A stretch of DNA of 37,755 nt from Chloroflexota bacterium (lineage in GTDB: Bacteria > Chloroflexota > Limnocylindria > Limnocylindrales > CSP1-4): assembly GCA_005880805.1 (NCBI GenBank), contig VBFZ01000038.1:1-37755 (forward strand). The letters are read 5' to 3'. A program made the translations under genes and the position numbers. The notes under the pieces were generated by a model, which worked only from the letters and a program-made list of their open reading frames with translations, made no database searches and was not told where the DNA came from. Each line of letters starts with the position of its first letter. Positions within the stretch are counted from its first letter, which is position 1. Below are positions 1 through 37,755 of this stretch, piece after piece.

Positions 1-1
1 C

Positions 2-2803
2 GCCGGCCATCTGGATCGTCGAGCTGATCCGGTTGAGGCCCGGCGTGATGAACGTGACGCCCGCACTGCTGGCGATCGCGACCCGCGCGGTCGGCAGGAA
101 CTCGAAGCCGCGCAGCTGCCCGGCGTCCATCGCGGCCTGGACGGCGCCGCGCAGGGCGGTCGAGAGACCCGTGTCAATGGGAACGTCGGCCGCTCCGCCG
201 GCGAGTCGCGTGACGTAATCCCGCGCGTTGCCGCCCAGCAGCTTCGCGAGCTGGTTCGCCGCGGCCTGCTGGTCGACGACCTGGCCAGTGTGCGCCACGA
301 GGGCCTCGACGGTGCCTCCCGGGGCCATATCGGCAGCGCCCTTGACGGTCAGCTGGCCGAGCACGGAGCCCGTCCCGGCATCGACAGAGATGACCTGGCC
401 GCCGCTCTCTGCGACCAGCTGGTCACCCGTTGAGGTCGCCGACAGGCGCTCGATCGGAGCGTCGACGCTTCCGATCGACACCGGCTCCGGCAGGGTCGAG
501 GCGGGCGTGCCGCTCCTGAGCAGGTCGAAGCTGCTGCTCGTGTCGACCTCGAGGATCGTTCCGTCCTGGGTGCCCACGAACACCCGGTGATTCGTGGTAT
601 CGACGGCGACGGCGCTCGCGCCGGGGACCGCAAACGTGGCGAGGAGGCCCCGGTCGCGCAGGTCGTAGGCACGCAGCTCGTTGCCGGTCGCCACGTAAAG
701 CCTGTCGCCGGCCCGCGCGTCGGGCAGTGTCGGATCGTCGTAGCGAGGCTCGATGGCGGCGTCCCGCACGCCGGTGCCCAGGTCGCTCTGGCCCGTCACC
801 TGGTCGTCGCCGAACCACTCGATCCCGAGGGCCATCGCGTACTTGGCGACGTGCGGGTGCGTGTACTCGTAGATCGAGTGTGGGATGCCGTAGCGCCAGT
901 CCTGCAGGAACTCGGTGCCCGTCCGTGCGTGGTACACCTCGTCGAAGTGCATCTGGAAGGGCTGGTCGAGCCGGAAAAGCCGCAGCCCGAGGGCAGCCAC
1001 AACCAGCACCACGACGATCCAGACGTCGAGCCGATCGAAGCGGCCGGTACCCTCGTCCTCGAGCGCGCCGGACCGATCCGGCCGCACGGGCCGCGCGAAC
1101 AGCCAGCGTCTCAAGCCGACGAACGGACCTGTCTCCGCGCCCGGCCAGATTCCGAAGCCCTTTGCCGGTTCGGTCAGTCCGCCGCTCGGCGGCCGGTCGC
1201 TCGCGATGGGCTCGCTCGCCGACCCGGAGCGGGCTGCCAGGGCGATGGCGGACGGCCTGGGCCCGGCGACCAGCTCTCGATCCCACGGACCGGCCTCCCT
1301 CCTGCCGACCCCAGCGGGCTCAACAGCTTCAGATCGCCACGGCTCGGCCTCGTTGGCCCCATCCGACAGCAGTTCCCGCTCGAGGGCTTCGCGCGCGGGC
1401 CGCCGAAGCTGCAGCATCCCCCAAACGAACGCTACGAAGGCGATGATCGCGATGGCCGTCACGCCGGTCGGCGACCGGAGGGCCTCGCCAAGACCCTGCA
1501 ACGAGCTGAAGGGCGGGCACGCCGAGCGGCCGTCGACGCAGTCGCTGATCCTCGGATTGCCGGGATAGGCGACGACCAGGACCACATACATGTTCGCGAA
1601 CAGCGCGAGACACACGCCGGCGAACGCGACCAGCCAGCGCCACGAGATGACGGCCAGGACGGCGCCGAGCGGAACGAACGGGAACAGGTAGCGCTCGTGC
1701 ACCCGCGTCGGAACGACGAAGAACGCGAGCGCCAGGACCGCCAGCCCGACCAGGATCGATAGCCGATCCGGTTTCAGGCCCACCGCGATGGCGATCGCCA
1801 CGATGCAAACGATGAGGAGCGCCGCGCCTACGAAGACCGCCCAGAACGGCCCGATCAGGAAGGGCGTGCTGCAGCGGGGCGTGATCGCGTCGCAGATCCA
1901 CGCGCCGTTGGCCGCCAGCCCGTTTCGCCCCTGCTCCACGAGGGCCCATGGGTTGAAAGCGTTGACCGTCAGGTACGTGTAGCCGCCGGCCGTCTCCGCG
2001 ACCTGGTGCAGCAGGTCGAAGACCGATAGGCCGAACGGCGCCGACACGACGACCGCGGTGAGCACCCCGGCTGCGGCTGTCGTCAGGACACGGAGTGGGT
2101 GGTGATCGGTGAACGGGCTGTCCGCGGTCCGGGCGCTCGGTCCGTCTCCACCCGCGGCTTCCTGCGCCGGCCCGAACCCGAGCCGGCGGCCCAGAGTCAG
2201 CGGGTCCCAGACGTAACGGCGCAGGACGACGATCCCGACGATCGGGATCAGGATGCCCAGCTGGGGCTTCGTGATGGCCGCCAGGACTGCAAAGACCGTC
2301 GCTCGCTCAGGACGGTCGCGCCACAGCTCCCGGACGCCGAGGAGCATGAACACGACCCCGACCGAGTCGACCTGGCCCCAGATGACGCTGTCGAACCAGG
2401 TGATCGGGTTGAAGACGACCAGCGCGGTCGCCACGAGCCCGGCCCGCTGGCTGCCGCCCAGCTCCCGGACCATCGACCAGGCCAGGTAGCCGAGGGCGAG
2501 GTCGGCCAGCATCGCCGGCACCTTGATGAGGTCGAGCCCGGGCATGGCCTGCTGGACGACGCCCACGAGCCACAGGAAATAGAGGTAGCCGGGCGTGTAG
2601 TCGTGGAAGCCGGGCCGTGTGTAGAACCCGAAAGGTCCGTTCGTCGCGAGGTCGTACGCCCAGCCCCGGAACGACGCGAGGTCGTTGGTGAAGCCGGAAC
2701 CGGGGAACAGGTAGGCGATGAACAGGCGGAGGACGAACCCGAGCCCGAGCACGATGACGATCGTGCTGGCGGCCTCCCGCGTCCTGGTCGTCCGGGTCGG
2801 CAC
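2..2803 (-). CDS. Large membrane glycosyltransferase, partial (3' end beyond window): N-terminal GT-C (GT87/PIG-M-like) module, then a PMT-type (protein O-mannosyltransferase-like) module, then an extracytoplasmic beta-rich insert
   Basis: Not in the ORF track because there is no stop inside the window. Manual translation from GTG at 2803 gives an open frame to the window edge. It contains many TM segments, DYTPGYLYFLW, KPQ, NAFNPW and PTRVHERYLFP (1688-1699 = HERY), then LRLFRLDQPFQMHFDEVYHART (FDE at 938-946) and EYTHPHVAK, which are PMT loop-1 motifs. The start codon is uncertain. Confidence 0.85.
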   Translation of the reverse strand, partial: MPTRTTRTREAASTIVIVLGLGFVLRLFIAYLFPGSGFTNDLASFRGWAYDLATNGPFGFYTRPGFHDYTPGYLYFLWLVGVVQQAMPGLDLIKVPAMLADLALGYLAWSMVRELGGSQRAGLVATALVVFNPITWFDSVIWGQVDSVGVVFMLLGVRELWRDRPERATVFAVLAAITKPQLGILIPIVGIVVLRRYVWDPLTLGRRLGFGPAQEAAGGDGPSARTADSPFTDHHPLRVLTTAAAGVLTAVVVSAPFGLSVFDLLHQVAETAGGYTYLTVNAFNPWALVEQGRNGLAANGAWICDAITPRCSTPFLIGPFWAVFVGAALLIVCIVAIAIAVGLKPDRLSILVGLAVLALAFFVVPTRVHERYLFPFVPLGAVLAVISWRWLVAFAGVCLALFANMYVVLVVAYPGNPRISDCVDGRSACPPFSSLQGLGEALRSPTGVTAIAIIAFVAFVWGMLQLRRPAREALERELLSDGANEAEPWRSEAVEPAGVGRREAGPWDRELVAGPRPSAIALAARSGSASEPIASDRPPSGGLTEPAKGFGIWPGAETGPFVGLRRWLFARPVRPDRSGALEDEGTGRFDRLDVWIVVVLVVAALGLRLFRLDQPFQMHFDEVYHARTGTEFLQDWRYGIPHSIYEYTHPHVAKYAMALGIEWFGDDQVTGQSDLGTGVRDAAIEPRYDDPTLPDARAGDRLYVATGNELRAYDLRDRGLLATFAVPGASAVAVDTTNHRVFVGTQDGTILEVDTSSSFDLLRSGTPASTLPEPVSIGSVDAPIERLSATSTGDQLVAESGGQVISVDAGTGSVLGQLTVKGAADMAPGGTVEALVAHTGQVVDQQAAANQLAKLLGGNARDYVTRLAGGAADVPIDTGLSTALRGAVQAAMDAGQLRGFEFLPTARVAIASSAGVTFITPGLNRISSTIQMAG

Positions 2804-2884
2804 GCTCGTGCCCCGATCGGGCTCACCCGCCGCGGGGCCTGTCAAAGAGCTGCGGCCTCCTGAACGAGCGCTGAGATGCCGCCG

Positions 2885-2890
2885 AGTATA
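2885..2890 (-). promoter_or_regulatory. Putative -10 element (TATACT) for the glycosyltransferase gene
   Basis: AGTATA on the + strand in the GC-rich divergent intergenic region. No clear -35. Confidence 0.4.
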
Positions 2891-3020
2891 CCGTCGAGCC
2901 CCCGGCGACCCGCGTCTCCCGCTCGCTCGCGCCAGCCCCGCCCACCCTCCAGCCCGGCCTCCAGCGCGTCCCGGGCGGCTACGATAGGTCGCCCACAGCG
3001 GCACAGCGGAGGGCACCCGA

Positions 3021-4043
3021 ATGACTGCCACCACCGCGATCACCCGCTTCGTTCCGACTCCCGAACAGTACGCGTGGACGTTCGGCGGCTACGAGCCGGT
3101 CAAGCGCATCCGGCCGGGCGAGCTCCTCGACCTGTTCACCGAAGACGCCTTCGCCGGCCGGATCCGCTCGAGGGACGACCTCCCGAGCAAGTCGATCGTC
3201 TATCCGTTCATCAATCCGCAGACCGGACCGTTCTACGTCGAAGGCGCACAGCCCGGGGACACCCTGGCGATCCACCTGATCGACGTCCGGCCCGCCCGCG
3301 ACTGGGCGGTCTCGACGACCGTCCCGCTGTTCGGATCGCTCACGGGCACGAAGTTCACTCCGACCCTGCAGCCGCCACTGCCCGAGAAGACGTGGGTCTA
3401 CGCGGTCGACCGCGACGCATGCGAGGTGACCTACACCGCGCTTGACTCGGACTACTCGGTCCGGCTGCCACTCGAACCGTTCCTGGGCACGATCGGCGTC
3501 GCCCCCGCCGCGTCAGAGGCGCGCAACGTGCTCGTGCCCGAGGCGTTCGGCGGCAACATGGACACCCCCGAGGCCCGCGCCGGGACCACCATCTACCTCG
3601 GCGTCAATGTCGACGGCGCGCTGTTCTCAATTGGCGACGGCCACTACACGATGGGCGAAGGCGAGGTCTGCGGCGTGGCTGTCGAGGGTGCGATGGACAC
3701 GCTCCTCACCGTCGACGTGATCAAGGGCGAGTACTGCACCTGGCCACGACTCGAAAACGACGAGTTCATCATGGTCGCCGGTTCGTACCGGCCACTCGAG
3801 GATGCCTTCCGGATCGCACACACGCAGCTCATCGGCTGGATCTCACAGGAGACCGGCCTGTCACTCTTGGACACTTACCAGCTCGTGACCCAGGCCTCGA
3901 GCTCGCCCATCGCGAACGTTTGCGACGCGAATTACACGATCGTGGCAAGGATGCCCAAGCGATTCCTGCCCGAACGGGACTGGATGCACGGCGTTCATGG
4001 CCGGTTGCGTGCAATCGCGGAAGAGGCAACGCCTCGCCCGTGA
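3021..4043 (+). CDS. Acetamidase/formamidase family protein
   Basis: NPQTGPFYVEGAQPGDTL, PFLGTIGVAP, GGNMD, FSIGDGH and GEGEVCGVAVE motifs. GGAGG SD upstream. Confidence 0.92.
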   Translation: MTATTAITRFVPTPEQYAWTFGGYEPVKRIRPGELLDLFTEDAFAGRIRSRDDLPSKSIVYPFINPQTGPFYVEGAQPGDTLAIHLIDVRPARDWAVSTTVPLFGSLTGTKFTPTLQPPLPEKTWVYAVDRDACEVTYTALDSDYSVRLPLEPFLGTIGVAPAASEARNVLVPEAFGGNMDTPEARAGTTIYLGVNVDGALFSIGDGHYTMGEGEVCGVAVEGAMDTLLTVDVIKGEYCTWPRLENDEFIMVAGSYRPLEDAFRIAHTQLIGWISQETGLSLLDTYQLVTQASSSPIANVCDANYTIVARMPKRFLPERDWMHGVHGRLRAIAEEATPRP

Positions 4044-4086
4044 AGGCGGGGCCCTCCCGGGCCACCCCTCGCGCGCAGGCCGGGAG

Positions 4087-4117
4087 TTGACGATGACCGT
4101 GTAATCGATTATCACAA
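4087..4117 (+). promoter_or_regulatory. Putative promoter (-35 TTGACG) with overlapping LacI/CcpA-type operator TGTAATCGATTATCA
   Basis: TTGACG at 4087-4092. Perfect palindrome TAATCGATTA at 4102-4111 within a TG..AANCGNTT..CA LacI-like pattern, upstream of the sugar ABC operon. Confidence 0.55.
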
Positions 4118-4345
4118 GCGCGGACAACGGTCCGACTGTGTTCTCGCTCGGGCGTTCGGCTGCCGAGAGATTAGGCGGCGCGTACGCCGCTCGACGATTG
4201 CAGGTGAGCCGACCGACCACACTCCTTTGCCGGAGGGAGTGGCCTCCGAACCTCCGCAGCTGGCGGCTCCTTCGCCATTTTTCGAGCGGTTGACGCGGCG
4301 ACTGGTCCTCCGTCCCCGGGTGTACGGGCGGAAAAGGAGGAGTGA

Positions 4346-5779
4346 ATGAGTCGGTCTCAAGGCCGATCTCTGTGGGTTCTCGCCGTGACGGTGGTATTCG
4401 CCGTCGGAGCCTGTGCTGGGGGAGCGAGCCCGGGCGCAAGTACTGCGGCTAGCGCAGGGGCGAGCACGGCGGCGAGCGCGTCGGCGGCAGCGAGCGGCGC
4501 CAACGCGTCAGCCGTCACCGGCGCGGCATGTGCACAGAACGCCACGGTAGTCAATTTCTGGACGAGCCACACCCCGCCAGATTCGGATGTCATCAAGGGC
4601 ATGGTTGACACCTTCAACCAGGCCAACGCCGACATCTGCGTGAAGATGACGATTGTCAAGGGCAGCGAGACCGACACGTCCAAGCTGCAGACCGCCATCC
4701 GCGGCGGCGTTGCGCCTGACGTGTACGAAGTCGACCGCTTCATCGTCGCCCAGCGCGCCCAGGAAGGCGTCGTGGAGGACATCACCGCCGAAGTCGGCAA
4801 CCTGAAGGACCAGTACCTCGACTTCGCCTGGGCCGAGACGCAGTTCGAAGGCAAAACGTACGCCCTGCCCTTCGACACCGACGCCCGGGCGCTCTGGTAC
4901 AACAAGGACCTGGTCACGGCGGCCGGCGGTGATCTCACCAAGCTCGACATGACCAAGGGTCCGCCGACGATCGCCGACGTGACGGCAATCGCCGACAAGA
5001 TCTCAAAGAAGACGGGCGACAACTACGACGTGATGGGCTGGATCCCGGGTGGACCGGGAGCCGGCGGCCAGCCGGGTGCGTTCGACCAGGGCTGGCACTA
5101 CACGTGGGGCTTCGACTACGGCGGCAAGTTCGCCGATCTCGCAGCCTGCAAGGTGACCCCGACCGATCCGGGCGTCGTGGCCGGCTACCAGTTCATGTAT
5201 GACTGGCAGAAGGCTCACAACCCGACCGCCGTCAGCCGCTGGGTCAGCACAAACAATCCGCCCAACGCACCGGCCGCCTCTAACCCGTTCTGGACCGGCA
5301 AGCTGGGCATGACCATCAGCGGTGACTGGCGCATCGCGGAACAGGCCAAGTACGCGCCGAACGGCCACTATGGCTTCACTTTCATCCCCGTCCCCAAGGC
5401 CGGCGACAAGGCGACGACGTGGGCCGGCGGCTGGTCGATGGCCCTGATCCCGCAGTCGAAGGCCAGGGCGCAGGCAGTCAAGTTCATCGAGTTCATGGCC
5501 GGGCCGGACGGCTCGAAGATCTACACCAAGCAATCGACCCATCTGTCGCCGCTCAAGGCGCTGCAGACCGACGACTCCCTCTACGACCCGCAGCACAAGG
5601 TCTTCCTCGGCTTGCTGCCGACCGCCCTCAGCCGGCCGCCGCTGGCGGTTGGTGCGTACTACTGGGATCAGCTGACCTCAGCCCAGGGCTCGGTCGAGCT
5701 GAACACCAAGCAGCCGCAGGCGGCTCTCCAGGAGGTCCAGGACAAGGTCCAGGCGAAGCTGGACCAGGTCAAGTGCTGA
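4346..5779 (+). CDS. Carbohydrate ABC transporter substrate-binding lipoprotein (CUT1 / family 1 SBP)
   Basis: Signal peptide with lipobox AVGAC, Ala/Ser-rich linker, APDVY, YALPFDTDARALWYNKDL, GKLGMTISGDW, GGWSMALI. Strong SD AGGAGGAG. Confidence 0.93.
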   Translation: MSRSQGRSLWVLAVTVVFAVGACAGGASPGASTAASAGASTAASASAAASGANASAVTGAACAQNATVVNFWTSHTPPDSDVIKGMVDTFNQANADICVKMTIVKGSETDTSKLQTAIRGGVAPDVYEVDRFIVAQRAQEGVVEDITAEVGNLKDQYLDFAWAETQFEGKTYALPFDTDARALWYNKDLVTAAGGDLTKLDMTKGPPTIADVTAIADKISKKTGDNYDVMGWIPGGPGAGGQPGAFDQGWHYTWGFDYGGKFADLAACKVTPTDPGVVAGYQFMYDWQKAHNPTAVSRWVSTNNPPNAPAASNPFWTGKLGMTISGDWRIAEQAKYAPNGHYGFTFIPVPKAGDKATTWAGGWSMALIPQSKARAQAVKFIEFMAGPDGSKIYTKQSTHLSPLKALQTDDSLYDPQHKVFLGLLPTALSRPPLAVGAYYWDQLTSAQGSVELNTKQPQAALQEVQDKVQAKLDQVKC

Positions 5780-5799
5780 CCGCCTAGGACCACGCAGAC

Positions 5800-5830
5800 G
5801 TCGAGGGGACCGGACATCGGTCCCCTCGAC
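5800..5830 (+). terminator. 13-bp perfect hairpin between SBP and permease genes (partial terminator or mRNA-stabilising stem)
   Basis: GTCGAGGGGACCG-GACAT-CGGTCCCCTCGAC. No strong U-tract. Confidence 0.7.
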
Positions 5831-5886
5831 AATCAATACGGAGTTATGACTTTCGGCTTTCGCGTCTCGTCGGGAGAAGGAGAGCG

Positions 5887-6843
5887 ATGACCGCAGCCGC
5901 CACGTCGGTGAAGCCTCGTAGCGTCGGACGCTTCAGGCTCGGGACCCTGGAGCGCCGGAACCTCAAATGGGGGCTGCTGTTCATCAGTCCCTGGGCCTTC
6001 GGGTTCATCGCCCTGGGGGTCTTTCCGATCCTGTACACCTTCTTCCTGAGCCTCACCCGGTATACGGGCTTCCGGAGTCCAACGCTCATCGGGTTCAACA
6101 ACTACACCACGATGTGGAACGACCCGGACTTCTGGAAGGCGGCCTACAACACCCTCTACTACACGGTACTGGCAGTGCCGATCGGCGTGGTCGTGGCGAT
6201 GCTCCTGGCGATCGCCATGAACCAGAAGGTGCGTGAAGTCGCGATCTACCGGGCGATCTTCTATCTGCCCTCGATCCTGCCGGTCTTCGCGATCTCCTTC
6301 GTCTTCGTCGTGTTGCTGAATCCCGGATATGGCCTCGTCAACCTGCTGCTGACGACCGCGGGACTGCCGTCGCCGAACTGGCTCGGCGACCCCGCATACA
6401 CCAAGCTGGCGCTGGTCATGATCGCGCAGCTGGGCGCCGGCCAATGGGCGCTGGTGTTCCTTGCCGGCCTGCGGGGCATCCCGATCGAGCTCTACGAGTC
6501 AGCCGAGATCGACGGCGCTGGCGCGTTTCGCAGGTTCCGGAGCATCACCCTGCCGCTGATGACGCCGGTGATCCTGTACGACATCATCATCGGCCTGTCG
6601 TTTGGCCTGCAGGTCTTCACATCGGCCTACATCCTGACCGGTGGCGCGACCCGCGGAGGTGCGGGCCCGGACAACTCCCTGCTGACGTACGTCTTTTACC
6701 TCTACCAGCAGGCGTTCCAGTTCGGTTCGATGGGCTACGCGGCCGCATTGTCGGTTGTCCTGTTCCTCGCGAGCGTGATCCTCGCCATGGCGGTTTTCCG
6801 CTGGGCGCGAGGCTGGGTCTTCTACGGCGGCGAGGAGGCCTGA
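5887..6843 (+). CDS. Carbohydrate ABC transporter permease
   Basis: LLFISPW..GF, NTLYYTV, YRAIFYLPSIL, EAA loop LYESAEIDGAGAFRRFRSITLPLM. Confidence 0.95.
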   Translation: MTAAATSVKPRSVGRFRLGTLERRNLKWGLLFISPWAFGFIALGVFPILYTFFLSLTRYTGFRSPTLIGFNNYTTMWNDPDFWKAAYNTLYYTVLAVPIGVVVAMLLAIAMNQKVREVAIYRAIFYLPSILPVFAISFVFVVLLNPGYGLVNLLLTTAGLPSPNWLGDPAYTKLALVMIAQLGAGQWALVFLAGLRGIPIELYESAEIDGAGAFRRFRSITLPLMTPVILYDIIIGLSFGLQVFTSAYILTGGATRGGAGPDNSLLTYVFYLYQQAFQFGSMGYAAALSVVLFLASVILAMAVFRWARGWVFYGGEEA

Positions 6844-6844
6844 G

Positions 6845-7762
6845 GTGGCAACCACGGAAGCCGCCCGCCCAATCGCGGTGGCAACCACCCCTCACCGGCG
6901 AACGAGATGGCGCCACGTCCTCACCGGGTCAGTCGTGCCCCGGGTCATCCTGATCGTCAGCTGCCTCGTCTTCCTGGCGCCGTTCTACTGGATGGTCGTG
7001 AGCGCGCTGAAGACGAACACTGAGCTGGCCCAATTCCCGCCCTCGCTGATTCCGGGCGCCTGGGCGTTCAACAACTTCCCCGACGCGATCAACTACATCC
7101 CGTTCGGGCTGTACACCTTCAACTCGCTCGTGATCACGGTCGGGGCGACGATCGGTGCGGTCCTGTCAAACACGTTGGTCGCGTACGGCTTCTCCAGGAT
7201 CCAGTGGCCCGGCCGAAATGCCCTCTTCTACCTCTGCGTTGCCACGATCTTCCTGCCGTACCCGGTGATCCTGGTGGCCCTGTTCGATATCTTCGGCAGG
7301 CTGCCGTCGTTCGGCATCCAGGGCGCAAAGTCCTGGGTGGACACGTTCCTGCCGCTGATCGTGCCGGCATTCTTCGGCAACCCCTTCTACATCTTCCTGA
7401 TGCGGCAGTTCATGCTCGGCATCCCCAAGGAGCTGTCCGACGCGGCCAAGGTCGACGGCGCAAGCGAGCTGCAGACGTTCTGGCGAGTCATCCTGCCATT
7501 GACGCGGCCCGCGGTCATCGTCGTTCTCATCCTCGCCGCGGTCGCGGCATGGAACGAGTTCCTCCTGCCGCTGCTCTACCTTCAGTCGAACGACAAGTAC
7601 CCGCTGGCGGTCGGATTGATCTTCTTCACGAGCGAGCACGACGTTTCGTACAACCTGCTGATGGCCGCGTCGACGCTCATCGTTCTGCCGGTCGTCATCA
7701 TCTTCCTGGTCGCGCAGCGCTTCTTCATCGAGGGGATCACGGTCGGCGGCGTCAAGGGCTGA
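6845..7762 (+). CDS. Carbohydrate ABC transporter permease
   Basis: FLAPFYWMVVSALK, NSLVIT, AYGFSR, IFLMRQF..IPKELSDAAKVDGAS, AWNEFLLPLL. GTG start 1 nt after the previous stop. Confidence 0.95.
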   Translation: MATTEAARPIAVATTPHRRTRWRHVLTGSVVPRVILIVSCLVFLAPFYWMVVSALKTNTELAQFPPSLIPGAWAFNNFPDAINYIPFGLYTFNSLVITVGATIGAVLSNTLVAYGFSRIQWPGRNALFYLCVATIFLPYPVILVALFDIFGRLPSFGIQGAKSWVDTFLPLIVPAFFGNPFYIFLMRQFMLGIPKELSDAAKVDGASELQTFWRVILPLTRPAVIVVLILAAVAAWNEFLLPLLYLQSNDKYPLAVGLIFFTSEHDVSYNLLMAASTLIVLPVVIIFLVAQRFFIEGITVGGVKG

Positions 7763-7770
7763 TCTCCCGC

Positions 7771-8553
7771 GTGCCCGTCGCCGATCCGGTCGTCGCCACG
7801 GTCGTCGTCGCCACCGTCGGGGGACGCGAGATCACGCTCGCGCGCCTCGAGGAGCGGATCGCCGATCTCCGCCGAGGACCACGCGGTCGGCACATGCCAC
7901 CAGACGACCGTGGTCCGAACCTGCGACGCTGGGTCGTCCAGGAGCTCGTCACCGAGGCGGTGATCGTCCACGAGGTCGAGGCGCTCGGGATCGGATCGGG
8001 TTCGGGCGAACCGTCGCGGGAGGGCGTGTCGCCGGCCGCCATCGCCCGGCTGGTCGAGCTGGTGACCGCGGAGGTCACCGTCCCGGACGAGGCGATGCGC
8101 GCCTACTACGGCCGCAACCCGGACCTCTACCAGCGGCCCGAGGCGCGCCGGATCCGTCACGTCGTTGCCCCCGACCGTGAAAGCGCGAAGGAAGCCGCCG
8201 GTCAGCTCGCGAGCGGCGCGCCGGCAGGCGTGGAGATCGAGGTCGAGCTCGGTCAGCTCGTCGGGCCCATGGAGGACATCTTGTTCGCCGCCGGGGCTGC
8301 CGCGGGCGCCGTCGTCGGACCGATGCTGGTCGACGGAGGCTGGAACGTCGCACGCATTGAAGGCACGATTCCGCCGTCCGTCGTACCGTACGACGTGGCT
8401 CGCCCATCGATCGAGGCTGAGCTGCTCATCGCAGCACGCAGGCGGGCGTTCGACGAGTGGCTGGAGCAGCGACGGCACGCTCTGGCCGTCATCGAGCCCG
8501 ACTTCGAGCATCCAGCCCACCCGATGCACGGGGTGCCAAGCCATCGGCACTGA
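7771..8553 (+). CDS. PpiC/SurA-like (parvulin-fold) protein with His-rich C-terminus, resembling M. tuberculosis Rv0649 ('FabD2') homologues
   Basis: The track ORF 7204..8553 is over-extended. A likely GTG start lies at 7771, after the permease stop. Motifs: VATVGGREIT, RRWVVQELVTE, MRAYYGRNPDLY..PEARRIRHVV, GPMLVDGGWNVARIE, ARRRAFDEWLE; ends EHPAHPMHGVPSHRH. Confidence 0.7.
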   Translation: MPVADPVVATVVVATVGGREITLARLEERIADLRRGPRGRHMPPDDRGPNLRRWVVQELVTEAVIVHEVEALGIGSGSGEPSREGVSPAAIARLVELVTAEVTVPDEAMRAYYGRNPDLYQRPEARRIRHVVAPDRESAKEAAGQLASGAPAGVEIEVELGQLVGPMEDILFAAGAAAGAVVGPMLVDGGWNVARIEGTIPPSVVPYDVARPSIEAELLIAARRRAFDEWLEQRRHALAVIEPDFEHPAHPMHGVPSHRH

Positions 8554-8619
8554 CCCACGTTGCGGCGTTCATCGGGCCGGTCGGCGAGCCGGCAAGGCAT
8601 TGACTGGAGGCGCGACTCG

Positions 8620-9549
8620 ATGAAACGAGTGGTCGTGACCGGCGGCAGCGGCAAGGCCGGCCGCGCGGTTGTTTCGGATCTCGTCGAGCACGGCTACGAC
8701 GTCGTCAACGTCGATGTCGTCCCCTCCCCGACGACCGTCGCGCCCTTCCTTCGAGCCGAGCTAACGGATCTCGGAGAGACGATCGAGGCGCTCCGCGGAG
8801 TTGAGACGGTCGTCCACCTCGCGGCAATTCCGGCGCCGCGCATCCGGACCGTCGAGCGGACGTTCGAGATCAACATGCTGAGCACGTACAACGTCTTCAG
8901 CGCCGCCGCGCTGCTCGGGCTGGAGCGCGTCGTATGGGCCTCGAGCGAGACCGTCCTGGGCCTGCCATTCAGCAGGACCTTCGCAGCGAGCCTGCTCGAC
9001 CCCGCTGCGACGCCCGGTCACCAGCCGCGCCCGGACTACGTTCCGATCGACGAGGAGCATCCCCTCCGACCGCACTCCAGCTACTCGCTTTCAAAGGTCC
9101 TCTCGGAGGAGATGGCCCGGCAGTTCGCCCGCTGGACCGGGATACCGTTCATCGGCCTGCGGTTCTCTGCGATCCGCGAGCCGGACGAGTACCGGCGCGC
9201 CGGTTTCGCCGATGCCGCCCGGAATCCCCACGCCGGCGAGTGGAACGTGTGGGGCTACGTCGACGCCCGCGATGTCGCACAGTCCTGCCGCCTGAGCCTG
9301 ACCGCCGATATCACGGGGGCGGACGTATTCATCATCGCTGCCGGCGACACGGCCAGCGAGCGTCCGAACGCGGAGCTCATGGCCGAGTGCTTCGCCGGTG
9401 TGCCGATCCGACCCGGAACGGGCGAGCACGACACGCTGCTGTCGGTCGCAAAGGCTCGCCGGGTGCTCGGGTATGCACCGGCGTACTCATGGCGCGAGCT
9501 CGCGGCCGTGGGCGCAGGGAGCAGTTCAGCCGATCGGGATGGCAGGTAG
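8620..9549 (+). CDS. NAD-dependent epimerase/dehydratase (extended SDR)
   Basis: VVVTGGSGKAG Rossmann motif, VVHLAAIP, WASSE, YSLSK (YxxxK), YVDARDVA. GGAGG SD before ATG 8620. Confidence 0.92.
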   Translation: MKRVVVTGGSGKAGRAVVSDLVEHGYDVVNVDVVPSPTTVAPFLRAELTDLGETIEALRGVETVVHLAAIPAPRIRTVERTFEINMLSTYNVFSAAALLGLERVVWASSETVLGLPFSRTFAASLLDPAATPGHQPRPDYVPIDEEHPLRPHSSYSLSKVLSEEMARQFARWTGIPFIGLRFSAIREPDEYRRAGFADAARNPHAGEWNVWGYVDARDVAQSCRLSLTADITGADVFIIAAGDTASERPNAELMAECFAGVPIRPGTGEHDTLLSVAKARRVLGYAPAYSWRELAAVGAGSSSADRDGR

Positions 9550-9553
9550 TCGA

Positions 9554-12500
9554 ATGGAAATTCTTGGCGCCGAGTCCACCAACCTCTTCATCGGCTCGGA
9601 GGCAGAGCCGCGTCAGCTGGTCCGCATTGCACTGCGCGGCGGCGCGGATGGTCGCGGCGAGACCGGACGCGTCTCGGTCCGTGGCAACGGGCTGCGACCC
9701 GACGAGCCCGTATCGATCGGGCCACTCGAGGCGGGCGCCGACGCGCGCCTGGAGATCGGCGTGGTGGTCGGGGGGGACGCGGCTCCCGGCGACACGATCT
9801 CCGCGGAGGTCGTAGTCGAGGGCGCGGGCGAGCCGGCCCGCCATCGGTTCGACCTCGTCGCCGCCGAGCCCGGCTGGCGCATGTTCATCTACACCGAGAC
9901 CTGGGGCAACGCGATCCAGTACCGCTCGCCATTCCAGCAACCGGGCCTCGCGCTCGTCAAGGCGCACCTCGAGACCGCGCGCCGGGACGCCGACTACAAG
10001 TTCGTGCTGGCGGAGCTCGATTACCTCAAGCCCTACTGGGATGCCTACCCGGAGGACCGCGGGTACATCCGCCAGCTGCTGGCCGACGGGCGCCTCGAGT
10101 TCATGGGCGGCACGTACAACGAGCCGAATACGAACCTGACCAGCGCCGAGTCGACGATCCGGAACGCGATCTACGGAGTCTCCTACCAGCGCGACGTGCT
10201 GGGCGGCGCGCCGGCGACGGCCTGGCAGCTCGACGCGTTCGGGCACGACCCGCAGTTCCCGGGAATCATGGCCGACGCCGGGATCACGGCCAGCTCCTGG
10301 GCACGCGGCCCGTTCCACGAGTGGGGCCCGCACTGGGTGCGCGGCCCGCAGCGGATGCCCGTGCCCGGCATGGCAGCCGGCGAGACGCCGCGTATGCAGT
10401 TCCCGACCGAGTTCGACTGGATGTCACCCAGCGGCCGCTCGCTGCTGACGTGCTTCCAGGCGGCTCACTACTCGGCCGGCTGGTGGATGGACACCGCGCC
10501 GACGCTCGAGGAGGCCGAGCAGCAGGTCCATCGCCTGTTCGACGAGCTGGCCGCCGATGCCGCGACCAGGAACGTGCTCCTGCCCGTCGGGTCGGACTAC
10601 ACGCCGCCGAACAAGTGGGTGACCGCCGTCGCCCGCGACTGGAACCGGCGTTACGTGTGGCCGAAGTTCGTGCCGGCCATCGCGCGCGACTTCTTCGACG
10701 CCGTCCGCGAGGAGCAGGCGCGCACCCGGCGGCCGTTCGTGGTGCAGACCCGCGACATGAACCCGATCTACGAGGGCAAGGACGTCTCGTTCATCGACAC
10801 GAAGCAGGCCCAGCGCGCCGCCGAGAACACCCTGCTGAGCGCTGAGAAGTTCGCGACGATCGCGAGCCTGCTCGGCGCGCGATTCCCCACCGAGGCCATC
10901 GACAAGGCCTGGCGGCAGCTGCTGTTCGGCGCGCATCACGACGGCATCACAGGCTCCGAATCGGACCAGGTCTACCTCGACCTCATCGGCGGCTGGCGTG
11001 AGTCGCTGGAGCTCGGCAAGGCCGCGCTCGACGGATCGCTCCGCTACCTCGGCGATCGGATCGACACGTCCGGCGAGGGGCGGGCCCTTACCGTGTTCAA
11101 TCCGCTGTCATGGCCGCGCAGCGACGTCGTCCGTGCGACAGTCGAGCTGCCGGCCGACTCGGGAACCGGCTTCCAGCTGCATGACCCGAACCGCGGCGTG
11201 GTCCCGTTCGTGATCGAGGCAGCCGAAGACGGCGGGGGAGCTGGAGGACCCGGCCGGGCGACGATCGCGTTCGTCGCGTCGGACGTTCCCGCGCTCGGAT
11301 ATCGCACCTTCCGTCTGATCGAGGGCGACGGTGGAGACGAGACCGCCGCCTGGCAGGCGGTCGAGGCGACACGGATCGAGAACGAGGCCTTCGCCGTGGA
11401 GGTCGACGCCGGGCGCGGGGGCGCCATCACGAGCCTCGTCGAGAAGCGCAGCGGCAAGGAGCTGATCCGGCCCGGAAAGGCGGCCAACGCGCTCGTTGCC
11501 TACCGTGAGTATCCCAACCACCCGCACTTCGGCGAGGGTCCCTGGCACCTCACGCCCGACGGCCGCTCCGCCTCGTCGGAGGCCACCCCAGCGACGGTCG
11601 TGGCAGAGGAGTCTGCGGTAGGACGCCGGATCGTGGTCGAGGCGCCGTTCGAGGGCGGCACGCGCCGGCAGGAGATCACGCTCTGGAACGGCGCGGAGCG
11701 GGTCGAGTTCCGGACCCGCATCGATGACTACGCCGGCCAGGACACGTTGTTCCGGGTCCGCTTCCCGCTCGCGGTGGAGGGCGGAAGGCCAATCTCCGAG
11801 ACGGGCAACGCGGTCGTCGGCCGCGGCTTCGGCTTCCCCGAGATCGACGTGGCCATGGTGCCGTTCACGCTCGATCACCCGGCTTACAACTGGTTCGGCG
11901 TCGGCAACACGGCCCGCGTCGACCTCCTCGACCGGGAGGACGGCGGACGCCCACCCCGCGCCTCGCGCGCGATCGGGATCGCGGAGGTGATCGGGCTTGG
12001 CATCCCCGAGCACGACGAGGCCGTGAGGGCGCTCGCTGTCGCACTGGTCCGGCAGGGCGTCACGTCAACCGTCTCGCGGCACGACGGCCACCGGTACGGA
12101 ATCCTCAACATCGACTCGAACCTGCCCGACGTCCGGATCGCCATCGGCCGCCCCGAGGAGAACCGGTTCGTGGCCGCCGCACTCGAGGCCGCGGGCAAGG
12201 GCTACCGGTCGGAGCTCGATCGGCAGCTGGGCGGCGCAGGCACGGCGCGGGTCTGGATCCCGGCGACGCGGCAGCAGCCCGGCGTCCCCGATACGTTCCC
12301 GGACCTGCGTGGTGCGCTCGACCTGCCGGTGCTCGTCGTCGCGGGTTCGGACCCCGAACACACCATCGAGGCGATCCAGACGCTGACGGCGGACCTCGAC
12401 GACTCCCGCATCCGCGTCGAACAGCCTTCCGAGCTCGACGGTTCGACTGGCCGACTCGAGGACTACACGGTCGCACTGCTCAACCGGGGGCTGCCTGGCT

Positions 12501-14020
12501 TCAACGTCGACGCCGAGGGAACGATGTTCCTGTCGCTGATGCGCGGCTGCAGCGGCTGGCCGTCGGGCGTATGGATCGACCCACCGCGGCGCTCGGTGCC
12601 CGACGGCTCGAACTTCCAGTTCCAGCACTGGACCCACACGTTCGAGTACGCGCTCGTCGCGGGCGCCGGCGACTGGCGCCAGGGCGAGGTCGTCCGCAAG
12701 GGCCACGATTTCAACAACGATCTGCCGGCTCGGGTTTTCGAGGCCCATTACGGATCGCTGGAAGCGACGAAGAGCCTCCTGTCGGTGGAGCCGTCCTCGG
12801 TCGTCCTGACGGCACTCAAGCCCGGCGGCAACCCGCTGGCGAAGATGGCCGACGCCGAGCTCGACCCAGCTCGGGGTATCGCCGCGCGACTCTACGAGTC
12901 CTCCGGACGACCGATGAAGGCGACGATTCGGTCGGCCTGGCCGCTGGAGGACGTCGCCCTCACGGACCTTCTCGAAGCCAACGCGCGGCCGGTCGCGGCC
13001 GGTTCCGGGTCGACTGCGGGCAGCTCCGGGACGGTAAGCGTCGACTTCGAGCCGTACCAGATCGCGACGATCGCGGGCCGTCTCGCCGCCCCCGAGGCCG
13101 GCGCCGGGTCCACGGAGCTGGCGCCCCGAGGAGAGCCGGCTCAGCCGCTCTTCTCGGATTACTGGATGCACAACAAGGGCCCCGCTCCGATGGGCTACCA
13201 GCCACTGGCCGTCCAGATCCGCCCGTGGCTGCTCGCGGCGACCGGCGACGGGGCGATCGGCATTCCGATCAGCGTGGCCTCGGAGCGAACGGATGCGCCG
13301 GTGTCAGGCTCGGTGACCCTCGAGGTGCCGTCCGGCTGGGATGTCAGCCCGGCAGAGCGAGCGTTCCGGCTTGCACCCGGGGCGCATCTCTCGTTCGAGG
13401 CCAGCATCACGCCCGGTCGGGGAACGCGCGCAGGTCGCTACTTCGTGGCGGCCCGCGTGACGGACGACGCGGGTCAGACGCACGAGGACGTGGTCACGAT
13501 CGACTACGGGCCGAGCCACGACGGCGACGGCCGGCGGACGGACGTGACACTGCGCTCGGCGACCCTGGCGCACGCCGTCGAGAAGGCAGTTCGCAACGCG
13601 GCCGGCGACGGCAACGGCGAAGCACCCGGGGAGGAGGCCGCAAGCCCCCAGGCGCTCGGCGGCGAGCTGACAGCCGAAGTCGTGGACCGCGGCCTCGCGA
13701 TCAATGCTGGCGAGCGGGCGCAGCTCCGTGTACGGCTGACCAATCACGCGGCCGCTGAGATCCGGGGCGAGGCCCAGCTCCTCAGCCCGCACGACATCTG
13801 GTCGATCGCCCGGCCCTGGACGCAGGGCTTCCGCGTCGCCCCGGGGGAGGACGCGGTCGTCACCTTCGAGGTCGACCCACCGTTCGACTTCGAGGGCGGC
13901 ACCTGGTGGGCGCTGGTCAAGGTGATGTATTTCGGGCGCCTGATCTATACGGAGTCCGTTCCGGTTGCGGTCAAGGCGACCCAGGCGGCGCGCGCGCTCA
14001 GCCTCGCGGCAGGGCGCTGA
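9554..14020 (+). CDS. GH38 alpha-mannosidase, Rv0648-like, with accessory Ig/NEW3-like domains; N-terminal Zn-binding motif absent
   Basis: KFVLAELDYLKPYWD, GGTYNEPNTNL, AWQLDAFGHDPQFPG (nucleophile Asp), LPVGSDYTPP, QLLFGAHHDGITGSE, VFNPLSWPR. Start at 9554 or 9539. The HxHxDxxW motif is not present (see findings). Confidence 0.9.
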   Translation: MEILGAESTNLFIGSEAEPRQLVRIALRGGADGRGETGRVSVRGNGLRPDEPVSIGPLEAGADARLEIGVVVGGDAAPGDTISAEVVVEGAGEPARHRFDLVAAEPGWRMFIYTETWGNAIQYRSPFQQPGLALVKAHLETARRDADYKFVLAELDYLKPYWDAYPEDRGYIRQLLADGRLEFMGGTYNEPNTNLTSAESTIRNAIYGVSYQRDVLGGAPATAWQLDAFGHDPQFPGIMADAGITASSWARGPFHEWGPHWVRGPQRMPVPGMAAGETPRMQFPTEFDWMSPSGRSLLTCFQAAHYSAGWWMDTAPTLEEAEQQVHRLFDELAADAATRNVLLPVGSDYTPPNKWVTAVARDWNRRYVWPKFVPAIARDFFDAVREEQARTRRPFVVQTRDMNPIYEGKDVSFIDTKQAQRAAENTLLSAEKFATIASLLGARFPTEAIDKAWRQLLFGAHHDGITGSESDQVYLDLIGGWRESLELGKAALDGSLRYLGDRIDTSGEGRALTVFNPLSWPRSDVVRATVELPADSGTGFQLHDPNRGVVPFVIEAAEDGGGAGGPGRATIAFVASDVPALGYRTFRLIEGDGGDETAAWQAVEATRIENEAFAVEVDAGRGGAITSLVEKRSGKELIRPGKAANALVAYREYPNHPHFGEGPWHLTPDGRSASSEATPATVVAEESAVGRRIVVEAPFEGGTRRQEITLWNGAERVEFRTRIDDYAGQDTLFRVRFPLAVEGGRPISETGNAVVGRGFGFPEIDVAMVPFTLDHPAYNWFGVGNTARVDLLDREDGGRPPRASRAIGIAEVIGLGIPEHDEAVRALAVALVRQGVTSTVSRHDGHRYGILNIDSNLPDVRIAIGRPEENRFVAAALEAAGKGYRSELDRQLGGAGTARVWIPATRQQPGVPDTFPDLRGALDLPVLVVAGSDPEHTIEAIQTLTADLDDSRIRVEQPSELDGSTGRLEDYTVALLNRGLPGFNVDAEGTMFLSLMRGCSGWPSGVWIDPPRRSVPDGSNFQFQHWTHTFEYALVAGAGDWRQGEVVRKGHDFNNDLPARVFEAHYGSLEATKSLLSVEPSSVVLTALKPGGNPLAKMADAELDPARGIAARLYESSGRPMKATIRSAWPLEDVALTDLLEANARPVAAGSGSTAGSSGTVSVDFEPYQIATIAGRLAAPEAGAGSTELAPRGEPAQPLFSDYWMHNKGPAPMGYQPLAVQIRPWLLAATGDGAIGIPISVASERTDAPVSGSVTLEVPSGWDVSPAERAFRLAPGAHLSFEASITPGRGTRAGRYFVAARVTDDAGQTHEDVVTIDYGPSHDGDGRRTDVTLRSATLAHAVEKAVRNAAGDGNGEAPGEEAASPQALGGELTAEVVDRGLAINAGERAQLRVRLTNHAAAEIRGEAQLLSPHDIWSIARPWTQGFRVAPGEDAVVTFEVDPPFDFEGGTWWALVKVMYFGRLIYTESVPVAVKATQAARALSLAAGR

Positions 14021-14042
14021 TCGCGCCAGAAACGGAGATGGC

Positions 14043-15017
14043 ATGACGGTTGCATCGAGGACCGAAACCACGTCCGAGCTGAAGATGGGCGTGCTGCCCT
14101 GGGGCCAGTACACCGACTGGCCATCGCTGCAGCGCGCGGGGCAACGCGCGGACGAGCTCGGCTATGACTCACTCTGGACATGGGATCACCTGTATCCCAT
14201 CCAGGGCGACTGGCGGGGACCGATCTTCGAGGGCTACCTGACGCTGACGGGCTGGGCGGGCGTGACCAATCACGTCACGGTGGGGCTCATGGTCGGCGCC
14301 AACACGTTCCGGAATCCCGCGCTCACCACGAAGATGGTGACCACCCTCGACCACATCAGCGGCGGCCGGGCCATCCTCGGAATCGGCGGCGCCTGGTTCG
14401 GGCGCGAGCACGAGGCGTACGGGATCGAGTTCGGCTCAGGGTTCGGCGAGCGGCTCGACTGGCTCGACGAAGCGGTCGACCTCATGCGCCAGATGCTGCA
14501 CCAGGAGGAAGGCACCGCCCGCGGGGTCTACTACCACGCCAAGCGGGTGCGGAACAATCCACCGCCCCTGCAGGACCATCTGCCAATCCTCATTGGCGGC
14601 GACGGGGAGAAGAAGACCCTCCACACCGTCGCAAAGTTCGCCGACGCCTGGAACACGGGAGGCAGCGTCGAGTTCGTGCGGCACAAGGACGAGGTCCTTC
14701 GGCGCTGGTGTCAGGAGGTCGGCCGCGACGAAGCGGAGATCGAGCGGACGCTGGGGCTGGGCCTGGTTCTCCTCCGGGACGATCCCGCGGAGGCGCGACG
14801 GGTCGAGGCCGCCATCCGGAAGCACCATCCCGGCTACGACGAGGACGGCCGCGTCGGAACGCCTGAGCAGATCGCCGAATCGCTCGTCCCGTACGTCAAG
14901 CTCGGCTTCCGGCACATCTTCTTCGACCTGCCGGCGCCCTTCGACCAGGAGACCCTCGAGCGCTTCGTCGGAGAGGTGAAGCCGATGCTCGCGGAGAAGG
15001 CGCTCGCAGCTCGCTGA
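14043..15017 (+). CDS. LLM-class (luciferase-like) flavin/F420-dependent oxidoreductase
   Basis: GYDSLWTWDHL, FEGYLTL, FRNPAL..KMVTTLDHISGGRAILGIGGAW, PILIGGDGEKKTL, VGTPEQIAE. GGAG SD before ATG 14043. Confidence 0.9.
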   Translation: MTVASRTETTSELKMGVLPWGQYTDWPSLQRAGQRADELGYDSLWTWDHLYPIQGDWRGPIFEGYLTLTGWAGVTNHVTVGLMVGANTFRNPALTTKMVTTLDHISGGRAILGIGGAWFGREHEAYGIEFGSGFGERLDWLDEAVDLMRQMLHQEEGTARGVYYHAKRVRNNPPPLQDHLPILIGGDGEKKTLHTVAKFADAWNTGGSVEFVRHKDEVLRRWCQEVGRDEAEIERTLGLGLVLLRDDPAEARRVEAAIRKHHPGYDEDGRVGTPEQIAESLVPYVKLGFRHIFFDLPAPFDQETLERFVGEVKPMLAEKALAAR

Positions 15018-15092
15018 CATCCCGACCTGACTCCGCGCTCCGGGCGGGCTGCGCGCTGATCGCCCCGGCGCGTCTTCGGTAACGTTCGCGCG

Positions 15093-15890
15093 ATGGACGA
15101 GCGCAGCCCCGACGCGAGCGTGACCAGCGCGCGTGTGCCCCGCCTGTCCTACTTCTTCCCGGCCCACAACGAAGAGGCCAACGTCGAGGCGCTCGTGCAC
15201 GAGGCGCTCGAGACGCTACCGCGCCTGGCGGGGCAGTTCGAGGTGATCGTCGTCGACGACGGCTCGCGTGATGCAACCGGCGAGATCGCCGAGCGCCTGG
15301 CGGCCGCGAACCCGCAAGTCGTCCGTGTCGTGCATCACGCCACGAACCTGGGCTACGGGGAAGCCCTCCGCTCCGGGCTGCGCGCCTCACGTTTCGAGCT
15401 CGTGGGCTTCACCGATGGTGACCGCCAGTTCCGGGTCCTCGATCTGGGACGGCTCGTCGGGCGCCTTCTCGAGCCCGATCGCCCGGATGCCGTCGTCGGC
15501 TACCGGCTGAAGCGAGCCGATCCGCCGATCAGGACCCTGTACGCGCGCGCCTACCGGCTGGCGAACCTCGTCTTCTTCCGGCTGACCGTCCGCGACGTGG
15601 ACTGTGCATGCAAGCTGTTCAGGCGTGAGGCGCTCGAAGGGGTGCGCGTGGAGTCGGGCGGTGCCTTTTTCTCGGCCGAGCTGCTGATCAAGCTGCGGGC
15701 TCGCGGTGCGCGCATCGCGGAGGTCGGCGTGCCGCACCATCCGCGCACGGCGGGATCTCCGAGCGGTGCGAGGCCCGCGGTCGTGCTGCGGGCTGTGAAG
15801 GACTTCTGGTCGCTGCGCTTGCGCCTCTGGGCGGCGCGGGCGAGCGCGTTGCGGCGCGGGCTGCCGATCCTCTCGGAGGACGCCGGCTAG
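15093..15890 (+). CDS. GT2 family glycosyltransferase (polyprenol-phosphate-mannose synthase / DPM1-like)
   Basis: FPAHNEE, VIVVDDGSRDAT, NLGYGEALRSG, FTDGD (DxD), DVDCACKLFRRE, ELLIK. No TM segments. Confidence 0.9.
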   Translation: MDERSPDASVTSARVPRLSYFFPAHNEEANVEALVHEALETLPRLAGQFEVIVVDDGSRDATGEIAERLAAANPQVVRVVHHATNLGYGEALRSGLRASRFELVGFTDGDRQFRVLDLGRLVGRLLEPDRPDAVVGYRLKRADPPIRTLYARAYRLANLVFFRLTVRDVDCACKLFRREALEGVRVESGGAFFSAELLIKLRARGARIAEVGVPHHPRTAGSPSGARPAVVLRAVKDFWSLRLRLWAARASALRRGLPILSEDAG

Positions 15891-15927
15891 GGCTGTCCGG
15901 GACGCCGAGGGGTCATTCCCGCCGGGC

Positions 15928-16539
15928 TTACTCGGGCGTCGGCCCCTCGCGCTTCTCGCCCTCCTGGTCGACGCCCAGCGAGTTGACGAACTCGCGAAAG
16001 ACATCCAGCCGTGGGTCGTGGAGCCGGCTCTTGCCGGGGCGGCCCTCGCGCTCCTCGGGCGGGGGCCCGGAGCGGGTCCCGGCCTCTCCCTCCTCGAGGG
16101 CGGTTCCTTCGTCTTCCTCCTCGCCGCTTTCGGGCGACACCCCCGACCGATCCAGGACCTCCTCGGCCGCGAAGATCTCCGCGCCGGTGCGAACCGCCAG
16201 GGCAACCGCGTCGGACGGCCGCGAGTCGATCTCGACGGGCCGCCCGCCGGCATCCAGCAGGAGCCGGGCACGGAAGGTTTCATCCGCGAGGTCGGCGATC
16301 ACGACGCGACGCACGGTAACGCCGAGCTCCTCGAGCGTCGCCGCGAACAGGTCGTGCGTCAGGGGACGCTCAGGTGCCAGGCCCTGCAGCTTCATGGCGA
16401 TCGCGTTCGCCTCCCAGGGCCCGATCCAGATCGGCAGGTAGCGCTCGCGGTCGCTCTCCTTGAGGATCACGACGTGCTGGCTGTTGAGCATGTGCACCCG
16501 CACGCTCTCGACGACCATCTCGACGAGCCGATCGGACAT
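15928..16539 (-). CDS. Bifunctional nuclease family protein (DUF151/BFN)
   Basis: VVILKE..RYLPIWIGPWEANAIA, RPLTHDL, IDSRPSDAVALAVR, acidic tail. Confidence 0.93.
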   Translation of the reverse strand: MSDRLVEMVVESVRVHMLNSQHVVILKESDRERYLPIWIGPWEANAIAMKLQGLAPERPLTHDLFAATLEELGVTVRRVVIADLADETFRARLLLDAGGRPVEIDSRPSDAVALAVRTGAEIFAAEEVLDRSGVSPESGEEEDEGTALEEGEAGTRSGPPPEEREGRPGKSRLHDPRLDVFREFVNSLGVDQEGEKREGPTPE

Positions 16540-16546
16540 GAGGGAA

Positions 16547-17266
16547 TTATCCCACGCCGAACTGGGGGCGCCGCCGGAACCGGAAGACGCCCCGGATCAG
16601 CAGCCCGACCGCCAGCCCGAGCACGAAGCCGCCGATGTGGGCGAAGAACGCCACCCCGCTCGCGTCGGACGCTGCCGCGCCCAGGCTCGTAAAGCCATCG
16701 ATGATCTGGAGGACGAACCAGAAGCCGAGCACGATCAGCGCCGGCACGGGAATGAGCTGGTAGAAGAAGCCGAGGAAGACAAGCGACAGGATGCGCGCGC
16801 CGGGATACAGCACGACGTAAGCGCCGAGGGTCGCGGCAATGGCGCCCGAGGCCCCGATCAGAGGCTGCCCCGAGTTCGGCTCGATCGCCACCTGGGCAAG
16901 GGCTGCGGCGTACCCGCCGGCCAGGTAGAACAGGAGAAAGGCGGGCCGTCCGAGGCGGTCCTCGATGTTGTTGCCGAAGATCCACAGGTAGAGCATGTTG
17001 CCGAGCAGGTGCAGCACGCCACCGTGCAGGAACATGCTGGTGACGACCGAGGCAACGGGCGGCGAGAGCAGGTTGCGCTGCGCCAGCACCGCCGACAGAT
17101 CCCGTGGCACGACGCCGTAGTTGTTGAGGAAAGCTTCAAGCGCACGGTCGCCCGAGCTCGCCTGCAGGTAGAGCTCATAGGCGAAAATCGCGAAGCAGGC
17201 CAGGATCAGCGCGATCGTGACGTACGGCGTCCGCCGCGTCGGGTTGGCATCCCGCAAGGGGATCAC
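16547..17266 (-). CDS. Rhomboid family intramembrane serine protease
   Basis: MIPLRDANP, TSMFLHGGVLHLLGNM, IEDRLG, GASG (catalytic Ser), AHIGGF (catalytic His). Confidence 0.95.
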   Translation of the reverse strand: MIPLRDANPTRRTPYVTIALILACFAIFAYELYLQASSGDRALEAFLNNYGVVPRDLSAVLAQRNLLSPPVASVVTSMFLHGGVLHLLGNMLYLWIFGNNIEDRLGRPAFLLFYLAGGYAAALAQVAIEPNSGQPLIGASGAIAATLGAYVVLYPGARILSLVFLGFFYQLIPVPALIVLGFWFVLQIIDGFTSLGAAASDASGVAFFAHIGGFVLGLAVGLLIRGVFRFRRRPQFGVG

Positions 17267-19533
17267 GGTCTGGGAGTCGCCTTGGGCTTCCTGCTCGGGC
17301 TGGCGGACGGGCTCGCGCGAGACGGTGATGGGCTCGCGGACGGGCCTTCGGGCACTGCCTGGAGGACCGATACGCCGACACGATTGGCGTCGATCCAGAC
17401 GATCGAGGGTGGCGCTCCGCCCGTCCCTGCAACGTAGTAGATGCCGCGCAGGTCCTTCCAGCCCGGATCGCCGTTCGCCAGACGGTATTGCTCGACGAAG
17501 TCGCCGGTCGGGCCGGGCTCCTCCATGGCGACGATCCGGGCGGAGTTGACGTCGTACAGGTAGAGCGTGCCCGAGGCAGGGTCGCCGGTACCTGTCAGGA
17601 GGGTGTACCGGGGCGCCGGGCGCACGGCGTCGTCGCCGGGCCCGTCGATCTTGCGCGATCCGGGCGCAGCGATCCGCCAGTCCGAGGTCGGCACGACGCG
17701 CCTGACGGCGCCGCCCTGCGCCAGGAAGATGTTTGAGTCGATGTACATGGCCGTGACGTCATCGACCTTCTGGTTGGTCGGCAGCCGCCGTGTGGGAAGC
17801 GCGGGATAGCCGCTGCCGTCGATCGCGGGCGCGTACGTCAACACCTGCTCCTCGGACGGGTCGACGACGTACAGGTTGTAGAGGCCGGCCTGCGGGTCGC
17901 GGATGAACGTGCCGATCGCGCGCACGTCGGTGCCCCAGCTCGACGAGTTCCGGACCCGGACGCTGCGCAGCGTCCCGCGACCGTGCGTGTCGGCGGGCCG
18001 CCAGCGCCACAGCGTGTTCTTGCTGTCCAGGATCAGCAGATCGCGTCCCCCGGTCGCCAGCAGCCTTGGTTCCGCGGCGCCCGACTGGCCGGCCTTCAGC
18101 ACGGTGGTTGCCTTCTTTGCGGCAAGGTCGATCCTGAGCACCGACTTCGACGTCTTGTCGAGTACATACGGCGCGCCGTCGGGTCCGCGGACGAGCGCGC
18201 GCAGATCCACGGGGGTCTTTGCGCCCGCGAAGGTGAACAGGATCTGGCTGCCGACGGGCTTGACCTTGTAGAGGCTGTCAAGACCGGCAAGCACCTGCTG
18301 ACGCAGCGGCGCGAGGACGCTCTCGCCGGCGCCCGACGCGCCCGCGGTCCTGAGCTGCTGGTAGGCGTCGGCCAGCAGCCGCGTCGCGGCGTCGGGGTCC
18401 GCATCGATGATGTTTACCCCGGGCCCGAACACGCGGTTGATGTCATCCTGCGCGGCGGCAAGCGCGCGCTGGGCAGCCGTCAGCGAGTCCAGGCGGCCGA
18501 TCGGCGCCGGCGGTGCCCACAGCGACACGCCCAGCCCCAGGGTGGCCGCCAGAAGCAGGAACACCAGCAGCGCGATGGCCGCTCGCCGCTGCGACTCACG
18601 ACGGGCAGACAACGGCGTCACCCGATGTCGCGCAGGCGACCGCCGGGGCAGGAGGTCCTGGAGCCTGCGGATCCCGCCCTCGAACGCGTTGCCCGCCTTG
18701 CTGCGGGCGGCGCGGGCAGAGTCGCGCGCCGCGGCAACGCCGTCGGTCACGCTGTCCGCCAGCGGGATCGGTGAGCGATCGGGCGCGCCCGCCAGCGGTT
18801 CGGGTGGTCGGACGGGCACCAGCGTGCGCTGCTTCGTCGTGACCGCGACCTCGGTTGCCTCGAGCGCGATGGCCCCGTCGCTTCCGGAGCCGTCCGTGGC
18901 CACGAACTGGTGGTGGAGATGGTCGATCGCCGACTGGGGGTGGAGCGTGACCATCGCGTCTTTCAGCTCGTCGGGCCCCAGGCGCCCCATCATGTTCGGC
19001 GAGACGAGGACGAGCGAGTCTCCGACCGCGAGCTCGCCGCGCCAGACATCCGGCTCCAGGTCGCCGGTCGGGAGGCCGCGATCGCGGTGGGGGTCGGGCA
19101 GCGTCGAGAGGCGCGCGCCCCGGATCAGGTAGGCCTCCGCAGGCCCAACGGTCGCTACGTAGAGCTCGTTGGCGCGGACGACGGCCACGGCCACGCCGAT
19201 GGGCCCGGATCCTTCCTGGCTGCCTCCAGAGGGCAGTCGATCCCCGACGTGGGCGAGCCGCTTGTTGGCGAGCCGGATGGCCTTCTCGAGGCAGACCCGG
19301 ATCCCGGCCGACTCGTCGTAGTAGTACTCGCTGCGGATCGTGTCCGCCGCAAGCCGCGTCGCCTCGCGCACGCGGCCGCCTGGCACCCGGCCGGTGACCA
19401 GGAGGTAGAGGTTGCCCTTGGAACGCGCAACCGAGCCCACGTTCGGCTCGACGACGACGAGGGTGTCCGGGGAGTCATCGACGCGGTCCGCGTCCGGGAC
19501 CACGCCGAGCTTCATCTGGAGCCGAACGGCCAT
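17263..19533 (-). CDS. Membrane protein: degenerate PP2C-like N-terminal domain, single TM, extracytoplasmic beta-propeller-like domain, Pro/Ser tail
   Basis: PP2C-fold spacing (LYLLVTG, YYYDES, LEKAIRLANKRL, VAVAVVRANELYVATVG..EAYLIRG, GDSLVLVS). TM AAIALLVFLLLAATLGLGVSLW. Propeller-like repeats (GAPYVLDK, LLILDS, NLYVVDP, LYLYDVNSARIV). Confidence 0.8.
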   Translation of the reverse strand: MAVRLQMKLGVVPDADRVDDSPDTLVVVEPNVGSVARSKGNLYLLVTGRVPGGRVREATRLAADTIRSEYYYDESAGIRVCLEKAIRLANKRLAHVGDRLPSGGSQEGSGPIGVAVAVVRANELYVATVGPAEAYLIRGARLSTLPDPHRDRGLPTGDLEPDVWRGELAVGDSLVLVSPNMMGRLGPDELKDAMVTLHPQSAIDHLHHQFVATDGSGSDGAIALEATEVAVTTKQRTLVPVRPPEPLAGAPDRSPIPLADSVTDGVAAARDSARAARSKAGNAFEGGIRRLQDLLPRRSPARHRVTPLSARRESQRRAAIALLVFLLLAATLGLGVSLWAPPAPIGRLDSLTAAQRALAAAQDDINRVFGPGVNIIDADPDAATRLLADAYQQLRTAGASGAGESVLAPLRQQVLAGLDSLYKVKPVGSQILFTFAGAKTPVDLRALVRGPDGAPYVLDKTSKSVLRIDLAAKKATTVLKAGQSGAAEPRLLATGGRDLLILDSKNTLWRWRPADTHGRGTLRSVRVRNSSSWGTDVRAIGTFIRDPQAGLYNLYVVDPSEEQVLTYAPAIDGSGYPALPTRRLPTNQKVDDVTAMYIDSNIFLAQGGAVRRVVPTSDWRIAAPGSRKIDGPGDDAVRPAPRYTLLTGTGDPASGTLYLYDVNSARIVAMEEPGPTGDFVEQYRLANGDPGWKDLRGIYYVAGTGGAPPSIVWIDANRVGVSVLQAVPEGPSASPSPSRASPSASPSRKPKATPRP

Positions 19534-19639
19534 GCGGGCCTCTCGTGATCGGGCGGGCGAAAGGATGAGGCACGACCCGGCAGGCTGCGCCGCCGCAGAC
19601 CGTCGACGCTCACCCGAGGGCGGCTGGCAGGTGCGCGCG

Positions 19640-19645
19640 ATTATA
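19640..19645 (-). promoter_or_regulatory. Consensus -10 (TATAAT) upstream of the PP2C-like gene
   Basis: ATTATA on the + strand just past the DUF721 stop, about 107 nt upstream of ATG 19533, in very GC-rich surroundings. Confidence 0.6.
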
Positions 19646-19650
19646 CGCGG

Positions 19651-19968
19651 CTAAGGTGCCCGAACCCGTACCGCCAGCTCGCTCGCCGGGAGCCCGCCCG
19701 GCGCCGCCCGGAAGGCAGCGAGCAGCTCCGTCGTCCGCATGCGCAGCTCCTGGGCGACGATCGGCGAATCCGCGTCGACGAGCAGCACGCCGCGCTCGAG
19801 GCGCTGCAGGCGAGTCGCACCAGTGGCGGCCGGCACATGTTCGGCGACGATGGCAGCCCAGGTACCTGCGGCCCGCACGAGGCGAAGCTCGTCCTCCAGG
19901 CCCAGGCGCCGTGCGGTCTCGGGCAGCAGGTCGCCGATCCGCTCCATCGGTCGGCGGCGGGTGGTCAC
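19651..19968 (-). CDS. DUF721 / DciA-family protein (helicase-loading partner)
   Basis: Overlaps the recF stop. RIGDLLPE..LGLEDEL..W..IVAEH..A...L.V.ADSP..AQELRM pattern. This is the canonical position after recF. Confidence 0.8.
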   Translation of the reverse strand: MTTRRRPMERIGDLLPETARRLGLEDELRLVRAAGTWAAIVAEHVPAATGATRLQRLERGVLLVDADSPIVAQELRMRTTELLAAFRAAPGGLPASELAVRVRAP

Positions 19969-21158
19969 GAGCGGAGCTGCCCGACCAGCGGCGCGCTCTG
20001 CTGGATGAGCGTGGCCCCGGCTGACGGCTGCGCCTGCGGGGCCGGTTCGACCCGCCAGCCCACGGCGTGCGCCACGAGCTCCGGGTCGAGGTCGTCGAGC
20101 GTCGTGGTGGTCACGAACGCCTGCGGCAGCGCCGCGATCCGGCGGACGAGGTGCGCGCGGCGCTCCGGGTCCAGCTCCGAAAAGACGTCGTCGAGCAGCA
20201 GAAGTGGCGGCTTGCCGTCCAGGGACGTGAGCAGGTCGAGCTCGGCAAGCTTGAACGCGAGAATCGCGGTCCGCTGCTGGCCGCGCGAGGCGAAGGTCGA
20301 CAGGTCGCGTCCGCCCTGCTCGAAGACCATGTCGTCCCGGTGCGGCCCGACGAGCGTGGTGCCGTTCCAGATCTCCTTCTCGGCCGTCTCCACGAGTCGA
20401 CGGGCGAGCGCGTCCCTGGGCGTTTCGCCGGGGAATGCCGGCGCGTTCGTCTCGTAGCGAATGCCCAGCCGTGCCTCGCGCGCCTCATCGGGCGCGATCT
20501 CCGCGTGTGCCGCGCGGATCGGCTCCTGCAGCGCGTCCAGGAGGGCGAGTCGCTCGGCCACGATCGCCGGGCCGGTCTCCAGGAAGCTGCCGTCCCAGAA
20601 CGCGAGCTCGGATCGCGAGGCCTGCTCTTCGCGAATCGCTCGCAGCAGGCTGTTCCGCTGGGCCAGCGTTCGGGCATAGGTTCCGAGGTCGCGAAGGTAA
20701 GCGGGCGAGCGCTGGCTGGCGAGCGCGTCCAGCGCTGAGCGGCGCAGGGCCGGAGAGCCGGCAACGAGGAGCATCTCCTCGGGCGCGAACACCACGATCC
20801 GGAGCAGGCCGAGCAGCCCGCTCGCACGCCGGCCGACGCCGTTCACCCGGATCCGCTTGCGCCCGGCCGAGCCGGGTACTGGCTGGGCGCCGCCAGGCCG
20901 CACGATGGCGACCTCGATCGCGGTTCCGTCGTCCAGGCTTCCCTCGACCCTGACGAGATCCGTCCCCCAGCGAACGAGCTCGGCGTCCGTCGTGGTGCGG
21001 TGCGAGCGCCCGAGCGCCAGAAGCACGATGGCTTCCAGGAGGCTTGTCTTGCCGGCGGCGTTCGGTCCCCACACGATCTGCGGGCCGGGCCCGAAGTCGG
21101 CCTGCAGGCGGGCGTAGCCGCGCAGGTCCTGTACGGTCAGTGAACGAAGCGAGGCCAT
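19965..21158 (-). CDS. recF: DNA replication/repair protein RecF
   Basis: GPNAAGKTSLLEAI Walker A, GRSHRT, VVFAPEE, LVGPHRDD, ASRGQQR, LLLLDDVFSELD. Confidence 0.97.
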   Translation of the reverse strand: MASLRSLTVQDLRGYARLQADFGPGPQIVWGPNAAGKTSLLEAIVLLALGRSHRTTTDAELVRWGTDLVRVEGSLDDGTAIEVAIVRPGGAQPVPGSAGRKRIRVNGVGRRASGLLGLLRIVVFAPEEMLLVAGSPALRRSALDALASQRSPAYLRDLGTYARTLAQRNSLLRAIREEQASRSELAFWDGSFLETGPAIVAERLALLDALQEPIRAAHAEIAPDEAREARLGIRYETNAPAFPGETPRDALARRLVETAEKEIWNGTTLVGPHRDDMVFEQGGRDLSTFASRGQQRTAILAFKLAELDLLTSLDGKPPLLLLDDVFSELDPERRAHLVRRIAALPQAFVTTTTLDDLDPELVAHAVGWRVEPAPQAQPSAGATLIQQSAPLVGQLRS

Positions 21159-21181
21159 GTGGTTTGCCGGGAGTGGGCCGT

Positions 21182-22300
21182 CTAGGACGTCGTGCGGACG
21201 GGCATCACCACGTGCACGTACTTGTCGTCGCCGACCGGTTTGAACACGCCAGGCGACAGCGGCCCGTTGAGCTCGAGCGCGAACTGCTCCGCGTCGACGT
21301 ACTGAAGGACGTCGGCGAGGTAGCGCGCGTTGAAAGCGATCGTGGTCCCGTCGCCCTCCAGCGAGGCCTCCACGCCGCCCTCGTAGTCGCCGATCTCGGC
21401 GTTGGCGCTGACCGTGACCTCCCCCTCGCCGTTACCGCCAATCTGGAGCTTGACGATATTCGCCGCGTTGCTCGCGATGAAGGCCGCAGGGCGGAGCGCC
21501 TTGAGCAGCTCTTCGCGCTCGAGCACGGCGCGCGTTGTGTGGGCCTGCGGCAGGACCTGCTGGTAGTTCGGGAACTGGCCGTCGATCAGACGACTGACCA
21601 GGTCAACCCCCTCGAGGTGGAAGAGGACCTGGTTGCGCGCCGGCGAGAGGACGATGTCGACCGGATCGTCGGTGTCGGCGAGGACGCGCACGAGCTCGCT
21701 CAGCGATCGGGCCGGGATGACCAGGCGCGTGTCCTCCACCGCGTCGAGGACCGGGATCGTCTTGACCGCGATCCGGTAGTTGTCGGCCGCGGCCAGCGTC
21801 ACGTGATCGCCCTCGAAATGGACGAGAACGCCCGTCAGTATCGGCCGTGCCTCGTCGCTGGCTGCGGCAAATGCGGTCTCCGAGAGTGCCTGGCGGAGCA
21901 CCTTCTGGCTGATCCGCGTCGTCGGCCGCTCGCCTGCAGTGGGGATCGCCGGAAACTCGTCCGCATCGATGCCCCGCAGGTGGGCAGTGAAGCGGCCGGA
22001 GCGGAGCAGGAGCGTGTCCGTGCCCTGGAGCTCGAGCTCCACGCGCTCACTCGCGTTGAGCGACGAGACGATGTCGGACAGGAGCTTGGCCGGCACCGTC
22101 GTTGCCCCGTCCGAATCGATCTTGCCCGGCACCCACACCGTGATCCCGATCTCGAGGTTCGTGGCCGTCAGCTTCAGGCCGGCATCTTCGGTCCTGAGCA
22201 GGACGTTGGCGAGAACGGGCAGGGTGCTGCGAGTGGAGACGGCGCGGCTGACGATCGCCAGGCTGCGCGCCAGGTTCTCCTGCATGACCGAGAGTTTCAC
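21182..22300 (-). CDS. dnaN: DNA polymerase III beta sliding clamp
   Basis: TLPVLANVLL, ATNLEIG, RPILTGV, AADNYRIA, SRLIDGQFPNYQQVLP, IAFNARYL, VVMPVR. Confidence 0.98.
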   Translation of the reverse strand: MKLSVMQENLARSLAIVSRAVSTRSTLPVLANVLLRTEDAGLKLTATNLEIGITVWVPGKIDSDGATTVPAKLLSDIVSSLNASERVELELQGTDTLLLRSGRFTAHLRGIDADEFPAIPTAGERPTTRISQKVLRQALSETAFAAASDEARPILTGVLVHFEGDHVTLAAADNYRIAVKTIPVLDAVEDTRLVIPARSLSELVRVLADTDDPVDIVLSPARNQVLFHLEGVDLVSRLIDGQFPNYQQVLPQAHTTRAVLEREELLKALRPAAFIASNAANIVKLQIGGNGEGEVTVSANAEIGDYEGGVEASLEGDGTTIAFNARYLADVLQYVDAEQFALELNGPLSPGVFKPVGDDKYVHVVMPVRTTS

Positions 22301-22789
22301 GTCAGGTTCACTCCAAGTGACGGGTGCCCTCGAGAGGCGTCAGCGCCGATCCGCTGGGGCGACACGTTGCCCGGATCCAGGCCGCCGACAGGTGGATTGT
22401 CTCTCTATCTTCTCATCCCGTCATCATCGTCATCAGGGCGTGGACTCGGTGGAGAGGCGAGCGTGGCCCCGCACGGGTCCGTAGTGGAGCACTCGTTTCG
22501 ACGCGTGGACGAGCCGGCCGGCGATGTCGCTGGGCGGTGGCCGAAGTGTGGATCGTCCAAGCGTCGTCCCTCGGACCTCGCCTGATTGCCACCCGATCTC
22601 CACGCCCGCATGCCGGGATATCGGCCGGAGACGGTCGTCAGGACCGGATCTTGTCCACAGTCAGACAGGCTTCTCCACGGAATCGGGGCGCTTTTCCACG
22701 GAGACATTTCGGAGCCGTTACGAAATGGGCCCGAACCGATACGGGCGCATAACGGCTCCAAGCGGCCGTTCGCCTCCGGGTGCGGCCCC
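22301..22789. other. oriC: Chromosomal replication origin (oriC) candidate
   Basis: dnaA-dnaN intergenic region. TTGTCCACA at 22651-22659. Degenerate boxes at 22504-22512, 22547-22555, 22671-22679 and 22692-22700. Trinucleotide-periodic element at 22421-22435. Confidence 0.8.
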
Positions 22790-24178
22790 TCAGTCTGCGT
22801 AGATGAGCTCGCGAACCGCCGCGATCTCCCGCCGCAGCTCGTCGTTCTGGGACGCCTCGCGGGTGATCTTGTCGCAGGCGTGCAGCACGGTCGAGTGGTC
22901 GCGTCCGCCGAGCTCCGCCCCGATCCGCAGCAGGGAGACGTCGGTCTCCTCGCGCATCAGGAACATCGCGATCTGCCGCGGCACGACGATGGCCTTGTCG
23001 CGCTTCTGGCCCTGCAGGGCGTCCATCGGCACGCCGTAATAGTCGGAGACGGCCTTGGCGATCCGCTCCGGCGTCACCTGGCGCTTCTTCGGGTTGTACA
23101 TGACGTTCGAGAGGACGGACTGGGCCAGGTCGATCGAGATCGGGATCGCGCCCATGCTCGCGTACGCGACGATGCGGTTCAGCGCCCCCTCGAGCTCGCG
23201 GATGTTGCTGACGACCTTGCGGGCGATGAACTCGACCACGTCGGACGTGATCGGAACGCCGCCTTCCTCGGCCTTCGCACGCAGGATCGCGATCCGGGTC
23301 TCGAGATCGGGCGCCGTCAGGTCGGCTATCAGCCCCCACTCGAACCGGCTTCGCAGGCGCTCCTCCAGGGTGACGATCTGCTTGGGCGGCCGATCGGACG
23401 AAAGGACGATCTGCTTGCCGTCCTCGTGGATCGCATTGAACGTATGGAAGAACTCTTCCTGCGTGCGCTCCTTGTCGGCGATGAACTGGATGTCGTCGAT
23501 GAGCAGGAGGTCGATCCGCCGATAGCGGCTCCGGAACTCGTCGACCTTGCCCTGCTGGATGCTCGTGATGAACTCGTTCGTGAACTTCTCGCTGGTCGCG
23601 TAGACGACCTTCTTGCGCGGGAACTTGGTCACGACCTGGTTGCCGATCGCGTGCATGAGGTGGGTCTTGCCCAGTCCCACCCCGCCGTACAGGAAGAGCG
23701 GGTTGTAGGCGTGTCCCGGCCGCTCCGCGACCGACAGGCTCGCCGCATGTGCCAGGCGATTGGCCGAACCGACGATGAAGTTGGCGAACGTGTAGCGGGC
23801 GTTGAGATTCGCGCTGACACCCTCGCCGCCAACACGTCCGGGCTCGAGCCGAACGACCTGGCTCGAGGGGCCGCTTCCATTCGTCGACGGGGCCATGCTG
23901 TTCGAGCCAAACTGGACCGTCTCCGAGGCGGGTAGCGGGGCAGTGACGAACTCGACCTGCACGCTGTAGCCGACGACGCGGGCCAGGGTCTGGCTGATCA
24001 GGGATCGGTAGCGGGTCTCCAGCCAGTCCTTCGCGAACCCGTTCGGGACGGAAATCCGGAAGTGGCTGTCGTCAACGTCAACCAGCTGGGTGTCGCGCAG
24101 CCACGTCTCGAAGTTCGCGGCCGAGAGCGAAACCTGCAACTCTCCGAGCGCCGCACGCCAGACTTGTTTGGCATCCAT
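22790..24178 (-). CDS. dnaA: Chromosomal replication initiator DnaA
   Basis: True start MDAKQVW at 24178. YNPLFLYGGVGLGKTHL, LLIDDIQF, QEEFFHTFN, RLRSRFEWGL, GGRDHSTVLHA. Confidence 0.99.
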   Translation of the reverse strand: MDAKQVWRAALGELQVSLSAANFETWLRDTQLVDVDDSHFRISVPNGFAKDWLETRYRSLISQTLARVVGYSVQVEFVTAPLPASETVQFGSNSMAPSTNGSGPSSQVVRLEPGRVGGEGVSANLNARYTFANFIVGSANRLAHAASLSVAERPGHAYNPLFLYGGVGLGKTHLMHAIGNQVVTKFPRKKVVYATSEKFTNEFITSIQQGKVDEFRSRYRRIDLLLIDDIQFIADKERTQEEFFHTFNAIHEDGKQIVLSSDRPPKQIVTLEERLRSRFEWGLIADLTAPDLETRIAILRAKAEEGGVPITSDVVEFIARKVVSNIRELEGALNRIVAYASMGAIPISIDLAQSVLSNVMYNPKKRQVTPERIAKAVSDYYGVPMDALQGQKRDKAIVVPRQIAMFLMREETDVSLLRIGAELGGRDHSTVLHACDKITREASQNDELRREIAAVRELIYAD

Positions 24179-24500
24179 CGATCGCTGACCCGACTGGTGG
24201 TTGTTGCGAGGTGGGTAGCCTCGGCCACGGACCGACGCATGGGAACTTGGGCGCGATGGGATGACGGAGGGCCTCGCGAACGCTCCGACAAGCTGTTCCA
24301 GGCGACCCTTCGTGTGAGCCGAAGGGGAGCCCCCGAGCAGCGTCCCGGCGCCCGCGGGAGGCGAAGGATAGCACCGCCCGGCAGGGGCCTGCAAGGCGAT
24401 CCCGCGGGTGCCACCGCATACTCCCCGGGAGTATCAGGCATCCCCTCGACCGCGAGTGCCCGCACTCCGAATTCCCGGCCGACACAACCCATGGTGTGGT

Positions 24501-24530
24501 TTGACACCGTTTTCGGGGCCTTCCTATAAT
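24501..24530 (+). promoter_or_regulatory. Consensus sigma70 promoter for the rpmH operon
   Basis: TTGACA (24501-24506), 18-bp spacer, TATAAT (24525-24530). Confidence 0.85.
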
Positions 24531-24640
24531 CCCGCGAACGGAAACGCGCACGCGCTTTCGGGCGCCGGCGCGTTTGCGTGCCTCTAGGGGTCGAATCGAC
24601 AGTCCCCGGGGCCTGATGGAGAGGATCGCGCGGACTCCCG

Positions 24641-24775
24641 ATGAAGCAGACCTATCAGCCCAAGAAGCGCCATCGCGCCAAGGAGCACGGCTTTCGGGCC
24701 CGAATGAAGACCTCGGGCGGTCGTCGCGTTCTGGCTGCTCGGCGGGCTCGAGGTCGAAAGAAGCTGACGGCCTGA
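24641..24775 (+). CDS. rpmH: 50S ribosomal protein L34
   Basis: Manual translation (not in track): [44 protein letters not shown]. Confidence 0.98.
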
Positions 24776-24810
24776 CAAACGAGCGCGACCGCCCTCGGCC
24801 GCGGCTCGTG

Positions 24811-25146
24811 ATGCTCGCCCGTCCTCAGGATTTCGCGACGCTCCAGGGCAGTGGGATCACCAGGTCACATGCCCTCTTGTTCGCCCGCTTCATGCGGACG
24901 GATGGCGAAGCCACCAGGTTCGGCCTGTCGACCGGGCGGAAGCTCGGGGGCGCGGTCGTCCGGAACCGCGTTCGGCGAAGGCTCCGCGAGGCGCTAAGGG
25001 TGATGGCGCCCTCGTTCCAGCCGGGCTGGGACGTCCTCATCATCGCCCGGCCCGCTCTGATAGAGGCGGATCATGAAGCGCTGGTCGGAGCCCTGCGCCG
25101 AGTCCTCGGCCGGGCCGGCGTCCTGGAGGGTCAGTCGAGCACGTGA
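24811..25146 (+). CDS. rnpA: Ribonuclease P protein component
   Basis: [25 protein letters not shown] (RNR motif), WDVLIIARP. Start approximate (24808 or 24811). Confidence 0.95.
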
Positions 25147-25349
25147 AGGCAATCGGGATCGGGCTCATCCGGCTCTACCGGATCGTGTTTGCCTGGCTGC
25201 CGTCGAGCTGCCGCTACGAGCCCAGCTGCTCCCGCTATACGGAGCAGGCGATCGGGAAGTACGGACTCCTGAAGGGCAGCTGGATGGGCGCCAAGCGGAT
25301 CGCCCGCTGCCACCCGTGGAGTCCCGGCGGTTATGATCCGGTCCGCTAG
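25143..25349 (+). CDS. yidD: Membrane protein insertion efficiency factor YidD
   Basis: [24 protein letters not shown]. Confidence 0.97.
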
Positions 25350-25365
25350 GTCGACATCCGGGACG

Positions 25366-26544
25366 GTGCCGTCGAAGGAGCCTGGATGGCAGACGCGCTG
25401 GTTGCCCCTCCTGATCGTCGGGCTAATCGCGCTCGTTGCGGTGGCCGGCTGCGCAGCGCTTGGCCCGAGCCCGTCGCCCGGCTCGAGTGCGGCGCCGTCA
25501 CCGTCGCCGACGCCGATCGTCGCGCTCGTACCTGCCCACCCGTCCGCCGACCCGGTCGGGTTCCTCGCCTGGCTCTTTACGCCCCTCTTCCAGGCGCTGT
25601 TCATCCTGCTGGCGTTCTTCTACAGGGTCATCGGCGACATCGGGATCGCGATCGTGCTGCTGACGATCGTGATCCGTTTCCTGCTGGTGCCGCTCTATCG
25701 CCAGCAGCTCGTGTCGCAGCGTCGGATGCAGCTACTCCAGCCCGAGCTCAAGGAGCTCGGCAAGCGCTACAAGGGCGATCGCCAGCGCCTCATGGCCGCG
25801 CAGCAGGAGCTGTATCGCGAGCGAGGCGTCAATCCCCTGTCGGGCTGCCTGCCGCTCGTGCTGCAGATGCCCCTCCTGTACATCATGTACCAGGTCATCC
25901 GGGACGGACTGACCAATTTCGACGTCAACCCGATGCTGAACGTCTTCAACATCCAGCTGTTCACCCTGCCGTGCCCGACCGCGCCGGTCTTCCAGGACGC
26001 CGCTCACCACATCGTCAAGCCGTGCATCGAGACGCATGTCCCCTGGCTGCTGGGCATCAACGCCGGTCAGCCGCACGTGGACGCGATCCTGTTCGGGGTG
26101 ACGAGCTTCCTTGCGGTCACGTCCGCCCTGCTCCAGATCGTGCAGTCCAAGATGACGCTGCCCGCCACCGACCCGAAGAACGACGACCCGAGCACACGCA
26201 CCCAGCGTCAGATGCTCATCATCCTGCCGGTCATCTTCGTGGTCTTCGCCGGCGCCCTGCCCGCCGGGCTGTACATCTACTACATCGTCTCGACGATCTT
26301 CGGGATCGTGCAGCAATACCTGATCATCGGCTGGGGCTCGATGTTCCCGCTGTTCGGCTGGACGCCCGCCTTCGCCGTGAACCACACACCGCGCTTCCCG
26401 GTCGCCTACCCGGCGCCGACCAACACTGCGCGTCCGGCGGGAGCGCCGGCGCCAACCACGCCCGCGGACCGGGCCGCCTCAGCGGCCAGGACCGTACGCC
26501 CCCGGGAACGGGGTCGCCAGGGCCGACGAGGGAGACGTCGCTGA
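25366..26544 (+). CDS. yidC: YidC/Oxa1 membrane protein insertase with probable lipoprotein signal
   Basis: GIAIVLLTIVIRFLLVPL, LQPEL, QQELYRERGVNPLSGCLPLVLQMP, GLYIYYIVSTIFGIVQQY. Lipobox VAGC. Start approximate (GTG 25366). Confidence 0.95.
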   Translation: MPSKEPGWQTRWLPLLIVGLIALVAVAGCAALGPSPSPGSSAAPSPSPTPIVALVPAHPSADPVGFLAWLFTPLFQALFILLAFFYRVIGDIGIAIVLLTIVIRFLLVPLYRQQLVSQRRMQLLQPELKELGKRYKGDRQRLMAAQQELYRERGVNPLSGCLPLVLQMPLLYIMYQVIRDGLTNFDVNPMLNVFNIQLFTLPCPTAPVFQDAAHHIVKPCIETHVPWLLGINAGQPHVDAILFGVTSFLAVTSALLQIVQSKMTLPATDPKNDDPSTRTQRQMLIILPVIFVVFAGALPAGLYIYYIVSTIFGIVQQYLIIGWGSMFPLFGWTPAFAVNHTPRFPVAYPAPTNTARPAGAPAPTTPADRAASAARTVRPRERGRQGRRGRRR

Positions 26545-26545
26545 G

Positions 26546-27649
26546 ATGAGTGCATACCGAGAGTTCACCGGCAAGAGCGTCGAGGAGGCCCTGCGCATCG
26601 CGCGGGAAGCTTTCGAGGCGGAGCTCGACGACCTGGACTTCGAGATCCTGACGCCGGGCAGCCGCGGCGTCCTGGGCATGGGCGCGGAACCCGCGCGGAT
26701 CGTGGCGGCTCCACGCTCGGCGCTGGGCGGTGCGGCCCCGAAGCGCGAGGCTGCCGCGTCCGTTCCACTGCCGCCTCCGCCGCCTCGCGAAGAAAGGCCC
26801 CGTTATGGCGATCGGGAGCGCAGCGGCTCCGGCGATCGCGACCGCCCCAGGTATGGCGACCGGGGGCGGGACCGCGGGCCGCGCCGCGACGATCGGTCGT
26901 ATGGCGGGGACGCAGGCCGCGGGCAGGGCTACGAGGGCCGCCGCGAGTATCCGGCTGGAGCGGCGACCAGAGCGCCGGGGGACCGCGGCCCTGAAGGGGC
27001 GGGGCAGCCGCCTCCTGAGGTTCGGCCGGATCGGGGCCCGGGCCGGGGCGGCGACCGACGGCCGCGGCGGGATGAGCGTCCCCCCGGACAGTCGACGCTG
27101 TCGGCCAGCGAGGAGGCAGAGGTCACCGCGGCGCGCGGTTCGCTCGCAGCTGAGCGCGCCGATCTCGAAGCCGCCGAGGCGTCGCCAGAGGCCCTGGCGA
27201 CAGGCAAGGCGATCCTCGAGGAGCTCATGCGGCACCTCGGCTTCGACGTCCAGGTCGAAGTCGAGACGGGCGAGACGAGCCGACTGAACGTGGTCGGCGC
27301 GGGCGAGGAACGTGAGGCACTCGGCGCGCTGATCGGACGCAAGGGGGAGCGCCTCTCGGCACTGCAGCACCTCGTGAACCTCATGCTCTCGCGGCGAATG
27401 GGCGACTGGACCCGGGTGCTGGTCGACGTCGAGGATTACCGCGGCCGACGCGAGCGGCAGCTGCGCGACCTCGCCATGCGTGCCGCGGAACGGGTCGCCG
27501 AGACCGGAAAGATGCTCCAGCTGGAACCGATGCCCGCCCTCGAACGGCGCTGGATCCACATTGCGCTACGGGATCATGCGGCGGTGTCAACCCAGTCGAT
27601 TGGGGAGGAGCCCAATCGCCGAATCGTCGTATTGCCGCGGAACGCCTGA
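26546..27649 (+). CDS. jag: Jag/EloR/KhpB RNA-binding protein
   Basis: Jag_N (FTGKSVEEAL), KH (LIGRKGERLSALQHL), R3H (LEPMPALERRWIH). Confidence 0.95.
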   Translation: MSAYREFTGKSVEEALRIAREAFEAELDDLDFEILTPGSRGVLGMGAEPARIVAAPRSALGGAAPKREAAASVPLPPPPPREERPRYGDRERSGSGDRDRPRYGDRGRDRGPRRDDRSYGGDAGRGQGYEGRREYPAGAATRAPGDRGPEGAGQPPPEVRPDRGPGRGGDRRPRRDERPPGQSTLSASEEAEVTAARGSLAAERADLEAAEASPEALATGKAILEELMRHLGFDVQVEVETGETSRLNVVGAGEEREALGALIGRKGERLSALQHLVNLMLSRRMGDWTRVLVDVEDYRGRRERQLRDLAMRAAERVAETGKMLQLEPMPALERRWIHIALRDHAAVSTQSIGEEPNRRIVVLPRNA

Positions 27650-27781
27650 ACCGCCATCCTTCGCCGGCGTAACGCGAGCGCGTAACGGATTGCAGGTGCA
27701 ATGCGTCTCCTGCCCGCCTTCACGCGGATCGCAATCCGTATGCGCAGATTCAACGATGCTCGCTGGTAGGATGGCGCCCCC

Positions 27782-29614
27782 ATGACGACCACAACCGAGA
27801 CGATCGCCACTCCCGCCCTGCCCGCACGGCGACGCGTGCCGCGCGTGCGATCGGTGGTGGCCGCGTTCGTCGTCGGGGCGATCCTGGCGACCACGGCAGG
27901 CGCCGTGTCACTCGCCGCCTACAGCCAGATGCACGCCGGCAAGATCCTGCCCGGCGTGCACGTTGGCACCGTCGACGTATCGGGGCTGGACCGGGCCGTC
28001 GCAGCGGACCGTCTCAACGCCGCGTTCGCCTCATATGGGCAGGGCAAGCTCGTCCTGTCTGTCGGGACGACGTCCGAACAGATCGCCTATTCCGACATCG
28101 GTCGCGGGCCGGACGTCAACGCCATGCTCGACGCGGCGTTTGCCGTCGGTCGCGGTGGCTCGGCGGCCGACCAGACGGTGGCCATGCTCCGGACCCTGAC
28201 GAACGGCGAGGTCGTGGAGCCGCGCGTGACGTTCGATCGGGATCGGCTGAGCCAGAAGTTTGCGGTGATCGCCGCCAGGGTCGATCGTGACCCCGTCGAC
28301 GGTGAGGTCAGGACGGTTTCGGGCGGTTTCAACGTGACCCAGGCGGTCGAGGGCACGTACTTCGACTACCAGGCCGCGAGCGACCAGCTTGCTGCCCAGC
28401 TCAGCCAGACGAGTGCGCCCGCGGAGCTGCGCGTGAGCTTCGAGCCAACCGTGCTCCATCCGACGATCACCGCCGACGCGACGGCCGAAGCCCAGGCCGC
28501 CGCAGCCCGGATGACGAAGCCCATCCTCCTCGAGGCCGGCGATGAGCAGTGGACGCTGCCTGCGACCACCGTCCGGAGCTGGATCGATTTCGGCCTCGTC
28601 AATGGGACGTACGGCCCGCAGGTCGACGCCGCGGCGGTCAAGAAGGCGGTCGCCAAGCTCGCCGCCACGATCGACCGGTCGCCGGTGAACGCGAAGTTCC
28701 TGTTCGGAAAGAGCAATCGGGTGGTCGGCGTGACGCAGTCGTCGAACGGCCGGGCCCTCGACGTCGCCGCAACGACCGCCCGGATCGTGGCCGTGGTCAA
28801 TGCGCGAGGCAGCGCGGGCCTGTCGCCCACGGAAAGTGTCGTGCCAGCGCTCGTCACGAAGGTCCCGCGACTGACCACCGAGGTCGCAAGAAAGAGCGCG
28901 CCGCTCATGCGCCCCCTCGCTTCATGGACGACCTACTACGAGGTCGGCTCCCACAACGGGTTCAGCGCCAACATCACGGTCCCTTCGATGTACATCAACG
29001 GAACCGTCGTGGCGCCGGGCGAGTGGTTCAGCTATCTCCAGGCGATCGGCCCGATCACGACGGCGCGCGGGTTCAAGTTCGGTGGCGCGATCATCAACGG
29101 CCGCTCCGTCGAGGGCACGACGCTCGGCGGCGGGATGTGCTCCTCGTCGACGACGCTGTTCAACGCCGTCGCTCGCTCAGGCTTCCAGATCGGGGCGCGC
29201 CGCAACCACTACTACTACATCGCGCGGTACCCGCTCGGCCTCGACGCCACGGTGTTCATCGACGGCGGCTACGCGCAGGACATGACCTGGCGGAACGACA
29301 CGCAGTACCCGGTGCTCATTCGAGCGATCGCCCGGCCCGGCATGATCCGCTTCACGCTCTACAGCGTGCCAACCGGCCGGACCGTGTCGCTGACCCGGCC
29401 GACGGTCAAGAACTACATCGGCGGCTACACCGTCACGCGGGACTCGACGAGCATTCCCGCGGGTACCTACAAGCAGGTCGAGTACGCGGCCAACGGCCAG
29501 GACGTGTGGGTCACGCGCACAGTCCGCGACCGCAGCGGCAGGGTCATCCACCAGGAGACGTACTACTCGCATTACACGCGGATGATCGGGATCATCCTCC
29601 ACGGGGTGGCTTAG
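27782..29614 (+). CDS. VanW-family protein with putative peptidoglycan-binding (PG_binding_4-like) repeats and G5-like C-terminus
   Basis: N-terminal TM, GVHVGTVDVSGL, VAPGEWFSY, GGGMCSSSTTLFNAV, RRNH, GLDATV, DMTWRNDT, VWVTRTV. Confidence 0.88.
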   Translation: MTTTTETIATPALPARRRVPRVRSVVAAFVVGAILATTAGAVSLAAYSQMHAGKILPGVHVGTVDVSGLDRAVAADRLNAAFASYGQGKLVLSVGTTSEQIAYSDIGRGPDVNAMLDAAFAVGRGGSAADQTVAMLRTLTNGEVVEPRVTFDRDRLSQKFAVIAARVDRDPVDGEVRTVSGGFNVTQAVEGTYFDYQAASDQLAAQLSQTSAPAELRVSFEPTVLHPTITADATAEAQAAAARMTKPILLEAGDEQWTLPATTVRSWIDFGLVNGTYGPQVDAAAVKKAVAKLAATIDRSPVNAKFLFGKSNRVVGVTQSSNGRALDVAATTARIVAVVNARGSAGLSPTESVVPALVTKVPRLTTEVARKSAPLMRPLASWTTYYEVGSHNGFSANITVPSMYINGTVVAPGEWFSYLQAIGPITTARGFKFGGAIINGRSVEGTTLGGGMCSSSTTLFNAVARSGFQIGARRNHYYYIARYPLGLDATVFIDGGYAQDMTWRNDTQYPVLIRAIARPGMIRFTLYSVPTGRTVSLTRPTVKNYIGGYTVTRDSTSIPAGTYKQVEYAANGQDVWVTRTVRDRSGRVIHQETYYSHYTRMIGIILHGVA

Positions 29615-30326
29615 CAGCACCACGAGGCCCTCGCTGCGGGCTCCCCGGCCCGCTCGCGAGCAACGGAACGAGGTCATCCAGACGCTCGACGACGAGCTGA
29701 GCGCCTGCGCCGGTCAGAGCCTGAACGTCGACCGCCGAGCCAGCGGTCACGCCGACCGCGATCATGCCGGCCGCCACGGCCGACACCATGTCCCACGTCG
29801 AGTCGCCGACGTACCAGCAGCGGGCCGGGTCGACCTCCAATTCCCTGGCCGCGAGCAGCAGGAGGTCCGGCTCGGGCTTCGCGTGCTCGACGTGGCTGCC
29901 GTCGATGATGGCCGGCTCGCGAGACAGCTCGAGCGCATTCACTGATCGAGCGACCTGCTCGCGCCTGCTGGAGGTCGCGATGCCCCACCGGCTGCCCTGC
30001 TCGTCGAGCGCCGAGACGAGCGCCCTGACGCCCGGCAGCGGCTGTGGTTCGGTGTTCAGTCGCTCGAAGACCTCCCCGCACGCCTTGTCGATCTCCTCGG
30101 CGCGTCGGTCGTCGATGGGTCGACCCGCAGCGGCGGCGACCTCGCGCGCCAGCCGTTTGCCGTCGACGCCGATCAGGGGTGCGAGTTGCTCGCGGGTCGT
30201 CGCGAATCCCTCATCGCCCAGGGCTTGCCGCCAGGCCTCGATTCGGATCTCGACCGTATCGACGAGCGTCCCGTCGAGATCGAACACGACGGCCGACGGA
30301 CGCGGCAGTTCCTGGAGCGCGGGCAC
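29592..30326 (-). CDS. HAD family hydrolase (phosphoglycolate phosphatase / beta-PGM-like)
   Basis: VVFDLDGTLVD, WGIATSS, KPEPD, YVGDSTWD. The track ORF is over-extended; a GTG start at 30326 is preferred. Confidence 0.9.
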   Translation of the reverse strand: MPALQELPRPSAVVFDLDGTLVDTVEIRIEAWRQALGDEGFATTREQLAPLIGVDGKRLAREVAAAAGRPIDDRRAEEIDKACGEVFERLNTEPQPLPGVRALVSALDEQGSRWGIATSSRREQVARSVNALELSREPAIIDGSHVEHAKPEPDLLLLAARELEVDPARCWYVGDSTWDMVSAVAAGMIAVGVTAGSAVDVQALTGAGAQLVVERLDDLVPLLASGPGSPQRGPRGAAKPPRGG

Positions 30327-30359
30327 GGAGCAACGATACGCGGCGGCGTGTAACCGAAG

Positions 30360-30390
30360 GCATGAGTTGACCCGCCAAGACAACTCATGC
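30360..30390. repeat. Perfect 10-bp inverted repeat GCATGAGTTG-N11-CAACTCATGC (left repeat site)
   Basis: Read directly at 30360-30369 and 30381-30390. Confidence 0.9.
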
Positions 30391-30616
30391 TCCCGGGCCC
30401 CAGCGATAACTCTTGGCTCTGGGCCTAACAACCAACTTCGCCGAACAAGACAACACAGCAACCGAGGCCTCGAGGAGCGCCTCGACAGCCGCTCCTCGTC
30501 GTGATGTACCGGCTTCACCGGCACGGCGAGGGGATCGAACTGAAGACGTCGATCCACGAGCACTGACCCCGTCCTGCCGAACGCAGGTCGGGTCGGGCCC
30601 TTTCTAGGGAGGTCAT

Positions 30617-31654
30617 TCAGCTCTGATGTCTGGGAGAAGGCACTACCTCGAGGAGCTCTGCTCGGACCTCGTCTGTAGATGCTCGCCGCAGCTCAATGAG
30701 CGCAGTCAGGCCGAGCGGCTCGCGTGCGTCGCCAGCTGCTCGCGTTCCCCATAACTGGACCTTCGCGCGCCATGTCGGCACCGACCCATCCGCGGGTTTT
30801 GGCGGCTCCGCCGGGGGATATACGCCACTTCCCGGCGTCATGGCGAGAACGAGACCTTTGGTCGCTAGGGTCGCGTCCAAGCGCTCATCCCGGAGCTCGC
30901 CGCCAATCAGCGCCCGAACAATCCGGCGGATCGCTTGATAGGCCTCGGGGCCCGATGTTTGTCCGGGCCAACCCGGGTCCATGAACCACTCGGGCGGTGC
31001 CGGACGCAGGGGAGCCGCCAGCGCCTCATCGAGGTCTCCCAGGGCATGGACTGCGGCACGACGAACGCCTTCGTCGCGGTCGTTCTTGGCGACAGAGTAG
31101 ATGAAGGACGTGATGCCGCGCTTCAGCCTCCCGCGGGCTTGGGTCAGCAGCAGAAGGCTCCCCACCGCCTCTTCGCGGACTAGGGGCTCGGGGTCCTCGA
31201 GTGCTGTCGAGCGCAATACGCCAAGTGATTCGGCGTCACGCAGGATTCCCAGCTCCCTGGTTGCCCAGAGCCGGGTGCCACCGCCGGGATGGCCGACGAG
31301 CTCACGCATGATCGACTCAAGGACACCCGGCTGGTCCTTGGTCGCCCGTTCCGGACCGTGCCGGATCCCCTGCGTCATCTCCCACGGATCATCGAGCGGC
31401 GCCAAGTCGTAGAGCGGGGCGATGCCGTCGATTAGTCCACGCCGCCCGATTTCGTCCGCGAACGCGAACATCAGGCCGAGCCGATCCCAGAGCGCGGGAT
31501 CATCCCAAGCGCTGTCGATGATCTCCGCTTCACGAAAGGGCTCGGTCCCGCGGATGGCGCCGAGCAGGTCCTCGTCCTTCAGCGACGTCAGTCGGGCCGT
31601 ATGGATCGCTATGCGCGCGGCCGCTGTTTCACCGGTCCGGGGCTCGGACGCCAT
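30617..31654 (-). CDS. Hypothetical protein with HEAT/PBS-lyase-like repeats and an unassigned C-terminal domain
   Basis: GGAGGAGGAG SD before ATG 31654. HEAT-like segments TRLWATRELG, EDPEPLVREEAVGSL, DRDEGVRRAAVHALG. Confidence 0.75.
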   Translation of the reverse strand: MASEPRTGETAAARIAIHTARLTSLKDEDLLGAIRGTEPFREAEIIDSAWDDPALWDRLGLMFAFADEIGRRGLIDGIAPLYDLAPLDDPWEMTQGIRHGPERATKDQPGVLESIMRELVGHPGGGTRLWATRELGILRDAESLGVLRSTALEDPEPLVREEAVGSLLLLTQARGRLKRGITSFIYSVAKNDRDEGVRRAAVHALGDLDEALAAPLRPAPPEWFMDPGWPGQTSGPEAYQAIRRIVRALIGGELRDERLDATLATKGLVLAMTPGSGVYPPAEPPKPADGSVPTWRAKVQLWGTRAAGDAREPLGLTALIELRRASTDEVRAELLEVVPSPRHQS

Positions 31655-31722
31655 CGCTCCTCCTCCTGCGTCGACAGTGGGCCAGCACGGAAGGACGGTC
31701 AAGCTGCCTCCGCGGACCAACC

Positions 31723-32013
31723 ATGCGCGGCCCCGGCAGGGCGTCCCCGCAGGAAGTCCCGAGCCAGACTTGGAACCCGTGGGACTACGCGGACGGCCAG
31801 ACGTATGTGGCCGGGATGTTCGTCGACTCCATCAAATTGCGCGCGTCGGCCTTCGAATGTCCCGTCTGTCGGCTCGTCCTACAAGATGCGACGCTCGAGC
31901 AAGCCGATCTCAACACCGTGATCTTCCGACAACCAGCGTTCGACGGCCAGCTCGCCTATAGCCAGTTTCGCCGCGTCGAGGCGGAGGATCAGCTGGGCGA
32001 CTGGGATCGGTAG
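31723..32013 (+). pseudogene. Probable C-terminal gene remnant with a CxxC (FECPVCRLVL) zinc-ribbon half
   Basis: 96-aa ORF with one CPVC pair, no SD, start abutting the divergent HEAT gene leader. It could also be a small intact gene or spurious. Confidence 0.35.
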
Positions 32014-32034
32014 GCCCCAGGACCAGCCTTCGGT

Positions 32035-32074
32035 CAACACATGCCCTCGCCCGAAGACAACTCATGCGTTCGGG
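32035..32074 (+). repeat. Right repeat site: CAACACATGC and AAGACAACTCATGC
   Basis: AAGACAACTCATGC at 32054-32067 is identical to 30377-30390. A variant CAACACATGC is at 32035-32044. Confidence 0.85.
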
Positions 32075-32108
32075 GACACGGCGCCCGGGCCGCGGGCAGG
32101 GTGGAAAG

Positions 32109-32482
32109 TGGTGGAGATGGGGGAGAGTCGAACTCCCCGTCCAGAGCCCTTCACCAGGGACCACTACGAGCGTGTCCGATGATTTGTCGTCGACCGGCTG
32201 GTCGGCCATCGGCAGCCTGCCATCCGGTCCAGTCACGTGCCCCTAGATCGGGCTTTGCTCCGGACTACGCGACGCTGATCCTGAGCGCATCCCCGCTGAA
32301 TGACGCTTCCACGACCCGCGGGGATGAGGTCGCTTCCACGCTCACCTTACGGCCTAAGCCGCGAGGGCGAGAGCAGTCTGGCGGTTGCCAGTTACTTCGT
32401 TTTGCCGCCTGTTTTACGAGGCCTGACGGCACCTCGGCTCGCGTTCCCTGACAACTGGACCCTGTCGAGACCACGCATCCCC
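32109..32482 (-). ncRNA. ssrA: tmRNA (transfer-messenger RNA)
   Basis: 5' GGGGAUG pairs with 3' CAUCUCC-ACCA. T-arm GGGGAGUUCGACUCUCCCC. 5' UCGAC motif. Tag frame 32389-32354 encodes GNRQTALALAA*. 374 nt, near smpB. Confidence 0.97.
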
Positions 32483-32489
32483 ACAGAGT

Positions 32490-32503
32490 CGAACGCCTGT
32501 TCG
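32490..32503. promoter_or_regulatory. Putative LexA (Gram-positive-type SOS) box CGAAC-GCCT-GTTCG
   Basis: Perfect CGAAC-N4-GTTCG between the divergent ssrA and mmcQ/yjbR genes, just downstream of the ssrA -10 TAGAAT (32521-32516). Confidence 0.6.
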
Positions 32504-32570
32504 GTGTTCTCTCACATTCTAGCCGAAGCAGCCCCGTCGGCCAAGGGCGCCCCTCTGCTACGGTCGCACC

Positions 32571-32942
32571 ATGACCCCCGAAAATCGAGTGCGGGACGCT
32601 GAGGCCGAGCTACGGGACTTCGCGCTGGGCTATCCGGAGGCGACCGAAGCCTTCCCGTGGGGTGAGCGCGTGATCAAGGTCAAGGGCAAGGTCTTCGTGT
32701 TCATGACACCACCGGGCAGCGAGACGATCGGAATCACGGTCAAGCTCCCCGTTTCGGCCGAGGACGTCCTCGCGCTCTCGTTCACGAAGCGGCCCGGCTA
32801 CGGCCTCGGCCAGCACGGCTGGGTGAACGCGGCCTTCGGGTCGGCCGAGGAAGTCCCCGTCGACCTCCTCAAAACGTGGATCGACGAGAGCTACAGGGCC
32901 GTTGCCCCGAAGCGGCTCGTCAAGGCGCTCGATGCGCGCTGA
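32571..32942 (+). CDS. MmcQ/YjbR family DNA-binding protein
   Basis: LGYPEATEAFPWG..VIKVKGKVF, PGYGLGQHGWV, WIDESYRAVAPKRL. Confidence 0.92.
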   Translation: MTPENRVRDAEAELRDFALGYPEATEAFPWGERVIKVKGKVFVFMTPPGSETIGITVKLPVSAEDVLALSFTKRPGYGLGQHGWVNAAFGSAEEVPVDLLKTWIDESYRAVAPKRLVKALDAR

Positions 32943-33995
32943 TCACCAGATGTCGCCGACCGTGAAACCGTCGGGATAGGGGTCCTCGGGGTCGACCACG
33001 TACGACGCGAAGCCGGTGATCCACGCCCGGCCGGTCAACGTGGGGACGACCGCCGGCCGGTCGCCCACCGTGGTTTCCTCGACGAGTCGGCCGGTGAACA
33101 CGGTCCCGAGGATGCCCTCGTGGCGGAAGTCTTCGTCGAGCGCCAGCTGACCGCGGGCGTGGAGGACCGCCATCCTTGCGCAGGTCCCGGTGCCGCACGG
33201 CGATCGATCGATCACTCCCGTCCAGGTCGAGGGCTTGTCCCAGTCGAGCTTCCCCGTCGAGACGGTGACAACGTTCCGGCCGTCGTTGGCCGGATCGTGC
33301 GGGGGCCCGGCGAGTTCCGCAATAGTGATCCCGCTGAAGCCCGGCTGCTCCGGGTGCGTGACCGGGAGCTGGTCCGCGGCCGCGGCCTTGATCATCTCGC
33401 TGACCCGCACGATGTCGCGCCCCTCATCCGGGGTCAGCCGGAAGCCGAGCGGCTCCGCGTCGGCGATGACGTAGAACATGCCCCCGTACGCGACGTCCAC
33501 CGTCAGGGTGCCGAGGGTCGGCACCTCGATGACGGCATCGAGGTGGGCCGCGAACGCAGGCACGTTGAGGAACGTCACCGCCCGCACCTTCCCGCCGGTG
33601 CACTCCGCACGCACCCGGATCAGGCCGGCGGGAGCCTCGAGCGTCAGCTCGGTGACCGGCTCAACCATCGGCAGCATGCCGGTTTCCAGGAGTGTCGTCA
33701 CGACACAGATCGTGTTCGTGCCGGACATGCCCGGGTACTCGACCTGCTCCATGATCACGAAGCCGGCGTCGGCCTCCGGGCGCGTTGGCGGCAGGATGAG
33801 GTTGCAGCAGGAGGCGGGATAGCCCCGCGGCTCGCGAAGCATCCGCAGGCGCAGGTCGTCCACGTTGGCCCGCAGCCAGGCCATCTTCTCGTACATGCTG
33901 TCGCCGGGGACGTCGAGCACACCGCCGACGATCACCCGCCCCGGCTCACCGGCCGCATGCAGGTCCACGGCCTGGATCATTCGCGACAGGCGCAT
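32943..33995 (-). CDS. Proline racemase / hydroxyproline epimerase-dehydratase superfamily protein
   Basis: VDLHAAGEPGRV, MLREPRG, MSGTN, DVAYGGMFY, DRSPCGTGT. Confidence 0.93.
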   Translation of the reverse strand: MRLSRMIQAVDLHAAGEPGRVIVGGVLDVPGDSMYEKMAWLRANVDDLRLRMLREPRGYPASCCNLILPPTRPEADAGFVIMEQVEYPGMSGTNTICVVTTLLETGMLPMVEPVTELTLEAPAGLIRVRAECTGGKVRAVTFLNVPAFAAHLDAVIEVPTLGTLTVDVAYGGMFYVIADAEPLGFRLTPDEGRDIVRVSEMIKAAAADQLPVTHPEQPGFSGITIAELAGPPHDPANDGRNVVTVSTGKLDWDKPSTWTGVIDRSPCGTGTCARMAVLHARGQLALDEDFRHEGILGTVFTGRLVEETTVGDRPAVVPTLTGRAWITGFASYVVDPEDPYPDGFTVGDIW

Positions 33996-34018
33996 TCCGG
34001 CGGCGTCCCTGGCGCGAG

Positions 34019-34432
34019 CTAGCGGCCGCGCTGGACGTCAGCCAGCTCGCGGGCGACCTCGCGGCGGGCATCTCGCTCGGCGATATCACGGCGCTTGTCG
34101 TGCAGCTGCTTGCCGCGCGCCAGCCCGAGCTCGACCTTCGCCCGCCCGCGGTCGCTGATGTACAGGCGGAGCGGGACGATCGTCTGGCCCTTCCTGGCCG
34201 CACGCCCGAGCAGCTCGTCGATCTCCGAGCGATGGAGCAGGAGCTTGCGCGTCCGCTTCGGCTCGTGGTTGTAGCGGCGATCGATGCGCGCGTAGGCATC
34301 CGTGAGATTGACCTTGTTCGCCCGGATCGACTTGATCTCCGTGCCGGTCAGGACGATGCCCGCCTCGAAGGTCTCGTCGATCGTGTAGTCGTGCCGCGCC
34401 CGGCGGTTGAGGGCGACGGTCTGCTCGCCCAT
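34019..34432 (-). CDS. smpB: SsrA-binding protein SmpB with an apparent internal in-frame deletion
   Basis: NRRARHDY, EAGIVLTGTEIKSIR, RTRKLLLH, IVPLRLY, LARGKQLHDKR. Only 137 aa; the GE.WL..HI.PY segment is missing. Confidence 0.93.
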   Translation of the reverse strand: MGEQTVALNRRARHDYTIDETFEAGIVLTGTEIKSIRANKVNLTDAYARIDRRYNHEPKRTRKLLLHRSEIDELLGRAARKGQTIVPLRLYISDRGRAKVELGLARGKQLHDKRRDIAERDARREVARELADVQRGR

Positions 34433-34564
34433 CGATCAGCTCCAGCTCGGAGCACCGGCGGGAAAGGGAGCCCGGCGCTCCAGGATCGGGATGTGGCAGA
34501 CGCACGAACGCCGGCCCGTTGCGGACCGGCGCTCGTCAGCGTTGCCACCCCACAGGGTGCCCGT

Positions 34565-34615
34565 CTAGACGGTCATCTCCTGTGAGGTGGTGCAGCTACG
34601 CGAACTTTCGATCAC
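34565..34615 (-). CDS. Candidate 16-aa small ORF MIESSRSCTTSQEMTV
   Basis: GTG at 34615 preceded by AAAGGAGGTGAT with 9 nt between GGAGG and the start. TAG at 34567-34565. Confidence 0.5.
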   Translation of the reverse strand: MIESSRSCTTSQEMTV

Positions 34616-34643
34616 TGCACATCACCTCCTTTCGTTCGGTCGA

Positions 34644-34672
34644 ACCCTACCCGAAGGCGTACGGCGGTGCAA
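34644..34672 (-). promoter_or_regulatory. Putative sigma70 promoter TTGCAC-N17-TAGGGT for the small ORF/smpB leader
   Basis: -35 at 34672-34667, -10 at 34649-34644, exact 17-bp spacer. Confidence 0.6.
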
Positions 34673-34712
34673 GTGTCTGCAACCTCCCCGGAGTGGTCAC
34701 GGGCAGGAGGAT

Positions 34713-36083
34713 TCAGGCCGCGGCGCGGAGTGCCGGCGAGGAGGCGGTCGACGCGTTCAGGGCCTTGAGCGCTGCATCGAGTACGGCGTCGGCGCCGGGC
34801 GCCTGGTTGGCCGGCGCAGTGACAGGGATGTCGGGCGTCAGCCCGGTACCGTTGATCCACCGCTTGTCCGGTGTCAGCCACTTCGCGATGGTCAGGCGAA
34901 AACCGCCGTTGTCGCCCTCCAGCGTCTGCCACTCCTGGATCGTGCCCTTCCCGAAGGTCTTCTCGCCGATGAGCTTTCCCCTTCCCGTGTCCTGGAGCGC
35001 CCCCGACACGATCTCGCTGGCCGACGCGCTGCCCTTGTCGACGAGCACGACGACCTGGATGGAGGGATCCGTGGCGACGCCTCCCGGCTCGGCGTTCGTT
35101 GGGACGGGATCCGTCTTCGCGCCCTCCTCCCAGAAGATCGGTCCCGAGGCGATGAACTGGCTGGCGATGCGCCGGGCGGCGGTGATGTAGCCGCCGGGAT
35201 TGCCCCGGAGGTCGACGATGATCTTCCGCTCGCCGGAATCGACGTCCCGTTTGAGGGCGGCCTGGAAGTCGCTGGCGGCCTGGTCGCTGAAGCCGGTGAC
35301 CTGCAGGTAGCCCACGGTCCCCGCTGCGAGGTCCTTCGCGACGACCTCCTTCTGGATGATGACGTCGCGCGTGATCTTCACGTCGAATGGGGCGGTCGAC
35401 CCGCGCACGATCGTCAAGGTCACGACGGTTCCCTTCGGGCCTCGAACGCGGCCGACAGCAGTGTCGACCGTCTGTCCGTCGAGGCTCACGCCGTCGACCT
35501 TCGTGATCCGATCGCCCGGTTTGAGGCCGGCCTTGTCCGCGGGCGCGCCGGTGAGCGGCTGGACGATCGTCAGGGCGCAGGTCGGCCCGAGCGGCGTGCA
35601 GTCGGCGTTCTTGCCGTCGGTCGATTTGGCGGCGACGTTGGCGCCAATCCCCTCGAACTGGCCGGACAGGCCTTGCAGGCTTCGCCTGAAGTCCTCCGGG
35701 GACATGTAGGCGGAGTAGGGGTCACCCAGAGCGTCGATCATGCCCTTGATCGCCCCGTCGATGACCTTCTTCTGATCGACATCGCCGGCGGCGTAGTGGT
35801 CCGTGATCGCGCGGTAGGTGTCCCAGAAGGGCTGGAACGCCTGTTCCTCGCTGACATGCGTGCCCGGCGTGGTTGCCGCTCCCCGGCCGAGGCTGTAGCC
35901 CGACATGAACAGGGTGCCGCCTCCCAGCAGCACGACGGCGATGACCGCGATGCGGAAAGGCAGAACCGCCCTCCTCCGGGACGACGTCACCTGATCGAAC
36001 GGCAGGGGCTCCGCCCGGGGGAGGGCCGCTGGGGGCCCTTCCGGCTCTGGGTCGTGCTCGGGCTGGAGATCGGCGAGGGACAT
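34713..36083 (-). CDS. ctpA: S41 family C-terminal processing peptidase (CtpA/CtpB-like) with PDZ domain
   Basis: N-terminal TM, LGDPYSAYM, FEGIG, PADKAGLKPGDRI, IVDLRGNPGG, SASASEIVSGALQD, TFGKGTIQ. Confidence 0.93.
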   Translation of the reverse strand: MSLADLQPEHDPEPEGPPAALPRAEPLPFDQVTSSRRRAVLPFRIAVIAVVLLGGGTLFMSGYSLGRGAATTPGTHVSEEQAFQPFWDTYRAITDHYAAGDVDQKKVIDGAIKGMIDALGDPYSAYMSPEDFRRSLQGLSGQFEGIGANVAAKSTDGKNADCTPLGPTCALTIVQPLTGAPADKAGLKPGDRITKVDGVSLDGQTVDTAVGRVRGPKGTVVTLTIVRGSTAPFDVKITRDVIIQKEVVAKDLAAGTVGYLQVTGFSDQAASDFQAALKRDVDSGERKIIVDLRGNPGGYITAARRIASQFIASGPIFWEEGAKTDPVPTNAEPGGVATDPSIQVVVLVDKGSASASEIVSGALQDTGRGKLIGEKTFGKGTIQEWQTLEGDNGGFRLTIAKWLTPDKRWINGTGLTPDIPVTAPANQAPGADAVLDAALKALNASTASSPALRAAA

Positions 36084-36264
36084 TTGTAATCCTGAAGGCA
36101 AGGCGGACGCTCGGAAGCCGAGGCGGGCGATGAGGGTACATCGCCGCCCTTCGATCCTACGTTCGGCAGGCGCCCAGGGGTTCGAGTGTCAAGAGAACTT
36201 CATCGCGTCTGCACAGGCTGGGCGTGGCGCCGCCAGAAGCGGTCTCCGGGCGTGAGTGGCGAGG

Positions 36265-37152
36265 TCAGCGGCCGAGGTAGCTCCGCACCGACAGCCACGA
36301 GCCCAGCATGCCGAGTCCAACCCCGGCCGCGACCGTGATGAGCACGAGATCACGTGCAAGCGATCCGAGCTGGAGCGGCAGCACCTCGAAGAAACCCGTC
36401 ATGACGTGGCTGAGCGGCTGGCCGACCACGGCCAGCAGGGCGAGCGTCAGCGCCGCGCCGAGGACGCCCACGAACGCTCCCTCGAAGATGAAAGGCCAGC
36501 GCACGAACGCGTCGGACGCACCGACGAGCCGCATGATCTCGATCTCCTCGCGCCGCGCCACGACGGCGAGCTTGATCGTGTTGACGATGATGAACAGCAC
36601 CGTCAGCCCAACCAGGCCCAGCACGACCAGACCGCCCGTCCGCAGGAGGGTCGTGATCGTGAGCAGCCGGTCGACGTAGCTCTCGACCGGGTCGACTTTC
36701 GCGACCGCGTAATCCTGTGCCTTGAGGAACTCCACCACACCGCCGTAGACCTTGGGGTCCTTGAGCCGGACCTGAAGGCTGGCCGGCAGCGGGTTCGAGT
36801 CGAGAACCTTGGTCAGGTCTTCGTGCCCCAGCTGCGCCTGCCGATCGCGGAAGCGCTGCAGCGCCTGGTCCTTGGTCAGGTACTCGACGCTCAGGACCTC
36901 GGGTCGCGCCTCGACCTGCGCCTCGAGGGCCATGATGTTCGACTCGGGAAGGTTATCGCGGAGCTCGGCGACGACCTGGACCTTCTGCTCGACGAACTCG
37001 AGGCCGGCAGCGAGACCCGTCTGGAGGATCCAGAAGCCCGCCAGCAGGACGAGCATCAGGATCATCGTCGCGGTCGCCGCGAGGCTCATGACCTTGTTGC
37101 GCCAGAAGCCCTGCCAGGCGCGCTTGAAGCTGAATGCGATGAAGGAGATCAC
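36265..37152 (-). CDS. ftsX: Cell division permease-like protein FtsX
   Basis: WRNKVMSLA, NPLPASL, IVNTIKLAVVARREEIEIMRLVGASDAFVRWPFIFEG. Confidence 0.97.
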   Translation of the reverse strand: MISFIAFSFKRAWQGFWRNKVMSLAATATMILMLVLLAGFWILQTGLAAGLEFVEQKVQVVAELRDNLPESNIMALEAQVEARPEVLSVEYLTKDQALQRFRDRQAQLGHEDLTKVLDSNPLPASLQVRLKDPKVYGGVVEFLKAQDYAVAKVDPVESYVDRLLTITTLLRTGGLVVLGLVGLTVLFIIVNTIKLAVVARREEIEIMRLVGASDAFVRWPFIFEGAFVGVLGAALTLALLAVVGQPLSHVMTGFFEVLPLQLGSLARDLVLITVAAGVGLGMLGSWLSVRSYLGR

Positions 37153-37169
37153 TCGTCAGTCCCTGCTCG

Positions 37170-37755
37170 TCAATCTTCTCTGTGATATGCCCCGCCGACC
37201 TCGTCGCGAATGATCCGCCCCTCCTCGAGCGCGACGACGCGCTTGCGCAGGGCGGTGACGACTTCGGCGTTGTGGGTCGCCATCAGGACCGTCACCCCGA
37301 GCTCGTTGATGCGCAGCAGCAGCTGGATGATCTCCCAGCTGATCAGCGGATCCAGGTTGCCGGTCGGCTCGTCGGCAATGATGATCCGCGGGTCGTGCAC
37401 CAGGGCGCGGGCGATGGCCGTGCGCTGCTGCTCGCCGCCCGACAGCTGAGCCGGCGTCTGCTTCGCCTGCGCCGACAAGCCAACGAGCGCGAGCACCCGG
37501 TCGACGGCGGGCCGGATCTGGCGGCGCGGCGTCCCGGTGACCTCGAGCGCGAAGGCGACGTTCTCCCAGACGCTCTTCGTCGGCAGCAGCTTGAAGTCCT
37601 GGAAGACGATCCCGATCTTGCGGCGGACCTTCGGGACGTTGCGCCGCCCGAGGCGCGCGAGGTCGTGGCCGTCCACCACCACCTCGCCCTTGGTCGCGAG
37701 CTCGTCGCGGATCAGCAGCTTGATCAATGTCGACTTGCCGGCGCCCGACGGGCCC
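37170..37755 (-). CDS. ftsE: Cell division ATP-binding protein FtsE (5'-partial)
   Basis: GPSGAGKST at the window edge, IGIVFQDFKLL, LSGGEQQR, ADEPTGNLD, MATH. Upstream of ftsX. Confidence 0.97.
   Translation of the reverse strand, partial: GPSGAGKSTLIKLLIRDELATKGEVVVDGHDLARLGRRNVPKVRRKIGIVFQDFKLLPTKSVWENVAFALEVTGTPRRQIRPAVDRVLALVGLSAQAKQTPAQLSGGEQQRTAIARALVHDPRIIIADEPTGNLDPLISWEIIQLLLRINELGVTVLMATHNAEVVTALRKRVVALEEGRIIRDEVGGAYHRED

Follow-up and report, generated by a model that had tools for sequence, protein, structure and literature searches.

The 37,755-nucleotide window analysed here, from an assembly of the Chloroflexota class Limnocylindria, begins within a minus-strand gene whose product combines, in one polypeptide, two membrane-embedded GT-C modules and a seven-bladed beta-propeller that is inserted into the first external loop of the second, PMT-type (GT39) module. 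Bacterial protein O-mannosylation has long been attributed to one enzyme alone, Pmt. We report the gene structure, domain identities, folds, insertion site, conservation and synteny of this protein, and we consider it reasonably likely, if well short of certain, that this protein is the bacterial O-mannosylation machinery in single-chain form. In a 2026 preprint the three kinds of part are described as separate subunits of the complex that mannosylates proteins in mycobacteria.

A single continuous frame covers the region on the minus strand in the ORF listing. The original prediction of one open frame was therefore right as to the frame, which is real and lies on the minus strand, but not as to its start, since position 2803 is an internal GTG and the start codon is the TTG at 2845 (2845-2843). 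A Shine-Dalgarno-like AGGAGG (2856..2861, minus strand) lies approximately 10 nt upstream of this TTG, and the resulting N-terminus, MTGPAAGEPDRG, agrees with the N-terminus of homologue P0009. The GTG at 3043 was rejected as a start, as nothing in the homologues corresponds to the 66 upstream codons, which are rich in Arg and Gly, and a frame starting there would enter the divergent formamidase gene starting at 3021. The window is the beginning of contig C19 and the gene is consequently cut, with its 5' part of 948 codons (2..2845, minus strand) continuing on contig C67 (locus L002, 3..2636). The first 21 nt of C67 are the reverse complement of the first 21 nt of C19, an exact overlap that is in frame, and C67 3..2636 codes for the remaining 877 aa, including the PMT and PMT_4TMC domains. 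The joined protein of 1,819 aa, of which the window holds the first half, is collinear with an orthologue that runs uninterrupted in a genome of the same genus (L010), and has an insert of equal length. The gene is indeed missing from the ORF track, as had been remarked, but trivially so: the frame leaves the contig end and is listed (as 2..3043) only when ORFs running off the source are included, so a track of complete ORFs misses it. The motifs first read from the sequence were all recovered, namely KPQ (193-195), HERY (383-386), FDEVY (634-638) and THPHVAK (662-668), together with LYVATG, HRVFVGTQDG and VISVDAGTG in the insert.

Homologues numbered at least 749 at E<=0.001, with best values of 1e-200 to 1e-264, which excludes a chance ORF. 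The fused single frame, 1,400-2,300 aa long and without internal stops, was found in three of the five families of the class Limnocylindria, and other Chloroflexota genomes (~268) contained only stand-alone relatives of the N-terminal module. More than 80 full-length homologues (1,690-1,775 aa) from independent assemblies have the same continuous frame. Among genome contigs there are at least 590 relatives, and the best 80 of these are all from metagenome-assembled genomes (MAGs), nearly all labelled Chloroflexota or Limnocylindria. The hosts are uncultured Limnocylindria (Chloroflexota). Hundreds of such MAG proteins are already present in databases, so that the architecture is common, which counts in part against the original prediction; their annotation is generic, the labels being 'phospholipid carrier-dependent glycosyltransferase' or 'hypothetical' only. 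The literature already describes both a fusion of GT87 with GT39 and a propeller that partners Pmt.

The PMT module comprises residues 606-679 and approximately 1086-1545. Positions 809..1030 (minus strand) encode its first transmembrane helix (606-624) together with the beginning of the first external loop, which includes D635-E636 (938-943) and THPHxAKY (662-669). The concern that the remainder of the gene might lack the transmembrane core of a PMT falls away, since on the C67 part Pfam PMT (PF02366) scores 39.5 bits against a cut-off of 22.7 and PMT_4TMC (PF16192) scores 42.6 bits against 32.4, as is likewise seen in the homologues; the two families together define the 11-TM core (PMC12331936). 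When the insert is deleted in silico, the Pfam PMT match runs unbroken over the junction (profile positions 3-198). The D635-E636 pair, in FDEVYH, lies 11 residues past TM1 and is conserved almost without exception (>=90%) among 57 full-length homologues. In the PDB, the family profile matches Pmt4 and Pmt1 chains of yeast, and a single-sequence phmmer search of the PDB with the insert-deleted core gave no matches. Pfam PMT also matches in the E. coli and B. subtilis control genomes and in ArnT-type genomes, so this family is not specific to protein O-mannosylation and is insufficient alone; the GT39 assignment is carried by PMT_4TMC and the DE motif. MIR domains were not found in Pfam scans of either half, which leaves the bacterial branch possible because actinobacterial PMTs also lack them, and a search of the window fragment against NCBIfam found no family. 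The chain ends in an extra C-terminal bundle of ~270 aa. The fused gene is the only PMT locus of the genome.

The insert (~405 aa, residues 680-1085) begins 44 residues after the DE pair in the first external loop. Its first 269 residues (680-948) occupy 2..808 (minus strand) and the remainder lies at 3..431 of C67, so that the earlier estimate of >250 aa was correct as a lower bound. The large beta-rich domain that had been recognized within the PMT domain folds as a seven-bladed propeller: an AlphaFold2 model of the orthologous insert of P0009 (48% identical, and used in place of the split sequence of this genome) has a pLDDT of 93.5, a pTM of 0.91 and seven four-stranded blades, with the N- and C-terminal strands belonging to the same blade. 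Foldseek returned more than 1,400 PDB matches for this model, the top ones being seven-bladed WD40 propellers (TM up to 0.75). A cytoplasmic insert was considered and rejected, since no hydrophobic segment separates the insert from the DE pair and the segment THPHVAKYAMALGIEWFG is short and amphipathic. A three-helix excursion at about residues 850-935 (41..298, minus strand) occurs only in this family of the class, and the family profile resembles the pedestal region of a class-B PBP. A PQQ_2 match to the insert is sub-threshold, and a profile search for stand-alone propeller relatives (228-726 aa) recovered almost exclusively copies of this very gene that are split or incomplete.

The N-terminal GT-C module (residues 1-485; 1391..2845, minus strand) has approximately 12 TM helices and an AlphaFold2 model with pLDDT 88 and pTM 0.89, and this model, together with the passing Pfam PMT and PMT_4TMC scores of the second module, bears out the presence of two GT-C modules in a single chain. 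Its best PDB folds in Foldseek are ALG6 (6snh; TM 0.67/0.69, E 9e-7), GPI-MT-I, PimE and ALG3, with ALG6 and GPI-MT-I ranking above PimE (9dm7_A; E 1e-4, TM 0.48/0.61). The GT87/PIG-M-like label proposed originally therefore holds at the level of fold, but ALG6 is the best fold match and Pfam GT87 (PF09594) is marginal, with 27.4 bits against a cut-off of 25 over residues 83-203 in a six-frame genome search. The GT87 family was absent from the hmmscan listing of the protein, and was precomputed for few homologues only. Pfam Alg6_Alg8 (PF03155) falls below its cut-off (14.5 bits against 25, E 0.018), and the likeness to GT57 (ALG6/ALG8) is one of fold only. Against the PDB, single-sequence phmmer with this module gave only chance matches to a viral fusion glycoprotein (E 1.2), and a profile of the module alone gave only chance GPCR matches and found neither PimE nor ALG6. 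The module is joined to the PMT module by a linker of ~120 aa (residues 486-605; 1031..1390, minus strand) that is length-variable with Arg-rich flanks and, in keeping with the linker foreseen between the modules, poorly conserved and gap-rich in the homologue alignment; it is presumably cytoplasmic and disordered.

Within the N-terminal module, the residues invariant across the class are D55 (2681-2683), D82 in HDYTPGY, Q158/D160, K193-P-Q (2261-2269) and PTRVHERY (379-386; HERY at 1688-1699), and D55, D82, K193, Q195 and H383-E-R-Y are unchanged from family f1 to f2 and f4 at overall identities of 38-68%. Between families the module is conserved about as well as the PMT core (35-38% vs 39-41%). 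D55 stands at the start of helix 53-69 in the model. In PimE, the catalytic Asp58 occupies the JM1 tip, with phosphate bound by K195 and H322; the correspondence of D55, K193 and H383 to these three residues is a positional analogy and not an alignment, because the sequence searches gave no match. Because the Asp that opens its first juxtamembrane helix is invariant, as are a Lys and a His, the module probably contains a second active site.

Of the known systems, the mycobacterial Pmt complex comes closest. In it, Pmt (Rv1002c/ML0192c, GT39) co-purifies with the GT87-like Rv0051/ML2687c, the periplasmic propeller Rv3212/ML0810c and the DivIVA-like Rv1209/ML1065 (bioRxiv 10.64898/2026.07.15.738315), and Pmt is proposed to need the GT87-like partner and the periplasmic propeller (bioRxiv 10.64898/2026.07.15.738315). 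Both systems have a GT39 core without MIR domains, a second GT-C of PimE/GT87 type and an extracytoplasmic propeller at the catalytic loop. The GT39, GT87-like and propeller parts all lie in one open frame in the window and across the class, whereas they are separate subunits in mycobacteria. The propeller here is spliced into external loop 1, has seven blades and lacks detectable sequence relatives outside its own family, whereas Rv3212 is a separate membrane-anchored subunit with eight; given the difference in blade number and the lack of stand-alone relatives, we treat the two as analogues and not as shown homologues. The second GT-C keeps conserved acidic and basic residues, whereas Rv0051 is described as catalytically dead; a covalent linker takes the place of the proposed DivIVA-like bridge, and the ~270-aa C-terminal bundle is a further difference from the mycobacterial complex. 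A Paenibacillus GT87-GT39 translational fusion (UniProt V9WAU2) has also been noted (bioRxiv 10.64898/2026.07.15.738315); as described there, it likewise has GT87-type and GT39 modules in one chain, but the preprint mentions no propeller insert and the phylum is different.

Enzymes of known structure provide further points of comparison. PimE (GT87; PDB 9dm7/9dm5) shares the GT-C fold with the N-terminal module and has the Asp at the start of JM1, the Lys at ~193-195 and the late-loop His at positions comparable by analogy, but there is no match at the sequence level, and the module described here is not only fused but also longer, with additional loops. Yeast Pmt1-Pmt2 and Pmt4 (GT39; PDB 6p25, 9e61) share the core formed by PMT and PMT_4TMC as well as the DE pair in the first lumenal loop, and also resemble the fused protein in having paired GT-C bundles and a soluble domain capping the active site, a position that the propeller may occupy here. 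The yeast cap is a MIR beta-trefoil between TM7 and TM8, in contrast to a beta-propeller in loop 1, and the partner bundle in Limnocylindria, unlike that of Pmt1-Pmt2, is not a GT39 paralogue. Yeast ALG6 (GT57; PDB 6snh), the best structural match of the N-terminal module, uses Dol-P-glucose on an N-glycan precursor, and there is no sign of such a substrate here.

We propose that the GT39-type module would take mannose from polyprenyl-phosphate-mannose and, by means of D635-E636, transfer it to Ser/Thr of exported proteins at the outer membrane face. The donor is probably made by a syntenic GT2, a polyprenyl-phosphate glycosyl synthase-like protein (15093..15890, plus strand) that shares 76% identity with the GT2 found close to the fused gene of L003; a homologous GT2 adjoins the fused gene in families f2, f4 and f1, and this conserved neighbour is a candidate for the maker of the lipid-linked sugar donor. 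The propeller would most likely sit over the active site and recruit or gate acceptor polypeptides, a role of the kind proposed for the separate mycobacterial subunit Rv3212 and for the MIR domains of eukaryotic PMTs. The N-terminal module, tethered by the linker, would probably pack against the PMT module, in the manner of Rv0051 and Pmt or of Pmt2 and Pmt1, and would probably add a further sugar, to the O-mannose or to a glycolipid. In this scheme we infer the sugar and acceptor specificities, the membrane side, the propeller's placement above the active site and the activity of the N-terminal module. The original proposal that one enzyme both primes and elongates the glycan is plausible, and the insert may select substrates as was also suggested. 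The fuller form of this proposal, a two-active-site holoenzyme in which the propeller captures the polypeptide, GT39 primes and the N-terminal module extends with both GT-C modules active, we hold as a tentative possibility that is rather less likely to be true than false. An active N-terminal module is not required by the single-chain model, as its GT87-like counterpart in mycobacteria is reportedly dead.

Indeed, the N-terminal module could be a non-catalytic partner of the Pmt2 or Rv0051 kind that dimerises with the PMT module and helps to hold the acceptor, so that the enzyme primes only. Rv0051/ML2687c is described as lacking catalytic residues and is nevertheless needed for Pmt function, and sequence searches with the N-terminal module reach no characterised enzyme while its Pfam matches are marginal. 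We judge this unlikely, since families only 38-41% identical all keep D55, D82, K193-P-Q and PTRVHERY unchanged, the module is conserved as strongly as the PMT core, and the conserved positions match the sites of the catalytic Asp and the phosphate-binding Lys and His of PimE.

The neighbouring genes bear on a second alternative, in which the protein mainly builds an envelope glycolipid or lipoglycan (PIM/LM-like) and not glycoproteins, with a PimE-like N-terminal module acting on a cluster-made phosphatidylinositol mannoside and the PMT-like module and propeller acting on another lipid or polymer. A cluster of GT4, PHP_C, two acyltransferases, Ino1 and PIP synthase is convergent to the fused gene here and in f1 and lies within 4-8 kb in f4, and the top NCBIfam match of its acyltransferases is PIM acyltransferase; PIMs are substrates of GT87 enzymes such as PimE, and nine GT87-like loci occur in the genome. 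The cluster is on the opposite strand, however, and thus a separate transcription unit, it was not found in the 20 kb surrounding the compact version of f2, and all of its NCBIfam matches are under the curated cut-offs, while PMT, PMT_4TMC and the DE pair together form a protein O-mannosyltransferase signature. As PimE makes AcPIM5 and also elongates protein O-mannose chains, serving both pathways, synteny does not discriminate between them, and overall we find this alternative improbable. Finally, an artefact of assembly or binning behind the long frame (a missed frameshift joining two genes, or a wrong contig join) might be suspected from a fragmented MAG (266 contigs, 85.5% complete) with the gene split over two contigs, but it is effectively refuted by the independently assembled full-length homologues in the same frame, by the stop-free frame in genomes of three families, and by the exact in-frame overlap with its orthologue-matching insert length.

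The single-chain model of O-mannosylation has consequences for both the enzyme family and the organisms. That a whole class of a distant phylum combines the three kinds of part in a single conserved polypeptide provides independent evolutionary support for a unit of the type proposed in mycobacteria. If both modules are active, the fusion would constitute gene-fusion (Rosetta-stone) evidence for an old GT39/GT87-like/propeller unit that extends well outside the Actinomycetota, and the single chain offers a practical object for cryo-EM and site-by-site mutagenesis. Limnocylindria are abundant bacteria of soil and freshwater. Judging from the sequence, they probably glycosylate exported proteins, and they carry a phosphatidylinositol-glycolipid-like gene cluster beside the fused gene.

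The gene at the start of the window encodes two GT-C modules, a linker between them and a large domain inserted into a loop of the second, PMT-type module, and this structural interpretation is supported. The gene appears as a single long minus-strand frame (2..3043) with an open 3' end in an ORF listing that includes frames running off the source, and is cut by the contig end because the window (37,755 bases) begins where contig C19 of the source MAG (2.75 Mb, 266 contigs, 85.5% complete) begins. The original prediction stated that the ORF track misses this gene; it is indeed absent from the list of complete ORFs, for the sole reason that its frame runs off the contig end. The true start is a minus-strand TTG at 2845-2843 with AGGAGG upstream at 2861-2856, and the N-terminal peptide read from it, MTGPAAGEPDRG, has the same beginning in homologue P0009. 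Position 2803, proposed previously as the start, is an internal GTG (Val15). The 66 codons of the frame upstream of the TTG were rejected as coding, being Arg/Gly-rich and without counterpart in homologues.

Full-length homologues used as tblastn queries on the genome located the missing part of the gene at the beginning of contig C67. The first 21 bases of C67 are identical to the reverse complement of the first 21 of C19 and the frames agree (…STIQMAG / TIQMAGGATGL…); C67 provides 877 open codons (3..2636), and the joined protein comprises 1,819 residues. The orthologue from the same genus is one unbroken frame, with the insert aligned across all 405 residues and no difference in length. The proposal of one open frame over this region was borne out, with its strand, start and extent corrected.

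An AlphaFold2 model of the N-terminal GT-C module (residues 1-485; 57 homologues) is an all-helical bundle of ~12 TM helices with a pLDDT of 88 and a pTM of 0.89. Its top PDB folds by Foldseek are lipid-phosphate-sugar GT-C enzymes throughout, with yeast ALG6 listed first (E 9e-7, TM 0.67/0.69), matches to PimE (E 1e-4, TM 0.48/0.61), GPI mannosyltransferase I, PIG-U and ALG3, and ArnT and OST/PglB lower in the list. The sequence is distant from every characterised protein: no PDB relatives were found by sequence or profile search, Pfam Alg6_Alg8 scores 14.5 bits, under its cut-off, and Pfam GT87 scores 27.4 bits (cut-off 25) in the six-frame search only. Ten orthologues from three families, at 38-68% identity, share invariant D55, D82-Y-x-P-G-Y, Q158, D160, K193-x-Q and P-T-R-V-H-E-R-Y-L (379-387). 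D55 opens the helix that follows TM1. The GT87 enzyme PimE has its catalytic Asp58 at the tip of JM1 and holds phosphate with K195 and H322. By position rather than by alignment, D55 and the conserved Lys and His may correspond to these PimE residues. An alternative is that the module serves as a non-catalytic partner. Rv0051, the GT87-like GT-C protein predicted to partner mycobacterial Pmt, is reported to lack catalytic residues (bioRxiv 10.64898/2026.07.15.738315); in contrast, the GT-C module accompanying PMT in the Limnocylindria protein looks catalytically intact.

The linker (residues 486-605) is poorly conserved and gap-rich: across 82 aligned full-length homologues its identity is 12-27%, vs 55-75% in the flanking modules, and its gaps exceed 30%. 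It has Arg-rich stretches on either side. As ~12 TM helices precede it and the start is N-in, we infer that it is cytoplasmic. Following it, residues 606-679 span TM1 of the PMT module and the start of its first external loop, with the nearly invariant motifs F-D635-E636-V-Y-H and T-H-P-H-x-A-K-Y. The PMT core extends from residue 1086 to ~1545 (Pfam PMT 39.5 bits, cut-off 22.7; PMT_4TMC 42.6, cut-off 32.4; PMT_2 24.9), supporting two GT-C modules in one chain. When the insert was deleted in silico, the PMT match crossed the junction as a single stretch (profile positions 3-198). This places the insert within the PMT domain, after the loop head that bears DE and before the following TM helix (W-R-x-P-G-V). 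DE and the insert have no hydrophobic segment between them, so both are on the outer side. After PMT_4TMC, a C-terminal extension of ~270 aa and about six TM helices (residues 1546-1819; C67 1812-2633) carries the conserved motifs ARD.RRF, YPN..ALPLP and YQG.LPTY..FQF and has no Pfam match.

The only Pfam match of the insert (residues 680-1085) is a sub-threshold PQQ_2 (23.5-23.8 bits). Because two contigs divide the insert of the source genome, its P0009 orthologue, 48% identical to it, was modelled instead (AlphaFold2, pLDDT 93.5, pTM 0.91), giving a propeller of seven four-stranded blades. The two opening and two closing strands together form one blade, an arrangement suited to a domain that has been spliced into a loop. 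Foldseek returned more than 1,400 PDB matches, with seven-bladed WD40 propellers on top (TM up to 0.75). Inserts of 315-405 residues occur at the same site in families f1 (which includes the source genome), f2 and f4 of the class, with identity down to 24-26%. A three-helix excursion after blade 4 (window 41-298, minus strand; residues ~850-935) is confined to f1 and missing from f2 and f4. The excursion part of the family profile matches the N-terminal pedestal of a class-B penicillin-binding protein (4ovd_A residues 69-169, E 1.2e-7) and, more weakly, SpoVD; the single-sequence match to the penicillin-binding protein reaches only E 0.4.

At least 749 homologues were retrieved by a word-indexed protein search. 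The best 120 belong to MAGs of Chloroflexota and Candidatus Limnocylindrales and show 43-55% identity in the best local alignment; most measure 1,700-1,775 aa, the top of this range being the upper length limit of the search. Their database names are 'phospholipid carrier-dependent glycosyltransferase' or 'hypothetical'. Within the class, 101 of 121 genomes contain a match; the N-module and PMT start share one stop-free frame of 1,400-2,300 aa in f1, f2 and f4, and f3 has weak N-module matches with some frames of 1,000-1,600 aa. Outside the class, ~268 Chloroflexota genomes contain only stand-alone N-module relatives (frames ~280-940 aa). A one-genome-per-species scan gave at least 590 relatives; the 80 loci kept are all from MAGs, nearly all labelled Chloroflexota/Limnocylindria/Limnocylindrales and a few with other binning labels. 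Genomes of f2 are only 1.0-1.4 Mb, yet retain a compact version (1,400-1,480 aa) whose insert measures 315 aa. The architecture is thus common in databases, in hundreds of copies, although annotated only generically; its components and a two-module fusion are already in the literature.

In f2 and f4 a GT2 gene divergently adjoins the fused gene, directly (as beside the compact gene of one f2 genome, G011:C2 ~7026-11084) or across an intervening TMEM260-like GT-C. In f1 the two are separated by a 455-aa protein that matches no family and a 527-aa TMEM260-like/PMT_2 GT-C (L003 6981-9928), a putative second O-mannosyltransferase-type enzyme of the locus. The window GT2 (15093-15890, 265 aa; PDB relatives ArnC, dolichol-phosphate-mannose synthase and GtrB) is 76% identical to that adjoining the fused gene in L003. 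It is split from the fused gene by a block (3021-15017) encoding formamidase, a sugar ABC importer, a PpiC-like protein, an epimerase, a luciferase-like oxidoreductase and a 1,540-aa GH38 alpha-mannosidase with an NPCBM-associated domain. The fused gene is the sole PMT locus of the source genome. Alongside it, this 2.7-Mb genome has a sizeable set of stand-alone PimE-like GT-C enzymes: of nine GT87-like loci in all, eight are further Pfam GT87 matches, six of them clearly above cut-off (L013-L021, on contigs C40, C30, C125, C120, C92 and C142). Downstream, a convergent cluster (C67 2991-8496; L003 15251-21373) encodes GT4, PHP_C, two acyltransferases and inositol-3-phosphate synthase, with PIP synthase added in relatives. 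Phosphatidylinositol mannoside (PIM) acyltransferase is the best NCBIfam match of both acyltransferases. All NCBIfam scores of the cluster are under equivalog cut-offs, so its resemblance to a PI/PIM-type glycolipid pathway in this Chloroflexota class is inferential. A glycolipid role for the fused protein is an alternative to protein O-mannosylation.

In mycobacteria, Pmt (GT39) is predicted to work with three partners, with pull-down support: the GT87-like Rv0051; Rv3212, an eight-bladed periplasmic propeller modelled above the DE site; and Rv1209, a small DivIVA-like bridge (2026 preprint, bioRxiv 10.64898/2026.07.15.738315). The same preprint mentions a GT87-GT39 fusion in Paenibacillus. 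Unlike Rv3212, the Limnocylindria propeller is seven-bladed and spliced into loop 1, with no stand-alone relatives detected by profile search, and a covalent linker takes the place of the proposed bridge. No description of the single-chain architecture was found in the literature searched. Reviews assign PimE O-mannose chain elongation besides AcPIM5 synthesis, and the functional interpretation proposed originally, that one enzyme primes protein O-mannosylation and elongates the glycan while the insert selects substrates, is plausible in light of this literature. The Limnocylindria protein thus carries on a single chain the three large kinds of part (GT39, GT87-like and propeller) of the proposed mycobacterial complex.

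Follow-up and report, generated by a model that had tools for sequence, protein, structure and literature searches.

A transmembrane protein with a predicted PP2C fold, a degenerate active site and a β-propeller ectodomain, encoded close to the replication origin in Limnocylindria

The Limnocylindria, a class of uncultured bacteria found in soil and freshwater, carry close to their replication origin a gene that raises the following question: what might a membrane protein do whose cytoplasmic domain resembles a protein phosphatase stripped of its catalytic residues, and is the rhomboid protease encoded immediately after it part of the answer? We approached this computationally, starting from a stretch of 37,755 nucleotides of Limnocylindria DNA (contig VBFZ01000038.1; hereafter ‘the window’), in which the gene occupies positions 17263..19533 of the minus strand and encodes a type II membrane protein of 756 residues, with more than 1632 homologue clusters. 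A sequence-only reading of the window had pictured a pseudophosphatase receptor whose PP2C fold is linked through one transmembrane helix to an external propeller, and had gone on to suggest that the rhomboid releases the cytoplasmic domain by regulated intramembrane proteolysis. The first of these ideas is supported by what follows, the second considerably less so.

From N- to C-terminus, and all on the minus strand, the protein is predicted to comprise a cytoplasmic PP2C-fold domain (residues 1-230; 18844..19533); a disordered linker with a basic juxtamembrane stretch (residues 231-306; 18616..18843; pLDDT <50); a transmembrane helix, AIALLVFLLLAATLGLGVSLW (residues 318-340; 18514..18582); an extracytoplasmic ‘stalk’ of three helices (residues 346-421; 18271..18498); a six-bladed β-propeller (residues 424-726; 17356..18264); and a disordered Ser/Pro/Ala-rich tail (residues 727-756; 17266..17355; pLDDT ~37). 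AlphaFold2 models the transmembrane region as a helix spanning residues 307-339, and the helices of the stalk, at residues 346-369, 380-399 and 404-421, with pLDDT values of ~85-92. No signal peptide was found in the protein, and the N-side flank of the membrane helix (residues 300-317) holds seven Arg/His residues, with a neutral outer flank. By the positive-inside rule, and by the segments of the AlphaFold2 model, the predicted topology is N-in/C-out.

The N-terminal domain was modelled with pLDDT values of ~80-90 and with secondary-structure elements in the order βββ-αα-ββββββ-αα-β. Its best Foldseek matches in the PDB are all bacterial PP2C phosphatases (tPphA, 2j86; PstP, 1txo and 2cm1; MsPP, 2jfr; Stp1, 5f1m; SaSTP, 2pk0), with E-values from 4e-11 to 1e-8, a Foldseek probability of 1.00 and target-normalised TM-scores of 0.6-0.76. 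Likewise, an hhalign comparison of the family’s N-domain with 12 genuine PP2Cs drawn from the same class gave a probability of 98.7% and E = 2e-15. The model thus predicts the α-β-β-α fold of the PP2C family, as the sequence-only reading had proposed, and yet the relationship is barely visible to methods that use sequence only: no Pfam family matched the region at E <= 1, the NCBIfam model Stp1_PP2C scored 16.3 bits (cut-off 230), PF13672 reached 18-20 bits on two orthologues (cut-off 24), and sequence and profile searches of the PDB gave no match.

The same alignments suggest that the catalytic centre has gone. All three of the degenerate motif strings picked out earlier are present in the translation (LYLLVTGR, residues 42-49; ATVGPAEAY, residues 127-135; LVLVSPNM, residues 174-181), and hhalign pairs VVVEPNV-G with the RxxNED of motif 1, such that the phosphate-binding Arg is matched by Val; VTGRVPG with the ADGVGG of motif 2, in which the Asp of DGxGG bridges metals M1 and M2; GPAEAY with the GDSRAY of motif 5; and VSPNM with the CSDGL of motif 8. 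No Asp occurs between residues 41 and 56. The one catalytic residue left may be the Asp of motif 11, as D219 within GSGSDG, which occupies the corresponding position in a gapless comparison (hhalign shifts it by two residues); the Asn of that motif (GxxDN) is Gly or Ser. In the class-wide alignment the former catalytic positions hold T/E/Q/A (47), P/G/A/E/T/D (131), P/G/R/A (179) and D/A/S/G (219). The old active site thus appears not to be under selection, the positions of motifs 1, 2, 5 and 8 being conserved in no lineage of the family, and we infer that the domain is catalytically inactive; the claim that most of the catalytic Asp residues are missing is well borne out.

Saying this, one might argue that the protein is an atypical but active phosphatase using non-canonical ligands (for instance D23, E29, D73/E74, D219 and the H198/H205/H207/H208 cluster), supplying a Ser/Thr phosphatase that most Limnocylindria otherwise lack. 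Hanks-type kinases are encoded in 81 of the 81 genomes sampled as against canonical PP2Cs in just 29, the window’s own genome giving no match to either PF13672 or PF07228, and D219, in its gapless alignment with the motif 11 Asp, is invariant in family f1. Against this, the former metal-ligand positions are unconserved family-wide and several are Pro or Gly, the motif 1 Arg is replaced, and D219 itself gives way to Ala, Ser or Gly in P0237, P0239, P0139 and one member of family f3. Family f3 moreover retains the protein together with a genuine PP2C/PASTA-kinase pair, which in this family alone lies some 9 kb away; this argues that it is no stand-in for a lost enzyme; and the premise of a ‘missing’ phosphatase is itself unproven, the genome survey having covered PP2C-type phosphatases only. 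We regard this explanation as very improbable.

If catalysis has been lost, the protein probably signals by binding a partner, and the pattern of constraint points to where that might happen. Universal in the class-wide alignment are R37, K39, G40, Y70-Y71-Y72-D73, A76, G77, W164 and P199, most of which fall in two motifs new to this family, R37-x-K39-G40 and Y70-Y-Y-D73-x-S-A-G77. From the general topology of PP2Cs, these two motifs would lie at the pole of the domain opposite the old active site. The linker adds a third, EPLAGAPDRSPIPLAD (residues 245-260, within 18616..18843), which is invariant in f1 and kept in f4 and P0159, is not kept in f3 or f5, and docks nowhere in the AlphaFold2 model, where its pLDDT is below 50. 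Within the transmembrane helix, L332 and G333 are nearly invariant.

The cytoplasmic part is, overall, far more conserved than the ectodomain, and in families f1, f3, f4 and f5 no other part is conserved as strongly as the cytoplasmic domain. The reduced-genome family f2 shows a different pattern: there it is the ectodomain that remains conserved, and the N-domain has lost RxKG and YYYD as well, so that the outside part may be the essential one. This bears on a further possibility, namely that the protein acts chiefly in the envelope, the propeller and stalk having a part in structure or assembly at the cell surface and the decayed PP2C domain serving as a cytoplasmic anchor or ‘plug’. Such a protein could be O-mannosylated, given the Ser/Pro-rich tail and the conserved convergent block of GT2, TMEM260_N and PMT/GT87 genes next door, and a propeller of the same kind is combined with LysM in P0215. 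Saying this, the tail varies in length and sequence across the family and is missing altogether from f4, and the strong conservation of the cytoplasmic domain in f1, f3, f4 and f5, with its invariant surface motifs and linker motif, is not what would be expected of a passive anchor; we therefore consider a chiefly envelope role distinctly unlikely.

The propeller itself is modelled with 22 strands, and Foldseek matched it best to the designed Pizza6 proteins (7ov7, 6f0t, 7zqg and 7zcj; target-normalised TM-scores of 0.68-0.73), which were designed from the sensor propeller of PknD, and also to Drp35; the single membrane helix and external propeller of the sequence-only reading are both recovered in the AlphaFold2 model. 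PknD resembles the present protein in being bitopic, acting in signalling and having a six-bladed propeller (of NHL type) for its ectodomain, but its cytoplasmic domain is a kinase rather than a ‘dead’ phosphatase fold, and the Limnocylindria protein has a three-helix stalk before its propeller and no detectable NHL repeat (neither NHL nor any other Pfam repeat family matched the propeller at E <= 1). The same propeller module is found in other membrane proteins: P0173, in which an HxxxCxxC motif (with a weak match to the anti-sigma zf-HC2 family) is followed by a transmembrane helix, shares it at E = 7e-104; P0183 is a tandem propeller with two copies of the module; and P0215 and P0256 combine it with Kelch repeats. 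By sequence, therefore, the ectodomain appears to be a module that is reused in other membrane proteins.

Amongst known systems, the overall layout is closest to that of PstP (Rv0018c) of Mycobacterium tuberculosis and related membrane-anchored PP2Cs, which likewise have an N-terminal cytoplasmic PP2C fold of ~230 residues, a long juxtamembrane linker, one transmembrane helix and a C-terminal extracytoplasmic domain. The PstP gene also lies near the replication origin, and its structures 1txo and 2cm1 are among the best Foldseek matches (E ~1e-10, target-normalised TM-score ~0.7). In contrast to PstP, however, the Limnocylindria protein has the catalytic Asp/Arg residues of motifs 1, 2, 5 and 8 replaced, has no Pfam PP2C match, carries a helical stalk and six-bladed propeller as its ectodomain, and is encoded between dciA and a BFN gene, outside any fhaA-fhaB-rodA-pbpA-pknA-pknB cluster. 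In its degenerate metal site it resembles TAB1 (5nzz, also among its Foldseek matches), PHLPP2 and the C-terminal domain of RssB, which share the PP2C fold. These pseudophosphatases work, or have been suggested to work, as binding adaptors and not as enzymes (for the RssB C-terminal domain, PMC6546054; for PHLPP2, PMC12002173), and provide a precedent. Those three are soluble cytoplasmic proteins, whereas the present one is an integral, receptor-like membrane protein with an ectodomain, is limited to one bacterial class, and has RxKG and YYYDxSAG motifs of its own.

Synthesising these observations, the reading that we favour, and hold to be rather probable, is that of a transmembrane adaptor or sensor built like PstP but without catalysis. 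We suggest that the propeller might bind an envelope-derived or external ligand, as hinted at by the presence of the same module on a zf-HC2-like membrane protein and on a LysM-bearing Kelch protein; that the signal could then travel to the cytoplasm along the one membrane helix and the basic juxtamembrane/linker region, which is strongly conserved; and that the pseudo-PP2C domain would there bind a partner instead of dephosphorylating it, most likely through a surface formed by R37-x-K39-G40 and YYYDxSAG. Candidate partners would be the Hanks-type Ser/Thr kinases, the proteins that these phosphorylate, or else the co-transcribed BFN protein. As for the gene order described below, synteny seen inside a single class may reflect common descent and not function.

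The gene is a core gene of the Limnocylindria, nearly always in single copy and confined to this one class: it is found in all 81 genomes sampled, across 31 of 31 genera (with one match in 79 of the genomes), and at least 565 species genomes hold a relative. Its position is fixed near oriC, after the dnaA-dnaN-recF-dciA block, which the DciA (DUF721) gene closes in the window (19651..19968, minus strand; PF05258, E = 1.5e-12); a dciA gene lies upstream at 72 of 72 close loci. On the downstream side lie, on the same strand, a rhomboid protease gene (16547..17266; 239 residues; PF01694, E = 6.5e-34) and a BFN/DUF151 gene (15928..16539; 203 residues; PF02577, E = 3.3e-41), both of which had been correctly named beforehand. 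The GTG start of the rhomboid overlaps the TGA stop of the pseudo-PP2C gene by 4 nt (GTGA), again as noted earlier, and the BFN gene starts 7 nt past the rhomboid stop. The label of ‘nuclease’ attached to the DUF151 protein is uncertain, since for its mycobacterial homologue Cor no nuclease activity was shown (PMC3870250). PADLOC defence-system models matched none of the three proteins.

Conservation of this three-gene cluster holds for two of its members and in part for the third. The BFN gene lies downstream at 72 of 72 close loci and at 14 of 15 distant ones (f1 genus g6, f2-f5, P0147 and P0271), with none found at the single locus of f1 genus g5 (L114), and the packing of the pseudo-PP2C and BFN genes is operon-like. 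The rhomboid, on the other hand, separates the two in roughly half the lineages sampled, namely at 68 of 72 close loci in f1, 2 of 2 in f3 and 1 of 1 in f5, and is absent from the slot in f2 (3 of 3), f4 (5 of 5), P0147, P0271, f1 genera g5 and g6, and 4 of the 72 close loci. Where the adjacent rhomboid is missing, the other two stay put, save for the BFN gene of the g5 locus.

Could the rhomboid nevertheless cut its neighbour, within the transmembrane helix or just outside it, thereby shedding the propeller or removing the receptor and so switching the partner binding of the pseudo-PP2C domain? It retains the catalytic Ser (GASGA) and His (AHIGG) and the H..H...N motif, and the overlapping start and stop codons, its place directly after the gene at most close loci and the L-G pair in the outer half of the membrane helix would all be consistent with such a role. 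The same slot is kept in f3 and f5, where the pseudo-PP2C protein is only ~30-38% identical, so that the arrangement is probably ancestral; genomes without an adjacent copy keep a rhomboid elsewhere, and one was present somewhere in all 16 genomes checked. Cleavage by rhomboids takes place near the outer leaflet, however, and a cut there in an N-in protein would set the propeller free, with the PP2C-like domain staying behind in the membrane, the reverse of the release first suggested. The protein shares with the rhomboid substrates TatA (AarA), Spitz and HybA (GlpG) a single membrane pass, and like them would be paired with an intact rhomboid, here beside it and probably co-transcribed, but its N-in, type II orientation is the reverse of the N-out type I/III helices that rhomboids prefer (PMC7232013), and the linkage is lost in whole families, with no visible change in the membrane helix. 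Adjacency alone weighs little here, since gene order is shared throughout the class all the way from dnaN to GT2. We thus regard rhomboid cleavage as unlikely; the original version, in which a phosphopeptide-binding domain is released, is unsupported as stated, being weakened by these considerations and not refuted.

Returning to the non-catalytic adaptor or sensor, a more ambitious extension, which we offer as a long shot, is that the rhomboid and the BFN protein join the dead-PP2C receptor in an ancestral, origin-proximal signalling module of the Limnocylindria. In this scheme the propeller would monitor the condition of the envelope; the rhomboid would act on the unconventional type II helix, or be regulated by the receptor; and the pseudo-PP2C domain would control BFN or a Hanks-kinase pathway through the RxKG/YYYD surface and the SPIPLAD linker motif. 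If true, this would be a founding case, in bacteria, of a pseudophosphatase of receptor type that is tied to intramembrane proteolysis.

Finally, the gene has a dedicated and conserved promoter and leader, in keeping with the consensus -10 element noticed beforehand. A perfect TATAAT hexamer (19640..19645, minus strand) lies just past the dciA stop codon, 112 nt ahead of the ATG; no -35 element to match it was found by a simple sigma-70 scan. Within the leader (19534..19639, minus strand) a near-invariant element, ACCTGCCAGCC (19622-19632), stands ~7 nt past the -10 hexamer and is followed by variable GC-rich hairpins and then by a conserved ribosome-binding region, GATCACGAGAGGCCCGC, before the ATG; Rfam gave no match to the leader at E <= 1, and RNAalifold no compensatory pairs. 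The hexamer is perfect at 58 of 70 loci from related species, the others having TATACT, TATCAT or TATGAT, and TATAAT occurs just four times in the 2.75-Mb genome. Together, the -10 hexamer and the CCTGCC motif are present at 61 related loci, and within the window’s genome the combination is unique.

Taken together, the model, fold matches and flanking charges provide good support for the idea that the 756-residue protein encoded on the minus strand at 17263-19533 is a single-pass membrane protein with an N-terminal PP2C-like domain and an external β-propeller, as the sequence-only reading had claimed. In the AlphaFold2 model (39 homologues used; mean pLDDT 76), residues 1-230 form a confident N-terminal domain (strand/helix order bbb-aa-bbbbbb-aa-b); residues 231-306 are disordered, 307-339 make up one long helix and 346-421 three more helices; a β-region of 22 strands (424-726) follows, and the tail beyond it is disordered. 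Within residues 300-317, on the N-side flank of the long helix, the sequence reads seven Arg/His residues, whilst the C-side flank is neutral and no signal peptide is present; we therefore assign an N-in, C-out (type II) topology. Foldseek matches the C-terminal half to the six-bladed propellers Pizza6 and Drp35.

Detection of a PP2C from sequence alone failed, with kinship becoming visible only through fold search and profile-profile comparison. Nothing was matched in Pfam at E <= 1, PDB searches with phmmer and with the family profile returned no PP2C, and the NCBIfam model Stp1_PP2C gave a match of only 16 bits, over residues 58-145. The best Foldseek matches of the model in the PDB, however, are bacterial PP2Cs (tPphA, PstP, MsPP, Stp1, SaSTP, PppA and SpoIIE; E = 4e-11 to 1e-8, TMt 0.6-0.76), and, independently of Foldseek, hhalign pairs the N-terminal domain of the family with 12 genuine PP2Cs of the same class (98.7% probability, E = 2e-15). 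The PP2C fold, for which Foldseek had been suggested as a check, is thus borne out.

So too is the claimed loss of most of its catalytic aspartates. In the hhalign comparison, motif 1 (RxxNED) reads VVVEPNV-G, motif 2 (ADGVGG) VTGRVPG, motif 5 (GDSRAY) GPAEAY and motif 8 (CSDGL) VSPNM, and there is no Asp within residues 41-56; the motif 11 Asp may be the sole survivor, as D219 in GSGSDG. S21-P22-D23 was considered as a retained ‘NED’ of motif 1 and rejected, as hhalign pairs D23 with the Asp of an upstream ‘TDxG’, and ‘NED’ itself with ‘NV-’. A class-wide alignment, taking in families f1, f3, f4 and f5 of the Limnocylindria and five distant members, conserves none of the old catalytic positions (47 is T/E/Q/A; 131, P/G/A/E/T/D; 179, P/G/R/A; 219, D/A/S/G). 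Universal residues in the same alignment are G10, P30, R37, K39, G40, Y70-Y71-Y72-D73, A76, G77, E123, G130, W164, G171, P199 and A202. Of these, R37-x-K39-G40 precedes the strand ending at motif 2, and Y70-Y-Y-D73-x-S-A-G77 forms the loop joining helices 1 and 2; general PP2C topology would put both at the sandwich end remote from the catalytic cleft. The family is a clean natural case of a fold on which the catalytic cleft was given up and a new conserved surface arose, and it provides R37, K39 and Y70-D73 as targets for mutation. A linear motif in the linker, EPLAGxPD(R/Q)SP(I/V)PLAD, does not vary within f1 and is also present in f4, whereas f3 and f5 have not kept it.

Functionally, the protein is best read as a transmembrane adaptor or sensor that resembles PstP in its membrane-spanning plan but is non-catalytic. 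To our knowledge, binding-type signalling pseudoenzymes, well known in eukaryotes, are barely described in bacteria, and we know of no characterised receptor-type PP2C pseudophosphatase. Pseudophosphatases of PP2C fold that work as adaptors are already on record (RssB, PMC6546054; PHLPP2, PMC12002173), so that the novelty here lies in the membrane receptor form.

The gene, for which Pfam has no model, is a core component of an uncultured and abundant class of Chloroflexota from soil and freshwater. It matches more than 1632 clusters at 90% identity, nearly all unnamed or ‘hypothetical’ and from Chloroflexota / Candidatus Limnocylindrales; an exhaustive profile search with the family found 3439 proteins at E <= 1e-3, relatives occur in at least 565 species genomes, and all distant members with names are from Chloroflexota. 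In an even sample of the Limnocylindria it was found in 81/81 genomes and 31/31 genera, with a single match in 79 of the 81. Orthologues in family f2 (loci L109, L113 and L101; genomes of 1.1-1.4 Mb) run to ~833 aa and conserve the ectodomain, whilst their N-terminal domain is a further-decayed homologue (hhalign 77% probability to the family domain) without the RxKG and YYYD residues. In-frame TAG ‘stops’ within the matches from many f4 genomes proved to be the true stop codons of shorter proteins, overrun by the alignment. Two public ORF calls, P0270 and P0220, were ignored as frameshifted, carrying long Arg/Pro/Ser-rich nonsense stretches, and are likely assembly or ORF-calling errors; P0270 continues into the rhomboid N-terminus.

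Hanks-type Ser/Thr kinases are likewise present in all 81 sampled genomes (four in the window's own), with canonical PP2C (PF13672) in only 29: all of f3, 7 of 26 in f1 and one of 30 in f4, this last being borderline at 24.7 bits. Neither PF13672 nor PF07228 was found in the window's own genome. Canonical PP2C is essentially absent from f4 and missing from most of f1. Family f3 encodes a genuine PP2C together with a PknB-like kinase bearing PASTA domains, ~9 kb from the pseudophosphatase gene and past GT2 and GT87/PMT genes (locus L104 of G046:C97, positions 14789-17631, preceded by a GT87/PMT fusion and followed by OpcA and G6PD), an origin-proximal pair reminiscent of that of Actinobacteria. 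The pseudo- and the real PP2C are thus found together in f3, and no lineage conserves the catalytic positions, so the protein is not a replacement for a lost canonical phosphatase.

The propeller also occurs in other membrane proteins of Chloroflexota contigs (E down to 1e-104). In P0173 it is preceded by a TM helix, a TolB-like region and an N-terminal HxxxCxxC motif, the last with a weak match to zf-HC2 (anti-sigma) below Pfam's threshold; P0183 carries two tandem copies; and in P0215 and P0256 it is joined with Kelch repeats, P0215 also having LysM. The propeller is a mobile domain without a Pfam model, in keeping with a reusable extracytoplasmic binding module.

The gene order in the window is dnaA (22790-24394), dnaN, recF, dciA (19651-19968, minus strand), the pseudophosphatase, a rhomboid (16547-17266, minus strand) and BFN/DUF151 (15928-16539, minus strand, starting 7 nt past the rhomboid stop), followed by a convergent GT2. 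The 4-nt overlap previously noted holds, the TGA of the pseudophosphatase and the GTG start of the rhomboid sharing GTGA. Conservation of the three-gene cluster stands only in part. Across a survey of 80 related species loci (neighbours being counted out of 72), dciA lies upstream in 72/72, BFN downstream in 72/72 and the rhomboid between in 68/72; the same slot is filled in f3 (2/2) and f5 (1/1), but an adjacent rhomboid is missing from f4 (5/5), f2 (3/3), the homologues P0147 and P0271, and the f1 genera g5 and g6. Because that slot is occupied in f3 and f5 as well, a late insertion in one sub-lineage was rejected; the rhomboid probably stood there ancestrally and was repeatedly lost or relocated.

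This pattern bears on the proposal that the rhomboid cleaves the protein in a system of regulated intramembrane proteolysis, which is weakened, rather than refuted, on three counts: linkage has been lost in whole families; the type II topology runs against the preference of rhomboids for N-out helices (PMC7232013); and outer-leaflet cleavage would shed the propeller rather than free the PP2C domain. Were the link functional, the protein would be an unusual type II rhomboid client. That it can do without any rhomboid could not be shown, at least one being present somewhere in 16/16 genomes checked.

The near-constant neighbours are BFN and DciA. At the distant loci, with or without a rhomboid, BFN follows the pseudophosphatase gene in all but one (L114, of f1 genus g5, where no BFN match was found), making it a near-invariant, putative operon partner; its product ends in an acidic C-terminal tail (EEEDEGTALEEGEAG...) that is probably disordered. 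The DUF151 gene is in place as described, but its ‘nuclease’ label is unproven, since Cor, the mycobacterial homologue, has no detectable nuclease activity (PMC3870250).

The -10 ascribed to the gene is confirmed: a perfect TATAAT (19645-19640, minus strand) sits just past the dciA stop, and is perfect in 58/70 related loci, with most others one base off. The genome (2.75 Mb, ~70% GC) holds just 4 copies on both strands, with ~60 expected from base composition. The promoter and leader (19534-19645, minus strand) continue, ~7 nt downstream, with a near-invariant ACCTGCCAGCC, variable GC-rich hairpins and a conserved GATCACGAGAGGCCCGC preceding the ATG; the ACCUGCCAGCC motif is the putative transcription start. 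The -10 plus CCTGCC motif recurs in 61 related species loci, the combination being unique in the window's genome, and no -35 turned up in a simple sigma-70 scan. The leader was also considered as a structured RNA or riboswitch and rejected as such, since Rfam gave no match, no fold had covariation support and conservation is of primary sequence; the leader may therefore be an operator or initially-transcribed-region element. This conserved promoter and leader, and the fixed place beside replication genes, are part of the gene's interest.

A defence-system reading was set aside, there being no PADLOC matches and the gene being core. Convergent to the putative operon, and conserved across the class, is a candidate protein O-mannosylation block (window 2-15890; L001-L003, L101 and L102) of DPM1-like GT2, TMEM260_N-like GT-C and PMT/GT87 fusions; the extracytoplasmic Ser/Pro-rich tail of the pseudophosphatase would be a plausible substrate.

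Follow-up and report, generated by a model that had tools for sequence, protein, structure and literature searches.

Downstream of the tmRNA gene (ssrA) of a soil Limnocylindria bacterium (Chloroflexota), copies of a short motif occur on both sides of a segment that contains a HEAT gene and a small open reading frame (ORF), and this locus raises the question what the repeats delimit and how the enclosed DNA arrived there. A first-pass annotation of the window, i.e., the complete stretch of 37,755 nt that was analysed, had placed the segment at 30354-32074 and had regarded the repeats as recombination or cassette sites served in trans, or as the ends of a decayed element.

The analysis described here converts an unexplained repeat pattern into what is probably a mobile element, bounded to the base pair and accompanied by an empty-site control. 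It illustrates that accessory DNA located directly after a tmRNA gene need not derive from an integrase island. For the annotation of Limnocylindria, an uncultured class of soil and freshwater, both the HEAT gene and the small ORF can now be flagged as apparently horizontally acquired cargo, and a 21-nt end signature is available for tracing a putative autonomous transposon. At present, the element is a routine mobile-element relic in its host.

An insertion at the tmRNA-HAD junction

The segment is accessory DNA, as the first-pass annotation had proposed, and constitutes an insertion relative to an ancestral tmRNA-HAD junction; neither of the two same-genus genomes contains it, an independent metagenome contig lacks it, and so do 39 of 40 relatives. 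In insert-free genomes the HAD gene begins approximately 47 nt past the tmRNA 3' end (synteny in L013, L010, and L108-L111). In the same-genus genome G001 (locus L013) the tmRNA gene runs straight to HAD and the junction reads ...CCCGCGGCCCGG CGCCG CCGCGTATCG..., and in L108, an independent JGI metagenome contig, the tmRNA gene is likewise directly followed by HAD; both loci lack exactly window positions 30349-32078. The two genes also adjoin each other in G002 and in the 81%-identical loci L109-L111. Comparison of the ssrA-HAD interval among relatives, which had been suggested earlier, therefore found varying rather than identical content.

BLAST comparison of the empty-site loci L013 and L108 with the window breaks exactly at 30349/32078, with pieces that overlap by 5 nt; for G001 the pieces end at window positions 32079 and 30348, and the overlap is a 5-nt repeat. 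The true segment (Table 1) is consequently 4-5 nt wider on each side than had been described. The chance probability of two identical 5-mers at the junctions is 0.002, and the duplicated 5-mer was found in every strain contig in which the junction was captured. Immediately inside the duplication lies an imperfect terminal inverted repeat (TIR), TGTnnCCGAAnGCATGAGTTG, in which End B is identical to the reverse complement of End A at 18 of 21 positions. This degree of match was reached by none of 2,000,000 random window pairs, and the End A/End B pair is the top inverted repeat of the region. The element tips read TGT...ACA and are located 25 nt past the tmRNA 3' end. A precise empty site, a short direct target duplication, TIRs at the exact boundaries, and a content of passenger genes only, which are characteristics of a non-autonomous TIR transposon, are present.

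Table 1. Positions of the inserted element, its repeats and genes, and the adjoining host genes in the window.
Feature	Position	Strand	Details
HAD-family phosphatase gene, host DNA	29592..30326	-	Pfam HAD_2, 5e-33
Target-site duplication CGGCG, HAD-proximal copy	30344..30348	+	Single in empty sites (G001, L108), double in window
Inserted element, 1,730 bp, non-autonomous	30349..32078		BLAST and alignment against empty sites L013 (G001) and L108
Terminal inverted repeat End B (HAD side)	30349..30369	+	TGTAACCGAAGGCATGAGTTG; includes motif copy 30360-30369
Subterminal copy B2	30381..30396	+	CAACTCATGCTCCCGG; inverted relative to End B terminal copy
Hypervariable non-coding spacer, HEAT stop codon to copy B2	30399..30630		Two very different versions among strains
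Fifth, degenerate motif copy	30446..30459	+	CAAGACAACACAGC; inside the window-specific version of the variable spacer
Cargo gene 1, 345-aa HEAT protein	30617..31654	-	Pfam HEAT_2, 7e-11
Cargo gene 2, 96-codon ORF	31723..32013	+	Conserved core 31816-32013 (65 aa)
Subterminal copy A2	32035..32044	-	GCATGTGTTG on - strand; direct repeat 23 nt inward of End A terminal copy
Terminal inverted repeat End A (tmRNA side)	32058..32078	-	TGTCCCCGAACGCATGAGTTG on - strand; includes motif copy 32058-32067
Target-site duplication CGGCG, tmRNA-proximal copy	32079..32083	+	25 nt past tmRNA 3' end
tmRNA gene (ssrA), intact, host DNA	32109..32482	-	ARAGORN; Rfam RF00023, 125 bits

With a probability that we put at about 70%, the segment represents one 1,730-bp transposable element, non-autonomous and DDE-type, of the 'mobile insertion cassette' (MIC) type, which carries passenger genes without a transposase. 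The recognised derivatives of IS elements include MICs and MITEs, which a cognate transposase can move in trans (PMC3129680). A single insertion event in the ancestor of this species-level lineage would have been catalysed by a DDE (retroviral-integrase-type) transposase that an unsampled autonomous relative provided in trans. On this reading the segment is mobile DNA of an ordinary kind, and its family had not been sampled previously. The earlier suggestion of sites served in trans, or of the ends of a decayed element, fits repeats that are the ends of an enzyme-less element. As all of the at least 18 contigs that contain the cargo represent the same locus, a single insertion site is known, and mobility is accordingly deduced from the anatomy of the junctions alone.

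The link that had been drawn to ssrA-type integrase islands or to cassette recombination sites was not supported by this comparison, since a 5-bp duplication and TGT...ACA inverted repeats 25 nt beyond the tmRNA gene are a signature of transposition and not of recombination within ssrA. In agreement with what had been noted initially, no integrase is present in the segment and no ssrA duplication was seen: no tyrosine or serine integrase lies in or adjoining it, and the distal junction contains no ssrA 3' duplication or ssrA fragment. On these grounds an ssrA integrase island was rejected. Integron attC sites have the layout R''-L''...L'-R' with a GTTRRRY core and do not generate a target duplication. 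Here, the palindrome arms GTTGACC and AGACAAC misfit GTTRRRY/RYYYAAC (by inspection) and the 5-bp duplication is present, and an integron attC or cassette origin was also rejected.

The segment could alternatively be the remnant of an island that was integrated by a since-lost site-specific recombinase, with CGCCG as the crossover core and the inverted terminal units as its core-type half-sites. The neighbourhoods of ssrA genes are classic integration hot-spots, and stray copies of the tmRNA 3' end (model positions 346-363) occur in other genera of the family (G024, G010, and G012). Moreover, site-specific recombination is another possible source of a short direct repeat with inverted sites on its flanks, and the arrangement seen here resembles attL/attR in this respect. 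However, the repeat measures 5 bp only and lies 25 nt outside an ssrA gene of which no 3' duplication was seen, there is no integrase in or adjoining the element, and the TGT/ACA tips suit DDE chemistry. In addition, the empty-site flanks resemble the terminal units weakly (approximately 8 of 15 positions, by eye), although a recombinase must bind both, and a lost recombinase is therefore considered quite improbable.

Motif copies at the element ends and their variation among strains

The four copies of CAAC(T/A)CATGC reported initially were all recovered, at 30360-30369 (-), 30381-30390 (+), 32035-32044 (+), and 32058-32067 (+), compared to an expectation of 0.04 copies in the window based on dinucleotide shuffles, none of 100 of which reached four. 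The genome-wide search proposed by the first-pass annotation yielded a single further match beyond the window in the 2.75-Mb, 266-contig genome, at C92:3614 within a membrane-protein ORF, where it is a chance occurrence inside a gene. The motif is not scattered in promoters, and a scattered regulator site was rejected because the motif is confined to the element and its sole outside match lies in a coding region.

The actual repeat unit spans approximately 16 nt, CCGRRnGCATGWGTTG, and the CAAC(T/A)CATGC motif is the core of the TIR, of which there are additional subterminal copies. The sequence that had been described as common to both ends, including CGGG, was confirmed as a 14-mer, AAGACAACTCATGC, that is found at 30377 and 32054 and extends to 18 of 21 matching positions including ...CGGG. 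In contrast, CCGAAGG/CCTTCGG does not abut the outer copy at both ends, as had been stated: at the right end CCTTCGG (32027-32033) abuts the element-internal copy at 32035, and next to the terminal copy at 32058 stands GTTCGG, read as CCGAAC from the opposite strand. A fifth, degenerate copy of the motif, CAAGACAACACA-GC, is located at about 30446-30459. The 16-nt unit, which starts 6 nt inside each tip, is the putative binding site of the transposase, and the extra subterminal copies may represent accessory transposase-binding sites.

The inner copies are arranged differently at the two ends: End A has two copies in direct orientation, 23 nt apart, and at End B the inner copies are inverted relative to the terminal copy, with which B2 forms a hairpin or palindrome of 10-16 bp. 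This subterminal layout, with direct copies at End A and inverted ones at End B, is the textbook pattern of no family, which counts against the MIC reading. The hairpin, positioned 17 nt upstream of the HAD start, is predicted to be stable (z = -1.9 for the - strand RNA and -2.7 for the + strand) and is formed at one element end only. An IS200/IS605 or REP-like hairpin element was rejected in view of the TIRs and the target duplication, the single copy, and the restriction of the hairpin to one end. Tandem or nested older elements were likewise rejected as the source of the inner copies, as inspection revealed no internal left end joined to CGCCG.

Comparison of 11 strain contigs showed that copy A2 is deleted in four (L055, L056, L102, and L106), while it is a perfect GCATGAGTTG in L104, and that B2 contains a 1-nt insertion (CAACTCATGGC) in four (L055, L056, L060, and L100). 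The terminal repeat of End B is invariant in every strain contig that contains End B, and that of End A is kept wherever End A is contained, with one substitution at position 4 (L055 and L056); with an overall identity of 97-99%, this conservation is little informative. The variable spacer measures approximately 231 bp in the window, whereas other strains have 116 bp in its place that can barely be aligned with it; L061 stops at 30630, and L097 and L103 begin at 30676. Of these contigs, L055, L056, L097, and L100 originate from soil samples (ERZ28573528, ERZ27315388, ERZ28573563, and ERZ27286363). The notion of a 'four-copy binding motif' as a functional unit was thus not supported, since only the two terminal copies are constant and the inner ones have been deleted or mutated in several strains. 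The element may currently be decaying, with slippage between copies removing inner repeats and with the non-coding spacer being remodelled.

Regulation offers another explanation, in which the repeats are operator sites or hairpins of a regulator, or a terminator, for HEAT and HAD, and their location at the ends is incidental. The hairpin of End B lies just upstream of HAD, a gene that was parted from its former upstream sequence by the insertion, and the small ORF contains a CxxC motif. Nevertheless, the remainder of the genome has no copy of the motif apart from the one coding-region match, the element contains no regulator gene, the inner copies are dispensable among strains, and neither a sigma-70-like promoter nor an intrinsic terminator was detected within the element. 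Such a role would also leave the target duplication and the exact coincidence of repeats and boundaries unexplained, and is judged highly improbable.

Passenger genes and the search for a partner enzyme

Besides the HEAT gene and the 96-codon ORF the element has no gene, and no transposase, integrase, or other recombinase domain was found inside it. The HEAT gene is intact, and its product combines a HEAT solenoid in the N-terminal part with an alpha/beta domain in the C-terminal part (model pLDDT 85.7). The gene is rare, with only 10 relatives among 5.8 billion proteins, and is missing from 39 of 40 related genomes. Its distant homologues reside in unrelated contexts without such repeats. More A/T-ending codons had been suspected by eye in both genes, which holds for the HEAT gene (GC3 of 0.729 at the 2nd percentile, versus a genome mean of 0.839 with sd 0.048) and not for the small ORF (0.804, 21st percentile). 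The absence of the HEAT gene in relatives, its low GC3, and the unrelated contexts of its homologues make the cargo look foreign. Searches for its function with PADLOC, NCBIfam, Pfam, and a PDB fold search returned generic HEAT matches only. The C-terminal domain of the HEAT protein is found again on a DUF4240 protein, and an SMI1_KNR4 gene neighbours one homologue, so that the HEAT protein may conceivably act as an immunity protein.

Judged from its sequence, cargo gene 2 looks like an N-terminally truncated copy of a CxxC...CxxC (small zinc-ribbon-like) protein of approximately 105-115 aa, and it has no Pfam, NCBIfam, or PADLOC match. An 85% homologue on L107 differs from it at 6, 5, and 23 sites in codon positions 1, 2, and 3, respectively. 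In the window, the gene carries a deletion of 2 nt and no longer contains the first CxxC. The earlier designation as a gene remnant is therefore appropriate for the 5' part, which is lost, but not for the C-terminal 65 codons, which resemble coding sequence. When the homologues of both cargo genes were used as guides to related elements, their contexts were unrelated and lacked TIRs.

No second copy of the element ends was found in this genome, in 400 genomes of the family, in 185,579 species genomes (GTDB), in 241 million metagenome records, or in viral contigs and plasmids, and none of these scans returned an autonomous relative with matching ends; the collection scans used exact patterns, by which diverged ends would be missed. 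The scans returned only same-locus strain contigs and chance matches. The sole rve-domain gene of the genome (assembly 85.5% complete) belongs to an IS481-like copy with ends TGTGATTCATGAAGACGTTGTTGAC, which match those of the element only at TGT and GTTGAC. Mobilisation by this copy was rejected because its ends differ and its target is CTAG. In none of 24 family genomes does an rve gene lie near ssrA. Since no cognate transposase was found in the genome, the element is probably immobile now, which is consistent with its apparent decay.

A more specific version of the MIC reading, which is rather unlikely, assumes that the element is a miniature of the Tn7-like (or Tn5053/Mu-like) kind and homes on ssrA. 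In that case the conserved tmRNA 3' end would be read by a TnsD/TniQ-type target selector, which would direct the element to a position at a fixed, short spacing downstream of it. The tightly spaced End A would correspond to the 'right end' oriented towards the attachment gene, with the 16-nt units acting as TnsB-type sites. TGT...ACA tips and a 5-bp duplication are hallmarks of Tn7 and Mu, and both are present here at an insertion 25 nt past a highly conserved RNA gene, a geometry that resembles Tn7 at glmS. Moreover, each end has several transposase-site-like repeats, with 23-nt packing at the gene-proximal end, and the outermost site core is offset 11 nt from the tip, close to the median of approximately 12 bp reported for Tn7-like elements (PMC8649781). 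However, site preference cannot be shown from one insertion, no TnsA, TnsB, TnsC, or TniQ gene is located in or near the element, the only rve match of the genome is IS481-like, and the rve genes of 24 family genomes are not near ssrA. Furthermore, the inner copies of End B are inverted relative to the terminal copy, unlike in Tn7 ends, and the papers checked do not list ssrA among the attachment sites of Tn7-like elements. If it is true that the partner selects ssrA, a new attachment site would be added to the guided-transposon repertoire.

Distinctly unlikely is the further-reaching proposal that an unsampled ssrA-homing transposon lineage of Limnocylindria (Chloroflexota), Tn7-like in its logic, has left its first trace in this element. 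A selector would then read the tmRNA 3' end and a transposase the 16-nt CCGRRnGCATGWGTTG sites; autonomous members might be too rare or too repetitive for current assemblies, and the mini-element might have survived because of a host-useful passenger gene, possibly an immunity-like HEAT protein.

Comparison with known systems

Islands and prophages that employ tyrosine integrases recombine within the ssrA 3' end, duplicate that end, and carry the integrase. The element resembles them in being an accessory segment immediately after the tmRNA gene, but it lies 25 nt outside ssrA, has a 5-bp duplication and inverted-repeat ends, and contains no integrase. The DDE families IS481, IS3, and IS21 have TG(T)...CA tips and 3-8-bp duplications, in IS21 combined with multiple terminal repeats. 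The element is similar in tip dinucleotides, duplication length, and inverted-repeat length, whereas it differs, as described above, from the IS481-like copy of its own genome in both ends and target.

Tn7 sits at attTn7/glmS, and CASTs sit at tRNA, ffs, and similar sites. With Tn7-like transposons the element shares its tips, the 5-bp duplication, an insertion point that follows a conserved gene by a few tens of bp, and arrays of approximately 16-22-nt sites in both ends, of which the outermost is approximately 12 nt from the tip (PMC8649781). In contrast to these transposons it has only two or three sites per end, with the inner sites inverted at one end, it lacks tnsABC and tniQ, and only one insertion is known. 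MIC231 of Bacillus cereus is an example of a mobile insertion cassette. The element differs from MICs and MITEs in that it has no assigned parent IS family, no second copy in the searched collections, and extra subterminal motif copies at each end. Like them, it consists of TIRs and a short target duplication that enclose passenger genes without a transposase, the cognate enzyme being supplied in trans (PMC3129680), and its size of 1.7 kb with two genes fits a MIC.

Insertion between the tmRNA and HAD genes

Comparison with related genomes revealed that the segment between the tmRNA gene (ssrA) and the HAD gene is a 1,730-bp insertion, since the two genes are found without it in the same-genus genome G001, where HAD directly follows the tmRNA gene, in an independent JGI metagenome contig (L108), as well as in the second genome of the genus (G002) and in three contigs whose HAD protein is 81% identical, all four with the order SmpB - proline racemase - YjbR - tmRNA - HAD - VanW. 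The content of this interval does vary among relatives, a comparison that the first-pass annotation had proposed. The tmRNA gene was found in 22 of 24 family genomes, the downstream sequence of which was inspected, and, of 40 related genomes, 39 lacked the HEAT gene, both same-genus members among them.

By BLAST, the G001 locus matched the window in two pieces (96.6% and 93.1% identity) that stop at 32079 and 30348 and share exactly five bases, and L108 (93-97% identity) has identical breakpoints and the same 5-nt overlap. In minus-strand orientation, the aligned empty site of G001 reads ...CCCGCGGCCCGG CGCCG CCGCGTATCG..., and the window reads ...CCCGGG CGCCG (TGTCCCCGAACGCATGAGTTG ... CAACTCATGCCTTCGGTTACA) CGCCG CCGCGTATCG..., with the element in parentheses. 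The junctions are marked by a 5-bp target duplication, the probability that two random 5-mers are identical being 0.002. The tip on the tmRNA side (End A) is found 30 nt downstream of the tmRNA CCA end, a distance made up of 25 nt and the 5-nt target repeat, and the tip on the HAD side (End B) precedes the HAD start codon by 22 nt, again with the target repeat included (17 + 5 nt).

In the insert-free loci (L013:1876-1925 of G001, L108, and L109), the HAD start codon is located only ~47 nt past the tmRNA CCA end, with nothing recognisable as a terminator between the two genes; co-transcription of HAD and ssrA is therefore possible where the insert is absent. In the window, the two genes are 1.7 kb further apart owing to the insertion.

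Just outside the target duplications, the host flanks form direct repeats that are 74% identical (minus-strand reads TTCCACCCTGCCCGCGGCCCGGG and TTGCTCCGTGCCCGCGCTCCAGG). Both exist in the empty site, where they are separated by 15 nt and bracket the point of insertion, and they may represent chance in G+C-rich DNA or a target feature. In three other genera, the tmRNA 3' end (model positions 346-363) has isolated 18-nt matches away from the real ssrA, and these could be att scars of integrase-type islands.

Coordinates of the features described (window positions unless a genome and contig are given)
Feature	Position	Strand	Remarks
HAD-family phosphatase gene	29592-30326	-	same strand as tmRNA gene
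Host-flank direct repeats	30311-30333; 32084-32106		
Target duplication	30344-30348; 32079-32083	+	CGGCG
Element	30349-32078		1,730 bp
CAAC(T/A)CATGC copies	30360; 30381; 32035; 32058	-; +; +; +	
14-mer AAGACAACTCATGC	30377; 32054		
Variable spacer	30399-30630		231 bp, non-coding
HEAT_2-domain gene	30617-31654	-	
Small ORF	31723-32013	+	96 codons
tmRNA gene	32109-32482	-	ARAGORN; Rfam RF00023, 125 bits
IS481-like copy	G000:C182:~3190-4170	-	325-codon frame
Isolated 18-nt tmRNA 3'-end matches	G024:C8:305362-305379; G010:C2:1826-1843; G012:C6:87949-87966		

Terminal repeats and their variation among strains

The element boundaries were set from the empty sites, independently of the repeats. The tips, TGTAACCGAAGGCATGAGTTG and TGTCCCCGAACGCATGAGTTG, are identical at 18 of 21 positions in inverted orientation, a score that none of two million 21-mer pairs drawn at random from the window attained, and this pair is the highest-ranking inverted repeat in the region. 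The 10-mer CAAC(T/A)CATGC, of which the first-pass annotation had placed four copies exactly, is the inner portion of this terminal inverted repeat; the full repeat unit (~16 nt, CCGRRnGCATGWGTTG) starts 6 nt from either tip. At End A, a direct second copy is positioned 23 nt inward of the terminal copy, and it is this internal copy, instead of the terminal one as had been claimed, that is adjoined by CCTTCGG. At End B, the copy next to the terminal one is inverted, the two forming a hairpin with 10 perfect and up to 16 imperfect pairs, and a degenerate fifth copy, previously overlooked, is found ~60 nt further inward (near 30446).

The motif is genuine, much too frequent to be due to chance, and restricted to this locus, since four copies were observed versus 0.04 expected by shuffling (four being reached in 0 of 100 shuffles), a single further match to the 10-mer occurs in the assembly (266 contigs, 2.75 Mb, 68.7% G+C), within a membrane-protein reading frame, and fuzzy searches of the whole assembly detected no additional end-like sequences. 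A purely regulatory function of the repeats would leave the junctions unexplained and is very improbable.

The cargo proteins were encountered on at least 18 metagenome contigs, every one representing this locus, and strain variation was scored on eleven contigs. The terminal repeats are kept in all scored contigs that contain those ends, as is the duplicated 5-mer wherever a contig captured the junction. Four contigs have lost the inner End A copy through a clean deletion from one direct copy to the other, and one has it in perfect form (GCATGAGTTG); the inverted inner End B copy carries a 1-nt insertion in four contigs. Moreover, the spacer that separates End B from the HEAT stop codon exists in a 116-bp version in four contigs (e.g., L055:1701-1817); the two versions are alignable in patches only, and strains with different spacers are 98-99% identical on either side. 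Strain contig L061 stops at 30630, and L097 and L103 begin at 30676, i.e., at or near the edge of the spacer, as expected if strains differ there. Inner-copy and spacer states are unlinked, as L100 has the 116-bp spacer together with two copies at End A. The spacer versions could have arisen by slippage among motif copies or by recombination with a diverged copy, and the overall pattern is consistent with relaxed constraint throughout the element, the cargo possibly excepted.

Cargo genes

The GC3 of the HEAT gene (0.729) falls in the 2nd percentile of the genome (mean 0.839, sd 0.048), confirming for this gene the earlier by-eye impression of A/T-ending codons. Its protein family is tiny (ten members among 5.8 billion proteins), and homologues of 45-64% identity reside in unrelated neighbourhoods in which the repeats are absent. 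In the AlphaFold model (pLDDT 85.7), the N-terminal part forms a HEAT solenoid and the C-terminal part an alpha/beta domain; PDB matches of the model are generic HEAT and alphaRep proteins only. An immunity-protein-like role is hinted at by the fusion of the C-terminal domain (~100 aa) to DUF4240 in a different genus of this family (L002:988-1821, genome G020), and by the 45% homologue (L058:2429-4396), which lies in a same-strand gene row and adjoins an SMI1_KNR4 protein. On L097 (2-1029) the HEAT gene is called in two pieces of 265 and 77 aa, which could reflect a frameshift or nonsense mutation.

The small ORF, initially considered a probable gene remnant, has an 85%-identical homologue on the unrelated contig L107. 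Differences at codon positions 1/2/3 (6/5/23) indicate that its last 65 codons are real coding sequence; the remnant designation fits the 5' part, because the window copy shows a 2-nt deletion and no longer contains the first of the two CxxC motifs of the longer L107 frame. This fuller homologue (L107:90-437, ~115 codons, CPAC...CPVC) is located upstream of a secreted trypsin-like protease (1253-2659, 468 aa, GDSGGP motif) in an unrelated organism.

Partner searches and mode of insertion

No transposase match was found in the element, which has no room for one. In 400 family genomes, the end signature with one mismatch allowed gave matches at the level of a reversed-pattern control. Exact-pattern scans for the ends gave four isolated matches, apparently in coding sequence, in one genome per species from 185,579 species; 241 million metagenome records contained two same-locus contigs and two chance matches in low-G+C organisms, and viral contigs and plasmids nothing relevant. 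No rve genes were present near the tmRNA gene in 24 family genomes. The sole rve-domain gene of the genome is the IS481-like copy, with ends TGTGATTCATGAAGACGTTGTTGAC / TGTGATTCCCGGACACGTTGTTGAC and flanks containing CTAG. It was rejected as partner, since neither its ends nor its CTAG target match.

A precise empty site, a 5-bp duplication, TGT...ACA tips, and ~21-nt terminal inverted repeats (TIRs) constitute the insertion signature of DDE transposases of the retroviral-integrase superfamily, and an enzyme of this type probably inserted the element. Elements with such ends and passenger genes, lacking a transposase and movable solely in trans, are termed mobile insertion cassettes by the ISfinder curators (PMC3129680), and by its anatomy (TIR ends, passenger genes, no transposase) the element is read as one. 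Because of the DDE-type junctions and cassette-like content, the motif copies are regarded as putative former transposase-binding sites, and the element as probably acquired once, in the ancestor of this species-level lineage; it would now be stranded without its enzyme, and decaying. The initial suggestion that the repeats bound a decayed element, acted on in trans, was essentially right, as the TIRs lie at the empty-site boundaries with no recombinase inside, whereas ssrA-type integration or cassette recombination gives way to transposition in view of the 5-bp duplication, the TGT...ACA tips, and the position of the repeat outside ssrA. Insertion by a site-specific recombinase, since lost, is disfavoured and quite unlikely: the direct repeat is short and does not lie within ssrA, similarity between the host flanks and the terminal units is only weak, and an integrase is lacking. 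The putative cassette is of modest interest, chiefly as a means of searching for a transposon family that has yet to be sampled.

A more specific version of the cassette reading, in which the element belongs to the Tn7-like family, is somewhat less improbable, albeit doubtful. The element has TGT tips, a 5-bp duplication, and several sites per end, which are common to Tn7-like elements, Tn5053, and Mu, and its outermost site is ~12 nt from the tip, as in Tn7-like elements (PMC8649781). However, End B is atypical in having an inverted inner copy, a tnsB-type transposase gene was not found in the genome, and a single insertion cannot demonstrate targeting. The location, a few tens of bases past the 3' end of ssrA, which is a highly conserved RNA gene, recalls that of Tn7 near glmS.

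Follow-up and report, generated by a model that had tools for sequence, protein, structure and literature searches.

A conserved candidate mini-gene with a putative self-gating Shine-Dalgarno switch upstream of smpB in Limnocylindria

Organization of the region upstream of smpB

The window, that is, the whole stretch of 37,755 nucleotides that was analysed, carries smpB on its minus strand, and the elements found directly upstream of this gene, all on the same strand, appear from their sequence to form an undescribed and unannotated mini-gene with its own promoter, a 13-base ribosome-binding site, a frame of 16 codons and a terminator hairpin. The features that a sequence-only reading had listed (promoter, Shine-Dalgarno (SD) sequence, 16-aa ORF, fold-back, palindrome, rod and hairpin) were all recovered and are included below.

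34667-34672, minus strand: -35 box TTGCAC, TTGC(A/G)C at equal distance in relatives
34644-34649, minus strand: -10 box TAGGGT (TAnnnT), separated from the -35 box by a 17-nt spacer
34621-34633, minus strand: segment a, 13-nt SD sequence GAAAGGAGGTGAT / GAAAGGAGGUGAU, complementary to the standard 16S 3' tail
34565-34615, minus strand: small ORF VIESSRSCTTSQEMTV, 16 codons, GTG start at 34615-34613 and stop codon TAG at 34567-34565
34584-34595, minus strand: segment b, anti-SD CTGCACCACCTC / CUGCACCACCUC inside the ORF (codons C-T-T-S), pairing in the predicted MFE fold with GAGGTG..GTGCAG of the segment a region
34584-34628, minus strand: helix P1 (state A), GAGGUG..GUGCAGU / GCUGCAC CACCUC, part of the predicted minimum-energy fold, with SD and start codon sequestered
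34577-34580, minus strand: internal SD-like GGAG, 9 nt upstream of the stop codon
34544-34591, minus strand: helix P2 (state B), ACCACCUCACAGG... / ...CCUGUGGGGUGG, predicted; its apical loop holds the stop codon (34565-34567); excludes lower P1
34561-34572, minus strand: palindrome CCGTCTAGACGG, the loop of which contains the stop codon
34545-34551, minus strand: segment c, SD-like GGGGUGG 3' of the stop codon, a rival of the SD for pairing with the anti-SD
34500-34542 (core; here about 34489-34551), minus strand: GC-rich rod, an intrinsic-terminator-like hairpin, ACGCnnACGAGCGCCGG...CCGGCGUUCGUGCGU
34449-34481, minus strand: last hairpin, in the interval between rod and smpB, ending 17 nt before the smpB ATG (34432)
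34019-34432, minus strand: smpB, 137 aa (Pfam SmpB, 2.9e-48)

We infer the promoter, the terminator and translation of the ORF from conservation only. A generic scanner for sigma-70 promoters and terminators made no call in the unit region, and the promoter was assigned because TTGCRC and TAnnnT are conserved at a fixed spacing; the T, A and final T of the -10 box are each at least 90% conserved among 93 sequences, and TTGACA-type -35 boxes are found in the units of other families. At the other end of the unit, the tail of the rod is U-poor (UUCGUGCGU) in the window's family, and terminator activity is uncertain there because of the missing U-tract; hairpins homologous to the rod that do carry U-rich tails occur in families f3 and f4 and in other classes. 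A tmRNA/SmpB-binding mimic was also considered and set aside, the sequence of the rod being family-specific. The last hairpin is conserved only within the genus, in a same-genus genome, and the alignments of other genera stop short of it, which places it, as judged from sequence, outside the conserved core unit.

Conservation, covariation and the small ORF

The core of the unit (34499-34656, minus strand) is present in a single copy in the genome, its other matches being noise of 14-20 nt, so that a repeat or mobile element was ruled out. By BLAST, the core is 69-92% identical over 23 of the 24 genera of the family. The unit is also conserved more widely: the RNA model found matches in 281 of 301 Limnocylindria genomes, including all but one of the 154 high-quality ones (153/154), and a model of the 5' part of the unit found matches in 143 of 251 Chloroflexota genomes, almost always once in each. 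The full architecture was confirmed in 19/20 and 19/20 sampled loci, which represent more than 20 families and include genomes that we take to be those of Chloroflexus aurantiacus (unit near 1,776,600-1,776,830, minus strand of the chromosome) and Herpetosiphon aurantiacus (near 5,443,390-5,443,520, plus strand). Segment a was invariant in alignment A1 as well as in the independent BLAST set and is conserved phylum-wide; since most sequences of family f1 were collected with a pattern that included the SD block as well as the core of the anti-SD, the invariance of both in this family is to some extent a product of ascertainment, a bias of which the earlier BLAST set is free.

Folding of the minus strand gives -137 kcal/mol (z = -3.66), a value equalled by none of 200 shuffled sequences, and the plus strand folds less well (z = -2.26). 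That the non-Watson-Crick pairs of the stems are G-U on the minus strand had been taken as a sign of selection on that RNA, and this argument holds, because G-U and U-G pairs are frequent in the alignments (for instance, 35 U-G at one pair of the rod) and would be mismatches on the opposite strand. When the sequences were aligned to the model, 95.2% of the paired cells could pair, compared with 31-46% for slid partners, and compensatory changes were seen at 25 of 37 pairs, counts that are biased upward by the model-fitted alignment. The upper stem of P1 is 98% paired, and helices that are equivalent to P1 in sequestering the SD, although of other sequences, occur in families f2, f3, f4, f15, f27 and f35. 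RNAalifold on a MAFFT alignment recovered P1 and the core of the rod only, with P2 misaligned; P2 was recovered by per-sequence folding and covariance-model realignment, and it forms in essentially all of 88 folded sequences, with compensatory changes at 8 of 11 outer and 4 of 4 inner pairs. The rod has such changes at 10 of 13 pairs. Segment b is common to P1 and P2, for which the mean difference in predicted energy over 92 sequences was -0.4 +/- 2.9 kcal/mol, and the two helices are thus predicted to be of equal energy and mutually exclusive. Furthermore, segments b and c co-vary between families, segment b changing together with its partners, and the GGGTGG of segment c is nearly invariant; segment c of families f27, f55 and f15 directly reproduces the sequence of the SD in its 3' part (GGUGAUGCCC or GGGGUGAUG).

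These results bear on the simplest alternative, that a strong SD-like sequence and GC-rich hairpins came together by chance in a non-functional spacer. GC-rich DNA folds readily, and the empty result of the promoter and terminator scanner would fit such an origin. However, a chance combination is refuted by the conservation of a single copy at the level of both class and phylum, by the compensatory base changes, by the comparison with shuffled sequences and by the frame-preserving indels described below, and we regard it as hardly conceivable.

Frames of about 15 codons that are open by chance are not unusual in GC-rich DNA; the case for the ORF comes from its indels. Two fixed blocks are set apart by a spacer of 15, 18, 21 or 24 nt in 143 of 144 unique sequences, so that changes in its length preserve the frame. 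The ORF is intact, with 14-17 codons, in all 135 complete members of the family, and homologous ORFs of other families have 13-31 codons; GTG, ATG and TTG replace one another as the start codon, and each of the three stop codons is found. Third-position entropy peaks at codons 2-3, while the ACC ACC codons of segment b are invariant at the nucleotide level, and a GAG/GGA codon at position -4 is kept in 99 of 103 unique ORFs. In nearly all families, as read by eye, a GGAG/GAGG-like motif lies 6-12 nt upstream of the stop codon.

It is possible that the peptide itself, with an N-terminal M-x-D-S-S, often rich in Cys, Ser and Thr, and with a C-terminal E-V/M-x-A/V, is the functional product of the unit, in which case the helices would only throttle its synthesis. 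The preserved frame, the extremely strong SD, the synonymous variation at codons 2-3 (ATC/ATA and GAC/GAT) and the recurrence of N-terminal D-S-S and C-terminal T-E-V-like motifs between families are all consistent with such a micropeptide gene. The peptides, however, range from 13 to 31 residues with a middle part that cannot be aligned; they are hydrophilic, variable and rich in Ser, Thr, Cys, Asp and Glu, lack any hydrophobic stretch, and are acidic or neutral. The best-kept codons, ACC ACC and GAG, are those of the anti-SD and the SD-like motif, and the invariance of their third positions points to a constraint at the RNA level, as does the GGAG motif that is kept where the peptide loses Glu (...RGAGL variants). 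In addition, six unit peptides had no match in NCBIfam, and ten peptides of 20-31 residues from other families were absent from a collection of 15 billion proteins. We therefore consider a micropeptide gene rather unlikely. A RiPP or metallopeptide precursor was ruled out, because Cys is not universal and the neighbouring genes looked at are non-biosynthetic.

Relation to smpB and a model for the unit

In Limnocylindria, the unit sits between an S41 peptidase gene and smpB; 129 of 131 loci of the class have it directly upstream of smpB and in the same orientation. The start of smpB is no more than 40 nt from the rod in about 17% of species, and over many species the starts of smpB, birA and greA lie 7-40 nt past the terminator. 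Where smpB begins so close to the rod, it must be transcribed through it, and in the window no promoter-like site was found in the 68-nt gap between rod and smpB. In other classes of Chloroflexota, the unit precedes birA, greA, mreB or moeA, or no gene at all, and 14 other Chloroflexota genomes that carry the unit outside Limnocylindria have smpB elsewhere; judged from these genomes, the unit adjoins smpB only in class Limnocylindria. Two genomes of the sample (L059 and L060) have the unit or smpB inverted, the whole unit being inverted between ctpA and smpB in L059.

The sequence-only reading had proposed, as one of two alternatives, that the region is a leader-peptide attenuator coupling smpB expression to ribosome status. 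In its strict form, a dedicated transcription attenuator, a ribosome on the 16-codon ORF would decide termination at the rod and thereby tie the supply of SmpB to translation stress. Its biological logic is attractive, the position of the unit bears it out, the shortest gaps, in about 17% of species, are too small to hold an smpB promoter of its own, and ORF, alternative helices and terminator-like hairpin are in place. The mechanism, however, is not borne out. The 92 sequences analysed have no antiterminator that would exclude the terminator, the pairing probability of the terminator core being ~1.0 with or without masking of the part covered by a ribosome, and segment c matches the rod over at most 4 bp by inspection. 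A median of 38 nt separates the stop codon from the terminator core downstream of it, and in E. coli a terminator more than about 30 bp away escapes repression by a ribosome that has reached the stop codon (PMC4824070). The predicted switch acts on the SD of the ORF itself rather than on the terminator or on the SD of smpB. Since homologous units elsewhere precede other genes or none, with smpB far off, and since the unit or smpB can be inverted, the unit does not behave as a dedicated smpB attenuator, which we regard as quite improbable. The relation between the unit and smpB is most likely one of co-expression and not of classical attenuation: smpB is probably transcribed from the promoter of the unit by partial read-through of the rod, as the short gaps indicate. 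This suggests that smpB in Limnocylindria depends on the promoter of the unit, and for annotation it means that the structured leader of smpB in this class is better treated as a separate gene.

The explanation that we favor, to which we assign a probability of about 0.5, is that the region is an autonomous, single-copy, translated small transcription unit with a self-gating bistable SD switch. Such a unit would begin with a promoter and a very short 5' end, followed by the SD (segment a), an ORF with 13-31 codons and, as intrinsic terminator, a hairpin; in Limnocylindria, including the window, its place between the genes for the S41 peptidase and SmpB would have become fixed. In state A, segment b would pair with the SD and the start codon to form P1, turning translation off; in state B, it would pair with segment c to form P2, which leaves the SD accessible and places the stop codon in a loop. 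A ribosome reading the ORF would melt the pairing between b and c. As segment b leaves the ribosome, it would re-pair with segment c if the next ribosome is already on the SD, whereas with a free SD it would pair with the SD and shut the RNA. By these rules, both the state of the RNA and its translation would track the supply of ribosomes. This ribosome-traffic logic is one that we infer, and temperature sensing, protein binding or folding kinetics could equally account for the two states. The unit could act through its peptide, through its RNA in trans, or as a strong promoter followed by a leaky terminator. Experiments on the unit may be feasible, because it is present in the presumed Chloroflexus and Herpetosiphon genomes, which would belong to cultivable strains.

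Comparison with known systems

When the window was searched with Rfam 15, only tmRNA reached threshold. The best matches at the element were below threshold (CC2171 at 20.6 bits compared with 75, and miRNA-like hairpins), and in twelve relatives nothing at the element scored above threshold; the matches to CC2171, miRNA and Leu-leader families, obtained at permissive E-values, were rejected because they reflect the SD or hairpins only. A search of the literature on smpB leaders, small ORFs of Chloroflexi and leader peptides found nothing on the element. The suggestion that the region might be an undescribed sRNA or small-protein locus is supported by its conserved promoter, frame-kept ORF, covarying structure, terminator and lack of an Rfam family at threshold. 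With a covarying structure, a frame-kept ORF and a single copy in much of a large and little-studied phylum, the unit would represent a new RNA/small-ORF family, one that is missing from Rfam.

The nearest Rfam family is RF02471 Ms_IGR-5, an actinobacterial sRNA and a possible homologue, at scores below threshold. Its consensus in Rfam has a 5' GGAAGGAGGUGG, the 3' part of which lies in the first hairpin, followed by a second hairpin and a GC-rich terminator, and at the level of this consensus the order of parts agrees with that of the unit. Matches at the element were found in members of family f2 only, with 27.2 and 14.6 bits compared with a gathering threshold of 45; none was found at the element in the other Chloroflexota genomes searched or, at E<=10, in the region of the window, the genome of which has a sole match of 13.9 bits on another contig. 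Ms_IGR-5 is a stand-alone sRNA that was validated by RNA-seq in Streptomyces (PMC8079986, PMC8780764), and in M. abscessus and M. smegmatis ribosomes leave footprints on it (PMC4974804), which is what a translated small RNA should show.

The unit might, then, be a trans-acting and possibly dual-function sRNA, maybe a distant relative of Ms_IGR-5, in which the C-rich segment b or the SD-like segment c finds its partners on other mRNAs or on the 3' tail of 16S, an activity gated by the RNA's own translation. A stand-alone unit with promoter and terminator, present in a single copy without a conserved neighbour gene and with segments a, b and c conserved at the sequence level, would suit such a role, as would the full-length match of family f2 members (27.2 bits) and the expression and footprinting of Ms_IGR-5 in Streptomyces and mycobacteria. 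Against it, there is neither a known nor a predicted target, segment b is itself part of the translated frame, and the Ms_IGR-5 score falls short of the gathering threshold in family f2, with no match at the element of the window; we consider such an sRNA unlikely. A more far-reaching version, which we also put forward as speculative and improbable, is that the unit is a ribosome-gated RNA that senses free 30S/ribosome supply, its translated and untranslated states differing in activity in trans or by read-through, and that it is an ancient homologue of Ms_IGR-5, a housekeeping sRNA common to Chloroflexota and Actinobacteria.

Among better-characterized systems, the trpL, leu, phe and pyrBI attenuators resemble the unit in having a short leader ORF, alternative helices that share a segment, and a terminator before a gene reached by read-through, and the unit shows this combination of short ORF, terminator and read-through gene if it is translated as we propose. 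They differ in that the helices of the unit would control the SD of its own ORF, and in that the unit has neither an antiterminator nor a regulatory codon run and has no stable tie to one gene, gene family or pathway (smpB, birA, greA, mreB, moeA or none). The arfA and brfA mRNAs, which encode rescue factors under the control of tmRNA, provide no match, because the stop codon of the unit precedes the terminator core (by the median of 38 nt given above) and its acidic or neutral peptides lack a basic tail; a non-stop design like that of ArfA/BrfA was ruled out by this position of the stop codon.

The mRNAs of type I toxins (hok, tisB, aapA1) are like the unit in that a small ORF with a strong SD is locked by an anti-SD of the same RNA, and in that they stand alone with a terminator. 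Their peptides are hydrophobic and membrane-active, whereas those of the unit are hydrophilic and variable and are not membrane helices, and the unit is single copy and near-universal in its class; the earlier label of a type I toxin-antitoxin-like locus is therefore not supported. The leaders of erm and cat genes share with the unit a logic of SD, anti-SD and anti-anti-SD that is driven by ribosomes on a short leader ORF, as well as a peptide short enough to remain in the exit tunnel. In these leaders, a stalled ribosome frees the SD of the resistance gene, whereas the unit would gate the SD of its own ORF and has a terminator before the next gene; the SD of smpB lies 3' of the rod and is unpaired with a, b and c in the conserved core. 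Finally, dual-function RNAs such as SgrS/SgrT, Spot 42/SpfP, SR1/SR1P and RNAIII are, like the unit, short terminator-ended RNAs with a translated micro-ORF and a conserved structure, and they differ in that a switch made of an SD, an anti-SD and an SD copy has not been described in them. The design of the unit, in which its own ribosome-binding site, an anti-SD within the ORF and an SD copy after the stop codon would be balanced at equal predicted energy, is unusual and offers a testable model of how an mRNA could restrict or signal the ribosome traffic on itself.

Layout and conservation of the unit upstream of smpB

Read along its minus strand, the window has ftsE, ftsX and a gene for an S41/PDZ peptidase, then a spacer of 280 nt, and after it smpB, a proline-racemase-family gene and, farther along, a tmRNA gene. 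All of the features that a sequence-only reading had listed were found in the spacer, at the coordinates that it had given.

Features of the unit in the spacer
34672-34667 and 34649-34644, minus strand: putative promoter TTGCAC and TAGGGT, 17 nt apart
34633-34621, minus strand: Shine-Dalgarno sequence (SD) GAAAGGAGGTGAT
34615-34565, minus strand: ORF of 16 codons with a GTG start
34595-34584, minus strand: anti-SD CTGCACCACCTC, within the ORF
minus strand: palindrome CCGTCTAGACGG, surrounding the TAG stop
34542-34500, minus strand: core of the long GC rod
34481-34449, minus strand: final hairpin

The minus-strand fold (-137 kcal/mol, z = -3.66) was equalled by none of 200 shuffles, and the plus-strand fold was weaker. 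A generic sigma-70/terminator scanner made no call in the spacer; conservation is therefore the basis for calling the promoter and the terminator. Three GUG triplets, 5 nt apart, occupy three different frames at 34613-34625 of the minus strand (G GUG AU GUG CA GUG AU); the middle one starts a two-codon mini-ORF, GUG CAG UGA, with its stop overlapping the main start (GUGA), and the equivalent position in some other families reads GUG UAG or GUG UAA, a start followed by an immediate stop. The tmRNA gene (32109-32482, minus strand; 125 bits; tag peptide GNRQTALALAA) lies two genes downstream of smpB, and in families f2 and f4 it directly follows smpB.

The element occurs once in its own genome, by the copy count that had been proposed as a check. 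Its core (34656-34499) is 69-92% identical across 23 of the 24 genera of the family, and an exact-pattern scan of species genomes found at least 120 loci, nearly all of them, among the matches listed, in Limnocylindrales or Chloroflexota metagenome-assembled genomes. A covariance model built from 93 non-redundant copies (R1, for which E-values are rough) matched 281 of 301 genomes of the class, including 153/154 high-quality genomes, and 56 of 57 genera.

Where enough sequence was available, the unit was found directly upstream of smpB, on the same strand and 3' of the S41 peptidase gene, in 129 of 131 loci, with the SD 140-350 nt from the smpB start (559 nt in the sole exception). The rod ends about 133 nt past the SD, and the smpB start lies within 40 nt of it in 22 of 129 species; at one locus (L022) the smpB SD begins immediately after the rod. 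Since there is no space for a separate smpB promoter in these closely spaced species, smpB must be transcribed through the rod, and it is likely that the unit here also serves as the smpB promoter and 5' leader. On comparative grounds, this is an autonomous conserved unit with a predicted hairpin terminator, and the downstream genes lie too near for promoters of their own.

SmpB in the window (gene 34019-34432) has 137 amino acids and lacks, at 34270-34300 of the minus strand, about 17 residues (…ERGEAWLIGAHIAPWEGGN…) present in the otherwise near-identical 154-residue protein of a same-genus locus (L009). It still matches Pfam at 2.9e-48, and the missing stretch reflects either a genuine in-frame deletion or an artefact of assembly.

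The small ORF and a predicted two-state RNA

Each of the 135 complete family members has its ORF, 14-17 codons long, starting at a common position. The start codon is GTG, apart from one copy with TTG, shifted by a 1-nt insertion, and TAG, TAA and TGA all serve as stops. Of 144 unique sequences, 143 have 15, 18, 21 or 24 nt between the invariant SD and anti-SD blocks, and the TTG-start copy is the one that differs. Third-position entropy peaks at codons 2 and 3 (ATC/ATA, GAC/GAT). All three positions are fixed in ACC ACC (the anti-SD) and in GAG (part of an internal GGAG), and this invariance indicates constraint at the RNA level at these codons. Sister families of the class keep the start (GTG or ATG) 10-12 nt past GGAGG, with ORFs of 13 (f4), 15 (f2) or 24-28 codons (f3 and f5) and related C-terminal ends (TEVIAV, TEAVR, HEVSA, QEMAV). 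As far as sequences can tell, the small ORF is under frame-preserving selection, and from the patterns of frame, codons and spacing we infer that it is translated. An SD-like GGAG/GAGG could be read 6-12 nt upstream of the stop in nearly all families. Peptides from other families had no match in NCBIfam (six peptides) and were absent from a collection of 15 billion proteins (ten peptides).

The anti-SD inside the ORF (b) has two predicted partners. In the helix P1 (state A), which is present in the predicted minimum-energy fold, b pairs with the SD and start codon (a). In P2 (state B), it pairs instead with a conserved GGGUGG (c) just past the stop, thereby lengthening the hairpin whose loop holds the stop codon; P2 forms in essentially all of 88 folded sequences. 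When each state was forced in 92 sequences, the predicted energies differed by -0.4 +/- 2.9 kcal/mol (median -0.1), with state B favoured in 49%. Once the sequences had been realigned to the model, standard pairs made up 95.2% of pair cells, compared with 31-46% when partners were slid, and compensatory changes were seen in 25 of 37 pairs (8/11 in outer P2, 4/4 in inner P2, 10/13 in the rod), counts that are biased towards the structure because the alignment was fitted to the model. Within the family, most of whose sequences were gathered with a pattern fixing the SD and anti-SD core, the SD:anti-SD pairs are unable to covary; between families, b and c co-vary.

Sequences of b and c by family (f1, the family of the window)
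f1: b CACCUC, c GGGUGG
f2: b CGCCGCCUCU, c GAGAGCGGU
f4: b CGCCACCACC, c CGCGUGGU
f27: b GGCAUCACCUC, c GGGGUGAUG

In f27, f55 and Chloroflexus-like genomes, c repeats the 3' part of the SD letter for letter. As modelled, the RNA is a balanced two-state switch: its two covarying helices, equal in predicted energy, share one anti-SD and exclude each other.

Two variants of the structure were also seen. Family f3 (L198-L207), with its longer ORF, has a covarying long-range helix, CCAAAGACCC / GGGUCUUUGG, that joins the P1 loop to the region past the stop and is possibly a pseudoknot, an alternative way to build a competing structure. A second anti-SD (CUUCCUCC, GUCUCCUUUGU or UUCACCUCC) occurs in some families, at L277 (a Chloroflexus-sized genome) and at L231 and L270 (f8 and f18); it directly precedes the terminator or directly follows the stop, and long-range 5'-3' pairing with it can also close the SD.

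Termination and the genes that follow the unit

The sequence-only reading had offered, as one alternative, a leader-peptide attenuator coupling smpB to ribosome status. When the RNA was cut 16 nt past the first base of the stop, to mimic a ribosome there, or just past the stop codon, the pairing probability of the terminator core was about 1.0 under both cuts (92 sequences). The median distance from the stop codon to the terminator core is 38 nt; work in E. coli puts the limit at about 30 bp, beyond which a terminator escapes repression by a ribosome sitting on a stop codon (PMC4824070). The unaffected core pairing and this distance argue that the switch governs the SD of the ORF itself rather than termination. 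In these models read-through into smpB looks constitutive, and the U-poor tail and paired 3' flank of the f1 rod would fit a weak terminator.

R1 also matched other Chloroflexota classes, and 19 of 20 fetched loci had a common build: a TTGACA/TAnAAT-type promoter, GAAAGGAGGUG(A/G)UG... with the start at matching spacing, an ORF (13-31 codons) whose peptide often begins M-x-D-S-S, a helix that sequesters the SD, a hairpin holding the stop codon, and a U-tailed terminator. In none of these fetched loci was smpB downstream; the next genes were birA (three families), greA, mreB or moeA, and smpB was located elsewhere in 14 of the genomes. A sequence-only model of the 45-nt 5' part (R2, again with rough E-values) matched 143 of 251 genomes and 87 of 146 genera of the phylum, nearly always once per genome, with no match in small Dehalococcoides-sized genomes. 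The full build was present in 19 of 20 further sampled matches, two of them on chromosomes (5,258,541 bp and 6,346,587 bp) that we take to be those of Chloroflexus aurantiacus J-10-fl and Herpetosiphon aurantiacus. There the unit had no conserved neighbour, and elsewhere the order was unit, birA, greA. In two other families birA follows the unit (L295:3174-5094, recognised from sequence motifs; L293:3258-4341, Pfam-confirmed), with greA (Pfam-confirmed) and a probable lysyl-tRNA synthetase gene after it in L295; in f6 and f12 birA starts about 20 nt past the terminator, and in f17 greA directly follows the unit. Even in Limnocylindrales there are exceptions: at L059:5137-5296 the complete unit (promoter to rod) lies in reverse orientation between smpB and the S41 peptidase gene, and in another genome (L060:1359-1975) it is smpB that is reversed, converging on the rod. 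These arrangements reflect either tolerance of uncoupling from smpB or misassembly.

The unit is not an smpB device, and a dedicated smpB attenuator does not hold, since the terminator is predicted to pair regardless of the ribosome and the unit precedes other genes elsewhere. The other alternative, an undescribed small RNA or small-protein locus, is borne out by the conserved autonomous unit, the frame-preserved ORF and the search of Rfam 15 that had been proposed as a check, in which the element, in the window and in 12 relatives, gave no family at threshold. The region holds a previously undescribed small RNA/small-ORF locus, of the SD/anti-SD switch kind and with an ORF of leader type.

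Proposed working and comparison with known systems

In state B, the free 13-nt SD would capture a 30S subunit, and the ribosome reading the ORF would melt the b:c helix. As b emerged behind the ribosome, it would re-pair with c if the SD were already held by another ribosome; if the SD were unoccupied, b would pair with it and the RNA would be closed until it flipped back. Translation of the ORF and the conformation of the RNA would follow ribosome supply, and the state might be read through the peptide, through exposed c or b acting in trans, or through RNA stability.

Leader-peptide attenuators, erm/cat leaders, arfA/brfA and dual-function sRNAs each have some features in common with the unit, but in each case one defining feature is missing. 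The same is true of type I toxin mRNAs, and the suggestion of a toxin-antitoxin pair was not upheld. The only suggestive match, to Ms_IGR-5 (RF02471) and limited to f2, extends over the full model at L178:313-447 in a genome of about 1.1 Mb, its 27.2 bits lying below the threshold of 45. In actinobacteria Ms_IGR-5 is expressed as an sRNA, of unknown function (PMC8079986, PMC8780764), and in mycobacteria it bears ribosome footprints (PMC4974804). Its consensus shows the same order of parts, and the full-length match hints at a distant link between this sRNA and the Chloroflexota unit.
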